Shown here in pieces: positions 1 to 64,000 of a stretch of DNA of 64,000 bases. The notes beneath the pieces are model-generated. The model had not been told where the DNA came from. It made no database searches and saw only the letters and a program-made list of their open reading frames with translations. The DNA comes from a virus. The position numbers were made by a program, and so were the translations under genes. The stretch lies in IMG/VR virus record IMGVR_UViG_3300047471_000466, positions 15,248 through 79,247 of that record. The stretch is one strand, 5' to 3'. Position 1 is the first letter of the stretch. Each line of letters begins with the position of its first letter.

Positions 1-128
1 GCGCCAAGAAACTAATTATCTGGCACGACTATACCGACCTTGAAGCAAAGCCGTTTGTTGACTTTCTACGTGGGCACCTGTCAATTGTTCATCGAGTAGG
101 CACCAGTGTCGCCTTTGCTAAAATATGA
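1..128 (+). CDS. C-terminal fragment of a probable class I SAM-dependent methyltransferase (5'-truncated by window edge)
   Basis: Open frame from nt 3 to TGA 126-128 reads ...AKKLIIWHDYTDLEAK...; IIWHDY resembles the Methyltransf_24-type motif; ATGA overlap with the next gene. Confidence 0.45.
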   Translation, partial: AKKLIIWHDYTDLEAKPFVDFLRGHLSIVHRVGTSVAFAKI

Positions 129-835
129 AAATCCTTACCGTCTCGAATAAAATTCCAACCGCGCCCTATTACTGTTGGAAGGCGTTTCACGAAAGCCTGA
201 AACGATTTGGGTTTGAAGCCATAGTCTTAGGGATGGGCGAACACTACGGCGGGCTTATGACAAGACCGCGGAAGGCCCGAGAGTGGTTACGAGCAAACCC
301 AAGTCATGAAGTTATCATCATCTGTGATTCGTGGGATATTGTGTTCTCTCGGAGCCCAGAAGAAATTTGGGGGGCTTATCAAGATATCTGGGGGGATGGA
401 CAGCTTGTGTGGAACGCGGAAAAGACTTTCTTTCCGTATGACCCCACACTAGATTTTCCCGATCCGGGAACTCCCTATCGTTATTTGAATTCCGGTTTCG
501 CAGTCGGACCGGCCAGCGCCCACTTGCAACTACTGGAAGCTCTTAATCTCGATTCGATTCCTGACGATCATAAAAACGAGAAAGGCGAACAAATCAATCC
601 CTTCGAACAACCTCTGGTCCAGAAAGCGTATGTGGATAATGTGATCCCCATGGCTCTCGATTCACATGTTGAGATTTGCCAATGTTTACACGCGGTTACT
701 CCGGCAGAGTTGGATTTCTCTGGTGAACAAATACGGAACACTATTACAAACACGTACCCGATGGTATGGCATATGAACGGCCAGAAAGAACTATGGAGAG
801 AACAAATACTAACCAAACTCAATTTACCTAAATGA
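125..835 (+). CDS. Glycosyltransferase homologous to the GT domain of PLOD/LH3 procollagen lysyl hydroxylase-glycosyltransferase
   Basis: Motif order IICDSWDIVF...LVWNAEKTFFP...YRYLNSGFAVG...LD...ICQCL...NTYPMVWHMNG parallels PLOD GT (FTDSYDV / LFSAE..CWP / RFLNSGGFIG / LD..IFQNL / P.V.HGNG). Confidence 0.75.
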   Translation: MKILTVSNKIPTAPYYCWKAFHESLKRFGFEAIVLGMGEHYGGLMTRPRKAREWLRANPSHEVIIICDSWDIVFSRSPEEIWGAYQDIWGDGQLVWNAEKTFFPYDPTLDFPDPGTPYRYLNSGFAVGPASAHLQLLEALNLDSIPDDHKNEKGEQINPFEQPLVQKAYVDNVIPMALDSHVEICQCLHAVTPAELDFSGEQIRNTITNTYPMVWHMNGQKELWREQILTKLNLPK

Positions 836-1014
836 AAAACTCACCTTTGATCATACTCTACGTCTGGATAAGCGTATTATTTATTTGGATAGGCGCGCTA
901 TTTCTCAATCGCTGCGCTCCTGAGTGTTGCCCCGGCGCTATCGCCTCAGGAATTTCGGCGTTCATAATGTGGATCACTGCGGGTAGTATAAAATCTATAA
1001 GACAAGGTAAGTGA
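832..1014 (+). CDS. Small two-TM membrane protein
   Basis: Two hydrophobic stretches; 4-nt overlaps with both neighbours. Confidence 0.6.
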   Translation: MKNSPLIILYVWISVLFIWIGALFLNRCAPECCPGAIASGISAFIMWITAGSIKSIRQGK

Positions 1015-1916
1015 ACCTTTATCATCATACCGGCGATCTCGGTGACGTAATAGCCTCGTTCCCAGTTTTAAGAGAACTTGGGAAAGGAAAGTATGTTATC
1101 AGTGATGCCAAATTTCCGCTAGGACACGGACCAAGAGAGACGCTGAGAGGAGCTAGATTCGAGGCGCTGCAACCAATGTTCGAAGCTACAGATTACATAA
1201 CGGATATCGAGTGGCAGAACGCTCCTGAGGGCATAACTCACGATGTTGCTTCGTTTCGAGGAAAGCCGTGGAAACTATTTGAAACACTAACACAGTGGCA
1301 GGGCAGACATTTCAAATTAGATCTACCCGCTGCTCCCGATCCTTGGTTAAAAGTTGACGCAGAGAAACATGGTAAAATCGTAGTCAGCCGAACTCAACGA
1401 TACCACACTAACTTTTTTCCTTGGCGATCAATCGTCGATGCTTACGGAGACGACATTGTATTCGTGGGAACGCATCCGGAATACATGGATTTTGCGGGTC
1501 GAGCCAAAAGAAAAATCGAATACGCGCCTACAGAAAATTTACTCCAAGCTACTAAGATCATCGCAGGTTCCCGACTATTCATCGGCAATCAATCCGTTCT
1601 ATTCTGGATAGCTGCAGGACTAGGACACAAACTTATACAAGAAACTCATGCTCAACTCTACACTCGAAACTCCATTGTTCCTCGTGATAACGCTTTCTAT
1701 TCTGATAACACTGACAATATGGCCAAAATTTATTCCGAACTGGAACTGGACCCCGAAGAACTCCAAGAATACCCCGTCCCACTACCAAAGGTAAATCTAA
1801 GCACTAGCGCGGGAGACTTTAGAAAAAACATGTCCACCTCGGCGGAAATATTCCAAGAGGTAGAGCAACTAGGAATTCATGGCACAGACGAAGTTCGCGC
1901 ACCGAGCAGATGGTGA
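1011..1916 (+). CDS. GT9 (heptosyltransferase-like) GT-B glycosyltransferase
   Basis: N-terminal GDLGDVIASFP and C-terminal IIAGSRLFIGNQS..FWIAAGLG match GT9 motifs (IGD / FIGNDSG..HLAAALG). Confidence 0.7.
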   Translation: MNLYHHTGDLGDVIASFPVLRELGKGKYVISDAKFPLGHGPRETLRGARFEALQPMFEATDYITDIEWQNAPEGITHDVASFRGKPWKLFETLTQWQGRHFKLDLPAAPDPWLKVDAEKHGKIVVSRTQRYHTNFFPWRSIVDAYGDDIVFVGTHPEYMDFAGRAKRKIEYAPTENLLQATKIIAGSRLFIGNQSVLFWIAAGLGHKLIQETHAQLYTRNSIVPRDNAFYSDNTDNMAKIYSELELDPEELQEYPVPLPKVNLSTSAGDFRKNMSTSAEIFQEVEQLGIHGTDEVRAPSRW

Positions 1917-2154
1917 ATGGTTCCCGATTCCGTGGGAACATTGGACATTCAACTGTTGCACTTGTGGACTTGCGCATATCGCAAGCTTCAATGTAATCGG
2001 GGGACAATTATTCATTAGAACATGGCGAGATGAAGACACGACAAGAAAAGCGGAAAAAGCTATACAAAATTCAAGAAGGCCACGCCGAGGTTCTTGCGAC
2101 TGCTCTGGAAAACTTCCGGTCAGCCCTGGACGGAAGCGCGACCGGAACAGGTAA
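1879..2154 (+). CDS. Small putative Zn-binding phage protein
   Basis: CCTCGLAH motif; the C-terminal tail overlaps the helicase start by about 125 nt. Confidence 0.5.
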   Translation: MAQTKFAHRADGEWFPIPWEHWTFNCCTCGLAHIASFNVIGGQLFIRTWRDEDTTRKAEKAIQNSRRPRRGSCDCSGKLPVSPGRKRDRNR

Positions 2155-3358
2155 GACGATAGTAGCGGCGACGTTGGCGGCGGACAATAATTTACCTGTA
2201 TTAGTGGTTTGTCCCAAGTCTGGGATTACCATGTGGGAAAGGGCTTTAAGGGCGCAAGGCTGTAAAAGTCCGAGCGTCGTTAACTACGAGAAACTCCGCA
2301 CAGGTAAAACAATATTCGGACATTGGGCAGACGGGTTTAACAAAACATGGTTATGGAATTTGCCTACTGAAACGCTGATCATTTGGGACGAGGTTCAGAA
2401 ATGCAAAGGCATGAATACTCAAAATGCTCGCATGCTTTGGTCCGCAAAGCCTTATTATAATCTTTGTCTAAGCGCCACAGCCGCCGAGAATCCCACGGAC
2501 ATGAAAGCTCTGGGCTCTATTCTTGGAATCTTCAACATGCGAAACTTTTGGTTCTGGGCGAAGCAACACGGATGTCGGAACGGGTATTTTGGTGGGCTGG
2601 AGTTCTCAGGGGAAGACACCGACCTCGATAAAATTCACAAAGCCATTTATCCGATGCACGGTTCCCGCTTGTCTCTGGCAGACATGGCCGATCACTTTAC
2701 CGAAACTCAGATCATTACCACGCCCATCGATTTTGGCGAGAAGGTGAAAGAACTTTACGCGGAAATGGAATACGAGTTAGGAGAACTGGCAGAGAAGAAA
2801 ACGTATGATTCTACCGACAATGCCCTAACAATTCGTCTTAGAGCTAGACAGAAGGTTGAGTTACTAAAGGTACCGACCATGTTAGAGATGACTTTGGATC
2901 TTTTGGCGGAAGGGAGATCAGTAGTGCTGTTTGTAAATTTTACTCAAACTCTCGAAGCACTGAAGGAACGTCTTACAGAATACCCCACAGGAATTATCGC
3001 GGGCGGCTATGTAAAGGATCGCCAGAAATACGTGGACGAATTCGCGGCAGATAAACTTCGCGTGATGATCGCCAACATAGAAGCTGGGGGTACGTTGTTG
3101 AATCTGCAAGATCAAAGAGGCGAGTTTCCCAGAACCGCGCTGATTAGTCCGTCCGACAAGGCGATGGACGTTCTACAATGCATTGGGCGCATTCATCGAG
3201 CCGAAGGAAAAACCCCAACTCAGCAACACATTCTATTCGCCGCGGATACAATTGAGGAAGAAGTGAAAGAAAACTGTGATGAGAAAATTAAGAACATCGG
3301 GATCATGAACGCAGGGTTGACAGATCCGAAAATCGAAGCAAGTGTATCTATACAGTGA
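2030..3358 (+). CDS. Superfamily 2 (SNF2/DEAD-like) helicase
   Basis: Walker A GTGKT, Walker B WDEVQ, motif III SATA, motif VI QCIGRIHR. Confidence 0.9.
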   Translation: MKTRQEKRKKLYKIQEGHAEVLATALENFRSALDGSATGTGKTIVAATLAADNNLPVLVVCPKSGITMWERALRAQGCKSPSVVNYEKLRTGKTIFGHWADGFNKTWLWNLPTETLIIWDEVQKCKGMNTQNARMLWSAKPYYNLCLSATAAENPTDMKALGSILGIFNMRNFWFWAKQHGCRNGYFGGLEFSGEDTDLDKIHKAIYPMHGSRLSLADMADHFTETQIITTPIDFGEKVKELYAEMEYELGELAEKKTYDSTDNALTIRLRARQKVELLKVPTMLEMTLDLLAEGRSVVLFVNFTQTLEALKERLTEYPTGIIAGGYVKDRQKYVDEFAADKLRVMIANIEAGGTLLNLQDQRGEFPRTALISPSDKAMDVLQCIGRIHRAEGKTPTQQHILFAADTIEEEVKENCDEKIKNIGIMNAGLTDPKIEASVSIQ

Positions 3359-4497
3359 AAGAGAGAATTGACGATTCGGGCCAAGCTCACGCTACATTTG
3401 CTCCGTCGTCGCTGTCCAATTTTGAAAAGTGCCCAGGATTTCGCAACCGTTCCGAAGGCGGAGTTGGCGCAGAATCAGCGGAACGTGGAACCAGAATCCA
3501 TAAAGCTTTAGAGAAAGATTCAATAGACGATCTTACTGATGAAAAAGAAAAAGGACTCGCCCAAATTTTTAAAGATTACATTGACTCCGTCATACAAGAA
3601 AACCTCCCCACTCTCCCTGCGATTGATAGACGAGAAGTCCGGCTTACAATGGACTTGGGAGGGGGCCTTAAAACCTTCGGAACTTGTGATCGTCTTCTCA
3701 TCTACGGATCTCTCGGAAGAATGTTTGACTACAAAACAGGATTCAGAGAAGTGGCCGATGCTGAAACAAATGCACAAGCTTGGTGCTATGTTCTGGGGGC
3801 GTTTGAAAAGTATCCGGAACTTGAAACGATTGAGTTCACGTTCTTAGTTCCTAACAGAGATGAAGTTCTTTTTCATACTTTTAAACGCGGCGATCTTCCT
3901 GATATTCGGCTACGACTTAATACTATCATTCGTAGGGCTATGGCTATTGATTGGTCTAAACCCGTCGATCCCGATAAACTTTCTCCACAGCCATCTCTTT
4001 GCGAATATTGCCAATATCAAGCATCCTGCCCAGCACTCGCTGCCAAAGCACTGAAAGTCGGCGCGGCGCTCTCGCCCGGATTACCCGTGCCAGACTCAGT
4101 GCTTATAGACCCGAAGCGTCCGGAAGACATTCCGCACCTGTTACGTTTGGCCCCGCTTCTCGAAGCATGGGCGAAAGGTGTCCGTGAGGAGGCGCTTCGG
4201 TTAAATTTAGAAGAAGGTTTGGACGTTCCCGGATTCAAGAGAATCGAACGTAAAACGCCTAGGGGCGTCACCTCAGTTGCGGGCGCGTATAAGGCAGTCA
4301 AGGACATTATTCCTTTGGATGATTTCCTTATCGCCTGTGCCAAGGTATCCATCGTAGACTTGGAAGACTACTTCGCGGGATTAGCGACGCGAGGCGGCAA
4401 GGGAAAAGCGCGACAAGAACTTGAAAACAGACTCCGTTCAGCGGATGTTTGGAAAGACGAAGGTAAGATCTACTACCTCAAAGAACTAAAATCGTAG
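3355..4497 (+). CDS. Cas4-like PD-(D/E)xK nuclease (DUF2800-like phage exonuclease)
   Basis: HATFAPSS..CPG, AERGTRIH, GTCD, FDYKTG, Q..CY, C-terminal CEYCQYQASCP; typical position upstream of SSB and PolA. Confidence 0.85.
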   Translation: MKERIDDSGQAHATFAPSSLSNFEKCPGFRNRSEGGVGAESAERGTRIHKALEKDSIDDLTDEKEKGLAQIFKDYIDSVIQENLPTLPAIDRREVRLTMDLGGGLKTFGTCDRLLIYGSLGRMFDYKTGFREVADAETNAQAWCYVLGAFEKYPELETIEFTFLVPNRDEVLFHTFKRGDLPDIRLRLNTIIRRAMAIDWSKPVDPDKLSPQPSLCEYCQYQASCPALAAKALKVGAALSPGLPVPDSVLIDPKRPEDIPHLLRLAPLLEAWAKGVREEALRLNLEEGLDVPGFKRIERKTPRGVTSVAGAYKAVKDIIPLDDFLIACAKVSIVDLEDYFAGLATRGGKGKARQELENRLRSADVWKDEGKIYYLKELKS

Positions 4498-4519
4498 ATA
4501 ACCAATAAACCAATAAACT

Positions 4520-5293
4520 ATGGCAAAAACATCATTCGTTAAAAAAGAACCAGAAGATAATATCATTGAGGGGGAAGTAGTGGCACCTACGACAGCAGTC
4601 GTTCCTAGAGCGGAACAGGCAATCGTTAAATCCAACGGAAACACGGCATTTCAGGGAGATTGGAAAGTCTCCGATATGCGGTTCCCGAGATTGAACCTCG
4701 TTCAGAAAGTCAGCGACGGGGAACTAATCCAGAACTTTGGGATCGGTTCGTTCACGTTGTCTAAGGAAGTCAAAGTAAGCAACGGCGATCCCGTTCCAGT
4801 TGTATTCCTAATGGCGATGAAAGACTACATTCAGAAGGTGCCTTTCGGTTCCGGAGAATCGCCAGCAGTGTTCCGCACCGAGCAGGAAGTTCTTGACTCA
4901 GGCGGCTCTTTGAATTGGAAAGACAAGGACACAGATCACTTCTTCCAGCGCCGAGCGCATATTGAGTTTGCAGTCGAAGCGCCGGAAGGTCTCGATGAGA
5001 AAGATCTCGCGCTGTTCCCTTACGAATTCGACGGTAAATCCTACGCCTTGGCGGTCTACACGGTAGCCTCGTCAGCGTATACCAGCGTAGCAGTGGAGCT
5101 TATGACCCTGTGTGAACGGAATAAAGTCATGCGTAAAGGCCAGCAATATGGTCGCCTTTTGCTTAGCAGCAAGGATGCGAAGTCGCAAGGGAAGAGTTGG
5201 AAAACTCCAGTAATTAAATTTGACGGTGAGAACTCTCCAGAGTTTGTAAAATTCCTGGAAGAGATTGAACCGAGAATTGTTGTAAACGCCTAG
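4520..5293 (+). CDS. Probable ssDNA-binding/annealing protein
   Basis: Lies between the exonuclease and PolA; FPRLNLVQ..S motif; followed by a stable hairpin. Confidence 0.55.
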   Translation: MAKTSFVKKEPEDNIIEGEVVAPTTAVVPRAEQAIVKSNGNTAFQGDWKVSDMRFPRLNLVQKVSDGELIQNFGIGSFTLSKEVKVSNGDPVPVVFLMAMKDYIQKVPFGSGESPAVFRTEQEVLDSGGSLNWKDKDTDHFFQRRAHIEFAVEAPEGLDEKDLALFPYEFDGKSYALAVYTVASSAYTSVAVELMTLCERNKVMRKGQQYGRLLLSSKDAKSQGKSWKTPVIKFDGENSPEFVKFLEEIEPRIVVNA

Positions 5294-5303
5294 CAGCCCA
5301 ACA

Positions 5304-5329
5304 GGGAGGGGCGGTTCGCCGCCCCTCCC
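5304..5329 (+). terminator. GC-rich hairpin with UUCG loop (terminator or mRNA stabiliser)
   Basis: gggaggggcgg-ttcg-ccgcccctccc, perfect 11-bp stem just after the stop codon; U-tract is weak. Confidence 0.55.
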
Positions 5330-5337
5330 ACTCTCTT

Positions 5338-5889
5338 ATGAAACTAATAGGAATCTGCGGAAAGAAAGGAAGCGGCAAAGATACCGCGGGAGCGGTATTA
5401 GCGGCGGAAGGATATCATCAGGTAGCTTTCGCCGAGGCGTTGAAGCTGATGATGGCCCGCCTGTATGAGTATCTGAAGCTCGATTCAGTTACCGCCAGCA
5501 AAATGATTTTCGGCGACCTGAAAGAAATGCCGGTTCCGGAACTGGGCGGGCACTCCACTCGTTACGCCATGCAGACGCTAGGGACTGAATGGGGAAGGCT
5601 TTGTCTGGACAGGGATTTATGGGTGAACATCGGCATAGCGAAAGCGAAGCAATACGACAAAGCGGTCATCACCGATGTACGATTTCCCAATGAAGCAGAG
5701 GCGATCAAGGAACAAGGCGGCGTTATTATCCGAGTGTTACGAGAAACGTCTGATAAGGCGAAGGACGAGCATGCTTCGGAAATGATTGACAACATTGTCC
5801 CAGATTATTTCGTGGACAATAATGCATCGCTGCAAGATCTCAAGGGAAAAATTTTAGAAATAGAAAACGAATATGCGCGAAGGAACTGA
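5338..5889 (+). CDS. Deoxynucleoside monophosphate kinase
   Basis: IGICGKKGSGKDT P-loop, FAEALK, RYAMQTLGTEWGR, ITDVRFPNE, HASE (T4 gp1-like family). Confidence 0.9.
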   Translation: MKLIGICGKKGSGKDTAGAVLAAEGYHQVAFAEALKLMMARLYEYLKLDSVTASKMIFGDLKEMPVPELGGHSTRYAMQTLGTEWGRLCLDRDLWVNIGIAKAKQYDKAVITDVRFPNEAEAIKEQGGVIIRVLRETSDKAKDEHASEMIDNIVPDYFVDNNASLQDLKGKILEIENEYARRN

Positions 5890-6400
5890 TAAATACGACG
5901 ACTCAAAAGACGGCGGGTATAGCTACGGAGAGAAACTTAAAATGGCAGCAGAGGGCATGTTAGACCCCCAAGAAATCGGGTTACCGAAAGACGATGCGGG
6001 AATCAAAGCGGCTCAGAATGAATTGAAGCCGCCAACAGTTATGAAACTCGGGGACTTCGTTACATTCGAAGCGTCGGTAGTGCCCCCACAACTACGGGCT
6101 CATTGGGCTTGGCAAGACTTGGCGGTTAAGCCGTCCGAACATATGAAGGCTTGGGAAGCGGAATGGTGCGCCGATCATAAAAACGAACACGCGATCCAAG
6201 GCCTGTTGCATAGTGGAGCCTTGGCTGCAAAGGTCGGCCAGCTTTTCACGGATCCAATTTTAGGGTTCGTAGACCTGATGCGGAAAGCCGCGGATATCTT
6301 GGAACAAAAATACAAGGAACTAAAAGAGAATGATCCAAACCCCATTATTACAAGGGACGAAGCTGCGCAAGAGGAAGCGAAGCGAATTACGGGAGCGTAA
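5873..6400 (+). CDS. Hypothetical protein
   Basis: 175-aa ORF overlapping the upstream stop within the operon. Confidence 0.7.
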   Translation: MREGTDKYDDSKDGGYSYGEKLKMAAEGMLDPQEIGLPKDDAGIKAAQNELKPPTVMKLGDFVTFEASVVPPQLRAHWAWQDLAVKPSEHMKAWEAEWCADHKNEHAIQGLLHSGALAAKVGQLFTDPILGFVDLMRKAADILEQKYKELKENDPNPIITRDEAAQEEAKRITGA

Positions 6401-6507
6401 TTTCTATTCCTCTGTGAAAGGGCAACGAGGCGGAGTGAAAGATTTTTATGGGAAAATTTACGCGGTTAATACGGACGGATCATTGAAACGCTTGAGTCCT
6501 AGACGAC

Positions 6508-6684
6508 ATGAAGAAAACTGAAAATCCGCTACCTCAAATATTGCACGACTACTTTAGAACGCTGCGCTTTAACCCTAAACATCATTTAGGTCTCGGGGAT
6601 ATCCGCTTAACTCTCGGTCAACAAGACCAGTTGGTGGTATTGGCAGAAAAGTATTGCCACAGACAAGGAACAAGTTTAACATGA
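6508..6684 (+). CDS. Small hypothetical protein (58 aa; not in the ORF track)
   Basis: ATG 6508 to TGA 6682-6684, MKKTENPLPQILHDYF...; fills a gap in the operon. Confidence 0.45.
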   Translation: MKKTENPLPQILHDYFRTLRFNPKHHLGLGDIRLTLGQQDQLVVLAEKYCHRQGTSLT

Positions 6685-6690
6685 CAGAAT

Positions 6691-6796
6691 GGAATCCCTC
6701 ATGCTGGTGTCGTAGGAAATCTACGGACGGGTTGCGACAGCAGATTCTGTCTTGCTGTATCGCCTCTTCTTGCCTTGTGAACGCTTGAGGGATTCC
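6691..6796 (+). promoter_or_regulatory. Structured leader element upstream of the DNA polymerase gene
   Basis: Perfect 11-bp closing stem ggaatccctca/tgagggattcc enclosing two further hairpins; ends 13 nt before the polymerase ATG. Confidence 0.5.
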
Positions 6797-6809
6797 TAAT
6801 TTTTACTAA

Positions 6810-8582
6810 ATGAGCAATCACGTTTATGCTATCGACTATGAGACCTTCTATACCAAGGAGTATTCAATTAAACATCTTGGAAACTGGGCCTACACCCACC
6901 ATGAAGAATTCGACGCCTATCTCCTCGCCGTCACAGGAACTGACGGATACCGATGGGTTGGAAATCCAAGCGACTTTGAATGGGATATACTACGAGGACA
7001 GGAACTTGTTGCTCATAACGCAGGTTTCGAACTTGCGGTTACCGAAAGACTTAAAGAGCTTGGGATCGCGCCCAAAGATTTCACGCACGGGCGGCTATAC
7101 GACACTGCGGACCTTACCGCATACCTTGGTTATCCCAGGAGTTTAGAAAACGCAGTCCAATATTTGTTAGGCGAGAAGATCAACAAAGATGTTCGCGCTA
7201 ACATGCAGGGCAAACGATTCGAAGAACTTCCCGCAGAAGAGCAGGAAAAAGTTAGGCTCTACGCTCAAAGTGATGCTGATCTGGAACTCAGATTGTGGGT
7301 AGACCACAACCACAAATGGCCAGAACATGAACGACTACTCTCAGAAGAAACAAGAGAGATGTGTTGGCGTGGGCTACCGACTGATGTTGATAAAGTCAAC
7401 AAGGCGATCAAAGTCCTCGAACACAAACTTCTTAAAGCCAGAACCATTATACCGTGGGCTCGCGAGCCGGATGCACCAATACTTTCGTTACCCAGAGCAG
7501 CACAGGAAGCAAGAAAACATGGAATCGCACCACCGAAAAGTTTTGCTAAAGACAGTGAAGAATTTGAACAATGGCTCAAAGAACATGGAGAGAAATTTCC
7601 ATGGGCCAAAGCTTTAGGAGAATACAGAAGTGCAAACAGACTATCAAAAACATTTCAGACACTTAAAGAAAGAACTGACGAAGGAGGGGTGTTCCGCTAT
7701 GGTCTTAAATATGGCGGGGCTCACACATTACGAGATAGCGGGGATGCAGGATTTAATGTCCAGAACCCCCCGAAGGAGTCTCTATTTGGTTGCGATCTTC
7801 GAGGAGGAATGCTCACCGCCCCAGAAGGATATATCCTTTGTATCGCGGATGAGAGCGCTATTGAACCAAGAGTCTTATCGTGTCTCTCCGGAGACGAAAA
7901 ATTAAGAGAGATGTTGGCCGCGGGCACAGACCCTTATGAGGCTCAAGCCAGAATTGCGCACGGGTACACTGACACTCGGCCACTAAAACTTGTGGATCCG
8001 TTACGCCGCCAATACATGAAGGTTGAAGTTCTGGCTTGTGGTTATGGAGCAGGAGAAGAGAAGATCCAACTAATCGCTAAGCGGCAGGTAGGATTGGAGC
8101 TTTCGTTAAACGAAGCAAAGAAAATTAAAGAAGGTTTCCGGAAGCGGCGCTTCATTCCCGAATTTTGGGAACGTCTTGAACGAGATTGTCGCAAGTCTGC
8201 GCCGGGAAATTATGAGATCGACCTTCCCAGTGGAAGGACAATGCTTTATCGAGACGTTAAAAGCTTCGGTTCGATTAGTGCGGTTATCCCGCGGCTAAAC
8301 CAAATGATGCGGGTCAAGCTTTGGGGCGGAACTTTGACTGAGAATGTTTGTCAAAGTTTGGCGAGGGATATCTTCATGTATCATATCATGGAAATCAAAA
8401 AACAGTTGTCGTTAAACGCTTTACTGCGAAGCCATGATGAGGGTGTTTGGTTACTGAAAGAAGATACCGCGGAACAGGATTTCAAAAATATTCTTTCAAT
8501 CATGCAGACCGCGCCCGAGTGGATGCCAGACTTCCCTGCTGCCGCGGAAGGCAAACTCAAGAAAGCCTACTGCAAAATATGA
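6810..8582 (+). CDS. polA: Family A DNA polymerase with 3'-5' exonuclease
   Basis: Exo I AIDYET, Exo II AHNAGFE, motif A IADESAIEPRVL, motif B RQYMKVEVLACGYG, ENVCQSLARD, motif C SHDE. Confidence 0.93.
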   Translation: MSNHVYAIDYETFYTKEYSIKHLGNWAYTHHEEFDAYLLAVTGTDGYRWVGNPSDFEWDILRGQELVAHNAGFELAVTERLKELGIAPKDFTHGRLYDTADLTAYLGYPRSLENAVQYLLGEKINKDVRANMQGKRFEELPAEEQEKVRLYAQSDADLELRLWVDHNHKWPEHERLLSEETREMCWRGLPTDVDKVNKAIKVLEHKLLKARTIIPWAREPDAPILSLPRAAQEARKHGIAPPKSFAKDSEEFEQWLKEHGEKFPWAKALGEYRSANRLSKTFQTLKERTDEGGVFRYGLKYGGAHTLRDSGDAGFNVQNPPKESLFGCDLRGGMLTAPEGYILCIADESAIEPRVLSCLSGDEKLREMLAAGTDPYEAQARIAHGYTDTRPLKLVDPLRRQYMKVEVLACGYGAGEEKIQLIAKRQVGLELSLNEAKKIKEGFRKRRFIPEFWERLERDCRKSAPGNYEIDLPSGRTMLYRDVKSFGSISAVIPRLNQMMRVKLWGGTLTENVCQSLARDIFMYHIMEIKKQLSLNALLRSHDEGVWLLKEDTAEQDFKNILSIMQTAPEWMPDFPAAAEGKLKKAYCKI

Positions 8583-8947
8583 AGCGAGCCCGTGACCAGA
8601 AATATGTGGACCTTGTATTCGATCATTATGGGCGCAAGTGTATATGTTGTGGGGAAGAAGAACTTTTGTTTCTAACCTTGGACCACATAGATAACAATGG
8701 AGCAGCGCACCGAAAAGAAATTGGAACAAAGAACTCGAAACATGGATGCAACGGAACGGCTTTCTACAGATGGGTTGTGCAGAACAATTACCCAGATTTT
8801 TTACAGACCCTTTGTTCTAATTGCAACCACGGGAAACACAGAAACGGCGGAGAGTGCCCCCACAAAAAGCAGACGCCGACCGCCGAGGGAGAAGAGGGTC
8901 CGTCAGACCTACAAGTTCCTCCACTAGCTAATCAACGTCTGCAATAA
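8579..8947 (+). CDS. Free-standing HNH endonuclease
   Basis: CICCGE...LTLDHIDNNG...LQTLCSNCN; start revised to ATG 8579, which gives an ATGA overlap with the polymerase stop. Confidence 0.85.
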   Translation: MKRARDQKYVDLVFDHYGRKCICCGEEELLFLTLDHIDNNGAAHRKEIGTKNSKHGCNGTAFYRWVVQNNYPDFLQTLCSNCNHGKHRNGGECPHKKQTPTAEGEEGPSDLQVPPLANQRLQ

Positions 8948-8957
8948 AATCTAAGAT

Positions 8958-9347
8958 ATGAAAATCTACATAGCAAGTCGGTTTGCCGACAGAGAACGAC
9001 TAAGAAAACACGCCCATAAAATCTGGGACTTGGGGCACGAAGTAACGTCCTCATGGCTGGACGAAGTGAAGAAAGCTTCGGGCATGAGCCACGACGAGTT
9101 CTGGACAAAGCTGGGGCGCAAGGATTTACAGGAAATTTGCGCTAGTGATTTGCTAATCCGTGACGTTCATGATATAAGCTCGACCGGCGGCGCTGATACA
9201 GAATACGGTTTCGCTTTGGCTCGCCATCAGCATTGCCTGATTTGGTTGATTGGGCCAAAGCGGAACGTGTTCCACATGCTGGCGGACAAACACTTTAAGA
9301 ACTGGAACGAAGCACTGAAAGAACTGGAGAAATATGCCATACATTAG
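8958..9347 (+). CDS. Nucleoside 2-deoxyribosyltransferase-like protein
   Basis: KIYIAS, DLQEICASD, GGADTEYGFALA fit the NDT/Rcl-like pattern. Confidence 0.7.
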   Translation: MKIYIASRFADRERLRKHAHKIWDLGHEVTSSWLDEVKKASGMSHDEFWTKLGRKDLQEICASDLLIRDVHDISSTGGADTEYGFALARHQHCLIWLIGPKRNVFHMLADKHFKNWNEALKELEKYAIH

Positions 9348-9597
9348 TCAATCAAATCGAACTAAAATAGAAGATGTTATTCGGGGGACTATTGATTACG
9401 ACGAAATCCTTAGCCCTGGGCACCTTAATTTTGCGATTTCAAAAATGTTAGAAGTATACTGGGCGAACGTAGGACATCGATATCAAACAATCAACGATAT
9501 CCTTGGAGCATTGGAAGGGGCAAAATTGGAATTTTATAGACGCGTAGCGGTTCCTTATGAGGAACAAAAGATCAAAGAGAACGGGGATATTTATTGA
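9334..9597 (+). CDS. Conserved small phage protein (DUF6899-like)
   Basis: MPYI..R, PGHLNFAI, GALEGAKLEFYRR..PYE..KI.ENGD. Confidence 0.6.
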   Translation: MPYISQSNRTKIEDVIRGTIDYDEILSPGHLNFAISKMLEVYWANVGHRYQTINDILGALEGAKLEFYRRVAVPYEEQKIKENGDIY

Positions 9598-9724
9598 TGA
9601 AATATTGGATGCCTTGGGATAGAGAAATTTTTGATTGGAAAAAAGACATACCTTGGAACGAGCCGATGTTCTGGTTTCCATTTATGCTAATCGGTTTCGG
9701 GATAACTGCTTTTTTCATTTTTAG

Positions 9725-11842
9725 ATGAGATTCTTCTGCCTACCAAACCTGACCTCTCAGGACTTAACTGAAGGCGATCCTCGAACAGCCGCACCGCGGC
9801 CAGAGTTCGAAGATAAGAAAGCCTTTCGGGAATGGTGCGCACAGAACAATACCCAGCACATTTTCTTCAATCACGTAGAACCGTTGACGCCAAGTCTGCG
9901 CACCACTAAATCCAATCCTCCCTTCTATTTATTTGGCTTCACTGCAGATTATGACGCCGAGATTTCCCAAGACGAGGTCCTCTCCCTCGTCGCCGCCAAC
10001 GCCCCCGCCGGATTACTGCCCCTATTCATCTCCTCAACGTTTTCCGGCGGGGTGCGTCTTACGTGGGAATTCTCAGAACCAGTTATAGTGGATCAACCAG
10101 AGCTTGCGGCCAAGTTCATGCACCTGTTGGTGAAAGAACTGGGAGTAGGCGACCTTAGTGTAGGATATGACCGAAACAGTGAAAACTTGCAGCAATACTT
10201 CGAGGCGGGAACAGATTGGAAAGCTGTGCCGAATGGGAAACCGGTGTCCAGCAAAATACTGGGAAATCTTTTCTATCGTGCAGCTAATGACTCTAAAATC
10301 AAATCAGAGGGTCCCATTATTCCTATCGGCAAAGTTGCCGAAGAAGTCAAGGCGAGATGGCCTGGACGAGTCACAGATTTCTCAGTGGGAAACCGAGTCT
10401 CCCTCTTTTGGGTCGAACCATACGAAGACAGAGTAGGCGCTCAGATTGGCGATGCGGGAATGATATGCTATTCTTCCCGCGCTGGAAAGAGTTTTGTGCC
10501 GTGGAGTGAAATCCTCGGGACAGAATTTATGCGCGGCTATCAGGCAGAGCGGATAGGCGCGGCGGTGGAAAACATTTATTATGACGGACAACACTATTGG
10601 ATCAAAGGCGAAGGCAAGCGGTTTATGCGCAGGACGACAGAGGACACGTTCCGGTATCTCAAGGGTCAGGGGATCTGTCCCAAACCCGACGGAAAGTCCT
10701 ACGCTTCTGAAGCCGACCGAGTATTGCTCGCAGTCCAGGAACACCACGAAGTCAAAGCCGCTGCTCCAGTACCCCACGACAAAAGATTACTGGTCAAGAT
10801 TAATGGGGAAACCTACTTAAACACCTCGACGCTAGAAATAATGAAACCCGCGGAGAGCGGGAACCCGGAAAAGTTTCCATGGATACAGGAGTTCATCAAC
10901 AACGTTTGGGACAAGCCGAAAGAAACACAAAGAGACCATTGGCTCGCGTGGCTACAGTACGCCTACGTGACATGTCTAGATGGAAAGCCAACTCAGGGAC
11001 AGGCGATCTTTATCGCTGGCCCCTCCTCTTCGGGAAAGACTTTTACAAGCCACCATATCTTGGGAACTATATTCGGCGGCTGGTCAGACGCCAGCGAGTA
11101 TCTTCTCGGCAAGACGAACTTTAACAAACAGGATTCTGAAGTATTTTTGTGGGCAATCGACGATACCCGAGGAAGCGCTACGTGGGAAAATAAAGCCCAG
11201 TTCTCCCACAAGCTGAAAGCCCACGTAGCCAATCCTCAAATTAGATGTGAAAGAAAAGGCAAAGATGCAGTCACGCTCCCCAGAAAAGGACGAACAGTTA
11301 TTACGTGTAACGACGATGATGCCTCATACTCCATTATCCCCCACATGGACATCAATATTAAAGACAAGATATCCCTGTTTAAGTGGAACTCATGGAGGGC
11401 AGACTTCCTTCCCGGTGGAGGTTCAGAAGTAGTTGTATACAAAGAACTTCCATACTTTCTAGCTTATTTAAAGGCTTGGAAACCCCCTGCTTACGTCATG
11501 GATGCCAACCCAAGGTTCGTGGTAAACGCGTATCACCATCCGGATATGTTACAAGCGGCTTATGAACAAAGCAGTGAAGCAAGGCTGCAAGAGTACATTG
11601 ATGAATATACCAGTGGTGACAAGGATGCAGACCTCAAACACAAGATATGGGCTTCCCCTACTCGGCTACGGAAACTGTTAGCCAATGAGAAAGGACTCAG
11701 TGTGGACCTGAGGGAGTTCGGTAGGGAGCGTATGGCACAGGCTCTTAAGGCTCTAAAACTAAGAACTAGGAAACACGGCGGATCGACCGAGTATTTGATT
11801 TATGATCCCGACGTACACTTTGAAGGTGCAAAAGGTGTATAA
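9725..11842 (+). CDS. Primase-helicase (N-terminal prim-pol-like domain, C-terminal P-loop NTPase)
   Basis: ADYD and STFSGG motifs at the N-terminus; Walker A GPSSSGKT, Walker B WAIDD, ITCN. Confidence 0.8.
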   Translation: MRFFCLPNLTSQDLTEGDPRTAAPRPEFEDKKAFREWCAQNNTQHIFFNHVEPLTPSLRTTKSNPPFYLFGFTADYDAEISQDEVLSLVAANAPAGLLPLFISSTFSGGVRLTWEFSEPVIVDQPELAAKFMHLLVKELGVGDLSVGYDRNSENLQQYFEAGTDWKAVPNGKPVSSKILGNLFYRAANDSKIKSEGPIIPIGKVAEEVKARWPGRVTDFSVGNRVSLFWVEPYEDRVGAQIGDAGMICYSSRAGKSFVPWSEILGTEFMRGYQAERIGAAVENIYYDGQHYWIKGEGKRFMRRTTEDTFRYLKGQGICPKPDGKSYASEADRVLLAVQEHHEVKAAAPVPHDKRLLVKINGETYLNTSTLEIMKPAESGNPEKFPWIQEFINNVWDKPKETQRDHWLAWLQYAYVTCLDGKPTQGQAIFIAGPSSSGKTFTSHHILGTIFGGWSDASEYLLGKTNFNKQDSEVFLWAIDDTRGSATWENKAQFSHKLKAHVANPQIRCERKGKDAVTLPRKGRTVITCNDDDASYSIIPHMDINIKDKISLFKWNSWRADFLPGGGSEVVVYKELPYFLAYLKAWKPPAYVMDANPRFVVNAYHHPDMLQAAYEQSSEARLQEYIDEYTSGDKDADLKHKIWASPTRLRKLLANEKGLSVDLREFGRERMAQALKALKLRTRKHGGSTEYLIYDPDVHFEGAKGV

Positions 11843-11897
11843 AGTGTACGCGAGTGCATCGGACAGACGTACACTTTTGGGTGAAAAGGTGTACGCG
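11810..11897. repeat. Direct/inverted repeat cluster, candidate replication origin
   Basis: gacgtacacttt at 11810 and 11866; reverse-complement core aaagtgtacg at 11841; aaaaggtgta at 11830 and 11884; AT-rich stretch follows. Confidence 0.5.
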
Positions 11898-11988
11898 GCT
11901 AAGGCGAACGCGGGCAGGCACTTAGGCGGGATTTGCCCCCTTTTATGAATATTAAAACACTATCGCCCAGTAAACACTAAAATAATAT

Positions 11989-12228
11989 ATGGAATACAGC
12001 CAGAAACAGACCGAAAACACGGCCAACCAGCAACCCTCTGAAAAAGTGCATGAGTCACCCAAAGATCGGAGTATGTGGATTAACCTTCGTAATATCAAGT
12101 ACATACAGATCCCGCCCATGGGGGTAGGGTTTGTTGTCGCCTATCTCGATGGAACCCACACGACTCTTTCTTTTAATCCGTTGGGGGCGAATCGATGCTT
12201 CGGACGGGAAGATTGGGTGACCTACTAA
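11989..12228 (+). CDS. Hypothetical protein
   Basis: First ORF of a tightly packed small-gene run. Confidence 0.5.
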   Translation: MEYSQKQTENTANQQPSEKVHESPKDRSMWINLRNIKYIQIPPMGVGFVVAYLDGTHTTLSFNPLGANRCFGREDWVTY

Positions 12229-12230
12229 TT

Positions 12231-12416
12231 ATGAAAGACGATAAATACGAAATTGAGGGCCTCGCCCCAGACCGGTTCAACATTTATGTGGTGCGCAAAG
12301 GCAAGCCGAGAGTCCTCGCCTGTACCGCCCCTTCGGAGCAGATAGTAAAAGTAATAGCTATCGCCTTGATGGAACTCGATAAGAATTCCCGAGGTATTGA
12401 TTGGGGAAACCCCTGA
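12231..12416 (+). CDS. Hypothetical protein
   Basis: ATG 12231 follows the upstream stop directly. Confidence 0.55.
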   Translation: MKDDKYEIEGLAPDRFNIYVVRKGKPRVLACTAPSEQIVKVIAIALMELDKNSRGIDWGNP

Positions 12417-12417
12417 T

Positions 12418-12603
12418 ATGAAAATAACTGTAGGAGTCAAAAATATGGCCTTGTACCCAGAAAACGATGCAGAAGTGCATCAACTGGAGTGGGTTGCGCA
12501 GGAATTACAAGATTGGATAAAGGACTATGAGGAAACCCGTCATTGGAATATTACTTGTTTGAAGATCCCTCTATCGCCTAAGGAGATACATGCTGAAAGA
12601 TAA
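12418..12603 (+). CDS. Hypothetical protein
   Basis: ATG 12418 follows the upstream stop directly. Confidence 0.55.
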   Translation: MKITVGVKNMALYPENDAEVHQLEWVAQELQDWIKDYEETRHWNITCLKIPLSPKEIHAER

Positions 12604-12675
12604 ATCTGCTGCCTTGCTGCCTTGCAGCCCCGCCAGTGGCCCACAGTACCCATTAGATTCTCAGGAGAATCGTCG

Positions 12676-12975
12676 ATGAGTGCAGCCCGCTCCCTTGACC
12701 TTCTCCCACCAGAATTTGAGCGTTTCGGGTTTTCCTTTCGCCAAGTGCATCGTACCCCTGTCGCCGCGGTTTATGAAGCCATGCTACTGGGAGGAGGTTC
12801 GCCTATGTACGAGGTTATCAGACCCAATATATCCAAGCAGAGGAACGTAGATGGAACCTGGATACCTTGTTCGCCTTACGAAGCCTACCCTTCTTCAGAG
12901 CAGTGGGGAAGCCGTGGGTGGACGTTTTTAAGTAAAGATGAAGCAATGGAGAAATGTGAAACAATAAAGAAATGA
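12676..12975 (+). CDS. Hypothetical protein
   Basis: SD aggag before ATG 12676; YPSSEQWGSRGWT motif seen in phage small proteins. Confidence 0.6.
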   Translation: MSAARSLDLLPPEFERFGFSFRQVHRTPVAAVYEAMLLGGGSPMYEVIRPNISKQRNVDGTWIPCSPYEAYPSSEQWGSRGWTFLSKDEAMEKCETIKK

Positions 12976-13265
12976 ACTACGAAATAACTGAAGAAGATAT
13001 CAAATACGCAGAGTTAGCAGCCCATAAGGTTGCACCCTTGTTTCAATGCTTCCAGTGGCAATGGCACGATGTTGCGATGTTCGCCGAAGAAGGGGGATAT
13101 AGTGAAATCAAAGAGCAGGGGTACACGCCCACCGTTCAGCAGATCGCCGATGAGTTTATTCGCCTGATCGAGGATTTTGAGAACAACGGTCGGCTCGGTT
13201 TGGAAACTGGAAGACTTGGAATTAAGAAAGATGAAGAAGGATATCAACTGTATTTAACGTTATGA
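12972..13265 (+). CDS. Hypothetical protein
   Basis: ATGA-coupled ORF. Confidence 0.65.
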   Translation: MNYEITEEDIKYAELAAHKVAPLFQCFQWQWHDVAMFAEEGGYSEIKEQGYTPTVQQIADEFIRLIEDFENNGRLGLETGRLGIKKDEEGYQLYLTL

Positions 13266-13447
13266 TAACCCGAATGTTTACCGACCCTGAAAGAGAGAAG
13301 CTAGTTGAAGCGGTGGGGATCCACGCCGCCAACAGAATAGAAACCTTGGAAGACGATATTAAAGCTATCACGGAATATCTAGAAGTTATAAAAGTGTATG
13401 GAACCCAAGGTTGGAAATACGTCCACAACTCGGAGAAGTCGCGATGA
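13262..13447 (+). CDS. Hypothetical protein
   Basis: ATGA-coupled ORF. Confidence 0.6.
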   Translation: MITRMFTDPEREKLVEAVGIHAANRIETLEDDIKAITEYLEVIKVYGTQGWKYVHNSEKSR

Positions 13448-13863
13448 ATAGAAGAAAAGCAATCACATTACTGTCGGCAGTGCTGCCCTGCGCCTTTGTA
13501 GCCAGGATGTTGGGAGAGAAAGATTTACATGGAACGCCTTCGCCTTATCCGGTCCAACCTTACACGAGTGGGTTTCATGTAGAGGTATATGAACTGGCGG
13601 AACGCTATGATATGGAGGGTAATAAACTGCCGCCTTGTTTCCGTGCGATCATAAGAGACTGCAAGACAAACTACGTTGCGGCTCTGAACTCTGCCGAGTG
13701 GGTGGACGGGGTAAAAGATAAGCGAATCGCTCTACAGGGTTTGTATAGAAGTGTCGCCTATGTTTTACAGCGGAGACAATTTCCCGCGGACACAAAGATT
13801 TATGATGTGGAGAAAACTGAGCATGGATTGAAGTGGGTAAACCCGAGGTATCACAATGAGTGA
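13444..13863 (+). CDS. Hypothetical protein with twin-arginine-like N-terminus
   Basis: MNRRKAITLLSAVLPCAFVA; ATGA-coupled start. Confidence 0.6.
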   Translation: MNRRKAITLLSAVLPCAFVARMLGEKDLHGTPSPYPVQPYTSGFHVEVYELAERYDMEGNKLPPCFRAIIRDCKTNYVAALNSAEWVDGVKDKRIALQGLYRSVAYVLQRRQFPADTKIYDVEKTEHGLKWVNPRYHNE

Positions 13864-14075
13864 TGTCGAAACTGCCGCTTTGGTTTTCTTCGTCTTCTTC
13901 GGTCTTGTAGCCTTGTTTTATGGAATCAGTAAATTCATGGAGAAGAGACAATGACTGTAAAAGAGTTGATCATTGAATTGTTGAAGTGGCCCATGGACGC
14001 CAAAGTGTTTACCGACACAGATTATGAAGGCGGGAATGAATTTATTGCTGATACAGTTGAAGAATTCCAAGAATA

Positions 14076-14993
14076 TTGCGGAGAGAAAGGAATAAAAATA
14101 TCGTGACAATCGCGTTGCACACGATGGTTAAAAATGGTAGAGAGAAACTTCCTGCTCTATTAAAATCCGTTACAGGTTTCTGCGATAAGGCGATCATCCT
14201 CGACACGGGCTCCACGGACGGGACGCAGAAGTGGTTGATAGAGCAGGATATTCTTCCTGCTGAATACGCTTCTTGGCCTTTTGATGACTTCGGCACTTCC
14301 CGAACTAAAGGAATGGAATACGCCAAAGGAAAGGCCGATTGGTTGTTACTCCTCGATGACGATATGCGACTCGTCTTTAACAAACCAAAGGAAGAGATAA
14401 AGTCGTCCCTCGATCCCGCGGCTGGCTGCTACATGATTAAACATGAGGCCCCGGTGTCGTATTGGATTACTCGCCTTGTCCGCGGCGACCAGGATTGGGA
14501 ATACAAAGGCGTTACGCACGAATATCTCGACCGTTCCTATACCGCCCTGCGCCTAGACGGCCTTGTAATAGATCACCAGTATAACCACGGACCGGAGAAG
14601 TTTGAGCGGGATCTTCGCCTTCTTTCCGCCGATATCGCCCGTGATCCTTATGACGCTCGGACGATCTTTTATTTGGCCCAGACGCTGCGCGATATGCGGC
14701 ACACGTTACCGGCGATCCGGTATTATGAGCTACGAGCAAGAATGGGTGGTTGGGAAGAAGAAGTGTATTATAGTATGTATGAAGCCGCCCGTCTCGCCGA
14801 GGATCCCGCCGCTATGACTCTCGCCTATAATTATCGTCCCTCTCGTGCAGAAGCGCCACAATGGTTAGCGTGGTATTATGGAAAAAAAGAGGGGGCCAAT
14901 TGGAAGATAACCGCAGATTATTGGGAGGGTATTCGTAAGAGTACCCCCATGACAAAGGACATTTTATTTGTGAATCAAGCAGCGTATGGATAA
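14076..14993 (+). CDS. GT2 glycosyltransferase with C-terminal TPR-like repeats
   Basis: MVKN, ILDTGSTDGT, DDFGTSR, WLLLLDDD, YKGVTHEY, RTIFYLAQT..D, GWEEE, P.RAE; true start probably 14103-14124. Confidence 0.85.
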   Translation: MRRERNKNIVTIALHTMVKNGREKLPALLKSVTGFCDKAIILDTGSTDGTQKWLIEQDILPAEYASWPFDDFGTSRTKGMEYAKGKADWLLLLDDDMRLVFNKPKEEIKSSLDPAAGCYMIKHEAPVSYWITRLVRGDQDWEYKGVTHEYLDRSYTALRLDGLVIDHQYNHGPEKFERDLRLLSADIARDPYDARTIFYLAQTLRDMRHTLPAIRYYELRARMGGWEEEVYYSMYEAARLAEDPAAMTLAYNYRPSRAEAPQWLAWYYGKKEGANWKITADYWEGIRKSTPMTKDILFVNQAAYG

Positions 14994-15186
14994 ACATTAC
15001 GACGTATATCGAATTAGTACTAATCAAGTAATTACAGATTTTGAATTATTGAAAGACGCGGAGTTGTGGGTTGCGGAACAGCGCACTCCAAGTGATTATG
15101 ATATCATACCTGTCGAGGTTCAGGAATGCTCTTCGCCTATGAATTTATTTTTGAGCCATGGAACTTTAACAAGAAACAAAAAATGA
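14986..15186 (+). CDS. Hypothetical protein
   Basis: Coupled small ORF. Confidence 0.5.
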   Translation: MDKHYDVYRISTNQVITDFELLKDAELWVAEQRTPSDYDIIPVEVQECSSPMNLFLSHGTLTRNKK

Positions 15187-15383
15187 GGTACAAATTAGAA
15201 AAATACAAAGCAACTTTGTGGGAGCGTATTTGGAAGACTCTCGAAACTTGGGATTGGGCGGATTCAGAATATCAATATCAAATGAAGGAGGTTTCACCTT
15301 TGGATCCAGAATACGAGTTCGCTCCTTTTGAATTAGGGAACACATTTTACGAAGAAAGATTTTCATTAATAATACCAAAATGA
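15183..15383 (+). CDS. Hypothetical protein
   Basis: ATGA-coupled small ORF. Confidence 0.55.
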   Translation: MRYKLEKYKATLWERIWKTLETWDWADSEYQYQMKEVSPLDPEYEFAPFELGNTFYEERFSLIIPK

Positions 15384-15694
15384 AAACATTAAGAGAATAT
15401 CAAACAGCCGCGTGGCTGACCGCCCTTCCTTCTACGAAGAATGTTAACTATATGGCAATGGGGTTGGGTAACGAAGCAGGAGAAGTGTTAGGTAAGGTTA
15501 AAAAAATTATTAGAGGCGATTCGAGTTGGAGTACTCAGGACATATCAAAAGAAATCGGCGATGTATTGTGGTATTGTGCGGGATTAGCTAGTGTGTTGAA
15601 TCTTACATTAGAAGGAATCGCCCGAGAAAATATTAACAAATTAAGCGACAGAAAAGAAAGAGGAGTGATACAAGGTAATGGCGATACTCGATGA
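15380..15694 (+). CDS. mazG: MazG-like nucleotide pyrophosphohydrolase
   Basis: YQ..A..TA, GLGNEAGEV..KVKK..R, KEIGDVLWY, N..KL.DR..RG.I.G.GD. Confidence 0.9.
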   Translation: MKTLREYQTAAWLTALPSTKNVNYMAMGLGNEAGEVLGKVKKIIRGDSSWSTQDISKEIGDVLWYCAGLASVLNLTLEGIARENINKLSDRKERGVIQGNGDTR

Positions 15695-17582
15695 AGATTT
15701 TCTCAAACCCTACAAAAAGAAAAAAGTTGACTGGGGGTTCAATGGTCTCGGCTATGTGGTCTATAAACGAACCTATTCCCGCCTCAAATCCGACGGATCC
15801 TCCGAGGAATGGGCTGACACTTTACGACGTTGTGTTGAGGGAGCGCAAGAGATCGGTGCTGGATATACTAAGAAGGAAGCCCAAACGTTATACGATCACT
15901 TGTTTAACTTGCGGTGCAGTTTTGCTGGACGAATGCTTTGGCAGCTTGGAACGGATACAATTCATAAGATTGGAGCCTCATCGTTGCTTAACTGCTGGTT
16001 TGTCGCCATTAGAGAGCCTAAAGATTTCTGCTTCTTGTTCGACCAACTCATGCTCGGAGGCGGAGTCGGATTCTCTGTAAGACGGGAAGATATTTATGAT
16101 TTGCCTAGAGTTAAAACCGGAGTTTGCATCAAGCATGAAAGAACAGCAGATGCTGACTTCATCGTCCCGGACAGTCGGGAAGGATGGGTCAGTTTGTTGC
16201 GAACGATATTGGATTCGTTTTTCGTCACTGGAAAGTCCTTTACGTTTTCGACATTGCTTATTAGATCCAAAGGCACCCCTATTAAAGGTTTTGGAGGATT
16301 TGCTTCAGGACCCGCGGTGCTGATTGAAGGACTGGAAAAAATATGCAAGGTTCTTAAAGAGCGTGAAAACAAAAAAATTAGATCAGTGGATGCTCTGGAC
16401 ATTGCTAACATCATCGGCTCCGTGGTGGTTGCAGGGAACGTACGGAGGTCCGCCGAAATCGCCTTGGGGGATCCTGATGATGTTCTTTTTCTTCGCGCTA
16501 AACGTTGGGATCTTGGTAATATCCCTACGTGGCGGGCGATGAGTAACAATTCAATTTATGCAGACAACTATAACCACATCATGGAACACGTATGGGACGG
16601 GTACTCTGGTAACGGGGAGCCCTACGGATTCTTTAACCTTCCTCTCGCACGGCGCGTGGGAAGGCTTGGAGAAGATGTTCGGGACAACTGTGAAGGACTC
16701 AATCCCTGTGGAGAACAAGCACTGGCGAGTTATGAGTGCTGTAATCTCTCCGAATTGTATCTTAACCGAATTGAAACCGAGGAACAATTAATTGAGTGCG
16801 CTTCGCTCTTATACAAAACACAGAAAGCGGTCGCAGCGGCATCCTATCACTATCCGGAAACTAACAGTGTCGTCCACAAAAACATGCGAATCGGATTGGG
16901 AATCACGGGGATTTGTCAAAGCAACAATAAGCTTGACTGGTTATCCAAGTGCTATAAAGCCTTACGAAAGTTGGATAAGGAATGGAGCAAAGAGCGAGAA
17001 TGGAATACGTCGATTAAGCTCACAACGGTTAAACCCTCGGGCACACTATCTCTGCTTGCCGGTTCAACGCCGGGCGTTCACCCTGCTTATGCTCCTTATT
17101 ATACTCGTCGTATCCGCCTTTCGACGGACGATAAACTTTGTAATGAGCTTCGTTCGTTAGGCTACGAACTTGAATACCAAAAGAACCAAGACGGATCTGT
17201 GGATCACGCTACTACTGTTGTTGAGTTTCCTTGCACTGCTGGCGATAGCCTCGTGGCTAAGGATATGACCGCGGTGAAGCAACTAGAGTTAGTAAAGAAA
17301 ATCCAGACGTTATGGTCAGACTCCGCCGTAAGCGCCACCGTGTATTACAAGAAAGAAGAACTAACCCCAATACGAGAGTGGCTTAAAGAGAACTACACCA
17401 ATGGCGTTAAGTCCATTAGTTTCCTGCTTCATGAAGGTCATAACTTTGTTCAAGCGCCGTATGAAGAAATAACAAAAGAACAATACGAAGAACGAATTAA
17501 AAAATTGAAACCAATACAAAACATAACAACCGGTGATGCAATCGTTGCCGAGTGCGATCAAGGTGTATGCCCGGTACGTTAA
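15678..17582 (+). CDS. nrdJ: Class II adenosylcobalamin-dependent ribonucleotide reductase (monomeric RTPR type)
   Basis: VYKRTYSR, AGRMLW..G, LLNCWF, LGGGVGF, VVAGNVRRSAE, NPCGE, CNLSE, TTVKPSGT, C-terminal CDQGVCP. Confidence 0.95.
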   Translation: MAILDEDFLKPYKKKKVDWGFNGLGYVVYKRTYSRLKSDGSSEEWADTLRRCVEGAQEIGAGYTKKEAQTLYDHLFNLRCSFAGRMLWQLGTDTIHKIGASSLLNCWFVAIREPKDFCFLFDQLMLGGGVGFSVRREDIYDLPRVKTGVCIKHERTADADFIVPDSREGWVSLLRTILDSFFVTGKSFTFSTLLIRSKGTPIKGFGGFASGPAVLIEGLEKICKVLKERENKKIRSVDALDIANIIGSVVVAGNVRRSAEIALGDPDDVLFLRAKRWDLGNIPTWRAMSNNSIYADNYNHIMEHVWDGYSGNGEPYGFFNLPLARRVGRLGEDVRDNCEGLNPCGEQALASYECCNLSELYLNRIETEEQLIECASLLYKTQKAVAAASYHYPETNSVVHKNMRIGLGITGICQSNNKLDWLSKCYKALRKLDKEWSKEREWNTSIKLTTVKPSGTLSLLAGSTPGVHPAYAPYYTRRIRLSTDDKLCNELRSLGYELEYQKNQDGSVDHATTVVEFPCTAGDSLVAKDMTAVKQLELVKKIQTLWSDSAVSATVYYKKEELTPIREWLKENYTNGVKSISFLLHEGHNFVQAPYEEITKEQYEERIKKLKPIQNITTGDAIVAECDQGVCPVR

Positions 17583-17730
17583 CCTCTGCTGTGTTAGATG
17601 AAGTTCATGAAGAGCTTAAAAAACATTCGATTCCGCTATCCTACGATGAAGAAGGCCGACCGTGCTATACTATTCAGTTTGAAGGAACTGAAGAAGAATA
17701 CAAAATCTTGAAGCAGAAACTTTCTGAACT

Positions 17731-18390
17731 ATGAGATCCTATTTACTTTGGGTATCCGCCAATCAAGGCAGGATGACCCCGCTGTTACATTCCGCTGATC
17801 GCCTTTATGATATCGCCATTCATGATTATGGTGACTGGACGGAAGAAGACGTTAGAAAGAATTGCGAAGCTGAGTACTGGCTTCCTTTTCCACGAAGAGA
17901 GAAGTTTGAAGTCGCCGCAACGATGGTGAACGTTCTTCCTTCCTATCGATACTACGCATTTCTTGACGACGATCTCACTGTTGACGCGGTCATTCTTAAC
18001 CGGCTTTTTCTTGTCGGCGATTCTCTAAATTTGGATCTTTATCAACCGGCGCTGACGAAAGAAAGTTTTTCCAGCCACCAACATCTGTATCAAAATAATT
18101 ACGGCGGACCCATTCGTCGTGCCCCATTTGTTGAGATTATGTGCCCGTTCATGAGCCGGAAGATGGTTGAGCAAGCTGCTCCTACCTTCGATCTTAACCA
18201 ATCGGCGTGGGGGCTGGACATACATATTTGGCCGAAGTTGGCTGTGGATTGCTATGTTGTAGACGCCCTCCCAGTCGCCCACATGCGACCTCCAGCAAGG
18301 CGGGACAGGGTACAACGAAACGGATTAACCCCTCATCAGGAATATGAGATAATCAGAAAGATGAATTATGATGGAAACAGACCTTGGTAA
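17731..18390 (+). CDS. DUF707-like putative glycosyltransferase
   Basis: YRYYAFLDDDL, LDLYQPAL, FVEIMCPFMSR, WGLD match DUF707 motifs. Confidence 0.75.
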   Translation: MRSYLLWVSANQGRMTPLLHSADRLYDIAIHDYGDWTEEDVRKNCEAEYWLPFPRREKFEVAATMVNVLPSYRYYAFLDDDLTVDAVILNRLFLVGDSLNLDLYQPALTKESFSSHQHLYQNNYGGPIRRAPFVEIMCPFMSRKMVEQAAPTFDLNQSAWGLDIHIWPKLAVDCYVVDALPVAHMRPPARRDRVQRNGLTPHQEYEIIRKMNYDGNRPW

Positions 18391-19201
18391 AGCAGTCGTT
18401 GTTGTCGCCTGGCATAACGAAGAACAACTAGCAGCGTTTAAACGAGAGTGGTATATCAAGCAGGACGACCCTGTGATATTCCAGCAGGACAAACATAAGG
18501 AAGGCTGCGCCGTCACTAAGAACAAAGGAATAAAGAAAGCCTTTGATTCCGGAGCCGAAGTCATTTGTGTTTTGGATGACGACTGCTTTCCTGATTCTAG
18601 CAATCTTCTTTGGCCGGGCAACATTCGCTATTTCATCCAGCAACACGTTGAAGCCTTGCGGCCTCAAGCCGTGCAGCGGGTAATCTCTACGACCATACCC
18701 AATTCCCGTGGGACTCCTTATCGCCATACAAGCATGAAGATGCCGGTCGCTGCCTCCATGGGGTTCTGGTCGGGCTATCCGGACTTCGACGCTATCGCAG
18801 CCTTGCAGCTAGGAGAAACTGCGAAAGTGAAATTCAACCAACAAGCGATCTTTGGATCCTTCTTTCCATTGTGCGGAATGAACTTCGCCTTTAGGCGGGG
18901 TTGGGTGGATTGCGCTTTGCAGGTTGAGGGATGCAACCGGTGGGAGGATATTTTCGGAGGTTGGGTTTTTCAGAAGATCGCGTATGAACAGGGTTGTTGT
19001 TTTAACTTGAACGGTCCCGTAGTTCGCCATTCCCGGCAATCCAACGTCTGGCATAACCTGAGAGAGGAAGCTAAGTATATCGAACAGAACGAAACGCTTT
19101 GGGAAATTATCGCTAAAGCTCCTTATGGGTTGTCTGCTAATTCGTTGCGAAAACTTTATATTGAACCTATGTTGAAAAAAGGAGGTGATAAGAATGGCTG
19201 A
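18368..19201 (+). CDS. GT75 / reversibly glycosylated polypeptide (UDP-arabinopyranose mutase-like) protein
   Basis: LDDDCFP, RGTPY, SMGFWSGYPDFDA, FPLCGMNFAFRR, RWEDIFGGW, HSRQSNVWHNLREE parallel plant RGP motifs. Confidence 0.75.
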   Translation: MMETDLGKAVVVVAWHNEEQLAAFKREWYIKQDDPVIFQQDKHKEGCAVTKNKGIKKAFDSGAEVICVLDDDCFPDSSNLLWPGNIRYFIQQHVEALRPQAVQRVISTTIPNSRGTPYRHTSMKMPVAASMGFWSGYPDFDAIAALQLGETAKVKFNQQAIFGSFFPLCGMNFAFRRGWVDCALQVEGCNRWEDIFGGWVFQKIAYEQGCCFNLNGPVVRHSRQSNVWHNLREEAKYIEQNETLWEIIAKAPYGLSANSLRKLYIEPMLKKGGDKNG

Positions 19202-19340
19202 GAAAAAAGATAAGAAATGGATCCAGAAAGCGGTGAATCCTGATCATAAAGGATACTGCACCCCTATGAGTAAAGCTACTTGTACGCCGCGGCGAAAAGC
19301 TCTGGCGAGGACGTTTAAGAAGATGGCGAAGGACCGTTAG
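19194..19340 (+). CDS. Small basic protein (48 aa; not in the ORF track)
   Basis: Strong SD aaggaggtga; MAEKKDKKWIQKAV...RRKALARTFKKMAK. Confidence 0.65.
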   Translation: MAEKKDKKWIQKAVNPDHKGYCTPMSKATCTPRRKALARTFKKMAKDR

Positions 19341-19343
19341 AGT

Positions 19344-19907
19344 TTAGATATCTTCCAACGTGTAGATAGTTTTAACTTTAAGTGTGTTCGCGGGGTTGCC
19401 CCCAGTCCAAGAAGTCGGATTGGAAGAAAAGGTTAGTAACTGTAGCGGTTGGTTGTTGTATATTGAAGCCACCCCTGGCTGTTCCGTTACCCCATAGCCG
19501 TGGGTAGAGAAAGCTTGTATCCACGGCCTGAGAACAAGAAGATTAGAAGTGCCGAACGTGTTACCAAAAAAATCAGTTAGATTTGTTACGCTTTCGGCGG
19601 CGAGATCGTAGCAAGCGGTGGAGGTAGTGGTATAAATATCGTCGCCATCAACCCATCCACTATACGCTCCTCCTTCAAAATGACTGGTCAGTATTACTTG
19701 AAGAATAGAAATCCATTTGTTTAGCCCGGGAGCCGCGATAAGATTTACGGGAGTACTCGGTAGCGTTTTGATTTGTGCGTCTGTTAGTATCGTGGTGGAG
19801 GTCAGTATACCAGAACTATCGTTTCCGCCGTCTTCTACTACTTCTAAAACCGGAAGCGTTTCTCCATTAACAACAACAAAAGCGGTACCAGGTAAATGAG
19901 CAGCCAT
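19344..19907 (-). CDS. Probable virion accessory/decoration protein
   Basis: Start revised to MAAHLPG (19907); LTDAQIKTLPSTPVNLIAAPG segment; N-terminus shared with 20740..21678. Confidence 0.6.
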   Translation of the reverse strand: MAAHLPGTAFVVVNGETLPVLEVVEDGGNDSSGILTSTTILTDAQIKTLPSTPVNLIAAPGLNKWISILQVILTSHFEGGAYSGWVDGDDIYTTTSTACYDLAAESVTNLTDFFGNTFGTSNLLVLRPWIQAFSTHGYGVTEQPGVASIYNNQPLQLLTFSSNPTSWTGGNPANTLKVKTIYTLEDI

Positions 19908-19912
19908 ACGAA

Positions 19913-19940
19913 AGAATACTAGATCTTTATGATTTGACAA
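19913..19940 (-). promoter_or_regulatory. Sigma70-like promoter, likely leaderless transcript
   Basis: TTGTCA-N16-TATTCT, 5 nt before the ATG; conserved in the paralogous copy at 21684-21711. Confidence 0.55.
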
Positions 19941-19973
19941 GGCGCGGACTTTTAAAAAATTGGCGAAGAGTCG

Positions 19974-20738
19974 CTAGGAAAAACAACGTCCTAAAAACGA
20001 AATGAAATCGTCTCCCAGCGCCGCTGTGAAATTCGATGGGTCGCCATGATCTCCTGTCGTTAATATGCAGGTTGCTTCAGTCGCATGTCCCGTTGCCAGA
20101 GTTACTAAAGCTTGTCCGTGCTGATTCACTGGAACTGTTGCGTCGGCTAATGAACCCATGCAGCGTAATCTGAGACCATTAAATGCGGAAGCTGCGAACT
20201 GCATCGGATCGCGGCCTGTTGTGCCTGTGGGGTAACTTGGAAACGCGATGTTTATTGAAGCAGTCAGATTGGCGTTCCCGTGCGCCACAGAAAGATCACA
20301 TACCGGAAAGATACCGTGCCAGCCCTTAACAGTTACGCCTGGAAATCCTTGGGTCGCCTTCATTAGGCCCAGCGGTCCACCTGCACTTCCGCCCGTCAGT
20401 ACAACTTCAGTAACCCCGTAATTCGCCACGAGATACGCCACAAGATTTTCACAAGCGGTCTGCGCGGTCGGGTTATCCCATTGATTGGGTCCCCCCATCA
20501 TACAGGCCGCATTCAAGTATCTATTCTCTATAGCTTTCGACCAGTAGTAGTGATTGAGAGTGGGAATTGTAAGACTGAATTCATTCATGTTACTGACGAA
20601 CTGCCCCAAACCGTGGCACCATACCAGAGCCGTACCAGCGATGCGGTTTGTAGGAACCATGATCCTGGCCAAGTCTCCTGAAATTGTGGTATCAACTATT
20701 GAGTAGCTACCAGTTATAGAGCCGCCCGACGATTTCAT
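19974..20738 (-). CDS. Alpha/beta-hydrolase (esterase-like)
   Basis: Oxyanion HGLG, nucleophile elbow GGSAGG, acid in GSLADATVP, His in GDHG. Confidence 0.8.
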   Translation of the reverse strand: MKSSGGSITGSYSIVDTTISGDLARIMVPTNRIAGTALVWCHGLGQFVSNMNEFSLTIPTLNHYYWSKAIENRYLNAACMMGGPNQWDNPTAQTACENLVAYLVANYGVTEVVLTGGSAGGPLGLMKATQGFPGVTVKGWHGIFPVCDLSVAHGNANLTASINIAFPSYPTGTTGRDPMQFAASAFNGLRLRCMGSLADATVPVNQHGQALVTLATGHATEATCILTTGDHGDPSNFTAALGDDFISFLGRCFS

Positions 20739-20739
20739 T

Positions 20740-21678
20740 TTAGTTGTTTATGAACGCGAACAATCCTGAATTTCCAGAGCCACCCAAAAAGGATCCGCCC
20801 AAAAAGTTTACTCCGGAATCGCCCCATTCATTCCAACTTATGTAATGATACCCCAATCCGGGGGTTCCTTTATAATTGGCGGTTAATGGTATAATTGAAG
20901 TAGCTGCTGCGCTCATAATAGCCATGATTCCTGAAAAAGAGGTAGTTGTGTCTATTCCTATACCTGACCCAACTGAGCCTGCAGATACCACGCTAGTCAT
21001 TAGTGTGGCTTCGACCATGTCGGTAGCATATCCTGTTACATATTCAACCTTGTTACCAGAAATTCCGTGAGCCTGTCGAATCGCACTTAGTTCATAGGCC
21101 CAACTTGCGGCGGTATCAATGACTCCTAAAGCACGAGTTACTTGGTTATAGGCGTTCCCAACAAATCGTTTCCCTCCCACATTAGTAACTGTTCCTCCTT
21201 CGCTATCTTCTGTGACATTAGTCCCACTCGCACGAACCCACCCAATCCATAATTTTGTATGGTCGCTGGCAAGAACAGTAACACCATCCTGTGTTCCTAA
21301 AGCATCTGCGCGGGTTGTGTCGTTCGTCCACGCCGATGATAGGCTTAACGCTGTTGCGGCGGAGTTAACAAAAACGTCATAGTTTTTTCCACTTGTGATC
21401 GTAAGCGAAAGCGAGATTTCCGAAAATGTCTTAGCCTGCCAAGCCGTTCCATTCCAAGTGTTAACATTGTTGTGGATGAAGGGCGTGTAATAAAGAGTTC
21501 CTTGATTCGTTCGATCAACTGTTGAGATAGCAACACCTGATTCCGTTGTTAACCTACCTCCCGGAATATTGAAAACAACGTTAGCGGTTCCGCTTCCGCC
21601 GTCTTCTACTACTTCTAAAAATGGGAGGGTTTGCCCGTTTACAACAACAAATGCAGTTCCCGGTAAGTTAGCGGCCAT
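20740..21678 (-). CDS. Tail fibre/appendage-like protein
   Basis: Start revised to MAANLPG (21678); G/T/S-rich beta-type composition; GGRLTTESG..TLYYTPF segment. Confidence 0.6.
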   Translation of the reverse strand: MAANLPGTAFVVVNGQTLPFLEVVEDGGSGTANVVFNIPGGRLTTESGVAISTVDRTNQGTLYYTPFIHNNVNTWNGTAWQAKTFSEISLSLTITSGKNYDVFVNSAATALSLSSAWTNDTTRADALGTQDGVTVLASDHTKLWIGWVRASGTNVTEDSEGGTVTNVGGKRFVGNAYNQVTRALGVIDTAASWAYELSAIRQAHGISGNKVEYVTGYATDMVEATLMTSVVSAGSVGSGIGIDTTTSFSGIMAIMSAAATSIIPLTANYKGTPGLGYHYISWNEWGDSGVNFLGGSFLGGSGNSGLFAFINN

Positions 21679-21683
21679 GAGAC

Positions 21684-21734
21684 ATAATACTAAGTCTTTA
21701 TGATTTGACAAGGCGCGAACTTTTGTTTTAGATT
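21684..21734. promoter_or_regulatory. Overlapping divergent promoters sharing one -35 region
   Basis: Minus strand TTGTCA-N16-TATTAT-N5-ATG; plus strand TTGACA(21705)-N18-TAGATT-N5-ATG(21740). Confidence 0.5.
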
Positions 21735-21739
21735 TTGGT

Positions 21740-22042
21740 ATGAAGAAAATCATACTAGCGGTATTTGCCGCACTGTTAATGGGAAGTGCCATCGCCAAGT
21801 CTGATGTTGTTATCGGATACGATGGTGACTGTCAGGTGTACTTCAGACCCGACTACGGATACTTCGAGGTCTGTGAACAACAGGCTCCCGTCTTTTTAGG
21901 CGCGGAGTTCGACGTTCATACGTTTCGCCGAGGATTCCGGGAAGGACCTAACTTCCACGAACACTTCGGTCGGCACTGGTCTGGGCCCCAGACTAGATAT
22001 GAAACCAGGGAAACCATTACCGAACATCGCAGGGGCCGGTAA
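21740..22042 (+). CDS. Small secreted/periplasmic protein
   Basis: Classical signal peptide MKKIILAVFAALLMGSAIA; has its own promoter and downstream hairpin. Confidence 0.7.
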   Translation: MKKIILAVFAALLMGSAIAKSDVVIGYDGDCQVYFRPDYGYFEVCEQQAPVFLGAEFDVHTFRRGFREGPNFHEHFGRHWSGPQTRYETRETITEHRRGR

Positions 22043-22049
22043 ATAACCT

Positions 22050-22089
22050 AATGCGCGTAGTTGACATATTTGTCGATTACGCGCATTTT
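22050..22089 (+). terminator. 17-bp hairpin terminator that contains a TTGACA promoter
   Basis: aatgcgcgtagttgaca-tatt-tgtcgattacgcgcatt; TTGACA(22061)-N17-CATTTT-N5-ATG(22095). Confidence 0.55.
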
Positions 22090-22094
22090 CTCAT

Positions 22095-22262
22095 ATGAAT
22101 CTAATACCACTAATTCTACAAATCATCGCGCTGATCCTGTTGTTCATGGCTTCGATAGGAAAGAGTAATATCTTTTCTGGTAAGATGCAGACATTCCCGT
22201 TAGGGATGTTCTTCTGGTTGGCGAGTCTGATGGTTACCCTTGGAATCCACGAAGCGCACTAA
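22095..22262 (+). CDS. Small two-TM membrane protein (55 aa; not in the ORF track)
   Basis: MNLIPLILQIIALILLFMASIGK...FPLGMFFWLASLMVTLGIHEAH; TAATG coupling to the next gene. Confidence 0.65.
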   Translation: MNLIPLILQIIALILLFMASIGKSNIFSGKMQTFPLGMFFWLASLMVTLGIHEAH

Positions 22263-22453
22263 TGCCCGCTAAATCTGTAGCCCAGCGTCGTCTCATGGCC
22301 GCTGCTGAACATGGGGCCAGCTTTCCCATGGCCAAGCAGATTAGGAAATCCATGACTCATAAGCAGATGCACGATTTCGCCTCAACCCCAGAACAAGGGT
22401 TACCTAGAAAAAAGAAGAAACGCGGCCCGCTCTCGGATTACGAAATGCCGTGA
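22262..22453 (+). CDS. DUF3008-like small basic protein
   Basis: MPAKSVAQRR...SMTHKQMHDFAST...GLP.KKK. Confidence 0.7.
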   Translation: MPAKSVAQRRLMAAAEHGASFPMAKQIRKSMTHKQMHDFASTPEQGLPRKKKKRGPLSDYEMP

Positions 22454-23454
22454 GCTAGGAAGTGTTTCCAAAAAGGAAATCCTCGCTCGTTGTGTTTGTT
22501 TAAAGCCCTCTCGCCTCTGTGGCCTTGATTCTCCAGCAATAGTCTAATTCCTACTTCTGCCACTTCGACCACATTGTCGGGTTCTGCCTTCCATTGCTCG
22601 GGGGCCCATCGTATAACCGGAGATACGACAGAAGGAACGCCTACTGAAATCCCGTCTGCAGTAATCATATTAAAAGATTCAGTGTAGGAGAGTTGGAGTA
22701 AGAGATCCATTTTGCCAATAAGTTTTATGAATCGATCCCAGCTATCCCAATCATGTTTGATTAGTTCAACTGAGGGCAATCCTTCCACCATTTCTTCTAT
22801 GGCGGGCAGAGTTGTAGATTTACAGCCGTCGCCTCCGGTAGACATATGGAGTCTTAGCGGAACGTTTAACTGATTCTGTATCACCAGTGCTGCCGCAGCC
22901 GCGGTCATAAAATTTTTCTCAGGCCTGATCGCGCCGAAAGCCCCGATATTCAGAACGTCCGAATTCCATCGTTTTCCGTGGATGTGGCCGATAGGATACA
23001 GGTTTGGCAGTAAAACACAGTTCTCGTTGTAGACAGCCCGGAACCAATGAACAAACGAGTAGTTGTTTCCACCTACCATAAAGTTATCCACGGTCTCAGA
23101 GAATTCTGCATATAGGCGAAATAGCTTAATCGCGTTTGGATCCGCCTGTAGGAAGCCGATGTTCGAATGGGACAGAACCGCGAACTTAGTATGATGAAAG
23201 TGCCTGATAAGGCTTTTAAGATCGTGGAGAGTTAACCAGGGAGCGGAGATTACTACGTGGGTAAAAGGACGTAGTTGATGTCTCGCCTTATCCAGGATTT
23301 TTACCACATCCACATTATGTCTTACGGCAAAAGCTTCCGCGTCTATTCCTTTCCCCCGCAGGTATTTCGCCGTGGTGTACCCGGCTACGTTTAATCCTAC
23401 ACAACTAGATCGAACCCAGTGAGCGAAGTCTTTGAAGAATATGGCAAGTCTCAT
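22438..23454 (-). CDS. GT-B fold glycosyltransferase (GT4-like)
   Basis: GAFGAIRPEKN and MDLLLQLSYTESFNMITADGISVGVPSV; extended -10 TGcTATACT 8 nt upstream of the ATG. Confidence 0.75.
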   Translation of the reverse strand: MRLAIFFKDFAHWVRSSCVGLNVAGYTTAKYLRGKGIDAEAFAVRHNVDVVKILDKARHQLRPFTHVVISAPWLTLHDLKSLIRHFHHTKFAVLSHSNIGFLQADPNAIKLFRLYAEFSETVDNFMVGGNNYSFVHWFRAVYNENCVLLPNLYPIGHIHGKRWNSDVLNIGAFGAIRPEKNFMTAAAAALVIQNQLNVPLRLHMSTGGDGCKSTTLPAIEEMVEGLPSVELIKHDWDSWDRFIKLIGKMDLLLQLSYTESFNMITADGISVGVPSVVSPVIRWAPEQWKAEPDNVVEVAEVGIRLLLENQGHRGERALNKHNERGFPFWKHFLAHGIS

Positions 23455-23841
23455 GTGGTTTTAGTATAGCATGAAATTTCTAGAAAAAAATTTTTCTCTG
23501 TCGGTGATATACGCTCACACGCGGGACAGTATGGGGACGTGACGCGATAGGGGCGGGGCGGTCTGATGCAGCCCTAGTAGTGCAGACACGATCTGCACCC
23601 AGTAAAGGGTAAACGGATGAAGTCAGTAGGTAGTAGTAGGTAGTGAGATTTCTCTGGGGAATGTCAGACGCCTTGACAGTGTTGCGAGTAGCCTTGGCAC
23701 AGTGTAGTAGATGCAATCACTACATTCGGAAGGACGCAATAGCGAGTAGCTCAACAAGCGTAAGCAAACCTGCACAGCCCTCACTGAACGACGAATAGAC
23801 CAAACTTCAAGCCAGAAAAAGCCAGTGAACCTGTATCACTG

Positions 23842-24242
23842 AAGCACTGCTGCACTGACCTATGCATAACATACATAGGTTAGACAACATAGCGGAAGTT
23901 AGACATGTAGTTGAAGCTGTGCTGCTCCCCAAGCGGGGACAGTCAGCCATGACTGCAATCTATCGAAACGGGAGAACATTCGGAAAAGTGCCGATGCGCG
24001 CCTTCACAGGTAGCAAAGGTCGTTGCCGTGAGGCTTCACGTTGGGAATTCAATCCCCAAACGTTGAAGGAAGCGGAAGTTTTCCGGGGCAAGCGCGAAGA
24101 TCGTAGTAAGCACATTACTGCATGGTCACCTTGCCCAACTGCGCCAATCGAAACTCCAATGAGTTTTTACCAGCGCAATATGTTCAAACGTTTCCACCGT
24201 GTAGCCTCGTAAGAGGCTGCATAGGTCAGTGTAGTAATGCTT
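23842..24242 (+). ncRNA. Candidate structured RNA domain (~400 nt) closed by a 25-bp long-range helix
   Basis: 23842-23866 pairs with 24218-24242 at 24/25 positions (2 G-U); multiple internal hairpins; encloses a possible 87-aa ORF at 23949-24212. Confidence 0.55.
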
Positions 24243-24249
24243 ATTACAA

Positions 24250-24455
24250 CTTTGCGATATTGCTTCAATGTCGCATTGCACCAGTGATTCAAGGTCGCAT
24301 CCCTGAATTATTATGCGTTGGCTATAACAACGCTTTAAGGGTGAATGAGCATCACAACACTATGGGCACGCTAGGTGTTTAGTGTGACAGGCACGTTATG
24401 TGTCTGTCTGTGATTCTGCTAGGTCATATTGTTGCATTGGTGCAATGTCGCAAGG
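24250..24455 (+). ncRNA. Candidate structured RNA domain (~205 nt)
   Basis: 24250-24270 pairs with 24435-24455 at 20/21 positions (with G-U); internal hairpins such as gacaggcacg/tgtgtctgtc. Confidence 0.5.
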
Positions 24456-24548
24456 CTACATAGGTGAATAGTTTAATTCAACTAATGTTTTGTGGCGTTT
24501 GCGTGGTGCAACGGACTTGGCAGATAACAGACAGCGAAAGGAACAACT

Positions 24549-25019
24549 ATGGACAACCAAATTGTTCCCGCAAACTCTGTTACGTTGGCAGAGATTGATG
24601 AGTCGGAAGACTTGGGTCAATACAACAAGCCAACTGTGTCTGCGTTCATCGCAGCACAGCACGGCATCGTATTGTCCAAGGGCAATCGCAATCTCAAGTT
24701 TATTGTGGCTTCACTTGTGAAGTCCGGTAAAACTGAGGCGGCTGCAAAAGACCTCGTTAAACTCGGTCGCAAAGCGCATGATAAGCATGTTGCCGGATAT
24801 TACAAAAATATCCGTGCGGTCAATGCTGTCATTGCGGCAGACCCCGATTATCGCCAGTCCATGAAAGTCTGGCGCAATAAAAAGGGTGATCTTTGTGCCA
24901 ACACGATGTACCGCAAAGCGGGTGTCGTGTCCTCTGCAACGTATGAGGCAATGCGGGACGAATTGGCTGCGCTCAAGGCAATTGTGAAAACATTGCCTGC
25001 TGCGCCAGTCAAGGCGTAA
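24549..25019 (+). CDS. Hypothetical early protein (Ala/Lys-rich)
   Basis: SD gaaagga before the ATG; ends in a processing-type hairpin. Confidence 0.8.
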   Translation: MDNQIVPANSVTLAEIDESEDLGQYNKPTVSAFIAAQHGIVLSKGNRNLKFIVASLVKSGKTEAAAKDLVKLGRKAHDKHVAGYYKNIRAVNAVIAADPDYRQSMKVWRNKKGDLCANTMYRKAGVVSSATYEAMRDELAALKAIVKTLPAAPVKA

Positions 25020-25074
25020 ATCGGTGTCTGCTGCAATGCTCAATGGTAGCATTGCAGCAGCAATCGCTTTATGC
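25014..25074 (+). promoter_or_regulatory. Intergenic internal-loop hairpin H1 (RNase III-site-like)
   Basis: cggt-GT-ctgctgcaatgct-caatggt-agcattgcagcag-CA-atcg plus a lower stem containing the stop codon. Confidence 0.55.
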
Positions 25075-25147
25075 GAATGAAAAGTCTGAGGCTTTGGCCT
25101 TTGCCGCCAATATAAGACTCAGCATAGCGTTCGCATAAAGCACAACT

Positions 25148-25288
25148 GTGGAAAAGCTAATCGTCCAAATAATCCGACGACTTGACGCTCCATGCTATGG
25201 CGATTTGCCGCTAACTGCGGCTACTCTCGCCAATATCTTGGAGCAGGAGTTGCTGGATTATACTGTCGCCCAAGAGGCGAAACAATAG
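25148..25288 (+). CDS. Small hypothetical protein (46 aa; not in the ORF track)
   Basis: GTG 25148 to TAG, MEKLIVQIIRRLDAP...; followed by hairpin H2. Confidence 0.5.
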   Translation: MEKLIVQIIRRLDAPCYGDLPLTAATLANILEQELLDYTVAQEAKQ

Positions 25289-25290
25289 TT

Positions 25291-25327
25291 GCGGTGTCGG
25301 CTGCTCCTTAGGGAGCAGCTTGACCGC
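25291..25327 (+). promoter_or_regulatory. Intergenic internal-loop hairpin H2
   Basis: gcggt-GTC-ggctgctcc-ttag-ggagcagct-TG-accgc. Confidence 0.5.
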
Positions 25328-25486
25328 TATTACGCGGAATAGTTAGGCGACTTATCGCCTTGTGCGGCGCATGGAACGCCTGTGGGAAAGGGAGACTTGT
25401 CTCCATGAAACACATCCATGCCACAAGCCACAGTGTAACTCAGGCAGGTTCTTCAGCACCGTAAACCTTGAAAGTGAAAAACGGGC

Positions 25487-26335
25487 TTATTGTCGTAATG
25501 CGACACTGCTGCCTTGCAACAGGGTTCCGTGAAAAATTGGCACGGCGGAAAGCCAATACCGATGTTGCAAGGTAGCCAGTCGCATTGTGAAATGCCAGCG
25601 GCGGGCTAATAGCCGTGTGTCGAAAGATACCAAACAGAAGCAATGCGGCCTTCCGTCTCCTAAGGTGAGAGTGAGACACATATAGAACTGGGCGCACGTT
25701 GCGTCCACAAGCAGGTTCGTATGGTAAGAGTAACGGGCGGCGGCCATAGCTGCGTAAGGTTTCCCGACGCCTAGACGAATAGATGAAGACCTGACAACAG
25801 CGTGTAGGAGCGATTGAGGTTGATAGTTCCAATCAGCATTGCTCTGAATCTAAAACGAACGTGCTATCTCTGCGGCAGTCTCTTTTTGGTGATGGAGCCG
25901 TGGGTATGAAACCAACGCAGGTTGGGAAGCTGCGATATCAAGGTTCCGCAAATAGAACGATGCAATAATAGCATTGCGACGTGCTGCGGCGTGGATGGTT
26001 GCTATTCTATTCCACGCCGTAGTGGTCGCGGTGTAAAGAAGTTAACGGGTAAAGTCCACCCTTTTGTGGTTCCGTGCTTGCTCCTCTGCGACGTGAATGT
26101 TGCTACGATAATGCGCATCGTGTTGCGACACTGCAGCATTGTTTCAAGGTGCCATAATAAATTCAGGCAAGGCAGTCTGATACCTGTGAGCAATGCTGCA
26201 TAGCCGCAATACTCCCGATTGCAGCACAATCGGTGTCGGTATTGCAAGGCTGACCTAACAGCTACAATCAAATGGGCATAGCGGAAGTGTAGTTCCGCCT
26301 TGGTGTTTGCGACACACGCGGCATTACGACGGTAG
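25487..26335 (+). ncRNA. Candidate large structured non-coding RNA (~850 nt)
   Basis: No credible ORF; ends pair 15/15 (25487-25501 with 26321-26335); long internal helices rich in G-U pairs, a GAAA tetraloop and crossing helices. Confidence 0.65.
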
Positions 26336-26368
26336 TGCTGCGGAGCCGCAATTCTGCGGAAAAAGGGG

Positions 26369-26554
26369 GTGAGTTATATAAAAGCTGAAGTAAAAAACAA
26401 TACTTTGTTTATTGAGATTCCACTCCAAACACCCACGGCCAGCGGTTCGGGCAAGAATCTTGTGATTGCCTCGACTCACGGAATCACGGTGTCTGGAGCA
26501 TCTTTCAATGGCAATCCCGTCAAAATCGGGCTAAATGCCTTTGTGAAGGCGTAA
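26369..26554 (+). CDS. Small conserved beta-rich protein (SxSGKxxxIAST motif)
   Basis: L.IEIPL...SGSGKNLVIASTHG...KIGLNAF resembles a widespread uncharacterised small-protein family. Confidence 0.75.
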   Translation: MSYIKAEVKNNTLFIEIPLQTPTASGSGKNLVIASTHGITVSGASFNGNPVKIGLNAFVKA

Positions 26555-26602
26555 TTCTCGAAGTCGTGGCTCTGGCAACAGAGCCACGCATTCGGTAATT
26601 GT
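26551..26602 (+). promoter_or_regulatory. Intergenic internal-loop hairpin H3
   Basis: cgaa-GT-cgtggctctg-gcaa-cagagccacg-CA-ttcg. Confidence 0.55.
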
Positions 26603-26633
26603 AGTGAGTTCGATTGTGGACTTAAAATTACCA

Positions 26634-26811
26634 AGCCACGCATGGTAAACAAACCGTGCTGTTTGCAATCCTGTAAGCCGTGGCTAAATACTTTGTGTGA
26701 GTGAGATAATCAGGTGAGGTATGCGCTACCAAAATACTGACGATGGAAAAGCTGGTAAAGGATGAGGAGCGCAGGTTAATCCTTGGCTTGAATCCCTACC
26801 CACTCACACAA
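26634..26811 (+). ncRNA. Two adjacent candidate structured RNA modules
   Basis: agccacg/cgtggct (26634-26685) and perfect 11-bp ttgtgtgagtg/cactcacacaa (26693-26811) closing stems; non-coding. Confidence 0.45.
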
Positions 26812-26852
26812 TTCAATTTGCCGCGTGGCGGCTAACATGTAGGATAAATATT

Positions 26853-27026
26853 ATGAGTCCAATCATTCTTTTCCTTCGTGTTTTCGGGAAGAAAGACCCA
26901 ACTCAGACGACGGGTGATTTCAAGAATGAGTGCGGAAACCTCACTCAGGACAGGACATTCGTTGCTGAAGTGGAAGCTTTCGCCAAGAAAACTGGCATTA
27001 TTCCGGAAACCGAAGTCATCAGCTAA
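26853..27026 (+). CDS. Small hypothetical protein (57 aa; not in the ORF track)
   Basis: SD agga; MSPIILFLRVFGKKD...; stop codon lies in the stem of H4. Confidence 0.6.
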   Translation: MSPIILFLRVFGKKDPTQTTGDFKNECGNLTQDRTFVAEVEAFAKKTGIIPETEVIS

Positions 27027-27070
27027 TCGCTGTCGCAGCCTTGGAAACAGGGCTGCGCAAGCGGTGAGTT
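27021..27070 (+). promoter_or_regulatory. Intergenic internal-loop hairpin H4
   Basis: cgct-GT-cgcagccttg-gaaa-cagggctgcg-CA-agcg. Confidence 0.55.
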
Positions 27071-27072
27071 TT

Positions 27073-27255
27073 ATGAACGCGTATTACTACACGAACGTCA
27101 AAAACGTTCCCTTTTTAATGATGATAGTCTACGCCAAGGATATTGAAGAGGCCGATTGGTTTTTTCAAAAACAAACAGGCGTCAATCCGAATAAGAATTC
27201 ATTTATCACTTGTCGAATTGAGTTTAATTCGACTCCAATTGTATGGAAAAAATAA
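27073..27255 (+). CDS. Hypothetical protein
   Basis: Start revised to ATG 27073 (MNAYYYTNVK), directly after H4. Confidence 0.6.
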   Translation: MNAYYYTNVKNVPFLMMIVYAKDIEEADWFFQKQTGVNPNKNSFITCRIEFNSTPIVWKK

Positions 27256-27671
27256 CCCTGAATAACAGGCTCGTATTACGCGGCCCTTTGGGCTGGCTCT
27301 ACGAGCCTCAATGGGAAGGCCAAGACGGGCTTTGCGCAAGCTGCGGTAAGCCGCTGTCAGAGCATCCTGATTGGATTTTGCCTGATCGTGTGGTTAAATA
27401 CTGCAATGTTTCCAAATCTTGATGCTTTAGTTATTCCAGTCGGCCTGGTTATTGTCGTAATTCTTTTTGTGCATGCCATTCTGGCATCGCTTCCGTGAAA
27501 TATGGTTAACGAACATCCAACTATGGAAGAAGACATTCAAAGCCGTGTAGCGGCTGATGAAGAAATCACCAAGTTGCAGCGAGTCAAGGAGAATATTCTG
27601 AAAACTGCGCTTGATGATGATACCAAATGGCGATGGATTCGTCGAATAGACGCTGAAATCGCCAAACGATT

Positions 27672-27866
27672 ATGATAGAAATAATCCGAAAAGACGGCTC
27701 GTGGATAAAGTTCTCATGTCCTGAGTGGAACTATCTGTCCCCTGCTGCTCAGAAAGACATTATCAGGAAGTTACAAGAAAATCCGGTTAACATTATCTGG
27801 CCTCGGCCTGAGACTTGGCATAAACGAGAAATTGTTCGATCACACGGCGAACTGAAAACTCCGTGA
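27672..27866 (+). CDS. Hypothetical protein
   Basis: Coupled small ORF. Confidence 0.5.
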   Translation: MIEIIRKDGSWIKFSCPEWNYLSPAAQKDIIRKLQENPVNIIWPRPETWHKREIVRSHGELKTP

Positions 27867-28014
27867 TGGCGGTAGGCTTGCCATTTGTTTCTAGCAAGCT
27901 GCGCTAGCTTACCGAGATTCGTGTGAGCCCCGCTCCCCTGCGGCCATGTCCCGATAGGGTTTGTTACATGGCCGCAGCGAGCAGGGTTTTCCTGCTGAAA
28001 GGGGGTGAAAATAA

Positions 28015-28392
28015 ATGGTTACAGTTAGAATACGCCGATCTAAATGGTCGCGTGGTAACTGCGATTCCAGCAATATGTTGTTGGTTAAAGACGGAAATCC
28101 CAGACTAAACAAGTCCTTTAGATCAGGAAATATGTGTTGTTTGGGTTTCGCTTGTCTGGCTTTAGGGGCCAAGAAAAAAGACATTCTTGACCAAGCTATG
28201 CCGGACATGGTCGCCGACGACGAGGCAAGAGAAAAGTTAAAGGGATTGGTGAATAGTCACGGCGACAGCAGCCAGTTTGCGTTGGATGCTGCAGAAATAA
28301 ACGATAATGATGAGATTTCAGATCGTGAAAGAGAGCGCGAGTTGCGGCAGTTAGCCAAAGAAAATGGGTTTAGGTTCGTGTTTGTTCCGTAA
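28015..28392 (+). CDS. Hypothetical protein
   Basis: Strong SD aagggggtga; R..W.RG...MCCLGF motif. Confidence 0.75.
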   Translation: MVTVRIRRSKWSRGNCDSSNMLLVKDGNPRLNKSFRSGNMCCLGFACLALGAKKKDILDQAMPDMVADDEAREKLKGLVNSHGDSSQFALDAAEINDNDEISDRERERELRQLAKENGFRFVFVP

Positions 28393-28444
28393 GTCTTGCT
28401 TCCCTGCTACCGTGGTTTTCACGGTAGCAGTCAGCAACGTTTAC
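28389..28444 (+). promoter_or_regulatory. Intergenic internal-loop hairpin H6
   Basis: ttgct-TCC-ctgctaccgtg-gtttt-cacggtagcag-TC-agcaa. Confidence 0.5.
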
Positions 28445-28561
28445 CGTTGCGAACTATGAAACAACACATAAAGACAGTAATCGCTGAACTGCGAAATCCA
28501 AACAGATCGTTGCGGCACAATCTCGCAATTATCCGTTGGAGAATGCAGTATAACTACTGGC

Positions 28562-28621
28562 AATAAGTGAATAAGTGGGGCTGAGAATCAATGGTATTCT
28601 CAGCCCCATCCTTCACTTATT
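28562..28621 (+). promoter_or_regulatory. Intergenic internal-loop hairpin H7
   Basis: aataagtgaa-TAA-gtggggctgagaat-caatggt-attctcagccccat-CC-ttcacttatt; same 7-nt loop as H1. Confidence 0.55.
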
Positions 28622-28873
28622 TTCGTGGGTGAACGGTGAAAAACCTAGTAGCTAATGCGGAACGGAAGCTTGGTGAGCAACCCGTTAGTTCTAAAACACC
28701 AAAGCCCATGCACGGTTCTACGCTGTGCATGGGCAACCAATTTATGAAGGTAAAACTAACAGACAGAGTCGTAGACGTTGAAGTCGTTAGGATGAACACT
28801 CGCACAATGTGGGTTCGTCTTCCCGATGGAAACGTTATTAAACGTCATAAGCGCAAACATGTGGTGACAGAAA

Positions 28874-29320
28874 ATGAAGGACAATCGTGAACCAGAGTCG
28901 AATCCTTTAACAAAAAAAGAATTCGATGAAATTCTCAGGAGAACGGATGGCTTCGAGTCTTTCGTTCCTACTTGTGAAGATATCGTAAGATATCGTTCTC
29001 AAGCTACTCGGCTACTATTAAAGTTGCCTTGTTGGGGTTGTCCGGTGGAAGCCCAAATCACAAAAGTTGTGAATGGAGGAGAATACTTCGTGTATTCAAT
29101 CCTTGGTATGACAAACCACTGGGCTTGTATCCGCGAGGTAGAAATTTTATACATGTTTCCGCCTCAAGAGTTAACGGAACGAATTCGTGATTTAGAAACA
29201 CCCGTAGTAACTGTGGGAGAAGTGAAGAAAGTCCTAAAGAAAGCGGATAAAACTAACAAGCAAATAGGTAAAACATTAAAAGAGTTATTTGATGAACAAA
29301 CCAAGAAACAGAAACGTTAA
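28874..29320 (+). CDS. Hypothetical protein
   Basis: 148-aa ORF in the early-type run. Confidence 0.65.
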   Translation: MKDNREPESNPLTKKEFDEILRRTDGFESFVPTCEDIVRYRSQATRLLLKLPCWGCPVEAQITKVVNGGEYFVYSILGMTNHWACIREVEILYMFPPQELTERIRDLETPVVTVGEVKKVLKKADKTNKQIGKTLKELFDEQTKKQKR

Positions 29321-29693
29321 GAATCGTGCAGCAGCACGGTCTCCAGGTAAACGGGCACGATTACCAGTTAATGGAGCGCCGCAACAATTAACAAACCCTA
29401 AATTCATGAGTTCGCCTCAGAAAAAGGCGTTTGCTGAAGGTGTGGAGATTTGGGTATGATTTCTGAAGAAATTGAGCGGGCAATGGAAGACCTACAGGAA
29501 CAAATTAGCACTTTACGATCAAAAGTTCATTATCAAGATGATCGAATACGCGAATTAGATAACAGAATCTATGATTTAGAGGCAAAAACATGACACACAT
29601 ACAAGAATACCTGACAGGACAGATTAGTTACACCGAAATGTGGCGGGAACTCGCCGATTCCGGTGAGTTGGATTTATTGCCTTTGGCGGTAGA

Positions 29694-29742
29694 GTAATCC
29701 GGTGGCCGCTGCATTCGAAAGAATGCAGCGTGACCGGTTTAT
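29694..29742 (+). promoter_or_regulatory. Intergenic internal-loop hairpin H8
   Basis: ccggt-GGC-cgctgcattc-gaaa-gaatgcagcg-TG-accgg between a TAA stop and an ATG. Confidence 0.55.
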
Positions 29743-30641
29743 GAAATTTCGTATGAGATTAATACTCGACTGTCTGCATCGCAGATATTATTTATGGACA
29801 AGAAAGCATTGGAAACATTGGCGTTGGATTTGGCCCTTCTGATTCTTCAAACAGATTTATACACAGAGAGGCCGGATATCAAGGAGAAAGTCGATCAATT
29901 GATCACTATAACATTGGTGAAATTATGAATGAAAATGAGTTGTGGAGCGAGCATATTCGACGAAATCCCTTAAGAATGAATCAACTTCGTCAAGATAACG
30001 ATGAAGGACAGAATAACGAACCTCCAGAGGAACTAAGCGAAAGCTTTGTCCACATGGTGGAAACATCAACGCCTATATGACAGATAAGCGATACCAAGAG
30101 TTGATGGGAGAAGGCGGCGAAGGAGATGCTGCTGAAACTCCAATGTTGTCCGAAGCAGAACAAGACGAAGGATGGCATTTCTGTAACGAGTTCGATGGAC
30201 TTTTGGTGCAAGGCGACCCGAAGGAAAAGTATTGCGGGAAGGCTTGCATCGAGTGGTGTAGAGGAAAATAAAACATGAATATACAGTTTGTTAGACCCGC
30301 CGCTGTTCGTGGCTGGTGTAAACCCAAAGCGTTGTTAAAGATTTTGTATCACTCTCCTTCGATTGGAATCGATCAATGTATTTGGTTGGAGTCCGGTTCG
30401 CCGGATAACAAAAGAGAGGCAGACGAAATAAACGCAGTAATGAATGAAATAGTATGCAAACTACAATGATAAACCAACAGACAGAAACAACATACATACA
30501 CAATCCCTTGGAACGAGGCGTAATCCCGCCCAAGCAACGTGGCGCTTGCCGCCATTTGCTGGGGCAATACGACCCGCTGTTACACGCTTGGTGCAATGGA
30601 GTATTGCTTCTTGTAACAGGGGAGAATTTGTATCCGAGAGT

Positions 30642-31199
30642 TTAGGACGCGTCCTCAATCTGAGGAGCTTCCGGTCGCACTTCGTAAGCTTCGATAATCT
30701 GCGCCTCGGCGTGGCCTTCAACAGCTTCGTTAATATGCACTAAAGTTTGCTGGACTACGGAATCATTCTCTAGTCCAGCAGCCCTTCGTGCAATTCGATC
30801 CGCAATGTCGAGTTCCTTGAAATCTTTCGGGGCTCTCGCTCTGAACTTCTTTAGAGAAGTGTTCGCAATTTTGAACGCTTGTTCGCGGTGCGATTCGCCA
30901 CTTTTACCCCAGTCTCTTTTGTCGCCTTTCTTTTGTTCCGCCAAGAGTTTTTGTTTGTCTCTGTGATTTATCATTCGCCAACCGTTACGCTTGGCGCGGG
31001 AGCAAATTGCTTGGGAAGTGAGTTTGAATCTTCGAGACGCTTCTGCGACGGTGAGGAAAGAAGTATCTTGTTTTCTATTCGACGGGACATTGCAAGCTTC
31101 TTCGATCATATCCCAAGCGATTACTTCGCCATCGGCGTTTTTGATGGTGGTGGTTGCGACTCCTGGTTTTGACTGATTTTCTGGTAAGCCCCAAGGCAT
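30642..31199 (-). CDS. Probable terminase small subunit (N-terminal HTH)
   Basis: TVAEASRRFKLTSQAICSRAKRNGW HTH, helical middle, acidic tail; own promoter TTGCTT-N16-TAAAAT 6 nt upstream. Confidence 0.55.
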   Translation of the reverse strand: MPWGLPENQSKPGVATTTIKNADGEVIAWDMIEEACNVPSNRKQDTSFLTVAEASRRFKLTSQAICSRAKRNGWRMINHRDKQKLLAEQKKGDKRDWGKSGESHREQAFKIANTSLKKFRARAPKDFKELDIADRIARRAAGLENDSVVQQTLVHINEAVEGHAEAQIIEAYEVRPEAPQIEDAS

Positions 31200-31608
31200 T
31201 AATTAATTTTACACAACAGAAAGGAAAAAGCAATTGAAAGAAATACAAGAGTTTAAACATAAATTAGGTATTTTAAGGGATTCGCTCCGCGTAAAGTTAG
31301 TGGAGCTTGAGAAAATTCAGAGTGAATTTTCCAATATGTCCGAGAGTTTAGATCGGGCTGTTGAGGGGTTGACTGATTCAGTAGACAGTTTGAGCGCAGA
31401 AGTATGATACGATACGAAATTAGAGAAAGAGCCCCGATTTTCGGGATAGGCTGGATTGTTCGCGCCGCGTTTGACAACGTTGGTGACGCCCGAGGTTATT
31501 GGTCTACAGCAGTATTTGATGGGGTGGAGGCGGAATTGGTGCAGATTAAATGCACTGAAACCCGTCAACACTACCATTCTGCGGATGGAACGGAAGCCTA
31601 TTAATTTT

Positions 31609-32133
31609 ATGAAACTAGGAAGCCCTGAAGCAATGAGACAAGAACCCTCGAACCATGGTTGGGAAGAGAGGGAAGCAGAGCGGGATGAAGCGGAGCGTAA
31701 AGCAGAAGAGTTAAAAGAACTCGAAGTTCACATTAAGAAAATCTTAATCGAGACTGAAAATTCGTGGATAATTAGGAATCTTCAGCCAGTTATTGCAAAC
31801 TTATCTCCACGAGTGTATATCGAAGAGGCGATCTTGGCTAACCAGACTCCACGATTTGATTATCTCGCCGCCAAGAGCAAGACGAGCGAAATCATAAATG
31901 AGTGGACAGAAATTCAAGAAGAAAAGTATCGTCTAGCTGATATGGCAGCAGCAAAACAAGAATACGACGCTGCAACGCCAGCGGAGAGAGCGAAAGTTCT
32001 CGGAGAAGAGGATGAAGACGAATGTCCCCATGACGAACACGATCATGGTATTTGTTTGGATTGCGGCAAGGATATATGGGACGATGTGGTAGCTGCGGCT
32101 GAATTTAGAGCAGATAGTTTGGAGGATAGATGA
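31609..32133 (+). CDS. Hypothetical acidic protein with C-terminal Zn-ribbon-like motif
   Basis: CPHDEHDHGICLDCG; start revised to 31609. Confidence 0.6.
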   Translation: MKLGSPEAMRQEPSNHGWEEREAERDEAERKAEELKELEVHIKKILIETENSWIIRNLQPVIANLSPRVYIEEAILANQTPRFDYLAAKSKTSEIINEWTEIQEEKYRLADMAAAKQEYDAATPAERAKVLGEEDEDECPHDEHDHGICLDCGKDIWDDVVAAAEFRADSLEDR

Positions 32134-32387
32134 ACGCTAAAGACATTCACCAGTTGGCCGTTCAAATTTGGATTAAAGAGAGCCCTTTAGCTGGAAAAAT
32201 TCCTGATCGTAAAGAAGTAGAGTTTTTACGAGCGTGGATTCGCTCAACAATAGAAGGATTAAGAATTTACAGGCTATGCAAAAAGCAATGATTATGTGGC
32301 CCTATCTCTGTTCCCGTCTTGGCTCCTTCGCTTTACCAAGATTACGAAGCACTGTCTACGCCAGACGGAACCAATGGCGATCAATTT

Positions 32388-33775
32388 ATGAACACTTACC
32401 TCGCAGTAAAAGATGATCGAGTTATCGCACGAGCCGATTCTCGTGGAGAACTTTGTTTGCAAATTATGTCAGTTTTGGTTGATGATGCGGGTAAAGTTTT
32501 TATAGGAACCAATCAAGATTCGATATCATACGACCCAAAACAGTGGTCAAAAGAAGAGGCTTTTAGAGATTTTGTGAGATACCGAATGAAACACAAACTA
32601 CCAAGCGGGGTAGAAGTATTTTATTGTGAAAGAATATGAAAACGTATGTAACCGTCTGCAAGAATGTAATCTTGCGAAACCTAAAACGAGGAAGGAATGA
32701 CCCGCCGATTCGCGTCAGCAGGGGTAAGTATGGTCGTGCTAGTCATCACCATACTTACCGAAACGGACGAATAACTGTGCGATCAGAAATGCACGAACCG
32801 TTGCCTTGGGGCGCAAGAGTGTGGGTGGAGATAGAAGACTAAGCAAATGAGTACTGAAATAGCGGAAGTAAAAGGCAGGTATAACAAACTTGATCTCTCG
32901 CAATTTTATGGCGGGAAAAAAGAAGGACTGTGTTTGCAGTTGACTCCGTGGCCTCCTGACCCAACCGGAGCCTATGTTCAGTTTACCAAAACCCAAGTCC
33001 AACAACTCGTTCGTGAATTGCAGAACTGGTTAGGTGAAACAGAGTTGCCTTGGGAGCCTGCAGATGGGCAAGATTATCGAGATCAAGAATGAAAATCATA
33101 GGAGATACACAAATAGTTAGAACCGTTCCTCTGTCAGAAGACATGGGCGGGATTGCGGAATGGGAAATCCCTGTCGCCTTCAACGTTGAAGAATTGTATA
33201 AAGGCAGCGAGGAACCAGACGACCCCTCTACTTGCACTATAAATGAGCGGGTGAAAGTGTTGGAAGACACGGGCCCGTTTAAAGTAGGCGACATGTTAGT
33301 CCTTACAGGAGAGGAACAGCGAGAAATAGAACAAGAGGAATTACAAAATCAATTATGAAAAACATACCAGAGACTTATCGAGGGTCTTCCTCGGGGTTCA
33401 TTAAAAGAACAAAAAAACCGGTGATCGACATCGTTCTCCAGAATGGTTATATCTACGACATTGTGGACATTCCAAAAGGAACCACGATAAGAGTTTTTGA
33501 TTACGATACAGACGGAATTGACGCCGATCAGTTACGTAACTCGCCCTACGATGAGGGCAAACAAGCAGTATTAACATATTGGGAATAACATGAGAGCAAC
33601 AATAGAAGATCTAATTAAAGATTTTAATGACGTAGCGAATCGAAAGAATCCAAGACTCCCGTTTGATTTATATGAGGGCATCCGAGATATCATTGATACC
33701 TTTGGTGGCAAAGCATCAGATGCAGGGAAGTTTTTTGAGGAGTATAGACGAACTCGACACATCGACAAAATATAA
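32388..33775 (+). other. Run of six small, tightly packed hypothetical ORFs
   Basis: 32388-32639, 32636-32842, 32847-33092, 33089-33358, 33355-33588, 33590-33775; several ATGA overlaps. Confidence 0.6.
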
Positions 33776-33787
33776 CAGAAGGAATAA

Positions 33788-35962
33788 ATGAAAGTAGCAG
33801 ATTATGGTGGTAGTCCTACTCAAGCTACGCCGTTTGAAACTGCGAAGATAGGTCTGGCGAAGTCGCGGGAAGGTCAGTTGATGATCTTGAACGTGCTTTC
33901 CAGCACTTTGTATTCGGATAAGATTTCGGCAGTGTGGCGGGAGTACGGATGCAACGGCGTAGATGCGAACATAGAAGTAGGCAAAGCAGACGTTCCAATT
34001 AAGATCGTCCTGCCCACTACTGTTTCGCCTACGGCAATCATTCGTGATTATGGAACCGGCATATCGAAAGAAGATATGTTGGGGCGGTTCCTGTGGATGG
34101 GTGAATCCACTAAACGAAATAGCAATGCAGTGACGGGAATGCTTGGTATTGGCCGGATGTCAGGTTTGGCTTACGGAGATTCATTCCTAGTCGTGTCTTA
34201 TACAAACGGCACGAAGATAACATACAATATCTATCGTGATCAGGGTGTCCCTGCGATGGCCGTGATGCACGAAGATAAAACCGATGAACCGGATGGACTG
34301 GAAATCAAAGTCCCAGTTCGTCGGGAAGATATCAACACTTTTGCACAACGGGCAGAGAAAACCTTTCGATATTTCAAAGTCCGTCCGGAAGTAAAAGGCG
34401 GAACGATAGATTGGAAAAGTTCGGAACCCAAGTTCAAAGGAAACGGTTGGGCCATAACTGGAACCGGCGAATCTGTCGCAGTTATGGGTAATGTGGGTTA
34501 CGCGATTGACCGATACTCTCTGAGTGTTGGGGGGAGCCTAGAGGAAATATTAGCACAGGGCGCAATCCTGTATTTTGATATTGGCGAACTTGAGATTACC
34601 GCCAACCGGGAAGGGCTGCAGTATAAAGGCAAGACTATTCCGGCGATCAAAGAGAAGTTGAAAATTCTTTCCGATGAACTGGCGGCGACAATTACCCAGA
34701 CCATTGCCTCTGCGTCGTCTTATTGGGATGCGAAGAAAGCTTTTGGTGTGGCGTTTGAACACGGTGGAAGTAATCAATTCTATGGTAGTGGATTGTCGAA
34801 TATTGTATCCAACAAAGTAACTTGGAACGGCATTCCCGTTAAGACGGGGCGGTTTAAGATACTGAATGATCTGGGGAAAGACGGCAATCCGGACCCAGAG
34901 ATTGGTGTTACTCTCTACGACAAATCAAACTGGCGAAGAACGGTAAAACGAAATCCGAATCCTGAAATGATTTTCGCCAATGATAAAAACTTCTTGGTGG
35001 AGAACGATCTCCCGAAGAAAGGGCCGTCGCCAGCAAGAGTAAAACAGTATTTCACAGATCATCCGGATGTGGTAGCATTAGCGGTTTTAACCTTCGACAC
35101 CGACAAAGCGAAAGATCGGTATTGGAAGGCGAGACATTTGGACGGTGCGCCGATACTTCTGTTGTCCACGTTTCCGAAACCTGCGCCGATTCCAAATGTG
35201 GCGGGGAAAACAGGGCCGTATAATTCCAAGTATTCCGCAAGGGCGTTTGTCTTGGACGAAGGCACAACATCTTCTCGAATGTCTTATCAAAAAGATAAAT
35301 GTTCGGATTGGTGGAAGCAGGAATCGGTGGATAAGAACGCTGGTGGAGTTTATGTTGTAATTGACAAATTCGAAATTAAGAATCCAGCAGGATATACTGA
35401 GGTTCCTCGAAGTATCCTAACGCACGTCGCGTCATGGCGAACAGCGGGATTGCTGACAACGCCGCTATATGGATTCAAGGAAGACAAAGTGGCGAAGTTG
35501 GGGCCGAAGTGGGTTAAGTTGCAGGATCATTTGGCGGCTAAATTGGCCAATGTAATGATGTGGCCCACTGCAGCCAAGGACCTTGCAGAATATTTCGCTG
35601 CTGCCAAGTATGACGGCTTCATTGATGCCAAGCATAAAAAGTTACTGCCCGCTAATTGTTCGGCGGCACAGTTGATCGCGACCAGAGAAATGTGGCTGGG
35701 AGTGAAACATAACGAGATTTACAAAGTTCTGTATTCACACCAGAATTCCAGATTTCTAAAGCTGCCCGCCATAAAGTCCTCGGGGGTATTCGATTATGAG
35801 AAATTTGAAAAGAGCGTTAAGATGCGGTATCCTTTACTGGATTTGCTGGCGCGGCATATTGTTCTTGCCTCCGACACGAAAATATTTCAACCAATTGCAG
35901 ATTACATTAATTTGATAGAAAAAGATTTCGGGAGCAGAACTCCCACAAAACAGAAAGTATAA
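33788..35962 (+). CDS. rIIA: rIIA-like protein (GHKL/Hsp90-type ATPase N-terminus)
   Basis: LYSDKISAVWREYGCNGVDA, IRDYGTG, STKRNSN..GMLGIG, VAVMGNVGY, FDIGELEITANREGL; followed by rIIB. Confidence 0.88.
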   Translation: MKVADYGGSPTQATPFETAKIGLAKSREGQLMILNVLSSTLYSDKISAVWREYGCNGVDANIEVGKADVPIKIVLPTTVSPTAIIRDYGTGISKEDMLGRFLWMGESTKRNSNAVTGMLGIGRMSGLAYGDSFLVVSYTNGTKITYNIYRDQGVPAMAVMHEDKTDEPDGLEIKVPVRREDINTFAQRAEKTFRYFKVRPEVKGGTIDWKSSEPKFKGNGWAITGTGESVAVMGNVGYAIDRYSLSVGGSLEEILAQGAILYFDIGELEITANREGLQYKGKTIPAIKEKLKILSDELAATITQTIASASSYWDAKKAFGVAFEHGGSNQFYGSGLSNIVSNKVTWNGIPVKTGRFKILNDLGKDGNPDPEIGVTLYDKSNWRRTVKRNPNPEMIFANDKNFLVENDLPKKGPSPARVKQYFTDHPDVVALAVLTFDTDKAKDRYWKARHLDGAPILLLSTFPKPAPIPNVAGKTGPYNSKYSARAFVLDEGTTSSRMSYQKDKCSDWWKQESVDKNAGGVYVVIDKFEIKNPAGYTEVPRSILTHVASWRTAGLLTTPLYGFKEDKVAKLGPKWVKLQDHLAAKLANVMMWPTAAKDLAEYFAAAKYDGFIDAKHKKLLPANCSAAQLIATREMWLGVKHNEIYKVLYSHQNSRFLKLPAIKSSGVFDYEKFEKSVKMRYPLLDLLARHIVLASDTKIFQPIADYINLIEKDFGSRTPTKQKV

Positions 35963-36727
35963 ATGGTCCCACATATAAAAACAGATGAAGCGTTGACGGC
36001 GATCATTGGTAGCAAGGCGTATACAATTACGTCTGATAATCCGTCCTATACGCAGGTATGGGATGCGATTGCTAACGACGAGCCGGATTACGAGATCGTC
36101 GAATTGTTCAATCAAGCGACGGCAGTTAAGCGGTATTTCCAAGGTGACGGCATCGAGGTTACCGACGATAACGAACTGTTCTTCAACGGAGAACGGATTC
36201 ATAACGTAGCGGTAGATCGAATCTTCGACTTTATGTCGAAAGGTCTGCCGTATCAGCCGTTGCTGAAGTTCCTGCAACGGTTGCAGGCTAATCCGAGTCG
36301 AACCTCGGTAGAGGAATTGTATAAGTTCCTTGAGCATAAAGCGTTGCCTATCACTGAGGACGGGTTCGTTCTCGGTTACAAAGGCGTAACCAGCGATTAC
36401 AAAGATGTTCACACGAACACTTTCAACAACCGTCCAGGTGCGAAGAACTCGATGCCTCGGAATGGTGTTGACGATAATCGCCGTAATCATTGCTCGTCTG
36501 GATTCCATATCGGTTCGCTGGAATACGCGACCCATTGGGGTAACCGAGTAGTGATTGTGAAATTCGATCCCGCCGATGCAGTGTCGGTTCCAGAGGATTC
36601 GGATTGTCAGAAACTCCGAGTATGTAGGTATGAAGTGGTGTGTGATTACGAGGGACCATTGCCTCGTCCGTTGCACTCCTCTAACGACCCATACGAGGAC
36701 GACATCGACCACTCGTTCGACTACTAA
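35963..36727 (+). CDS. rIIB: rIIB-like protein
   Basis: L..NPS..S..ELYKFL, ITEDG..LGYKGV, MPR..VDD.R..HCSSGFH.GS, PADAVSVP.D...KLRVCRY. Confidence 0.9.
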   Translation: MVPHIKTDEALTAIIGSKAYTITSDNPSYTQVWDAIANDEPDYEIVELFNQATAVKRYFQGDGIEVTDDNELFFNGERIHNVAVDRIFDFMSKGLPYQPLLKFLQRLQANPSRTSVEELYKFLEHKALPITEDGFVLGYKGVTSDYKDVHTNTFNNRPGAKNSMPRNGVDDNRRNHCSSGFHIGSLEYATHWGNRVVIVKFDPADAVSVPEDSDCQKLRVCRYEVVCDYEGPLPRPLHSSNDPYEDDIDHSFDY

Positions 36728-36744
36728 GATTAGCTAACCAAGGT

Positions 36745-36778
36745 AGGACGACGGGTCCAAATCCCGTCGTCCTCTTTT
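36745..36778 (+). terminator. Intrinsic terminator-like hairpin after rIIB
   Basis: aggacgacggg-tccaaat-cccgtcgtcct followed by ctttt. Confidence 0.55.
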
Positions 36779-37450
36779 AACAAAAGGAGAACCAAATGAA
36801 CGAATGGGACGTAATCAAGGAATTACGAGAAGCTCTAACGGACGCGAGAGATCATTTACAGTATTGCGGATACGGTGATAAATGGGAAAGAGAGTGCGCT
36901 CAATCAGCTAAACTCCCCCAACAAATTCAAAAGGCGATAGATAAAGCCGATGAATTTTTAGCACAATGAGCGATCAATTTTCGACACCACAATGTCGTCC
37001 AACAGATTTGTTCCTTTCAGGAATGAATAAATCCGAAAGGGCAAAGTTAATCAGTAAGCCTTGGGGCATGGCAGACGTGATGCGAGAGAAAAAAGCAGCA
37101 GAGAAACGAAAGGAGATTGTAGCGAAGTGGCGAGAAAGAAACAGAAAAAAGTAGAGCCGTTGAAATATTTACGTTATCCAGATCGATTTAGAAAAGAGTA
37201 CCGAGTTTGTGTTGAAGTAATAACAACTGGATGGGTGGACGCTTGGGACGAAGTTCAAGAAAAACTTCCGGAAGGAAAGGTGATATGGGTAGAAGAAACT
37301 TAAAGAAGGGGGATTCTGTTCTAGCCGCGGCAGCGGCCACATACTGGAGCGATGAACTATTAATGCTCACCGTGCTTGAAGCATGTATAACTGAACAAGT
37401 GCTTCCCGCTAAAAATTCGCCGTGTCACAAAAGACTAAGAAAGATTATTC

Positions 37451-38023
37451 GTGAAGCTAAAAGAAATAAAACCCACAGAAGTCACTAACTTCAAACGCTC
37501 ACAAGCGGAACTGGAGTTGTTCTGGATTTACTGTTTATGTGTAGCCGGAAAGAACGCGGATAACACCGCGAGAGTAGTTAACAAACTATTCCACGGCAAG
37601 AAAGAAACACCGTTTCAATATCTTCGGAAGAATCTTGTAGACTTGCACAATATTCTGGTTGCGCATCGAGTAGGCCAGTATACTCGCCTTGAACAGGCGA
37701 TTACTAAAAGTCTGGACCTCAATCTTAGAACTTGCAGCGTCGAGGACATGATGAAGATTCACGGAGTGGGAAACAAAACCAGCCGGTTCTTTATCCTTCA
37801 TTCCCGAGAGAATGCCGATCATTGTGTGTTGGATATTCATATTCTGAAGTGGCTGCGAGACCGTTGGAAATTGGATAACATTCCTACTAACACGCCGCAG
37901 AACGACCAAGACTACGCAAGGTTGGAAAACATAACCAAGAATTTAATGAAAGCAGATTACCCAGATTTATCGTTAGCGGAAGCTGACCTATTGATTTGGG
38001 GAGAACAGAGTAACAGATTATGA
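37451..38023 (+). CDS. HhH-GPD superfamily DNA glycosylase/lyase-like protein
   Basis: HhH IHGVGNKTSRFF, VLDIHILKWL, Y..LE, ADL.IW. Confidence 0.75.
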   Translation: MKLKEIKPTEVTNFKRSQAELELFWIYCLCVAGKNADNTARVVNKLFHGKKETPFQYLRKNLVDLHNILVAHRVGQYTRLEQAITKSLDLNLRTCSVEDMMKIHGVGNKTSRFFILHSRENADHCVLDIHILKWLRDRWKLDNIPTNTPQNDQDYARLENITKNLMKADYPDLSLAEADLLIWGEQSNRL

Positions 38024-38295
38024 AAGGAAAGAAAGTGAAAAAGAAAATTAAGAAAAAGAAACCAGTGAACGTAATGCGAAACAAGAACAAGAGATTCCCG
38101 TTTCAAGATACCTTTGCGTCCAAAACCAAGGGATTCGGGCATTCGAGGGGGAAATGAAAAAACCCAAATTAAAGCCGTTTAAAGTGAATGTTACGATAGA
38201 GGTGCATGAAAAAAATTGGATAGCGGCGTGGGATTTTGTTGAAAGAAAATTAGGAGGAGAAATTGTTTGGGTAGAGGAGAGTAATCCGGAAAAAG

Positions 38296-38994
38296 ATGAA
38301 ACTATTAAGCGTTGGAAATGATGCAAAAACAATTAAAGGAGAGAAGAAAGGGTATCTTACTGGTATTTTATATCTCGCTCCTGCTAACGTGGCAGGTAGC
38401 CGCAGCGTATGTCCGTTCTCGACTGCTGGTTGTAGGCGGGTATGTCTTTATACTGCTGGTCGTGGCGGCTTCAACGTGGTTCAGCGAGCAAGAATCCGAA
38501 AGACGAAAGAGTGGCTCGAACACCCGAAGGAATTCCTTGCGACCCTCGAACAGGATATTAAGGCGCTGATAAAACAAGCGGAGAAGAGAAGCCTGATACC
38601 GGCGGTGCGGTTGAATGGGACTTCGGATATTCAGTGGGAGAACTACGGAATCATGGAGAAATTTCCCGATCTGCAGTTCTATGATTATACAAAGTTTCCA
38701 AGCAATCGTCGGTGTGGCTTGCCAAAGAACTATCACCTGACTTACTCGCTCTCCGAGCGCAAGAACGCTATTGAACAGGCGATAGGCTGGAAGGTTCGCG
38801 GGGCAAACACCGCCGTTGTATTCTTTGGGGCGCTGCCCACAACCTTCACTTTAGATTTCGAGATCGATCTTCAAGTGATAAATGGAGATGAGTCAGACTT
38901 GAGATTCACAGACCCGCATCCTTGTATTGTTGGGTTGAAAGTAAAAGGAAAAGCTAGAAAGGATGATGGAGATGGATTCGTCCACAAAAATTAG
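38296..38994 (+). CDS. GP88-like protein
   Basis: ILYLAPA, VCPFSTAGCRRVCL, AVRLNGTSDI, QFYDYTK, NYHLTYS, GDESDLRF.D, GLK.KG. Confidence 0.8.
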   Translation: MKLLSVGNDAKTIKGEKKGYLTGILYLAPANVAGSRSVCPFSTAGCRRVCLYTAGRGGFNVVQRARIRKTKEWLEHPKEFLATLEQDIKALIKQAEKRSLIPAVRLNGTSDIQWENYGIMEKFPDLQFYDYTKFPSNRRCGLPKNYHLTYSLSERKNAIEQAIGWKVRGANTAVVFFGALPTTFTLDFEIDLQVINGDESDLRFTDPHPCIVGLKVKGKARKDDGDGFVHKN

Positions 38995-39268
38995 AACTTG
39001 TCCGGTAGGAATAGAGATTGCAATGCACTTGTATTATTCCCCGAATCCCAGTTCGTTCGAGGGAACACTAGCCTTCGATAGTGTAATTGAAGACTTGGGA
39101 AAAGCTGGAATCGTAGAATGGGCTACTGCGTCTGGAAGTTGGGAGTCTGCTTGGCGATTAACGGCAAAAGGGAAAGCATGGGTGGAGTTAATCTGCCATA
39201 CGCCGTATCCAATTCATAGTACAATTTGGAAGGACCCAAGAACAAATGAGAGTATTAGTAGCATGTGA
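38963..39268 (+). CDS. Hypothetical protein (winged-helix-like C-terminus)
   Basis: WRLTAKGKAWV. Confidence 0.5.
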   Translation: MMEMDSSTKIRTCPVGIEIAMHLYYSPNPSSFEGTLAFDSVIEDLGKAGIVEWATASGSWESAWRLTAKGKAWVELICHTPYPIHSTIWKDPRTNESISSM

Positions 39269-39851
39269 ATCTTCAGGAGTCGTGCGGGAAGCTTTCCGGA
39301 AGAAAGGGCACGATACTTGGAGTTGTGATATTCTCCCATCAGACGATAACTCGAAGCGTCATTATCAATGTGATGTGCTTCATGTGTTAGAAACTGAAAA
39401 ATGGGACCTTATGATAGCGCATCCTCCCTGCACTTATCTGTGCAACTCCGGAGTGAGTTGGTTATGGCACGATGGAAAAATTCAAGGGTGGAATGTTGTG
39501 AGAGAAACCGCAATGATCAAAGCCTGTAATTTCTTTAAGGCGCTAATGAATGCCGCCATTCCGAAGATAGCAATCGAAAATCCTATACAACATAAGTATG
39601 CTCGATCACTTATCGGGAGAAGCTATGACCAAATCATTCAACCTTATCAGTTCGGGCATCCTGAGCGCAAGGCTACTTGTCTCTGGCTAAAGAACTTGCC
39701 CAAGTTAACGCCTACTTGTATAGTTCCTTTACCTATGGATAAGAAAAAAGCGCAACGATTGCATTGGCTTCCGCCGTCGAAAGACAGGTGGAAGATACGA
39801 TCAAAAACCTTCGAGGGCATAGCAAAAGCTTTTGCAGATCAGTGGGGTTAA
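39246..39851 (+). CDS. Short DNA cytosine-5 methyltransferase
   Basis: VLVACESSG, SCD, IAHPPC (catalytic PC), IENP, QPYQFGH..K.TCLWL, RSKTF.GIA.A.A.QW. Confidence 0.85.
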   Translation: MRVLVACESSGVVREAFRKKGHDTWSCDILPSDDNSKRHYQCDVLHVLETEKWDLMIAHPPCTYLCNSGVSWLWHDGKIQGWNVVRETAMIKACNFFKALMNAAIPKIAIENPIQHKYARSLIGRSYDQIIQPYQFGHPERKATCLWLKNLPKLTPTCIVPLPMDKKKAQRLHWLPPSKDRWKIRSKTFEGIAKAFADQWG

Positions 39852-40243
39852 GATTAGCCTTGTTATGCTTGATGTTATCCTCCTGTGAAGCAGTGCCGAA
39901 ACAAACAAGTAACAAGAAAGGGATGGCGAGAGTAACATTTTACAACAAACATGAAGATAAATACGGAAATAAAATTGCTAGTTCAAACACTCGTAGAGCT
40001 AGACGGGGCCGCACAATTGCTGCGGAAAAGTCATTCCCATTTGGCACAGTTATACAAATACCTTGGCTCGCAAAAATCCTGGGAAGTTCCCGATATGTTG
40101 TCGAAGATAGGGGATCTGCGATTAATTCTCGACGAGCGTCTGGAGGAAAGACTCCGGTCTTCGACATTTACACCGACTCCAAGAAAGAAACAAACCGTCT
40201 CGCGGCGATAGTGCCGCCTTACTTACCTTATGAAATACAATAA
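39842..40243 (+). CDS. 3D-domain lytic transglycosylase-like lipoprotein
   Basis: From GTG 39842: MGLRLALLCLMLSSC lipobox; VTFY, TIAA, PFGTVIQIP, VVEDRGSAI, FDIY. Confidence 0.75.
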   Translation: MGLRLALLCLMLSSCEAVPKQTSNKKGMARVTFYNKHEDKYGNKIASSNTRRARRGRTIAAEKSFPFGTVIQIPWLAKILGSSRYVVEDRGSAINSRRASGGKTPVFDIYTDSKKETNRLAAIVPPYLPYEIQ

Positions 40244-42493
40244 ATTCTGGACGATAACTTCAGAACATACAACACATACAAACGATAGAAGCACGAGATT
40301 CGAAAATTATTCTGACGCAGCTGCCGCGGCTTCTCGAAGACTACAAGATAATCAAAACGTAACTGGTGTTATACTCTTGGAGTCCGTTGCTTTAGTTCGT
40401 CGAACTGCGCCCCCAATAGAAATCGTTGTACTGTGAGCGCAGGATGGAACGCTTATACCGGACCGCACGACTCAATTTACGCACCGTCACAAGTACCAAT
40501 TTATGAAAAAACCAACAAAACAACTAGTAAAAGTATTCAACGTAATGACAGACTGCAGGTGGCACACACTCGCAGCAGTAGGAAGAAGAATCGGCGCTCC
40601 GACGCAGAGCGTCTCAGCGCGACTTCGAGACCTTCGTAAGAAAGCATATGGTAGTAATAGAGTGGATAGACAGGAACGTGGCACAGTATTTGTATACCGC
40701 TTGGGTTGAGTTTTTACTCTGGCGATGGAAGCGTCAGCACAAAAGAGCCTGTGCAATCTTGGCGCAAGAATTCAATAAAGCAATGGAACAAAAATACAAA
40801 GAGGAATACTTAAAATTAGTAAATGAAAATAAACCTATACAACGACGGTAGTTATACAGTAGATCATGGTTGGAAGGCAGCATCTTTTCCGCCAGCAGCA
40901 AAAAGCTATGCTTATTATTTCCCAGATTCAACGAACCAATATCACATCGGGTATAATTCTGAAGATGTAGGTAGAGAGGCAGAAGACGCCCGTAGAATTC
41001 CTTTCATCTGGAAAACCGATAACGGTAGGCTATATCTAGTCGAAGATATGGCCACGCCTCATTTGATCAACGCCATTAATATGATTTGGGGTAATGTTTT
41101 GGGAACTAGGAACGAACGTTCTTATATCAAAAATTGGGATTCTCTTTACATAGACCGAGCGATCAAAGAGTTTAGTAAAGAACTCCTGACTCGGGTTAGG
41201 GAAGCGTGATTAAATTCCTGCTTTGGCTCTATGGATTCAGGTTCGTAGTGGTTCAAGGCAGTGCCGTATTCATGGCCCTCGATGAGAGGGCCTTGAACGG
41301 CGCTGTTCGAGATTATGTGGATTTGTTAGACAATGGAGGCGATGAGATTTCCCCGATAGGAAAAGAGTGTTATCCCGGAATTCTTCACGCCCAAACTACA
41401 AAAGGAAAGTGTTTGATTTGTAAATGAGAACTGAAATAGGGAAAATTAATAGTATTTCCTTCGGACACGGGGGATATCAAGACGCCATGATCGGAGTTAC
41501 GTTTGATCTTGGCGGGAAAGCTTGGGGCGTTGGAGATTTCTGGGGAACTTGGTCGATGAAACGAAGTGAGAGTTGCCAGTGGACAGAAGCGGATAGGATT
41601 AAAATACTAGGCGAGACAGTTATGAAGCTCAATAAGCTTCTCGAAGAAGCAAAGGTTTCCGATTTAAAGGATTTAAAAGACGTTCCTGTGGAAGTCTCCT
41701 TTGAAAATAACACTTTGAAAAGTTGGAGAATCCTCACAGAGGTTATATGAAGAAAGAACGTAAACCATTCTGTGTCGTATGTGGAGCGAAAAATAGAAAC
41801 AGATTCCAAGATACCTGTGACTCTATCTGCACTCGCGCCAGTCACGGCAGCAAAGATCGTGGAAGGCAGATTGAATTGGAGATTAAATCGGAGTGGCGAA
41901 AGCCGATTCCGATACGATCAACCCGCACTACTCGGGGGGAGATCGAGTATAACCGGCCTTATATGGTAGATACAATATGATCAAGCTAGCATGTGTAATA
42001 ATAATCTGCTTCACTGTGATGATGGGCTTCGGCCTGTGGCTAGTGGACAGGAAAGAAGAACGAGTACTAAAATTCAACCAATTCCTAATGGAAAATCATT
42101 TATGGCAACCACCTTCGAAGAATACTGGGATACCGTCGGTTCCCGAGAAGATATAGCAGATCACAAAGAACGAGCTAGACGGGCGTGGGAGGCCGGTTGG
42201 TTCGCAGGAGAATGGGCCTACTCAGGGCAACCCAAACCAGTAGTTTACGTAACTCAAGAACGATACCCAATGATAGGATGAAAAAGCAAACCAGTAAAGA
42301 AGTAACAGGATGGAAACATCCGCCGTCAGGATGGTTTCCTCAAATCGGATTGGACTATCAAATCCGCGGCGGGCAAACGTTGAAGGATTACGTCGCTAAT
42401 GAACTGCCGCAACAGGAACTTGCTCCAATGAAACGAAAGACAGGGAAAATCAAACGAAAGAAAGTGAAGGGCAAATGGATATCGATAGTATAA
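40230..42493 (+). other. Run of small hypothetical ORFs including an HTH protein (40503-40709)
   Basis: Closely packed ORFs 40230-40436, 40503-40709, 40823-41209, 41206-41427, 41424-41750 and others; WHTL..V...QSVSARLRDLRK HTH. Confidence 0.6.
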
Positions 42494-42695
42494 TCGAGGC
42501 AGCACAACAGGTCTCCTATGAATATGGCTGTCATGGAAACCACGATAGCGATTTAATATCAAACGCCTTTGAAAGATTTGTATTTTATCTTGAACAAACA
42601 AGGCGACAGAAAGAGAAAGAGCACTATGTGGATGGAATTCCTCTATAGGCAACCACTCGTTAGGCCTAGAAAATAAAAAAATTTCCTACGGGGAT

Positions 42696-43136
42696 TTAGA
42701 GAGGGTACTGATTATTGAGATGTCTTTGTCTATCTCTGCATCCGCAGTCCTGACCTATTGTAGCCTTGTACCAAGACTTAAATGCGTCGCCCCCCACTGG
42801 ACCAATGGTTCTGGCGATAATATCGCCAAGGCCTCGGTCGCCTTCTTTGGCAAGAGCTTTAAAGGGCAACAAGTATACGGGCCATGAAATCGGACGCGTC
42901 GGGGAACATAATCTTCTTTGATCGTCTTCGGATAGATGTTGGCACAGCCAGTCCTCTACTTCGTCAGCTAGAGTTGCGAAGGGTGGGTTGATGGCGGGTA
43001 GATTCATGTTCTTACGGTGCTGCATGATCTTAGGAAGAACTTGTTCGAATGTTATTCCTGTCATCCAGTAATTAGTGCTTGCCTCCTGAAAACGCCAACC
43101 CAGCGGCGGCGCGGTCAGTAAATCATTTAGTTTCAC
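42696..43136 (-). CDS. Hypothetical protein with GLGD...CGC..R...LN motif
   Basis: Motif resembles that of 55013..55219; last gene of the late block. Confidence 0.7.
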   Translation of the reverse strand: MKLNDLLTAPPLGWRFQEASTNYWMTGITFEQVLPKIMQHRKNMNLPAINPPFATLADEVEDWLCQHLSEDDQRRLCSPTRPISWPVYLLPFKALAKEGDRGLGDIIARTIGPVGGDAFKSWYKATIGQDCGCRDRQRHLNNQYPL

Positions 43137-43155
43137 AATTTATGAAAGTATATCA

Positions 43156-43323
43156 ATGAAAACAATACCATGGATCTGTCTCTTTGGAATCATATTTCCT
43201 TGGGGGTGGCTCCTATCTTATTTAGGTGTAGTCGGTGCGTTAGCCGGATTCGGTTACCAATGTTTGGCGTGGGTTGGCGTGGTCTGCATCATGGCCTTCT
43301 CTAAGGTGAACAAAACTTATTGA
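43156..43323 (+). CDS. Small hydrophobic membrane protein (55 aa; not in the ORF track), opposite strand to the late operon
   Basis: MKTIPWICLFGIIFPWGWLLSYLGVVGALAGFGYQCLAWVGVVCIMAFSKVNKTY fills the intergenic gap exactly. Confidence 0.55.
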   Translation: MKTIPWICLFGIIFPWGWLLSYLGVVGALAGFGYQCLAWVGVVCIMAFSKVNKTY

Positions 43324-46300
43324 TTAGTGTTCTTCTCGGGCGGGGTTGGGTGTTGATGAACCGCAAACATCGATCCCACAAGAGCAAGACTTGCCCCGAT
43401 AATTGTATCCCGCAATTTAGGTTCAATTCCTTGTTGATCCATAGCATTGCTCCAGCCTTCTACGGTAGCCGCTAGAGGAATTGGTCCTTTGGTAAGAGCC
43501 CAATGAGTAAGCGAAATAGGATCTTTTGGATTTCGTGGCGTCGAAAATTTTACTCCCATATTTTCATATAAATTTTGTAAAGCTTCAATAGGCTTCCCAG
43601 TATACTGCTGCTTTGCTCGGGCGATTTCTACCAGATCCGAAATGGAGGGCGTTACTTTACCCATCGCATAGTTGATAATTTTATCTGTGTAGGGTTGACG
43701 ATTTTCGGCAGGGATTACATGAGATAGGGCGACACTTAAGGATAGCCTTAGGGGCGCAAGAAAAGAACTTGGAGCGAGCACTGTCTGACCATGCACTTTG
43801 AACGCCAACCAATCGGATCGGGTTGGGTCAAACCAATTTATTTTATCGTCTGAATTAACTGCTTTTAATATTGCAGCATTCACGCCTAGCGCAGCTACCA
43901 TAGTAGAGGCCATCTCTGCAGATCGTCGAAGCACTGCCATACGAAAATATCTTTCTGCAGGAGTGGCCGCGGTACCTTTTAAAAACAAACCGGTTGCGCG
44001 AAGGGGGTCAACGACCATTTGCTGCCATCGGGCTCCCTCTAATCTTGGGGCGAATAAAAATGTTCTCCAGTCTCCCGTGAGGAGATTACCAATTTTTGTA
44101 AATCCAGGAGTAGTGGTTCCGGTTTCAGAGTTAATCCGCGACATCGCTTCTTTCACAACTTGATCTTTATTATCTTGATCCAGTTCTTTGAACCAATCTT
44201 TACCTTGTAGTCGTTTGTATTCTTTCTGCCCCACGTTCATCCGCAAGACTTTAAGGGTATCCATTCCGCGATTACCCGCGACTCCGATTCTTCCTAAATA
44301 ATTGTTGTATTGTCCCATATCTTCCAACGTTCCCACTTTGGCAGCGAGACCTTGTTTCGTTAGATAGGCGTAATCATCCGCATTCATAACATCCTGCATC
44401 AGTTTCTCATGATACGCGGCGGCGTCCATTTTTACTCCTTTTTCATTTTTACCACCTAGAAAGGCTGCGCGAAATGCCTGAGGAATTGCGGCAAGTTCTT
44501 CTCTTCCTGCTGATAAAGGCCTAAATAACAAAGATCCTGCATGTGTAAGAGCGGGGTTGACGTGACCAACAACTGCAATGGTACGAGGAAGCTCCCAAAG
44601 TTTGGCGAGATTGCTTAATACTTTACCCTTGTCGGCATTGTCCATAAACGTTTTAGTGGCTTGCACAATCGCTCGTTGCTGTGCCTGTGCTTTATAACGT
44701 TCTGCCTCGAAAGCTCGCACCGTCTTAGGAGCCGAGATTGCTTCTTGGACTACGCGCCTATCGATCTTTAAATCACTGGCGACATCGTTAACCAATTCTT
44801 CTGGCCGAATATACTCTGTGCCGTCTAAATAATTTGCCTTAATGAACTTCCAAATATTACCGACTTCACGAATGGTAAGATTCTTCTGGCCAATTCTATA
44901 CGGCTTAGCTTCGAACCGTGCGTTAAGATATTGGCTAAGTTTCTTTCCAGCATCGGCGGGATCGTAGTCGAATCCAAATTCCAGTTGTCCAGTGTCTTTT
45001 CCGGTGGGATCTTTCTTTGTCTCTACTCCTGCTGCCTTGGCGGCTTTCTTTTCGGCGCTAGTTAGTTTGGTTCCTTCCGCCGCCTTACCTAATTCATTCG
45101 TAGTTCCCTCGGCAGTCTTGACAATCTCTTGTCCCATTTTGATAGAGTTCTTTAAGGTCTCAACTCTCGCCTCGGTCGTAGCTTGAACGATTTGTTTAAC
45201 CTGTTCCTCTTGCTTGGGCGTAAAGTCTTTCCCATAAACCATTTTGAAATAGGATCGAAGATCGAAGAAGTCGCCGGTATTAATATCCAACGCCCCTTGT
45301 ACCGCTTGTAAAGACTTACCGGCTTCCGCGGTCTTGTTATAAACTTTTTGCATCCAGTTTTGTTCCTTGGCGTAAGCTGCTTGAGCAGCGGCGGTATCAC
45401 CTTTTACTCGGGCCGCTACTTCTTCTCGCCTAATCTCGGAAACCTTTGCACGGAATAAATGAAAGTCTTCTGCAGATGGGACCGCCTTCCCTTTCACTAA
45501 GAAATCCAAACGTTCATCAGCAGCGTTGGGATTCTTGGCCAATATATCTTGGGCATCTTTGGCCATTTGTTCATGGGTGCCAAGGAAGTTTCCGACGTAG
45601 GGAACCCCCGCATCTCGCATGATGACAGCGTATTTGCCTTTGCTCTTGGGGAGTTCTTCTGGCGATAATCCAGCAGCGATAAGAAGTCTATCTGTTAGGG
45701 TGAATTCATCCGGAGTCTTTACCAGATCGTAGGATTTCCCGGTGATGTTGGTTTTCGGGTTGCCTTCGGCGTCTTTGAAAACTGGTGATCCGCCTTTTGG
45801 ATTGTCAATACCATACGCTATAGCAGTATTGCTAGTTCTGGGTTCGGCTGATTTATGTGGACCTAAATCCACTGCTTCTCCTTTCTGCCCTGTTATCTTC
45901 TCCATTGCAGAAGGGAGAGTCTGGTCGTAGTGGAGTCGCATGCCTTTGTCCTGTAATGGTTTAGAAGCTTCCGCAAGAAGTTCAGGAGTGACCTGTACGT
46001 ATTTAAAATTACGCTTACCATCATCTTTCTCCGCCTCTTCTTTTAATCCCGCCAGACCGCCACCCTCTTTAGTTACACGAATATCTGGCTCACGAACTAT
46101 GGCGGCGTCAGAAATATCACCGTTACCAAGATGTCCGGCCACCCAATCGCCTACTTGTGCTCGAACTGGATACGCCCGATCATGCCCCTCTGTCATCATC
46201 GCTGTCTCGGCATCGGAGAGAATTACTTTACTCGCACCGATTTCCTTGGCGTGTTGGATCGCTGCTTTCAAGGCGAGGGATTCGTAGACTTGAAGGAGTG

Positions 46301-49300
46301 GATGGTTTCCTTGCCGAGGATCGCGAGCTTCGTGTTCTTGTTCGATAAGTTTTTTCTCAGCCGCCTTAGCTTGTTCTTCAGTGTCATAATCCAAATGACC
46401 GTTATCCGCCGTATACAAAGACCAATAATTATCTCCTGCGATTGGTTTGGAAATGGAAATCTTTGATAGCCTATCTTTTAATTTCTCGGCACGATTACGT
46501 TCTTGTTGTGCCCAGTCACTTTGCACCTCTATAACATGGAACGCTTTGCTTCCATCCGGCAGGGTTTCCTCGTAGCCACGGTAGAAGGAGAGAACGTTTC
46601 TATCTTCCGCGCCGAAGTGAGGACCACGATAATTTACTTTATTAGCTTCGTCTATCGCCTTATCATAATATCCGATATCCTTTGACGGTAGTCGCACCAA
46701 TCCCTCCACGTATCCCGGCATGTGTTCTTCGGACTTCGGACCTATGAAAGAATATTTTGCATCTGTAGATTTGGGTGCGCGTATATTTTGTAGCTCAGCC
46801 CAACGTTGCGCTTGCTGTCGAAACCTTTGATCGTCTCCGGTATGCGCCCCTGCTTGTCCAAGATGATCTTCAGAAGCTTGATTTAACCATGATTTAGTAT
46901 CGGCGGAATCTGGATCGTGTAGATATTCACGAACAAAATTTGCTATGGAGGTTTGAGTTTTATCCGTAAGATTATCAAACCATTCATGACGCATCCGACT
47001 GCCTTCATTAATTGCTCCTATTTGTGAGTTAAAATCAGTTGCGGTTCTACCCAACTTCTTCGTCTCCACCGTCGGTCCTCTGGTCCTCAGACCCTGATCC
47101 AATGTTCGAACGTTTACTTTTCCATTCTGGAATGCTTGAGGAACTATCGTCTTATAAAGAGCAATCTCCGCTTTGTTCAACGGCTTGTTCACGCCACCTA
47201 CTTTTGCGAATGCAGTCTCGTCTATCTCTCCGGACTTAGGCAGGGTATGTTTATCGCCTAGTCGATTTGTTTCGACATTGTAGGGAGCCATGGAATACAG
47301 GAATCGGTTACCCGCCGGTATCATTCCTTTCTTGATCCGGTCTATCTCATCAGGCGATAGTCCTGCACTCTCTGCTTGCTGAATGGCGTTTGATCGCAGA
47401 CCTATCTCTGCTTTACCTACATGAGTTGGGGCTTCCTGCGTCAGCGCGGCGACTGACTCAAAGTACTTTTGTATGTTGTCCTGCTGTTCCACAGGTCGTC
47501 CGGACACCAACTGCATAATCATATTGCGGGCTTGGTGAAGAAGATTTAATGCCCTTCCTTTTATGGAAGTATCGGCGGGAAGGCGACCTAGAAAATCTAC
47601 CAACTCGGGGTTAGTTATTTCCGCCACCAGTTCCTTGGTATTGGCGAGGCCGTAGAACTTGGAATAGTTATCGTAGAGTTTGAAAAGTTGGTCGTGCGAT
47701 AGATTAACCGTTGTATCATTAGGATTGTTCAGCCACTTGGTAAATTCGGCGAGTTCTTCCTTGGTTCCAGTTCGCCCGAAGGATTCTTTCCACGCAGCCT
47801 GGCGACCTCGTGTCAGTAATCTATCGAGGGATTGAATCGCTACCGCCTCGTGGGCATTGGGCACGTATCCCGGCAGCAGCTTCCACACGGTAACATGGTG
47901 CAAGGCTTCATGCAGCAAGGCGCCATAGATCGAGGATGCACTGTGGTCGGAGTTAAGATTAAGATAAATATTGAAGCCGTGTTTCCCGTCGTATTCATAA
48001 AGGGCCTTCTGCGCCATTTTGTTATCGAACGAAAGTTTTATTTTGGATGTATCGATTCCGGAGTTAAGCAAAAGCTTGGCGATAAATTTTTGAACTGCGG
48101 TTCCTTTTTCTGCCAACCCACGCAAGCCCGAGCCGACAGGATCTTTAGGATCAAGCGCGCCTATATTGTCAAGCTTCTGAGTGTTCTCTAGCACACGAAT
48201 GGGATTAATAGGAACAGAAGATTCAGTCCTTACTGTCTTACCTGCTGCAATGCCTGAGTCCGTCGGGGCTTGCCTTGTCATCTTCTCCGCTTTCTGCATC
48301 GCTTCTGCTAGATCCTGCATCGTCTTTTCAGGCAATCCTTTTTTACGGGCTATCTCGTTAGTTCGATCAAGGGCAGCTTTGGGATCCGTGATGCCATGAT
48401 CCATGAGAACTTGTTCATGCGGTGTAACGGCTTCCTCTGTTGGGGCTTCTGGTTGTTGAATAAATTCGGGCGCAGTTCGTTCTGTTTCCTCTGGCGTTTC
48501 CGCCTGTGTCGGCGCTCCTTCAGTTATTTCTTTGCGAGCTTCATCCAGCGGAACCGTATGCTTTGTCTTTCCCCCCTCACCCCACATTGCCTTATACAGT
48601 TTAGTCCCCGCATCTTTTCCGAACTTTTGTAAATCCTGAATCGTAAAATCTCTTTCCGGATCTTGTACGTGGTCTAGCCAAGCTTGTTTCGCAGCTAACT
48701 CTCTGTCCCGAGTTTTAAAAACAAGATCTTTCGGGAAAGGTTTGTCAGGTGGAATCTTATCTTCTACTTCCTGAATCGAACGTGCCTTGGCATTCTCCGC
48801 TTCGGTCTTGGCGGCGATGCGTTCTTCGAGAGTTTGAGTAGGGGCCGCGGGCTCTGTTGGCTTTTCAGGAATTGGCGCCGCCGTTCCCGCATTCGCCCGA
48901 CGATCCAACTCTGCTTGAATGATATCATGATACCCTTTATCTTTCTCCGAGAGTCTCTTCTGCAAAATTTCCGTTGAGAGCGTCTTTGCTTGCGCTTCTG
49001 CTGCCTGTCGTTGTTCGTCTGTGGGTTTCGCTGCTTCAGTAGGAAGTTTAGGCGCAAATTCTTGCTTCCAATATTGCATCGCTTTGATAGCTTCTTGAGG
49101 ATCCGCCGCAGCCATGTGTGCGTAAGACTCGTGCCCACGTTCTTGCGCATACTCATCTAAAAATTTATCTTGCTTTGCTACAACATTCTCGTTAGGCGAA
49201 GCTTCGGGAACTTCTCCTGCTGCAATGCCTCCTTGAACCACGTTCTCTTCAGGCCTCGCAATACTCTCCGGTGGAACATTGATTTTATTCGCCAATTCTT

Positions 49301-50702
49301 CCTGAGTAATAGGAGGGGCTTGTTCCTTAGGAGCTTCCGGCGACACGGCTTCTGGGGCGGTTACTTCTGGGGCGGTTACTTCTGGGGCAGTTGGGGCTGC
49401 GGGTGTTTCAGGTGCGGCGGGAGGTTGAAGTTTTTGTTGTTCTTCAATAAGTCGGGTATGATCGTCCAACTCGTCTTGTTTATCTTTCGTGAAAGTAGCG
49501 GGATCTTGGGCTTTCTGTTTCTCTAAATCGTCTCTACGTTGGATAACCGCAGCCTCGATTTCTGGCTTCGTTGGAGTAGCGGCTTCTGGAGGCGGTGCTT
49601 CGCCTGATCTAGCCCTCAAAGGCATACCATGCAAAGCTCCAAGTAAGGCGTTCTGTAAAGCAAACGGTGCGATTCCTCCCCCACCTTCCTGAGAAATTTT
49701 CTTGAAGTCTACGGGCCTGTGTTCGATAGATGCGTCGTACACTTCTCCAGCAGTGGCCATGACATAGGAGTCTGGAATTCCTTTTATAGCTTGACCCAGA
49801 ATAGTTTTCATCGCGGGGAAAATACCTACGGCTCCCATTGTTACCGCTCCTCGTCCTGCTCCAGTCGCCACGGTCTCTGGAGTTATCTGTCCTTTCTGCT
49901 CGACTTCACTTAACGCCCCTGCTCTTGCGCCGCCCAATCCACCGGTGATAACACGTTCCGCTCCACCGCCCAACACTCGGGCGAGTTTGGGGCTTTCTTC
50001 TGAAACTACTTTACCAACTAAATCTGACACTCCTTTAGCTTCTGCTGCACCGGTAAAGGCGGAAACCAAGAAGGGGATAAGTGTTCCAATTTGGTGAGCG
50101 TAAGGATGCGCTTTCGCATTAAGATCCATCTGCTGGCGATTACGATTATACCACTCATCGCCCATGATACTTTTCTGCGCGCTCTCGGCTAGTAATCCTG
50201 CGCCTAAACCTCCTGCTCCCGCGCCTAGGATCGCTCCAGGAATCGCACCCACCCCACCTTCAGGGGCTCCCGCCGCTGCTCCGATTACTCCACCAAGTTC
50301 CGCGCCCGCTGCTTGTCCTGCCGCAGGACCGATGCCACTAGCTAAGGCTCTCCCAGCGGTTCCCCAGAATCCTTCGGCTTCCGTAGGCGGCTGCACCAAT
50401 CCCGGAAGATCGGGGTGTTGTGTGTTGAATTGTTGCGCTGCAGTAGCGAGGCGTTGTTGCTCTGGATTCGAGGCTTCATTGAACTCTTGTTGCACATCCT
50501 GATTGTAGCCAGGAAGCGAGGAAGCATGGTCGCTTGCTACGCCTCTCCAATGTTGGAAGGCGGTGATCTGCTCGTTAGGATTTAACTGCGCGAACTCTGG
50601 AGCCGCCTTGATATCATCCCACGAAGGCGGCGGACCTGTTGGCGCGGGAGGTGGGTTTCCTTGCCAGTCAGGTTGAGGTTGCGGCTGAACGTCGTCATCC
50701 AT
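43317..50702 (-). CDS. Giant internal virion/DNA-ejection protein (polyvalent-protein-like)
   Basis: 2461 aa; Gly/Ala-rich hydrophobic N-terminal part, P/E/A/T-rich linker, HEALHH (HExxH) motif, VIEVQSDW motif; last of three consecutive ejection-type genes. Confidence 0.75.
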   Translation of the reverse strand: MDDDVQPQPQPDWQGNPPPAPTGPPPSWDDIKAAPEFAQLNPNEQITAFQHWRGVASDHASSLPGYNQDVQQEFNEASNPEQQRLATAAQQFNTQHPDLPGLVQPPTEAEGFWGTAGRALASGIGPAAGQAAGAELGGVIGAAAGAPEGGVGAIPGAILGAGAGGLGAGLLAESAQKSIMGDEWYNRNRQQMDLNAKAHPYAHQIGTLIPFLVSAFTGAAEAKGVSDLVGKVVSEESPKLARVLGGGAERVITGGLGGARAGALSEVEQKGQITPETVATGAGRGAVTMGAVGIFPAMKTILGQAIKGIPDSYVMATAGEVYDASIEHRPVDFKKISQEGGGGIAPFALQNALLGALHGMPLRARSGEAPPPEAATPTKPEIEAAVIQRRDDLEKQKAQDPATFTKDKQDELDDHTRLIEEQQKLQPPAAPETPAAPTAPEVTAPEVTAPEAVSPEAPKEQAPPITQEELANKINVPPESIARPEENVVQGGIAAGEVPEASPNENVVAKQDKFLDEYAQERGHESYAHMAAADPQEAIKAMQYWKQEFAPKLPTEAAKPTDEQRQAAEAQAKTLSTEILQKRLSEKDKGYHDIIQAELDRRANAGTAAPIPEKPTEPAAPTQTLEERIAAKTEAENAKARSIQEVEDKIPPDKPFPKDLVFKTRDRELAAKQAWLDHVQDPERDFTIQDLQKFGKDAGTKLYKAMWGEGGKTKHTVPLDEARKEITEGAPTQAETPEETERTAPEFIQQPEAPTEEAVTPHEQVLMDHGITDPKAALDRTNEIARKKGLPEKTMQDLAEAMQKAEKMTRQAPTDSGIAAGKTVRTESSVPINPIRVLENTQKLDNIGALDPKDPVGSGLRGLAEKGTAVQKFIAKLLLNSGIDTSKIKLSFDNKMAQKALYEYDGKHGFNIYLNLNSDHSASSIYGALLHEALHHVTVWKLLPGYVPNAHEAVAIQSLDRLLTRGRQAAWKESFGRTGTKEELAEFTKWLNNPNDTTVNLSHDQLFKLYDNYSKFYGLANTKELVAEITNPELVDFLGRLPADTSIKGRALNLLHQARNMIMQLVSGRPVEQQDNIQKYFESVAALTQEAPTHVGKAEIGLRSNAIQQAESAGLSPDEIDRIKKGMIPAGNRFLYSMAPYNVETNRLGDKHTLPKSGEIDETAFAKVGGVNKPLNKAEIALYKTIVPQAFQNGKVNVRTLDQGLRTRGPTVETKKLGRTATDFNSQIGAINEGSRMRHEWFDNLTDKTQTSIANFVREYLHDPDSADTKSWLNQASEDHLGQAGAHTGDDQRFRQQAQRWAELQNIRAPKSTDAKYSFIGPKSEEHMPGYVEGLVRLPSKDIGYYDKAIDEANKVNYRGPHFGAEDRNVLSFYRGYEETLPDGSKAFHVIEVQSDWAQQERNRAEKLKDRLSKISISKPIAGDNYWSLYTADNGHLDYDTEEQAKAAEKKLIEQEHEARDPRQGNHPLLQVYESLALKAAIQHAKEIGASKVILSDAETAMMTEGHDRAYPVRAQVGDWVAGHLGNGDISDAAIVREPDIRVTKEGGGLAGLKEEAEKDDGKRNFKYVQVTPELLAEASKPLQDKGMRLHYDQTLPSAMEKITGQKGEAVDLGPHKSAEPRTSNTAIAYGIDNPKGGSPVFKDAEGNPKTNITGKSYDLVKTPDEFTLTDRLLIAAGLSPEELPKSKGKYAVIMRDAGVPYVGNFLGTHEQMAKDAQDILAKNPNAADERLDFLVKGKAVPSAEDFHLFRAKVSEIRREEVAARVKGDTAAAQAAYAKEQNWMQKVYNKTAEAGKSLQAVQGALDINTGDFFDLRSYFKMVYGKDFTPKQEEQVKQIVQATTEARVETLKNSIKMGQEIVKTAEGTTNELGKAAEGTKLTSAEKKAAKAAGVETKKDPTGKDTGQLEFGFDYDPADAGKKLSQYLNARFEAKPYRIGQKNLTIREVGNIWKFIKANYLDGTEYIRPEELVNDVASDLKIDRRVVQEAISAPKTVRAFEAERYKAQAQQRAIVQATKTFMDNADKGKVLSNLAKLWELPRTIAVVGHVNPALTHAGSLLFRPLSAGREELAAIPQAFRAAFLGGKNEKGVKMDAAAYHEKLMQDVMNADDYAYLTKQGLAAKVGTLEDMGQYNNYLGRIGVAGNRGMDTLKVLRMNVGQKEYKRLQGKDWFKELDQDNKDQVVKEAMSRINSETGTTTPGFTKIGNLLTGDWRTFLFAPRLEGARWQQMVVDPLRATGLFLKGTAATPAERYFRMAVLRRSAEMASTMVAALGVNAAILKAVNSDDKINWFDPTRSDWLAFKVHGQTVLAPSSFLAPLRLSLSVALSHVIPAENRQPYTDKIINYAMGKVTPSISDLVEIARAKQQYTGKPIEALQNLYENMGVKFSTPRNPKDPISLTHWALTKGPIPLAATVEGWSNAMDQQGIEPKLRDTIIGASLALVGSMFAVHQHPTPPEKNTNQ

Positions 50703-51737
50703 TTACGCAGTGTAGTATTGATCCTTGGGAGCAGGAGTCGGGGTTGGCGGTGGTGTCGGTTGTTTAGGTGCAGCGAACTGTGTTTCTGGAGACTGGTTCA
50801 TCATGTCGTTCAATTCGTTTCTATCAGAAGCGGCGGATGAAGCGGCCCCAGCATCTGAAGTTTTCGGGAAGAGACCATTCAAAAATGTTTTAGCATCCTG
50901 ACTGGTTGGCGCTGTTGCCGCTGGAGTACCGGTAGCGGGGGGCGCTGCGAGAGGCTGAGTTGAGCCCGGCAACCGAGCAACATCCGGCACTGTAGCATTG
51001 GACCATGCTGCAGCGTTCGCTGGTGCAGGGGTGGAAGGCGGGGGGACTTCTCCAGCAGGAGGTTGATACGCTGGGTTAGGTTGGCCGTTGGGAAGTTTTG
51101 CAAACGTCGATTCGATGCCTTTAACATAACCCGGTATGTCCGTTCCTTCCGGAGTGCCGGTGGGCAAGCCTTGGCCTTTCTTTAAGAGATCCCACACTCG
51201 ACCATATTGTATTGCGGATTCTACATGATCAGGAGCGTCTGGATTTCCGGCGGACTTTTGAAGGGCGGCATAGTTCTTAGAACCTGGCCCGTTATCTTTT
51301 AAAAATTTTGCATCTTGTGCTGTAATTTCCGGTTTTGGATTGAGCCGAGCGTTGTCGGCGGCGAGCATCTTCTGAATCTCTGGCACTTTCATTGCTTCAG
51401 GAAGTTTGCTCATGAGCCAGTTAAGTTGTTCCTTACGATTAGGCGCGTTCTCTGGGATAAGATTATACCCCTGCATAAAAAGCGCGGCGTGTTGAAGAGC
51501 TTGTTCCTGCTTCTGATCCTGATGCATCTTATACGCCGTTGTAAAAGCATCGTTAGCGGCCTTTAACCTTTCACCTTGTTCGGCCAAGGAATTTTTAAAA
51601 CTGTCCCTAGCCTCTTGGGCTTGATCTCTTTGCTGCTGTTCGGCTTCCTTAGCTCTAGCTTGACGCTGCTGTTCTTGGAACTGTTTGTTTCCCAAATTAT
51701 AATCGTATGCCATTCCTCCGCCGCCTCGTCTAGCCAT
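50703..51737 (-). CDS. Probable internal virion (ejection) protein
   Basis: Q/A-rich coiled-coil N-terminus and Pro-rich C-terminus; synteny. Confidence 0.55.
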   Translation of the reverse strand: MARRGGGGMAYDYNLGNKQFQEQQRQARAKEAEQQQRDQAQEARDSFKNSLAEQGERLKAANDAFTTAYKMHQDQKQEQALQHAALFMQGYNLIPENAPNRKEQLNWLMSKLPEAMKVPEIQKMLAADNARLNPKPEITAQDAKFLKDNGPGSKNYAALQKSAGNPDAPDHVESAIQYGRVWDLLKKGQGLPTGTPEGTDIPGYVKGIESTFAKLPNGQPNPAYQPPAGEVPPPSTPAPANAAAWSNATVPDVARLPGSTQPLAAPPATGTPAATAPTSQDAKTFLNGLFPKTSDAGAASSAASDRNELNDMMNQSPETQFAAPKQPTPPPTPTPAPKDQYYTA

Positions 51738-52681
51738 TAGTATCCTCCTTGGTATTGGTTGTTGTCCTTATTGGAAGACTGGCCTATAGCCGTCAATAGT
51801 TTTGCTCGTTCTCCTACAAAAGGATTATCATTATTCCCGGCCCCAGTGTTAATCCCAATCGAACCCCCTGTAGGAGTAGCTATCTTAGTTTGATTAAAGG
51901 GATTGCCTTGTTCAATTTCACCTACGGGAGCGTTGCCGTCCACTTTAGTTCCTTTTCCACCAGTGTCATAAGTGTTCGCTCCTGATCTAGCCGCGGCTAT
52001 TGCGCTGTTAAGCCAGCCAGAGGGAGTTGTCGGACCTGCTGCGCTTATGTCAACTTCCTTGGGGCCAAACTTTGTCAGATCAATGTTCTGACCGGTAGGG
52101 CTATTCCACCCCGGAAGAATTCCCCCGCCGTATCCTTCTCTCGAAGCATCGTCCAGCATATACTGTTGCGCCTGTTGAGTGGTAAGACGTTCTGCAGGAA
52201 TTTGCCCCGGAATACTGGTGTTTATAAATCGAGAAGTTCCATCTGAAAAAGTCGCGGTCATACCAGCGTCATTCCCGCCTTGTAATCCGCCGGATCCAGC
52301 ATGCCAATGATACCCAGTCATTTGTGGTGGGCCATGAAATTGATTTTGTAGTCCTTCTGCTTGTGCAGCGGCTCGATCTCGCCAGTCGTTATTCTTGTTA
52401 AGATTATCTATGTGATCTCCAAGAGCCGCTAAAGCGGGGTTATTAAGAGCTTGGGCCGCGGGATTATTTTGAAAAACTTGTTGCGGATTTAGCGGGCGTG
52501 GAGGACCAGTAGGGCCCGTCGCTCCAGTTTGTTTTTTACCTTGAGGTTTGGGCTTAGTAGGAAATAAACTTTCGTTAGTATGTTCTGGGCTGAAACCACC
52601 AGTATCGTCGTTCGCGTTTGGATCGGTAATGTATCCTTTTTGGATCGCGTCGTAAATTTTACGCTCGTAATTCTCAGCCAT
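51737..52681 (-). CDS. Probable internal virion (ejection) protein
   Basis: G/N/Q/P-rich low-complexity sequence; synteny. Confidence 0.5.
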   Translation of the reverse strand: MAENYERKIYDAIQKGYITDPNANDDTGGFSPEHTNESLFPTKPKPQGKKQTGATGPTGPPRPLNPQQVFQNNPAAQALNNPALAALGDHIDNLNKNNDWRDRAAAQAEGLQNQFHGPPQMTGYHWHAGSGGLQGGNDAGMTATFSDGTSRFINTSIPGQIPAERLTTQQAQQYMLDDASREGYGGGILPGWNSPTGQNIDLTKFGPKEVDISAAGPTTPSGWLNSAIAAARSGANTYDTGGKGTKVDGNAPVGEIEQGNPFNQTKIATPTGGSIGINTGAGNNDNPFVGERAKLLTAIGQSSNKDNNQYQGGY

Positions 52682-53622
52682 TAGTAATGTGACACCAGTC
52701 TAGGTGCGCCTCCGGGATGGCGGAAACGTAATGTGGGAACTTCGTCTACTGCATGCGTGTCTTTCAATTCTTCATTCAACACACGTATCGCTTCGTCATG
52801 ATACTGATTAGCCAACGACACATCGTTCTCCGACATATACTGGAGGGAATCCATTTCGAATCCTAAGGCGGTTAGATTTGTGATTTCAAGAACGTCCTCG
52901 TCGGATTCGTACTCGATATGCCGACGCTTAACGTAACAGATGGCGTTCACGGAAGCTTGGTTACTTAGCGCATCGTCATGGTAACGACGATAAAAAGTTT
53001 CCTGTTCCAAAGGCTCTATAATCGCCATTGCAGTAGTGGTGCCTCCAGACAAAGCGGTCAGGTAGTTAACTGTAGTTACAAAGGCAGACACTCCCATATG
53101 GATTCGTTCTATCCTTGTAAAAGGATTCGCTGTTATAGTTGTGTCGTTGAGAACTAACTGGATCGGCATGAAGTTAGTATCTCTGCCATAGATTGTTACA
53201 GTAGGAGCAACTGCTCCCCCAGGCAAAGTATATGCTAACTGTAGATAGCCGCCTAACGGAAGGTCGTGCATGATTGCCCAGCCGTCGCCGCGGCTTTGAA
53301 CGGTGTCCATCCCATAACCATGACGATCTAAATCTTGAACGGTAACTTTTGATTCAAGGAACTCATACCATCCGTTGGTTAGAACGCGCACACGATAATT
53401 GCCGTTGGCGTCTTTATCGATCTTTACACCTTCGAGCGTGCGGTATTGTCTCGGCAGAGTAAGGTCGCCATACAGCACTTGCAGCATGATGCGATCCATC
53501 GAGCCGTTGAATTTTCCATCGACTAGAATTCTTTCAATAGATCGATTGATACGATCCTCCAACACTTCCGCGGGGGCGTGTTGGGCTAATTTTTCCTTCG
53601 CTACTCCAAGAACTAAACGCAT
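52681..53622 (-). CDS. Probable head-tail adaptor / tail tubular A-like protein
   Basis: Helix-beta-helix layout (DRINRSIERI...LTLPRQYRTL...YHDEAIRVLNEEL); promoter TTGCAT-N17-TATGCT upstream. Confidence 0.5.
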   Translation of the reverse strand: MRLVLGVAKEKLAQHAPAEVLEDRINRSIERILVDGKFNGSMDRIMLQVLYGDLTLPRQYRTLEGVKIDKDANGNYRVRVLTNGWYEFLESKVTVQDLDRHGYGMDTVQSRGDGWAIMHDLPLGGYLQLAYTLPGGAVAPTVTIYGRDTNFMPIQLVLNDTTITANPFTRIERIHMGVSAFVTTVNYLTALSGGTTTAMAIIEPLEQETFYRRYHDDALSNQASVNAICYVKRRHIEYESDEDVLEITNLTALGFEMDSLQYMSENDVSLANQYHDEAIRVLNEELKDTHAVDEVPTLRFRHPGGAPRLVSHY

Positions 53623-53663
53623 ATGCTTGGACTCAGCATATTACATAGGAGGAGCTTATGCAA

Positions 53664-54854
<1,191 letters not shown>

Positions 54855-55012
54855 TAATCGCAACTGGAGGAGGCGGAAGAGTTGGAGCCTGTGGTTGGGG
54901 GCGAACATTGTAGGCGACATTGAATCCCATCGCTACTCCATTCCCTTGTTCAACTGCCTTCGTGGCTTCGTTAAATGAATCCGCAACGACCCCGAATACT
55001 TCCGTAGTCGTC

Positions 55013-55219
55013 TTATTTACTATGTAGTTTGTCATATGTTTCTTTTGCTTTCTTCCAGAAGGCGTCGTAGACGGCATCGGAAAAATTATTTAGTGCTTCT
55101 TTTCTTTTAGCACACGGCGAGTCTGGGCGCAACTGATTCGTTTGTTTATCGACACATCCAGTAGCGCGTCCTATTGCGTGGACCAAGGGATTCTTTTCTA
55201 CGGCGTCTCCAAGTTTCAT
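55013..55219 (-). CDS. Small protein with LGD...C...C..R...LN motif
   Basis: Start revised to 55219; promoter TTGCAA-N17-TATGCT upstream. Confidence 0.65.
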   Translation of the reverse strand: MKLGDAVEKNPLVHAIGRATGCVDKQTNQLRPDSPCAKRKEALNNFSDAVYDAFWKKAKETYDKLHSK

Positions 55220-55279
55220 TTTAATAAGAGAGCATAGCTGCAAGGCTTCAAGATTGCAAGGCGATCTTGGATCATTGTC

Positions 55280-56149
55280 TTAAACGCAAGGATTAGAATA
55301 AGTGACAGTCACCGTAATATCTATTGTACAAATTCCGTTGTCTTCATGCGAGTGACAGTCGTCCGTTTGATCTATAAGCACCCCGCCCGGGCAACCTCCT
55401 GAGTGCGACGTGCCACAATGCGTGCAGTAAAATGTATCATTGGTTATACACGTTCCATGACTCCAACCGCAACCTCCATCGAATGCGCAGCTAACCCAAC
55501 CAAAATGAACATCCCCGAATTCAGGACAGTTATGTGTATCGGATCCACCAGAGCAGAAGGTGGTTAATACACAACCAGGCTGTGAATATGTCGCGCTGGT
55601 TGTGATGTCGGTAGAAGAATGTTCTTCACCCGAATCAGTGCAATCAAGACTCCCTACTAGATGCACTTCTTTTGTTAAATACCAAACTCCATTATGCAAC
55701 CACCCACAACCACACGGCGAACCGCAAGGATTCGGGTCGCAGACTGTGCCATCGCCTAGGTAAGAAAAAGGCGGACCATACCCTTCACATTCGGACGTAT
55801 CCAAGAAACAAGAAAAATCATCGGAATCGCAACACGCTCCTTGTGTGCAATCCACTCCGTCACAAGGAGTGCCGTTACCAAGATAATTTCCGCCTCCGCT
55901 TTCGCAATGCGACTGGGTATCAATGGAACAATCGCCACTGTTACAGCAAGCTCCTGTTTGTGTAACCGGCGGCATCGGAACAATAGGAGCAAACCCAGGA
56001 CCTTCCCCAGGAGGAGCATCCGGCGTATGAACGGCGTACCCTCGATGCAAGTCTCCGTGCGTCGTGATGCCATCCTGCCCGATCATATTGAAATCGTTGA
56101 AGATTTTTTCCAGTTGAGTTAGACGATCTTGGATCATATTGGAATACAT
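55280..56149 (-). CDS. Cys-rich virion-associated protein (GACC repeat), paralogue B
   Basis: Two GACC..C..C..YLG.GT.C units; N-terminus similar to 56134..57012. Confidence 0.7.
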   Translation of the reverse strand: MYSNMIQDRLTQLEKIFNDFNMIGQDGITTHGDLHRGYAVHTPDAPPGEGPGFAPIVPMPPVTQTGACCNSGDCSIDTQSHCESGGGNYLGNGTPCDGVDCTQGACCDSDDFSCFLDTSECEGYGPPFSYLGDGTVCDPNPCGSPCGCGWLHNGVWYLTKEVHLVGSLDCTDSGEEHSSTDITTSATYSQPGCVLTTFCSGGSDTHNCPEFGDVHFGWVSCAFDGGCGWSHGTCITNDTFYCTHCGTSHSGGCPGGVLIDQTDDCHSHEDNGICTIDITVTVTYSNPCV

Positions 56150-57012
56150 TCGTCGGAAAGCGTTTCTGTAAATGTTCCCGATCCCGTTGTGATAGGGAAT
56201 CCGCCGCCTCCAGCAAATGTATCGGTCGTCGTCCTAGTCGTTGCTGTAGTGACTATGGATTCAGAACAACCAAACGTAGTTCCACAGCCAATACAGGAAC
56301 TGTCTCCAAAGGTTCCGCTAGTATCAAACGTGGTTACTAGACCAACACAGCTAGTGAACACTTCATGGAAAGTGTAATGTCCATTTGATGAGCTAAATGC
56401 GCAGGTGTCTGGATCGTAGTCAGCCGTGTACGAACTGGTTGGCGTGAACGTTTTATCGTCGTATCTAGTGTGAACTCCCGGCGAACCGCAAATAGCACTA
56501 TAATCATCGCGAGTGTTGTAAGTGCATGTGGACTCTTTATGTAAAAATCTACGCCCACTTCCGTCGAAAGCATCAAACCCACACATACAATCAGGTAAAG
56601 GTGGCGGGCATGGGTTAGGATCACACGGGGTTCCATCGCCTTGATAAGTCCCCGTGCAATCAGCGGAAGTGGTTATTGTGCAACTTCCATCTTCAGCGCA
56701 GCACGCCCCCGTTAATATCGGCGGGATTGGTGGTAGCGGAACAACAGGAGCAAATCCTTCCGGACCGGCGGTAGGAGGATTCCCGAATAACAAATAGCCG
56801 TGCTCTAAACTACCATGCGCCTGTATACCATTGTTGCCTGTAAGCCTGAATTCACTGAAGGCTTGTTCCAAGTGTTCAATAGTAATGTCGCCTTGTCCTA
56901 TTGGCGGAAGTTTTCCAAAGCCCCCGTCGATTAGTCCGCCACCAGAAACTTGGATATTGAATTCTCTTACCCTGTTCGCCAAGTAATCAATGCGCTCTTG
57001 TTCAGTTTTCAC
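56134..57012 (-). CDS. Cys-rich virion-associated protein (GACC repeat), paralogue A
   Basis: TGACC.EDGSC...C..TYQGDGTPCDPNPC; shared HG.L..GY and GFAP.VP segments. Confidence 0.7.
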   Translation of the reverse strand: MKTEQERIDYLANRVREFNIQVSGGGLIDGGFGKLPPIGQGDITIEHLEQAFSEFRLTGNNGIQAHGSLEHGYLLFGNPPTAGPEGFAPVVPLPPIPPILTGACCAEDGSCTITTSADCTGTYQGDGTPCDPNPCPPPLPDCMCGFDAFDGSGRRFLHKESTCTYNTRDDYSAICGSPGVHTRYDDKTFTPTSSYTADYDPDTCAFSSSNGHYTFHEVFTSCVGLVTTFDTSGTFGDSSCIGCGTTFGCSESIVTTATTRTTTDTFAGGGGFPITTGSGTFTETLSDECIPI

Positions 57013-60000
57013 TGCATGACTACAGACTTAGTCTGGCACTTCCACATATTTGGTTCCTTTTCCGGAACAACTGAAGCGTCGATAATTCTGAGAGTCCCTA
57101 TCCACGGCCCGCCTACAAAGGCCGGAATATTAAACGCACTGACATTAAATAAAGCCCCTTGTCCGGATCCTCCACTCCCTGGAAAAGGACCGTATCCGCC
57201 AGGAGGAAAGTTGCCCGTACCATTTGCAGAAAGAGACCCAATTATTCCATGAATCGTACCAACATCGTAAACAGAGAGAACGGTAGTTTGCATCGTGTGT
57301 CCTCTGCCGTCCGACACTGTAATAGTTTCACCAGCGGTATACCCTCCCGCCGAACCAGGAGTATAAAGACTGGCTATTTGATAATTTCCAGGGGCGAGGC
57401 CATTTAACGCTCCAGTGTATTCAGAGGCCGATGGAGTGGTGGCGGGATAACTAAGTATTCCAAAACTAAACCCATCATGTAACACGTTTCTGGCATACTC
57501 CAATCCCGTAAGAGCTAAATTATTGATAATTACATCACCGGTAACAATTCTATCGTAAGTAATCGTTGGAGTTGAACTTGAATTAACCCACCACGTTCTG
57601 ATCACATGTTCGACAAGAACCGCGGTAGCGGCACGAGTGTAATACCCTGTTCCTGAAAATTGAAGATACCCCGGAAATCTGTATGGCCGGAATTCTCGCG
57701 TAATCAAAGCGGTATCTACACTATAGTATCGCGCCGGTTTATTCGTAGTCGTGAGCAACGAACGCCAAGTATCTATAGATTTGACCTCGCTTAACCCTGC
57801 GTATCCGGTATCAGAAGAGGGAGCCGTTCCTTTGGGCACCACCTGTTTGGTTTCGCTGTACTGAACCCGCATGTTGTCGTCCCATAACAAGCTAGGTAGA
57901 GCGGGCCAACCCAACCCATTTAATTGTTGGGTTTCCTTCAGGCTCATTCCATTACCCAAATCCTTAACTTCCGATCTAAGAACAACAAGTCCCTCATCCA
58001 AACTTTGAGAACCTAAAGCGAGAGTGCGAAGAATATTTGTATCGCCCCCACCAAATTCCTTAGTCAATTCTAGATTTACGAATGTCTTCGGCAACGAAAT
58101 TCCGCTTCGCGTTTCAAGGCGATCACGATACACAAACTCGTTTACCTGTTTCTCAGTGTGAGAAATATCACCAGTACCGAGAATTGGAAGCGCGGCGTTT
58201 CCAGGAATTAAAGACTCAGTAATCCTAGTCGGAACTGAAGCCTTGAATTCTGGCGGCACTAAATCAGGAATCGTTACTTCAAAGGAAGGTTCTGTAAATA
58301 AATTTTGAACCGTCCCCACATTACTCAAAGAAGTATTGTTTCCAAGATTAGTAACGTCTGCTTCAATGGTTAGAGCGTTGGGAGAAATCGTCTGGATACC
58401 AGAATTAAACGTTTCGACAACCGTTTCAATCTGTTTGTCTCGGGTCATCTTGTAGGAAACCAAAACAGTACGAACCACGTTTCCTCGAGTTTTAAGACTT
58501 ACGCGTTTCCAGAATTCTTTTTCTTGGGTTACCTTGGCTTCTAAATCTCCAGTGCCAAGTACCGGGATTGTTACAGGATTAGGAGAAGGTAGAGTGGCCG
58601 AGGATTCCGTTACTGGTACGGCAACGCGAAACCGTTCTGGTAGAAAATCTGGGATCGAGACAGTAAATTCTCTTCTATCAAATACGTCTACCGTCGTAGT
58701 GGTAGACTTAAGCGAGGTATTATTACCAAGATTATCAACAGATCCTTTTAGAAGGAGTTCGTTAGGTGAAAGAGTCTGTAATCCTGCCGCCAGAACTTCA
58801 GTAACCGTGGCGACTTGTTGCTCGGGCGTGAGTTCGTAACTCACCAAGGAGCGGGGTAGCTGGCCTATATCGCGGCCTTTAATCATTAACCGATGCCAAA
58901 ATTCTTTCGTCTGTTCGTCCCGCCTCATCAACTCTCCGGTTCCAAGAGCAGGAGGCGCAGCTGCTCCGGTAGACGTGTACGTAGTGGCGAAAACAGGAAT
59001 GGCTACTTTAAATTTTAACGGAACTGGATCAGGAATTTCTGCTTCATAAACCACCTGTGGGAAAACATCAGGTATGGTGGTAACACTTTTTATTGATTCA
59101 TTGTTACCTAGTTGGATAACGTCGGCTTCGATTAACAAAGGCGAAGGCGTGAAAGATTGTAGCCCTCTCGCCCAAGTCTCTGTAGTAGTGGACAACTGTT
59201 GCTCTGGTGTAAGGCGATATTCCAGCAGGGCGATAGGGGCGACAAGAAATCGAGAGGTAGTAGAGACTTGGTGCTTGTATAACGTAGTCTGGTGATCCGA
59301 AGCATCCCAATTCACGTCCGCCAAAGACGGGACATGGGCTTGTCCTGCCAGAGTTTGGGATATTTGAACTGAGGGAAGCGCCCCTAAAAATTTCCTATGT
59401 CGATAAGGAACTACGGCGTCATCGCGGCTGACTTTGTAAGCGGTTTCAGGGAAGACAGAATCGACAGTGGCGTTTGTGGTCTTGGCTTTAGCTGTCGTCT
59501 TACGCTCTAGCTTCGCCGATTCAGTTAGGGCGGTAACAACGGGGAAATCTGGAGCGATATCTTCTTGTTCGGCAACCGTAACTTCTTGTTGAAATTGATT
59601 GGTCTGATCGCTGATGATGATCGGACCGGGTAGTCGTTCATATGTCCGCTGTATGCCGACAAACAAGGCATCAAGTTCTGGTTGTTGTAGCCGGATAACC
59701 TTATGGTCGGTGAGAAATAAATCCCCGTACACGGGGTCCATAGTGTCCGCGTCAGGTTCTTTACTCCGCTGGTCCCCTCGGAGAAATACATAGGTCCGAG
59801 TTATAGTAGGGTAGTCTTTACTGGCGTAAGGATAGCTGATCTCAAAATTATATGCGTTCTGATTGCGCCTTTCATTTACGTAATACCAGTTCTCCCAACC
59901 AATCTGATCTAGTGATTTAATCGTGGCGAATTTGAAGTCGCAGAATTTTTCTGCGTTCGGCCCGTCGTATTTCGATCCTTGAAGAGGAACTTTATACCCC

Positions 60001-60140
60001 GCCTTGCGGCTATCCCGACGCACAACCAGAATTCGATCTCGAAGATTAGGTGTGGGAAACTCGGTAGAATTGGGCTTCCCTACAATAGCCAAGCTACCGC
60101 CTACATAAGATCGTTGAGGTTGGGATTTAGGGTCGGCCAT
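57009..60140 (-). CDS. Large tail structural protein with internal tandem repeats of about 125-130 aa
   Basis: Recurring Y.LT...Q..T..E....G.Q..LGNN.S...IPD..P..F...P...LGTG...Q..EF unit. Confidence 0.7.
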   Translation of the reverse strand: MADPKSQPQRSYVGGSLAIVGKPNSTEFPTPNLRDRILVVRRDSRKAGYKVPLQGSKYDGPNAEKFCDFKFATIKSLDQIGWENWYYVNERRNQNAYNFEISYPYASKDYPTITRTYVFLRGDQRSKEPDADTMDPVYGDLFLTDHKVIRLQQPELDALFVGIQRTYERLPGPIIISDQTNQFQQEVTVAEQEDIAPDFPVVTALTESAKLERKTTAKAKTTNATVDSVFPETAYKVSRDDAVVPYRHRKFLGALPSVQISQTLAGQAHVPSLADVNWDASDHQTTLYKHQVSTTSRFLVAPIALLEYRLTPEQQLSTTTETWARGLQSFTPSPLLIEADVIQLGNNESIKSVTTIPDVFPQVVYEAEIPDPVPLKFKVAIPVFATTYTSTGAAAPPALGTGELMRRDEQTKEFWHRLMIKGRDIGQLPRSLVSYELTPEQQVATVTEVLAAGLQTLSPNELLLKGSVDNLGNNTSLKSTTTTVDVFDRREFTVSIPDFLPERFRVAVPVTESSATLPSPNPVTIPVLGTGDLEAKVTQEKEFWKRVSLKTRGNVVRTVLVSYKMTRDKQIETVVETFNSGIQTISPNALTIEADVTNLGNNTSLSNVGTVQNLFTEPSFEVTIPDLVPPEFKASVPTRITESLIPGNAALPILGTGDISHTEKQVNEFVYRDRLETRSGISLPKTFVNLELTKEFGGGDTNILRTLALGSQSLDEGLVVLRSEVKDLGNGMSLKETQQLNGLGWPALPSLLWDDNMRVQYSETKQVVPKGTAPSSDTGYAGLSEVKSIDTWRSLLTTTNKPARYYSVDTALITREFRPYRFPGYLQFSGTGYYTRAATAVLVEHVIRTWWVNSSSTPTITYDRIVTGDVIINNLALTGLEYARNVLHDGFSFGILSYPATTPSASEYTGALNGLAPGNYQIASLYTPGSAGGYTAGETITVSDGRGHTMQTTVLSVYDVGTIHGIIGSLSANGTGNFPPGGYGPFPGSGGSGQGALFNVSAFNIPAFVGGPWIGTLRIIDASVVPEKEPNMWKCQTKSVVMQ

Positions 60141-60306
60141 TACCTGAACAGCTTACCTAAATATCGTCAATTGTCTATTTTAACGTCCCAAGGGGTGTCG
60201 TCTATTGTAACAGTCTTGGCGAGGACAGGCTTCTTAGCTTTCGCGAATTTAACCTTGCGCTTGTAGTGCTTCTTATCTTTCTTTCGCCAAGGGCGAATTT
60301 TGTTAC

Positions 60307-60720
60307 TCATACTGGTATTAACACAGAGCCAAATTTTGCTCTATGGGATTTTTGATAATCGCTGGGCATCCATACAGACATATCAGATAGGTCGAATATT
60401 AGTCCCTGAACTACCACAACAACATGATGATTAAAACGACTGCCGCTCTTCCAATCAACGGAGAGTATTCCTTCATCTTTGTCAAAATTACAAACTCGTT
60501 TCTTCTTTAGAGTGCAGCCTAGTTGTTTGGCTATTCGAACTATCTCTGATAAATACAGTCCGGTCTCATGCGGGAAGCACCCAACAGGTCTTTTTCGGCT
60601 TGCTTCCGACAACACATCTTCGTATCGATAGCCGGTTATAGAAGCGATACAGGCCAGTCCACAATCTTCACCTCTTTGCATTTCTAATTTTAATAGAGGA
60701 AAAGCTGGGGGCTTTTTCAT
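60307..60720 (-). CDS. C39-like cysteine peptidase
   Basis: QRGEDCGLACIASITG, HHVVVV, IFD catalytic pattern. Confidence 0.7.
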   Translation of the reverse strand: MKKPPAFPLLKLEMQRGEDCGLACIASITGYRYEDVLSEASRKRPVGCFPHETGLYLSEIVRIAKQLGCTLKKKRVCNFDKDEGILSVDWKSGSRFNHHVVVVVQGLIFDLSDMSVWMPSDYQKSHRAKFGSVLIPV

Positions 60721-61208
60721 GAGACATATTTAGCCCCGCCCACAATCCGATAGGAAAATCCTTCACCACTCCATTCATTCGCCACTTTCCGCGGATCAAA
60801 ATCCGGCTCAAAATGCAATACAAAGTTAGGATTCAAGTCGAGTGCATGACTGGGATACCGTGAAACATCTGGTCCGTTATCGATGAGTATTCCTTCCACA
60901 GCGGTTTCCTCGCCTTCCGTTTCTTTCCACACTTTGATCGTTGTCTTCCAAGGAATATGCGGCCCCGTAAATGCCAAAGGCGATCCTCGGGTTGCGGCTT
61001 CCGTGCTGCGGATAGGCAAGGCTACTCCCATCGGATAGGCGTCGGCGGTAGGATAGCCGTGGTTGAGAACCCCGCTTTCGGTTTGTCCGTTGTCGCCAGA
61101 ATCAAACAGGCCTCCGAAGCAAGTGGCGCGGATATTCCGCACCACAAGATCGTCACCATCAACTTCTACTATCCACGGTATGCCTGGTTTTTGAATTGTG
61201 TAACTCAT
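60717..61208 (-). CDS. Probable endolysin, RlpA/double-psi beta-barrel type
   Basis: ATCFGG..D.GDNG.TESG, GVALP, LIDNGP, ALDL; lies after the holin candidate. Confidence 0.6.
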   Translation of the reverse strand: MSYTIQKPGIPWIVEVDGDDLVVRNIRATCFGGLFDSGDNGQTESGVLNHGYPTADAYPMGVALPIRSTEAATRGSPLAFTGPHIPWKTTIKVWKETEGEETAVEGILIDNGPDVSRYPSHALDLNPNFVLHFEPDFDPRKVANEWSGEGFSYRIVGGAKYVS

Positions 61209-61570
61209 TTGTCTTTATCATTAATTACTTTCGTGATTTCTTGAGCAAGGTTCGCGGTTAAACTGGTGGACTGCGACCACGAAAAGAACGTCAGTCCGGT
61301 CACAAGAAAAACTACCATCGCACTTATCGCGTACATGGCGGATTGAGTGATTGATGTAAAGGCCACTATCGCGGCATCGTCGTGCAAAGCAGTAAGACTA
61401 TAGATGTGATTCACCGCCCAGCGCCAGTGTAAAGAAATTAGAGAAATGCCGAATAGACTGAGAATTACTCTACGCCAAGTTCTATGAACCGGCTTAACAA
61501 CAGGTGTAACAACCGGCGCAACGACGACAGCGGGGGGCGGCTCACAACGAGGTTTAAACCAGCATCTCAT
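61205..61570 (-). CDS. Holin-like membrane protein
   Basis: Two TM segments and a charged C-terminus; directly upstream of the endolysin. Confidence 0.55.
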   Translation of the reverse strand: MRCWFKPRCEPPPAVVVAPVVTPVVKPVHRTWRRVILSLFGISLISLHWRWAVNHIYSLTALHDDAAIVAFTSITQSAMYAISAMVVFLVTGLTFFSWSQSTSLTANLAQEITKVINDKDK

Positions 61571-61571
61571 T

Positions 61572-62051
61572 TTACGGAATTTTCGCTGCGACTTGTGCCC
61601 CGATAATTGATAGTCGCCCAGTGAATTTTAAGAAAGCAAAAATACCACAGGCGAGAATACCGAGGCCTAACATAACCCATGCGCCCCACCAATGTAGGCG
61701 GTACCACCAGAGAGCTTTCGCGGCTTTGTCGAGTTTATCCTGTGTAGAGTTTAGTTTGTCGGTTTGATCCTGAACTTGTTTCTGAAGAATGCCGTTTTGA
61801 ACTGTGGCGTTGGACAAAGCCGCCGCGGTCTGAACTAAGACTTTGTCCTGAGTGACGATGTGAATTTGCTGGTCGTCGAACTTCTGTTGTAATTCGAAGT
61901 GTAGCTGATCTCTACTTTGGATAGTTTTCTCAATGTCGGCTTTGGGAATCTTTGAAAGCTCCGCCCTAGAAATACCAAATGGGATCGGCGTAGGCGAAGG
62001 GGTCGCAAATAGTAAAGTCGCTGTGGCAAATAGAATTATGAGAGCTTTCAT
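61572..62051 (-). CDS. Spanin-like coiled-coil protein with signal peptide and C-terminal TM
   Basis: Start revised to MKALIILFATATLLFA (ATGA overlap); Q/K-rich coiled coil; C-terminal hydrophobic helix. Confidence 0.5.
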   Translation of the reverse strand: MKALIILFATATLLFATPSPTPIPFGISRAELSKIPKADIEKTIQSRDQLHFELQQKFDDQQIHIVTQDKVLVQTAAALSNATVQNGILQKQVQDQTDKLNSTQDKLDKAAKALWWYRLHWWGAWVMLGLGILACGIFAFLKFTGRLSIIGAQVAAKIP

Positions 62052-62308
62052 TCTCCTGGATGTGTTTCGTACCAACGGTCGATTAAAATATCTTTATCGT
62101 GAATACGTTGTTCCAACGTTCGAGCTTGCGCGTTCCCTTGACCGAGAGCTTGGTTTTCATTTCGAGCAGAAGTCACGCCGGATTGGGCGCGATTGATTCC
62201 TGCCTGAACCGCGGCAGTAGAGGGAGCCTGAACATGGGCATGAGATTGTACACAACTAGTTGAAAATAAGGCAGTTGCTACTGCACTTAGAATAGCTTTT
62301 AGATTCAT
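62048..62308 (-). CDS. Lipoprotein, o-spanin-like
   Basis: MNLKAILSAVATALFSTSC lipobox followed by a short coiled coil. Confidence 0.55.
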   Translation of the reverse strand: MNLKAILSAVATALFSTSCVQSHAHVQAPSTAAVQAGINRAQSGVTSARNENQALGQGNAQARTLEQRIHDKDILIDRWYETHPGE

Positions 62309-62356
62309 TGCTTCCTTAAATTACTATGGCAGGGCGACAATGCAACCAAAGAAATT

Positions 62357-63100
62357 TTAGGCTACGAATATTCCGACGTTACCGGCAGGGTGTTGTCGAA
62401 CTCGGAAGTAACTATCGCGTTGCGGGGTGGAGGTTCCCGCGCTCATGGTCTGTCGAAGCCTCACATTTCCCGCCCCGTTTTGTTCGATGAAAGCGGTAAT
62501 CTTATGGTAGTGGTTAGCGGCGGTTAAAGAACCTGAAACGGGCAAGGCTTGCGTGGTTGTCGTGCTGGCAAGAATACCTGCGCTAGTAGACGCTCCTTGT
62601 GTCCCAAAACCGGCTATCGGAGTTGCATTCCAGTTTGCTACCAAATTAGTTAGCGTGCCGGTGTTTGTAAGTGTCCAAGTAGAGGTTCCGCCGGTAGCGA
62701 CGATGAAATAACAATGCCACTCGATTTCATATATCCCACCAGCAAGAAGGGGGATACCATCATTTGTACCAAAGAAATCTGCAATAGTGGAGATTGCGGA
62801 ACCTGCCGCGGTTAGTTTAAAGAATTGAAAGGAATCGTTAACTCTACGACCAGTAGTCGCATCCGCCGTATTGTAGAAAGCCAGTCCGTCAAATTCCGTA
62901 GCACCTACCGCAGGAGTTGTTAAATTTGTTCCGGCTACATAAAGAAGCGGAGCTTGAGACGTAGTTCCTGCGTCTAGCGTCCTCGTTATAATGGTGTCAG
63001 ACTTATCAGGTAAATTGAGGGTTCTGTCCGCGGACTCGTTAGTCTGTAATGTGGTAGTTCCTGAAGAACCCACCGATGTAAATTTAGCATTTCCCGCCAT
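62357..63100 (-). CDS. Tail fibre/appendage protein
   Basis: T/G/A-rich; ADRTLNLPDKSDT and GATEFDG fibre-type segments; promoter TTGACG-N17-TAAGAT 7 nt upstream. Confidence 0.65.
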   Translation of the reverse strand: MAGNAKFTSVGSSGTTTLQTNESADRTLNLPDKSDTIITRTLDAGTTSQAPLLYVAGTNLTTPAVGATEFDGLAFYNTADATTGRRVNDSFQFFKLTAAGSAISTIADFFGTNDGIPLLAGGIYEIEWHCYFIVATGGTSTWTLTNTGTLTNLVANWNATPIAGFGTQGASTSAGILASTTTTQALPVSGSLTAANHYHKITAFIEQNGAGNVRLRQTMSAGTSTPQRDSYFRVRQHPAGNVGIFVA

Positions 63101-63157
63101 ACAAGCTATCTTAATTCACCACAACCTCTTCGTCAAACTCCGAGAACTAAAACGAAT

Positions 63158-64000
63158 TTAAGTTTGTTTTGTTACAACCATTTGCGAGCCTGCGTAAATA
63201 GTAATTATGCCCACTGATGAGCCGCTTCCAAGACTAACACGTATTGTTATATTTCCGGGATTCGCGCCCGTTTTTACAGAAGCCCCGTATCCGATACAGC
63301 AAAAATCAGTTCCTGCGGTCACGCCATAATTTTGTGTACCAGAGGCCCCTAAAACTCCACTGGAAGAAGTTAAGGATCCGCTACCCGAATGACCAAAGGC
63401 TCCCCAACTACCGATAGCTCCCGCGGCGCTAAAATAAAGACCAAAATTTACTCCGGCGATAGAGCTACATTGACCAAAAATTGACCAAGTAATATAATAT
63501 AAACTATTGGCTGCCGCGGCTATACTAAGACCAGTGATGTCTATAACACTATTGGTTTGCCAAATAAAGTTACTGGGAACCTTAACTGTATTAATTGAGG
63601 CTACAGGAACCGCTTGCGTTGGGGCCTCGATAAACAACGAGCTTCCATTCGGAACAGTCAACGCCGCGCCAGCGTTCATCTGGATAAAGTCGGCGAGCAC
63701 TAAACTAGAAGTCGCCCCAAGAGTAAGATCGGAAGTGTAAACTTTGTTGTCGTATCCACTGCCTGCTCCCGAAGCTCCTGTTGGCCCAGTAGGACCGGTT
63801 GGTCCGGTAGCCCCCGTAGTTCCAGACCCTGTGGCTCCTGTGGCTCCTGTGGCTCCTGTGGCTCCTGTGGCTCCTGTGGCTCCTGTGGCTCCTGTAGTAC
63901 CCGCGCCTGTCGCGCCAGTTGCACCGGTCGGGCCGGTGGCTCCTGTCGCGCCAGCAGAACCCGCATCACCTGTGGCTCCTGTGGCTCCTGTGGCTCCTGT
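63158..64000 (-). CDS. Second collagen-like fibre protein (5'-truncated by window edge)
   Basis: The frame of 63158..63700 stays open to 64000 and reads [25 protein letters not shown]...; the C-terminal domain is BclA-C-like. Confidence 0.85.
63828..63895. repeat. Perfect 9-bp tandem repeat (cctgtggct)x7.5 in the collagen gene
   Basis: Seven identical copies plus a partial; at least three more at 63969-64000. Confidence 0.9.

Follow-up and report, generated by a model that had tools for sequence, protein, structure and literature searches.

The window analyzed here, 64,000 nucleotides in length, derives from a novel, uncultivated phage of about 79 kb from soil or rhizosphere. The region considered below appears to be where the plus-strand early-gene cluster of this phage begins ("early" being a designation drawn from position and gene content only); throughout, we infer transcription, its early timing, and the cleavage and stabilization of the RNA. 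According to the ORF map, a divergent intergenic region separates the cluster from a minus-strand gene that ends at 23454, and all credible genes between 23.9 and 30 kb are located on the plus strand. The genes and RNA features are the following:

23455–23553, no strand assigned: divergent intergenic region, the presumed promoter zone, with an A/T palindrome at 23482–23499
23554–23676, plus strand: structured leader element (Lfold, −42.8 kcal/mol)
23842–23866, plus strand: 5' arm of a long-range helix, 25 nt, 88% complementary to 24218–24242
23855–23883, plus strand: local hairpin that competes for 23855–23866
23949–24212, plus strand: probable 87-aa ORF inside the long-range helix (read at its longest, the frame starts at 23862)
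24199–24222, plus strand: GUAA-loop hairpin in which the 87-aa ORF has its stop codon (−16.5 kcal/mol on the plus strand vs −10.1 on the minus strand)
24218–24242, plus strand: 3' arm of the long-range helix
24253–24275, plus strand: local 10-bp hairpin (pair probability about 1.0)
24405–24534, plus strand: leader hairpin H1, 130 nt, whose 3' end lies 15 nt ahead of the 156-aa gene's ATG
24549–25019, plus strand: 156-aa early gene (codon LLR 29.2; homologues 87–90% identical)
25014–25074, plus strand: two-tier hairpin anchored on the stop codon (−33.2 kcal/mol)
25062–25145, plus strand: second hairpin, with a perfect 12-bp lower stem (inverted repeat I20; −33.8 kcal/mol)
25148–25288, plus strand: probable 46-aa ORF (codon LLR 8.8)
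25289–26368, plus strand: ORF-free array of hairpin modules, 1080 nt (MFE −427.5 kcal/mol on the plus strand vs −358 on the minus strand)
25484–25597, plus strand: unit A, a long hairpin in which stems of 12 and 14 bp are combined with an internal loop and a branched tip
25976–26030, plus strand: strong hairpin (−36.3 kcal/mol on the plus strand vs −23.9 on the minus strand)
26106–26233, plus strand: unit B, paralogous to unit A (D3 repeat; covariance-model match, E 2e-6)
26318–26360, plus strand: two small hairpins (26318–26341 and 26345–26360) upstream of the 61-aa gene
26369–26554, plus strand: 61-aa gene, whose product belongs to a widespread family of small phage proteins (324 representative clusters, E ≤1e-3)
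26553–26600, plus strand: two-tier hairpin anchored on the stop codon (−25.4 kcal/mol)
26853–27026, plus strand: 57-aa ORF (codon LLR 8.6)
27027–27066, plus strand: stop-anchored hairpin, followed by a further ORF (60 aa) whose ATG is at 27073

The segment between 23.8 and 27.1 kb is the block richest in structure within the window, with the lowest GC-corrected MFE among the 3.3-kb blocks on both strands. Comparison with dinucleotide shuffles, per 200 nt across 23801–27100, produced z values from −2 to −9.6, with means of −3.5 on the plus strand and −2.6 on the minus strand, against −0.8 and 0.0, respectively, in the controls. These results bear out the sequence-only reading, in which some 3.3 kb had been singled out as an island of structured RNAs and shuffle-based z-scores on both strands had been proposed as a check. 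The same reading had described the segment as poor in ORFs, and indeed protein-coding sequence makes up only about 32% of it, the four likely genes (87, 156, 46, and 61 aa) leaving spacers of 336, 128, 1080, and 298 nt. No Rfam family was matched at the gathering score anywhere in the window, and at E ≤10 there were only chance-level matches in 23–30 kb, in line with the earlier impression that this is not a described system.

The 156-aa gene is real and under purifying selection, with 16 of the 20 listed variants falling in third codon positions. For the 87-aa ORF, the codon score is weak, and 9 of the 16 listed variants in relatives are in third positions; its translation is strongly basic, rich in Arg and Lys, and has no hydrophobic segment. 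The 46-aa ORF is accessory, missing in one relative that skips from 25074 to 25488; a deletion breakpoint falls exactly at 25074, the edge of the stop-anchored hairpin of the 156-aa gene. In each of the first four early genes, the 84 nt past the stop codon fold at −33 to −36 kcal/mol; most other genes give about −10 to −20. The post-stop hairpins of the early genes have a common two-tier shape with internal loops and are mostly devoid of U tracts; those anchored on stop codons comprise 19–25 pairs in two or three tiers.

The hairpins look like selected plus-strand RNA structures. In all 13 of the in-region hairpins compared, the plus-strand fold is the more stable one, and the 17 defined hairpins contain 37 G-U pairs against 2 A-C single mismatches on the plus strand, as anticipated from the earlier remark that the non-Watson-Crick positions are mostly G-U on this strand. 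Because the plus/minus z asymmetry of the whole region hardly differs from that of the rest of the genome, the argument for strand preference is built on the defined hairpins rather than on bulk energy. Hairpins are strand-symmetric by nature, and the minus strand, too, has a z of −2.6. That substantial minus-strand structure would also be expected if the inverted repeats acted as DNA, with RNA folding being incidental; the roles considered are an origin of replication, a signal for packaging or injection, and a cluster of operator palindromes. The placement of the region at a junction of divergent genes that carries an A/T palindrome, the repeated short motifs (such as TGTCGCA/TGCGACA and CATAGGT), and the operator-like arrangement ACCTATG-N9-CATAGGT at 23856–23882 are compatible with such a role. 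However, selection at the DNA level would yield neither the excess of G-U over A-C nor the systematic plus-over-minus stability; the same bias is seen in a distant relative (see below), and the hairpins sit on the start and stop codons of plus-strand genes. We therefore regard a DNA-level function as very unlikely.

Three of the hairpins, H1, A, and B, are paralogous and 100–130 nt long, with 38–51 pairs and internal loops; this family is found in this region only. H1 folds at −59.3 kcal/mol on the plus strand vs −35.5 on the minus strand, has 11 G-U pairs among 51, and shows the most extreme z (−9.6). Among homologous paired positions, 17 are unchanged between A and B, 5 are changed on one side, and 6 are compensatory; between A and H1, the respective counts are 8, 8, and 7. 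The 6–7 compensatory pair changes represent covariation drawn from three paralogues in one genome rather than from many orthologues. These hairpins probably arose by duplication, with pairing maintained through compensatory changes. A and B also share the unpaired loop segments AAAUU and AUACC, a conservation that could indicate a specific protein partner instead of a generic dsRNase.

The sequence-only reading had further proposed three domains closed by long-range helices, whose arms would have competing local partners. The local hairpins that it named all exist (23855–23883, 24199–24222 with its GUAA loop, 24253–24275, 25494–25504/25579–25589, which is the lower stem of unit A, and 26318–26341). 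Of the closing helices, only one stands: 23842–23866/24218–24242, with 22 Watson-Crick pairs, 2 G-U pairs and 1 mismatch, scores 24 and exceeds all 12 dinucleotide shuffles (maximum 19.5), and is the only statistically supported long-range helix in the region. The other two, 24250–24270/24435–24455 (score 18) and 25488–25501/26321–26334 (score 14.5), are within the shuffle range; in the partition function, both have a probability of 0.00, against 0.9–1.0 for their local hairpins. Competition between long-range and local pairing is thus confined to the 23842–24242 module, where the partition function gives about 0.6 for the long-range helix vs about 0.38–0.4 for the local competitor, so that the fold-back is predicted to be bistable. 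The many alternative pairings are mainly a by-product of the duplicated hairpin family: the arms share sequence across the copies, and hence any arm can pair with an arm of another copy. The bistable 25-bp pairing of the 5' and 3' ends of the module may act as a gate on the translation of the small basic ORF that it encloses, and it is a compact candidate translational switch that lends itself to testing.

The ORF-free array lacks a coding signal by codon scoring, and a search for homologues of its minus-strand 130-aa ORF found none. Its MFE of −427.5 kcal/mol per 1080 nt, together with an 8-bp closure (25333–25340/26351–26358) that reaches a probability of 0.97 when the piece is folded alone, could be taken as the mark of one giant ornate noncoding RNA with long-range tertiary architecture, spanning 25289–26368 or 25487–26335. 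This appears extremely improbable to us, given that no long-range helix of this stretch scores above chance, Lfold resolves the structure into successive local hairpins of at most 130 nt each, there is no Rfam match even at E ≤10, and relatives have lost or replaced internal pieces of 126–413 nt, with 25658–25788 being poorly conserved. In close relatives, units A and B are kept (unit A in both X4 and X5) while neighboring modules are deleted or replaced; such modular indels are evidence against a single 1-kb RNA and argue for an array of independent hairpin modules, and they also speak against the integrated domains of several hundred nucleotides that had been envisaged from the sequence. The region is packed with very stable plus-strand hairpins between small genes, and is neither a set of switching long-range domains nor a single giant RNA.

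A different possibility is that the ORF-free modules, especially A, B, and their neighbors within 25289–26368, are genes for trans-acting structured RNAs made in early infection, which could serve as precursors of small RNAs or as dsRNA decoys or sponges aimed at nucleases, immune sensors or RNA-binding proteins of the host. The fact that a compact phage genome contains 1080 nt devoid of coding signal, the retention of A and B in relatives despite changing flanks, the loop segments conserved between A and B, and the strong plus-strand structure are all in keeping with this possibility. It is nevertheless an unlikely one: the third family member, H1, is a 5' leader located 15 nt before a gene, and in relative X5 a deletion places unit B in a leader-like position, about 155 nt upstream of the start of the 61-aa gene vs 286 nt here. 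Furthermore, promoter/terminator pairs delimiting separate RNA genes were not found in the region scan, the hairpins match no Rfam family, and in the distant relative hairpins flank ORFs without a comparable mid-cluster array, although there is a leader of about 730 nt. In a more specific variant, which we consider quite unlikely, H1, A, B, and the 1-kb array would be freed from the early transcript to work in trans; as dsRNA decoys, for instance, they could saturate a host RNase or an RNA-sensing defense, or lead it astray, with the conserved loops as a specific protein-binding site and the fold-back as a timing switch. If this variant were correct, the region would constitute an RNA-based host-takeover module, with an architecture conserved across an uncultivated clade of ~80-kb phages.

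The distant syntenic relative, L089 (RIIA 42% identical), carries the same hairpin island, with plus-strand z of −2.5 to −5.8, plus-strand folds stronger than minus-strand ones, and 24 G-U pairs vs 2 A-C mismatches. Its early ORFs are not homologous to those of the phage analyzed here, yet each has big flanking hairpins, and its ORF-free hairpin-rich stretch is the leader (L089:1500–2232). Among the close relatives, about 9–10 of the 18 breakpoint ends are within approximately 5 nt of a hairpin edge (e.g., 25074, 25488, and 26213), in a region where hairpins are dense. The same architecture around non-homologous genes, combined with indels of which about half the ends lie near hairpin edges, suggests that the hairpins may also mark units of early-gene exchange.

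It could be proposed accordingly that the hairpins are primarily the boundaries of exchangeable gene cassettes, in which terminator-like stem-loops accompanied by promoters enable recombination to shuffle accessory genes, as in the PeSL precedent (PMC2839356); the repetition of hairpin sequences inside the region, the breakpoints at hairpin edges and the shared architecture around unrelated ORFs would fit. Promoters of this type were not detected: a scan with the sigma-70 consensus, which may not be that of the host, yielded 6 promoter-like sites in 7.5 kb vs 10 expected from shuffles, none of them on the plus strand in 23.4–27 kb and none listed on the minus strand in 23.8–24.3 kb. Likewise, a T run is absent after most early hairpins; a canonical terminator is present elsewhere in the genome, after RIIB. 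Recombination sites would not require the compensatory changes and the G-U bias, which reflect selection on an RNA fold. We consider boundaries as the principal role to be improbable, but such a role is compatible with, rather than exclusive of, mRNA processing and stability.

Nuclease processing appears to be the most plausible function of the hairpins, and we give about an even chance to the explanation that they act in cis in the processing and stability of the early mRNA, in the manner of the T7 RNase III signals. Irregular dsRNA stems of 20–25 bp would be cut by a host double-strand-specific endonuclease of the RNase III type, or else would block exonucleases; either way, the hairpins would separate cistrons and leave protective hairpins at the 3' and 5' ends of the mRNAs. 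Two hairpin families, the two-tier one based on stop codons and the long H1/A/B one, would thus part the short genes, and the ORF-free stretch may consist of processing and stability modules whose genes were lost or exchanged. A search of the phage for its own RNase III, reverse transcriptase and T7-type RNA polymerase found none. Should the hairpins indeed function in processing and stability, a clade of uncultivated soil phages would rely on dense RNA structure, and not on tightly packed genes, to order early expression, and the hairpin families would be ready candidates for strong stabilizers of mRNA ends.

Among known systems, GOLLD, ROOL, and OLE resemble this locus in presenting a long, highly structured ORF-free stretch, here likewise in a phage genome, but there is no covariance-model match and no supported long-range architecture, and modules are gained and lost between relatives. 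The likeness to hok/sok that had been suggested from the sequence holds for the 23842–24242 module only, where a 25-bp helix joins the 5' and 3' ends across a small ORF and a local hairpin competes for the 5' arm; the other modules show no such competition, the enclosed ORF encodes an 87-aa basic, non-hydrophobic protein instead of a small hydrophobic toxin, no mok-like overlapping frame was seen, and for an antisense RNA gene the sigma-70 scan listed no minus-strand promoter-like site in 23.8–24.3 kb. The PeSL (promoter-early stem-loop) cassettes in hyperplastic regions of T4-type phages (PMC2839356, PMC4122927) share with this region the repeated stem-loops that flank small accessory early ORFs; indels and replacements between close relatives are bounded by the elements in PeSL regions, and here about half of their ends lie near hairpin edges. 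The stem-loops analyzed here differ in that no sigma-70-type promoter adjoins them (by a consensus that may not be the host's), most are without the U tract of an intrinsic terminator, and the stems are much longer, with RNA-level covariation and G-U bias.

The early precursor RNA of T7, about 7000 nt long, contains five RNase III signals (PMC3867540). As in T7, the elements described here are irregular dsRNA hairpins with internal loops and 19 pairs or more, close to the two helical turns (20 bp or more) of the T7 type, they are intercistronic in a same-strand early cluster transcribed by the host polymerase (presumably so in the present case), the copies are inter-related, and a hairpin remaining at an mRNA end would stabilize the message. 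There is no sequence similarity between the two sets, and the T7 sites (R0.3, R0.5, R1, R1.1, and R1.3) are shorter, about 50–60 nt, whereas the hairpins here are up to 130 nt long, far more numerous and in some cases anchored exactly on stop codons; the 1-kb gene-free hairpin array has no known counterpart in T7. If the proposed function is correct, the T7 paradigm would extend to stop-anchored hairpins and gene-free hairpin arrays.

The phage record is 79,247 bp long with direct terminal repeats (the window covers its bases 15248-79247), and the same sequence is present in rhizosphere and soil metagenomes. Isolated phages are distant (the DNA polymerase is ~25% identical to that of the nearest isolate, and RIIA about 27-31%). 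The gene content includes helicase, primase, ribonucleotide reductase, RIIA/RIIB and tail fibres. The minus-strand genes stop at 23454, a divergent junction beyond which almost every credible gene, as far as about 43 kb, lies on the plus strand, starting with a run of small orphan ORFs; from this layout, we infer that the plus-strand cluster is the early region. It contains a genuine cluster, of unusual density, of plus-strand RNA hairpins under selection. A blastn search of the region against phage GenBank produced no match, and the sequencing runs with phage sequence list DNA contigs and no RNA datasets. The sequence-only reading described the region as poor in ORFs; coding content is indeed low, with spacers of 336, 128, 1080 and 298 nt between genes, but two well-supported genes and three plausible ORFs are present among the following features.

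23949-24212, plus strand: ORF of 87 aa, basic, plausible gene
24405-24534, plus strand: H1, member of the long hairpin family
24549-25019, plus strand: 156-aa gene with a strong codon score, third-position variants and homologues
25148-25288, plus strand: ORF of 46 aa, plausible gene
25484-25597, plus strand: unit A, member of the long hairpin family
26106-26233, plus strand: unit B, member of the long hairpin family
26369-26554, plus strand: 61-aa gene of a widespread small phage protein family
26853-27026, plus strand: ORF of 57 aa, plausible gene
27073-27255, plus strand: ORF of 60 aa, with its ATG at 27073 directly after a stop-anchored hairpin (27027-27066)

The 156-aa gene is certainly real: third codon positions account for 16 of its 20 listed population variants, and homologues are 87-90% identical (P0002, P0003), with none found in a search of viral and metagenome contigs. 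The AlphaFold model of its product is unfit for a fold search because the mean pLDDT is only 53.5. The coding sequence is itself structured (z about -4 in every 200-nt window). No ORF of the region matched PHROG or Pfam. The 61-aa protein belongs to a family of 324 representative clusters of small phage proteins without assigned function (consensus ...IEIDLE.PTPS.SGKTLVVASTHGN...IGLNAYIKP). Its homologues begin to align only at residue 4, so translation may in fact initiate at a non-ATG codon around 26378 and not at the GTG at 26369; seemingly spurious N-terminal extensions are found on many of the database homologues. In other phages, ordinary rho-independent terminators precede the gene, which rules out a specific coupling of this family to the hairpins. 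The 1080-nt spacer contains no ORF with coding signal or homologues, and a 130-aa minus-strand ORF at 25440-25832, without a homologue and not called in this genome, was rejected as a gene. Within this ORF-free kilobase, a 20-codon mini-ORF (25906-25968) begins with MKPTQ in the 12-nt string TATGAAACCAAC. The string recurs at L089:4689-4700 in L089, a distant syntenic relative, where it starts a 102-aa ORF that is homologous to the 148-aa gene 28874-29320 of the present phage; the mini-ORF may be what remains of a gene start that was lost or duplicated.

The 3.3-kb block from 24201 is the most stable of the window on both strands by GC-corrected MFE of 200-nt windows. Across 23801-27100, the mean dinucleotide-shuffle z-score is -3.5 on the plus strand and -2.6 on the minus strand, with single windows down to -9.6, compared to -0.8 and 0.0, respectively, in 42 control windows elsewhere; the excess persists, weaker, to about 30 kb. 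These measurements largely bear out the claimed island of structure, and every local hairpin named by the sequence-only reading is present. The predicted fold is a string of local elements, each spanning 130 nt or less. The further proposal of three long-range closing helices with competing local hairpins was borne out for one helix only. In a scan of all ungapped helices with 80-1300 nt between the arms against dinucleotide shuffles of the region, 23842-23866/24218-24242 scored 24, above 12 of 12 shuffles (maximum 19.5), and 24830-24849/25019-25038 scored 20, marginally above the shuffles; the second and third proposed closing helices, 24250-24270/24435-24455 (18) and 25488-25501/26321-26334 (14.5), fell inside the shuffle range. 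The 20 nt at 24830-24849, within the 156-aa gene, can pair with the 5' arm of that gene's own stop-anchored hairpin. According to the partition function, the 23842/24242 helix (~0.6) and its local competitor 23855-23883 (~0.38) divide the ensemble, so that this helix is predicted to be bistable. The second and third pairings have a probability of 0.00, and H1, the unit A stem, 24253-24275 and 26318-26341 have pair probabilities of 0.9-1.0. An 8-bp closure of the 1-kb piece has a chance-level score and is an artefact of where the piece was cut. Long-range pairing at chance level thus argues against a single giant ornate RNA. Most of the alternative pairings visible by eye stem from a duplicated hairpin family: the arms of its copies resemble one another, and motifs that are partly self-complementary appear repeatedly (TGTCGCA/TGCGACA, GCAATG/CATTGC), which by itself makes cross-pairing possible. 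Separately, the 12-nt sequence CATAGCGGAAGT is found twice in direct orientation and without mismatch, at 23888-23899 and, 2.4 kb further on, at 26277-26288; a related motif, CATAGGT, lies at 23875, 24220 and 24459, and its inverted copy at 23857 completes an operator-like palindrome, ACCTATG-N9-CATAGGT.

The three long hairpins of this family, H1, A and B, share a 37-nt 5'-arm sequence, and a profile of this arm detected nothing comparable in the rest of the 79-kb genome; sub-threshold matches (E 0.03-2) include 24267-24294 and 25036-25058 inside the region. By-eye inspection showed no consistent -35/-10 spacing, and the arm was rejected as a promoter. With unit A as the sole basis of a covariance model, B was recovered (E 2e-6), H1 was missed and only marginal matches appeared in relatives. 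Pairs at homologous positions were compared on the basis of the fold of each copy separately, given that RNAalifold under-counts the A/B pairs because MAFFT shifts the 3' arm by one column. Between A and B, 17 pairs are unchanged, 5 changed on one side (all via G-U) and 6 on both; between A and H1, the respective numbers are 8, 8 and 7. These counts are genuine evidence for maintenance of the fold, albeit thinner than covariation among orthologues, coming as they do from paralogues of one genome. The loop sequence is also conserved between A and B, and these two units might therefore act in trans, as decoys or sRNA precursors. An 18-nt motif of A and B had 7 chance matches in viral contigs, without other similarity.

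The plus-strand selection proposed in the sequence-only reading holds for the defined hairpins and fails for bulk energy. The MFE of the 1080-nt spacer is -427.5 kcal/mol on the plus strand vs -358 on the minus strand; however, similar asymmetry occurs elsewhere in the genome, including minus-strand genes, and the difference between plus and minus z-scores is about equal in the controls, which invalidates the bulk argument. Selection on DNA would be expected to leave G-U and A-C in equal numbers, whereas 17 defined hairpins contain 37 G-U pairs vs 2 single A-C mismatches, and this makes a role at the DNA level less likely. All 13 hairpins inside the region originally delineated are more stable as plus-strand RNA, and the summed energy of all 17 is -515.7 kcal/mol on the plus vs -430.2 on the minus strand; H1, with 11 G-U among its 51 pairs, loses 24 kcal/mol on the other strand.

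The hairpins are positioned with respect to stop and start codons. For the first four early genes, the 84 nt from just before the stop codon fold at -33 to -36 kcal/mol, compared to -10 to -20 for most other phage genes at the same placement. From base to tip, they share a lower stem that includes the TAA, then a small internal loop, a middle stem of 4-5 bp, a 2x2 loop, an upper stem of 10-13 bp and a tetraloop. Most of these hairpins are not followed by a U tract; a canonical terminator is present after RIIB. The 60-aa ORF, which starts at 27073 in the context UUUUAUGAA, was missed by the longest-ORF gene call because its frame is open from 26878; similar starts, with a hairpin followed by UUUAUGA, are found at 28744, at 29741 and in front of several L089 ORFs (3070, 3393, 4047 and 4690).

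Another line of evidence comes from close relatives, sequences 80-95% identical on short contigs in two further metagenomes. These retain units A and B, yet omit or replace adjacent pieces, as follows.

25074 to 25488
25361 to 25488/9, replaced by 27 nt that themselves form a small hairpin
26213 to 26344
24153 to 24350
26690 to 26852
26698 to 27020

Around half of the breakpoint ends fall no more than about 5 nt from the edge of a hairpin: a stop-anchored hairpin has its last base at 25074, the unit A stem (25493) lies 5 nt downstream of 25488, and the unit B stem ends 1 nt before 26213. One relative with the 26213 to 26344 deletion has ~155 nt between unit B and the downstream start of the 61-aa gene, vs 286 nt here, so that the unit is shifted towards a position like that of H1, ahead of the 156-aa gene. 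Because modules come and go, an integrated 1-kb RNA is hard to reconcile with these relatives, and the insertions and deletions again count against a single giant RNA. Public contigs also contain relatives with RIIA 75-88% identical, and G001, a relative with an 87% identical terminase, is a fragment without this part of the genome. G001 (L081/L082, about 37.0-40.8 kb) encodes a homologue of the 1043-aa virion protein with about nine tandem copies, spaced by ~381 nt, of a segment matching 58056-59246 (gene 57009-60140), by sequence a repeat-domain expansion in a structural protein.

At a greater distance, RIIA as a single protein had no match in viral contigs, the 338-aa neighbour retrieved unrelated large contigs only, and a RIIA alignment searched against metagenome contigs yielded only 1-2-kb fragments. 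A search with a RIIA alignment did lead to L089, part of an 83-kb genome with a 42% identical RIIA and synteny on both sides of the region. The equivalent stretch, L089:1445-4750, shows no blastn similarity to the region, and its small ORFs, one pair excepted, are not homologous to those of the phage. This stretch is nevertheless structured (plus-strand z -2.5 to -5.8, stronger than minus), with a -52 kcal/mol structure immediately 5' of the first ORF, large hairpins downstream of stop and upstream of start codons, and 24 G-U vs 2 A-C in its stems; a few stem motifs are common to both, for example, GTCGCAAGGCTA and CGTGGTGCAACGG. Two genomes more distant than L089 show weaker plus-strand structure in their small-ORF regions. 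The hairpin architecture is therefore conserved while the genes turn over. A 63-aa plus-strand ORF (22262-22453), overlapping the minus-strand 338-aa glycosyltransferase-like gene at its end, has a 73% identical counterpart in L089 (L089:901-1092) and is far better conserved than anything in the early region; the 338-aa gene, whose relatives sit on large contigs of unrelated sequence, was apparently inserted beside this ORF in the present phage.

Several known systems were considered and rejected: TIGR arrays, as the region has no short-period tandem repeats; retrons, as a search of the genome found no reverse transcriptase domain (nor one of RNase III); and N4-type hairpin promoters, as PHROG, Pfam and phage-database searches gave no match for a 2461-aa protein and no T7-type RNA polymerase domain was found in the genome, a weak negative because the same search scored in no control genome either. 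The hok-type analogy drawn in the sequence-only reading extends to form alone: the fold-back around the 87-aa ORF resembles fold-back inhibition, but this ORF is basic and does not encode a hydrophobic toxin. The best-supported interpretation, by analogy, is that the hairpins are cis-acting elements of an early plus-strand mRNA, of the intercistronic processing and stability type. The region would be transcribed early, and its hairpins would separate cistrons and protect transcript ends, with a host dsRNA-specific nuclease cutting or binding them. In T7, five RNase III signals of the ~7000-nt early precursor work as such cistron-separating and end-protecting hairpins (PMC3867540). In T4-type phages, the repeated stem-loop cassettes known as PeSL bound exchangeable early ORFs (PMC2839356). 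The stems described here differ from PeSL in lacking accompanying sigma-70 promoters and, for the most part, U tracts, but the gene-free kilobase, which is best seen as an array of hairpin modules remaining after gene loss or exchange, overlaps with the cassette idea.

What the first reader, a model, noticed from the sequence alone, without database searches (positions are those of the whole stretch)
25487..26335. Candidate ~850-nt giant structured ncRNA with long-range pseudoknots
Seen: no credible ORF; the ends pair 15/15; helices at 25508-25521/25563-25576 (14 bp), 25971-25995/26011-26034 (24 bp, one bulge), 26132-26143/26189-26200 (12 bp), 25759-25768/25921-25930 (10 bp) and 25635-25646/25836-25846, which crosses the previous helix (pseudoknot or alternative fold); also gtgtc-gaaa-gatac and gcaatact/ggtattgc. 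Further structure extends upstream to about 25341. Established: GOLLD and ROOL are large phage-associated ncRNAs of several hundred nt and unknown function. I cannot match this element to them, or to group I/II introns, RNase P or tmRNA, by eye. Inference: a new large-ncRNA class or a divergent member of a known one.
Basis: partly seen in the sequence, partly recalled or inferred. Interest (0 to 1): 0.85.

Follow-up and report, generated by a model that had tools for sequence, protein, structure and literature searches.

The report
Modular structured non-coding RNA array, soil phage
The stretch is a real, gene-free, conserved and strongly base-paired piece of a soil phage's early region. It looks like a string of separately folding RNA modules inside a 6-kb hairpin-rich island, not one giant knotted RNA, and its transcription and function are unproven.

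Summary
The + strand of 25487-26335 folds better than shuffles (z -5.6), and no Rfam family, tRNA or tmRNA matches. Codon statistics place the non-coding stretch at 25289-26368 (1080 nt), between small real genes.

Three things weaken the "one giant pseudoknotted RNA" reading:
- Excess structure is not specific to this stretch. A roughly 6-kb island (about 23850-29750) is equally hairpin-dense, including inside a genuine gene.
- Single long-range helices are not beyond chance. 16% of shuffles contain a 15-bp stem, and a soil relative replaces the 3' strand of the "closing" helix with another hairpin.
- The fold changes when the boundaries change.

Evidence for function comes from one soil-metagenome relative. 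It keeps five blocks that coincide with predicted folding domains (3-6% divergence in three blocks, against about 17% at third codon positions of the neighbouring gene). The linkers between the blocks are replaced by unrelated sequence. Two roughly 95-nt hairpins are paralogues with 8 compensatory pair changes.

No homologue was found in more than 95 related phage records, IMG/VR, JGI metagenomes or GTDB genomes. Covariation among orthologues and expression could not be tested.

Best reading: a modular array of structured RNA cassettes in the early transcript, of no catalogued family.

The parts
25289..26368 (+). Gene-free non-coding stretch (1080 nt), the candidate structured-RNA array
   Evidence: Codon-usage scores of all inner ORFs are negative. 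No Pfam or PHROG hit and no protein relative. GC 0.517 against 0.469 for the genome. Folds better than shuffles.
25286..25450 (+). Conserved block C1: branched domain that begins with a hairpin directly after the stop of the 46-aa gene
   Evidence: 94% identical in soil relative X3 (10/165). Own fold z -3.6, 0 of 200 shuffles as good.
25451..25490 (+). Variable linker V1 (one hairpin)
   Evidence: In X3 these 40 nt are replaced by 135 other letters (table 5). The MFE fold shows hairpin 25455-25487.
25491..25592 (+). Hairpin cassette HP_A (block C2): 12-bp lower stem, internal loop, 14-bp upper stem, apical extension
   Evidence: z -5.5. Conserved in X3 with 9 changes and indels. Paralogue of HP_B.
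25593..25688 (+). Variable linker V2
   Evidence: In X3, 102 nt are replaced by 49 letters.
25689..25868 (+). Conserved block C3: small hairpin plus multi-branch domain closed by 25710-25720/25855-25865; the most conserved part
   Evidence: 6 changes in 180 nt against X3 (3.3%), compared with 17% at third codon positions of the neighbouring gene, Fisher p 4e-5. Thermodynamically unremarkable (z -1.75 on +, +0.9 on -).
25869..25954 (+). Variable linker V3
   Evidence: In X3, 86 nt are replaced by 110. In X7, 25901-25949 is replaced by 17 letters.
25955..26034 (+). Conserved block C4: long bulged hairpin 25971-26034
   Evidence: 5 changes in 80 nt in X3 and in X7. z -5.85.
26035..26115 (+). Variable linker V4
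   Evidence: In X3, 84 nt are replaced by 167 letters.
26116..26216 (+). Hairpin cassette HP_B (block C5), paralogue of HP_A
   Evidence: The model built from HP_A finds it at 32 bits, E about 2e-5, the only other copy in the genome. Of 28 shared pairs, 15 are the same, 5 changed on one side and 8 are compensatory. z -5.0.
26217..26368 (+). 3' tail with small hairpins (26215-26233, 26281-26298, 26318-26341, 26346-26359) up to the start of the 61-aa gene
   Evidence: MFE folds. In X3 the letters before 26346 form a different perfect hairpin (table 7).
24549..25019 (+). Upstream real gene (156 aa, unknown function), itself full of hairpins
   Evidence: Relatives at 87-90% identity. 23 of 27 X3 changes in 24576-24970 fall on third codon positions. 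Codon score 0.28. z -7 to -9.
25148..25288 (+). Probable 46-aa gene in a block that is replaced in X3
   Evidence: Codon score 0.27. Its stop is followed at once by the first hairpin of C1.
26369..26554 (+). Downstream 61-aa gene
   Evidence: Codon score 0.20. G-rich ribosome-binding stretch before its GTG start. Covered by many contigs of run X6.
23851..29750 (+). Hairpin-dense island in which the finding lies
   Evidence: Per-kb mean z of -2.6 to -4.7 against a genome mean of -0.55. The + strand is more stable than the - strand in 34 of 36 windows. Stems of 9-26 bp occur every 50-150 nt.

Best explanation
The stretch 25289-26368 is an untranslated part of the rightward early (small-gene) transcription unit of an uncultured 79-kb soil phage. 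It is not one globular RNA. It is an array of separately folding RNA cassettes: five conserved ones (branched domains C1 and C3; long interrupted hairpins HP_A, C4 and HP_B, of which HP_A and HP_B are paralogues) separated by linkers that relatives replace wholesale.

Shown: it is non-coding. The cassettes fold far better than chance. Three of them evolve three to five times more slowly than synonymous sites next door. Block borders coincide with predicted domain borders. The two paralogous hairpins kept their pairing through compensatory changes.

Inferred mechanism: the long hairpins, each more than 20 bp with an internal loop, resemble the hairpins that follow nearly every early-gene stop codon in the island. 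I take them to be double-strand-specific (RNase III-type) processing and 3'-stabilising signals, and to keep the untranslated RNA compact. Cutting at them would release C1 and C3 (about 165-180 nt) as stable RNAs. Their conservation at nearly every position, with only average folding energy, suggests that they bind a host or phage factor.
For: Non-coding.

Structure. Modest preference for the + strand.

Selection: relative X3 keeps 25286-25450 (6.1% changed), 25689-25868 (3.3%) and 25955-26034 (6.3%). Third codon positions of gene 24549-25019 differ by 17% (Fisher p 0.003, 4e-5 and 0.02).

Modularity: X3 replaces 40, 102, 86 and 84 nt by 135, 49, 110 and 167 nt exactly between predicted domains. 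X7 replaces 25901-25949.

Paralogues: a 46-nt direct repeat, 8 compensatory and 5 one-sided changes in 28 shared pairs, and the HP_A model finds only HP_B.

Hairpins start within about 12 nt of the stops at 25019, 25288, 26554, 27866, 28392, 28566 and 29320.

A relative with 58% DNA-polymerase identity has a structured island at the same syntenic spot without sequence similarity. One at 48% identity has a weaker island.

Precedent: highly expressed early long non-coding RNAs from two long intergenic regions of phage phi14:2 (10.1101/2020.03.07.982082).
Against: Transcript ends are unknown, and no sigma-70-type promoter or U-tract terminator brackets the stretch.

Orthologous covariation could not be computed, because only block-level differences of relatives were visible.

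The high block identity could partly reflect recent recombination rather than constraint.

The same block-and-gap mosaic continues downstream, through stretches that hold putative small genes (26552-27300).

The strand asymmetry is partly compositional: outside the island the + strand is also about 6 kcal/mol per 300 nt more stable.

RNase III-type cutting and factor binding are inference only, and the host is unknown.

7 of 35 HP_A pairs are lost in HP_B.
Confidence: 0.5

Rival explanations
1. One giant ornate ncRNA (about 850-1080 nt) with a terminal closing helix and long-range pseudoknots, a new class comparable to GOLLD or ROOL.
For: The whole 849 nt folds with z -5.6, and the MFE fold pairs the two ends. 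There are more long-range stems of 11 bp or more than in shuffles (16 against 8 +/- 3). Recurrent breakpoints in relatives lie near 25488-25491 and 26346, close to the proposed ends. C3 is conserved although weakly paired, as the cores of complex RNAs often are.
Against: A 15-bp stem occurs in 16% of shuffles. The closing helix competes with the lower stem of HP_A, and the fold drops it when the boundaries move. X3 has a different hairpin where the 3' strand should be. The 5' partners of the proposed crossing helices lie in linkers that relatives replace. The excess of long-range stems is explained by the repeated arms of paralogous hairpins. No match to GOLLD, ROOL or any other Rfam family.
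Confidence: 0.12
2. There is no independent RNA function. The stretch is an intergenic spacer or decayed genes in a fast-recombining early region. Its hairpins are only the cis-acting stabilisers found throughout the island, and the high identity of some blocks reflects recent recombination.
For: Hairpin density is the same in flanking kilobases that hold real genes. The block-and-gap mosaic continues downstream through putative genes. No homologue exists beyond very close relatives: more than 95 related phage records, IMG/VR, JGI metagenomes and GTDB genomes.
Against: Three blocks are three to five times less diverged than synonymous sites of the adjacent gene in the same relative. Block borders coincide with fold domains. 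Compensatory changes link the paralogous hairpins. GC is raised only in this stretch (0.517 against 0.467 for the island).
Confidence: 0.2
3. A DNA-level element, such as a replication origin, recombination hotspot or cruciform-forming region, rather than an RNA.
For: The - strand also folds better than shuffles (z -3.3 for the stretch, mean -3.6 over the island). In relative G002 the syntenic gap is almost equally stable on both strands (z -9.1 and -7.3).
Against: The stretch is GC-richer than the genome, not AT-rich, and has no iterons or tandem repeats. The + strand is more stable in 34 of 36 windows, and many stems hold G-U pairs that would be C-A mismatches on the other strand. The hairpins are phased to stop codons of + strand genes.
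Confidence: 0.08
4. Hidden protein-coding capacity: several very small genes, or a gene read by an unusual mechanism.
For: The phage has real genes of 46-61 aa next door, and weak or absent ribosome-binding motifs make small genes hard to exclude.
Against: All ORFs of 30 aa or more inside have negative codon scores. There are no family or protein relatives. The only hits to the 93-aa frame are repetitive giant proteins. Indels in relatives are not multiples of three (for example 40 to 135 nt and 102 to 49 nt).
Confidence: 0.05

Closest known systems
Early long non-coding RNAs of crAss-like Cellulophaga phage phi14:2 (g004-g005 and g005-g006 intergenic regions; Drobysheva et al., bioRxiv 10.1101/2020.03.07.982082)
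   Same: Long gene-free stretches among small early genes, co-directional with them. In phi14:2 they are transcribed more strongly than most genes, from the earliest time point, and persist. Function is unknown in both cases.
   Different: No sequence similarity to any deposited phage (blastn against 50,697 phage records). This phage's 2461-aa protein lacks the DFDxD motif and has no PDB relative, so a crAss-type virion RNA polymerase is not shown. Expression here is untested.
GOLLD (RF01998) and ROOL (RF03087) large ornate RNAs
   Same: Several hundred nt long, phage-associated, richly base-paired, non-coding, function unknown.
   Different: No covariance-model match even at E <= 10. Here relatives swap modules and the global closing helix is not conserved. 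There is no evidence for one compact fold or for multimers.
RNase III processing hairpins of the phage T7 early region (from my own knowledge, not tested here)
   Same: Hairpins with a lower stem, internal loop and upper stem, more than 20 bp in all, without U tracts, sitting right after early-gene stops in a polycistronic early region.
   Different: The hairpins here are longer, some carry apical extensions, and they occur inside a 1-kb untranslated stretch and even inside coding sequence. Cleavage is untested and the host is unknown.
Arrays of non-coding RNA cassettes and giant structured RNA loci noted earlier in this scan in crAss-like phages (e1-6025970, e1-5954383)
   Same: Gene-free, hairpin-dense stretches at the head of early regions, with conserved cassettes that are reshuffled among relatives.
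   Different: Different phage lineage (soil; family-A DNA polymerase; RIIA/RIIB) and no shared sequence. Those loci had family-wide conservation, while this one is seen only in near relatives.

Membership tests
GOLLD RNA (Rfam RF01998) | Match to the family covariance model (sequence plus consensus structure) | tested here: not met
   cmscan of the whole window at gathering score gave 0 hits. In 24900-26900 at E <= 10 there were only chance miRNA- or snoRNA-like hits.
ROOL RNA (Rfam RF03087) | Match to the family covariance model | tested here: not met
Group I / group II self-splicing introns | Catalytic core recognised by the Rfam models, and insertion inside a host gene whose exons join in frame | tested here: not met
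   No Rfam hit. The flanks are complete separate genes with their own stop and start (24549-25019, 25148-25288, 26369-26554).
RNase P RNA / tmRNA / tRNA | Rfam or ARAGORN detection | tested here: not met
Large ornate structured ncRNA (generic kind) | Several hundred nt without coding capacity | tested here: met
   1080 nt with negative codon scores and no protein relatives
Large ornate structured ncRNA (generic kind) | Secondary structure supported by covariation across many diverged representatives | tested here: inconclusive
   Only paralogue covariation is available (8 compensatory pairs between HP_A and HP_B).
Large ornate structured ncRNA (generic kind) | One conserved global architecture (long-range helices kept in relatives) | tested here: not met
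   The terminal helix is within chance, unstable to boundaries, and its 3' strand is replaced in X3. Partner strands of the crossing helices lie in replaced linkers.
Large ornate structured ncRNA (generic kind) | Discrete, expressed transcript | not testable with these tools
   No RNA run holding the sequence was listed.
T7-type RNase III processing sites | Irregular hairpin of about two helical turns with an internal loop, at intercistronic positions of an early polycistronic RNA | tested here: met
   HP_A has 12 + 14 bp, HP_B 8 + 13 bp and C4 10 + 16 bp. Hairpins begin at or within about 12 nt of seven early-gene stops.
T7-type RNase III processing sites | Cleavage by host RNase III | not testable with these tools
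   Needs an enzyme assay or 5'/3' end mapping.
phi14:2-type early lncRNA | Sequence homology to the phi14:2 intergenic RNAs | tested here: not met
   blastn (word size 11) against the GenBank phage collection found no match.

The most novel reading that the evidence does not exclude
The cassette array (about 25289-26368, or the unit 25488 to about 26345) is made as abundant early non-coding RNA. Its conserved domains C1 and C3 and its swappable hairpins would act in trans as decoys or inhibitors of a host RNA-binding defence or nuclease. That would be an RNA-based counter-defence locus whose cassettes turn over in an arms race. Together with the position-conserved but sequence-unrelated structured islands of related phages, it would define a new class of phage early RNA elements.
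Probability: 0.15. Interest if true: 0.75.

Novelty: new member of a known kind. Interest (0 to 1): 0.45.

Why it matters
Large structured phage RNAs with unknown roles (GOLLD, ROOL, the phi14:2 early lncRNAs) are an open problem, and soil phages are almost unexplored for them.

If the conserved domains C1 and C3 are stable RNAs, they are new RNA families, selected at nearly every position. They sit in the part of a phage genome that usually holds host-takeover and anti-defence functions.

The wider observation may be more useful than the single stretch. It is a roughly 6-kb early island in which even real genes are packed with hairpins, and it recurs at the same place in relatives that share no sequence there. 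That pattern points to selection on RNA structure itself (processing, stability, escape from Rho or RNases) in early phage transcripts.

As it stands the case is unproven and narrow in distribution.

Tried and rejected
Known RNA families: Rfam at gathering score over 64 kb and at E <= 10 over 2 kb gave nothing. ARAGORN gave nothing.

Similar DNA: GenBank phages, none. Earlier windows of this scan, none apart from this genome.

Fetching DNA of relatives:
- Flanking proteins and RIIA against IMG/VR: none.
- Alignment A2 of the 156-aa protein against JGI metagenomes and GTDB genomes: none.
- Exact 22-mers from C3 and C4 in IMG/VR, JGI metagenomes and GTDB genomes: none.
- These collections may withhold near-identical records.

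Distant phage relatives, found through a DNA-polymerase alignment:
- BLAST of the stretch in 55 records gave only 14-22-nt chance matches.
- Single-sequence covariance models of C3 and C1 found nothing in G001-G003.
- The C3 model found nothing in 45 further records.
- The closest record, G001 (75% polymerase identity), is cut before the region.

Using the translation of spurious ORFs to recover relatives' sequence:
- ORF 25440-25832(-) had no hit.
- ORF 25922-26203(+) hit only two giant repetitive proteins. I read these as low-complexity noise.

Expression: no RNA holder was listed by the look-up of sequencing runs.

Promoters and terminators:
- The sigma-70 and intrinsic-terminator scan was at or below the shuffle level.
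- A Bacteroidota-type promoter pattern was absent.
- There was no repeated phage promoter word and no strongly enriched motif in the island.

crAss-type or N4-type virion RNA polymerase as context: the 2461-aa protein has no PHROG, Pfam or PDB hit and no DFDxD motif.

An apparent stem swap around a conserved loop in X7 (25774-25803) rests on 30 letters and very weak local folds of -3.3 and -3.7 kcal/mol. I do not count it as evidence.

The X6 joints at 25074 and 25361 to 25488 have short sides (30 and 22 letters) and are only hints.

Full report
CONTEXT. The window is bases 15248-79247 of a 79,247-bp IMG/VR virus record. Near-identical DNA occurs in rhizosphere and soil metagenomes, and partial matches in a watershed metagenome. 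The phage encodes a helicase, an exonuclease, a family-A DNA polymerase, a weak primase-like match, ribonucleotide reductase, RIIA/RIIB and collagen-like tail fibres. The finding lies 1.6 kb into a block of small + strand genes that starts at about 23860, just after a block of - strand genes.

THE OBSERVATION. The 849 nt fold at -329.7 kcal/mol on the + strand (z -5.6) and -272.7 on the - strand (z -3.3). The individual hairpins 25488-25595, 25955-26040 and 26113-26217 have z -5.0 to -5.9, with none of 200 shuffles as good. The stretch has no credible ORF:
- Inner ORFs score -0.13 to -0.19 on a codon log-odds scale on which real genes of this phage score +0.12 to +0.35.
- They have no Pfam or PHROG match.
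- The longest, 130 aa on the - strand, has no relative among 5.8 billion proteins and was apparently never called as a gene.

The same score supports three small real genes around the stretch: 24549-25019 (156 aa), 25148-25288 (46 aa) and 26369-26554 (61 aa). The non-coding stretch is therefore 25289-26368, 1080 nt. Its GC is 0.517 against 0.469 for the genome.

WHAT DOES NOT HOLD.
- The global architecture is not secured. With G-U allowed, dinucleotide shuffles of the stretch contain long-range stems averaging 13.3 +/- 1.4 bp at the longest, and 16% reach the 15 bp of the "ends pair" helix. Only the total number of stems of 11 bp or more is raised (16 against 8 +/- 3). That follows from repeated, partly palindromic hairpin arms.
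- Refolding 25250-26370 drops the terminal helix in favour of local hairpins.
- In the soil relative X3, the 30 letters before 26346 form a different perfect hairpin where the 3' strand of that helix should be (table 7).
- The structure excess is not specific to the stretch. A sliding scan gives per-kb mean z of -4.7, -3.8, -3.6, -2.6, -4.2 and -2.9 for about 23750-29750, against a genome mean of -0.55.
- The genuine 156-aa gene reaches z -7 to -9 and contains a 26-bp hairpin. Stems of 9-26 bp occur every 50-150 nt across the island.
- The + strand is the more stable in 34 of 36 windows (mean -101.6 against -90.0 kcal/mol per 300 nt). About half of that gap is compositional, since outside the island the difference is still 6 kcal/mol.

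EVIDENCE FOR FUNCTION. Laying contigs of four metagenome runs on 24500-27300 showed a relative, X3, whose 1251-nt contig keeps five blocks:

| Block | Coordinates | Changes against X3 |
|---|---|---|
| C1 | 25286-25450 | 10 |
| C2 | 25491-25586 | 9, plus indels |
| C3 | 25689-25868 | 6 |
| C4 | 25955-26034 | 5 |
| C5 | 26119-26210 | 19 |

The sequence between the blocks is replaced: 40, 102, 86 and 84 nt by 135, 49, 110 and 167 letters. In the adjacent gene, 23 of the 27 X3 changes listed in 24576-24970 fall on third codon positions. That is about 17% divergence at those sites, and it confirms that the gene is real. C3 (3.3%), C1 (6.1%) and C4 (6.3%) are significantly less diverged (Fisher p 4e-5, 0.003 and 0.02). 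C2 and C5 are not.

The block borders fall within a few nt of predicted domain borders:
- C2 is hairpin 25493-25590.
- C4 is hairpin 25971-26034.
- C5 is hairpin 26120-26212.
- C3 is hairpin 25689-25707 plus the branched domain closed by 25710-25720/25855-25865.
- The replaced pieces are whole small hairpins.

X7 likewise replaces 25901-25949 by 17 letters. C3 is the most conserved block but is thermodynamically ordinary (z -1.75 on +, +0.9 on -). Its constraint is therefore on sequence, not only on pairing.

INTERNAL COVARIATION. HP_A (25491-25592) and HP_B (26116-26216) are paralogues. They share a 46-nt direct repeat at 74% identity. A model built from HP_A finds HP_B at 32 bits (E about 2e-5) and finds no other locus in this genome or in two relatives. 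When their independently predicted folds are mapped onto each other, 28 pairs are shared: 15 unchanged, 5 changed on one side to another standard pair, and 8 changed on both sides with pairing kept. Seven pairs of HP_A, mostly at helix ends, are lost in HP_B. This supports selection for the hairpin shape, but it rests on only two sequences.

DISTRIBUTION. The 156-aa flanking protein has just two other clusters in the protein collection, at 87-90% identity.

Scans of IMG/VR, JGI metagenomes and GTDB genomes with flanking proteins or with 22-mers of the RNA found nothing. Through a DNA-polymerase alignment I reached 80 related phage records. Among those searched, BLAST (55 records) and a covariance model of C3 (48 records) found no homologue. 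A model of C1, run only on G001-G003, also found none. The closest record (75% polymerase identity) ends before the region. The element is therefore known only from near relatives, and orthologous covariation could not be computed.

A PROPERTY CONSERVED WITHOUT SEQUENCE. In G002 (58% polymerase identity, complete genome) the syntenic interval is bounded by homologues of the genes at 18368-19201 and 28874-29320.
- It holds a structured island at 67-70 kb, with per-kb z of -4.0, -2.1 and -3.1 against a genome mean of -0.46.
- It includes an 834-nt ORF-poor gap with z -9.1 on + and -7.3 on -.
- There is no sequence similarity to the finding.

G003 (48% identity) shows a weaker island at the equivalent place, with z -2.7 and -2.4.

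INTERPRETATION. The data fit an array of separately folding RNA cassettes in an untranslated part of the early transcript better than one giant RNA. Hairpins start at or within about 12 nt of the stops at 25019, 25288, 26554, 27866, 28392, 28566 and 29320, and they lack U tracts. From my own knowledge of T7 early mRNA, irregular hairpins of about two turns at intercistronic positions are RNase III processing and 3'-stabilising signals. I infer the same role for these hairpins and for HP_A, HP_B and C4, and I suggest that C1 and C3 are released as stable RNAs of about 170 nt that bind a factor. These last steps are inference.

The nearest documented parallel is the pair of highly expressed early long non-coding RNAs of phage phi14:2, whose function is also unknown. 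There is no sequence relation, and a crAss-type virion polymerase is not evident here.

VERDICT. It is a new, uncatalogued example of a known kind, the structured non-coding RNA loci in phage early regions. Interest is moderate.

Earlier first-reader notes of this scan on the same genome had already flagged the island and the post-stop hairpins. I tested both and agree with them.

Noticed in passing
window 23851-29750: A roughly 6-kb island in which nearly every 300-nt window folds 3-9 sd better than shuffles, including inside the real 156-aa gene (a 26-bp hairpin at 24775-24836). It is the only such island in the 79-kb genome.
   Followed up: yes
L091:7000-10000 (G002 67-70 kb) and G003 52-54 kb: Related phages with 58% and 48% DNA-polymerase identity have a structured island at the syntenic place, with no sequence similarity to this one. 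The G002 gap L091:7571-8404 has z -9.1 on + and -7.3 on -, and holds a long-range perfect inverted repeat around 8040-8180.
   Followed up: partly
window 23862-24548: The ORFs 23862-24212 and 24122-24382 have codon scores near zero (0.05 and 0.00), while the region folds with z -6 to -7. This may be a second non-coding structured segment upstream of the 156-aa gene.
   Followed up: partly
window 25148-25288: An unannotated-looking 46-aa ORF (GTG start) has a gene-like codon score (0.27) and is followed at once by a hairpin. The block that holds it (25076-25286) is replaced in relative X3.
   Followed up: partly
window 24634-24659: Inside the 156-aa gene, X3 changes both 24641 (T>C) and 24653 (A>G). 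These form a predicted U-A pair, so it becomes C-G, and both are third codon positions. Other changes in the same hairpin break pairs, so this is anecdotal.
   Followed up: partly
L101:1-250 (start of the virus record) and window 63158-64000: The record starts with about 25 tandem copies of a 9-nt unit, and the same words recur at the record's other end inside a collagen-like gene. The 'direct terminal repeat' call for this record may therefore rest on collagen-repeat DNA rather than on true genome termini.
   Followed up: no
L101 about 6023-6038 (window -9224): A run of at least 15 G in the part of the genome before the window.
   Followed up: no
window 25922-26203 (+): The translation of this non-coding frame matches a 1647-aa protein in 19 stretches (E 1e-19) and a 2974-aa protein (E 6e-6). 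I read these as repetitive or low-complexity matches.
   Followed up: no
window 43317-50702 (-): A 2461-aa protein in the late-gene block with no PHROG, Pfam or PDB relative and no DFDxD motif. Its function is unknown.
   Followed up: partly
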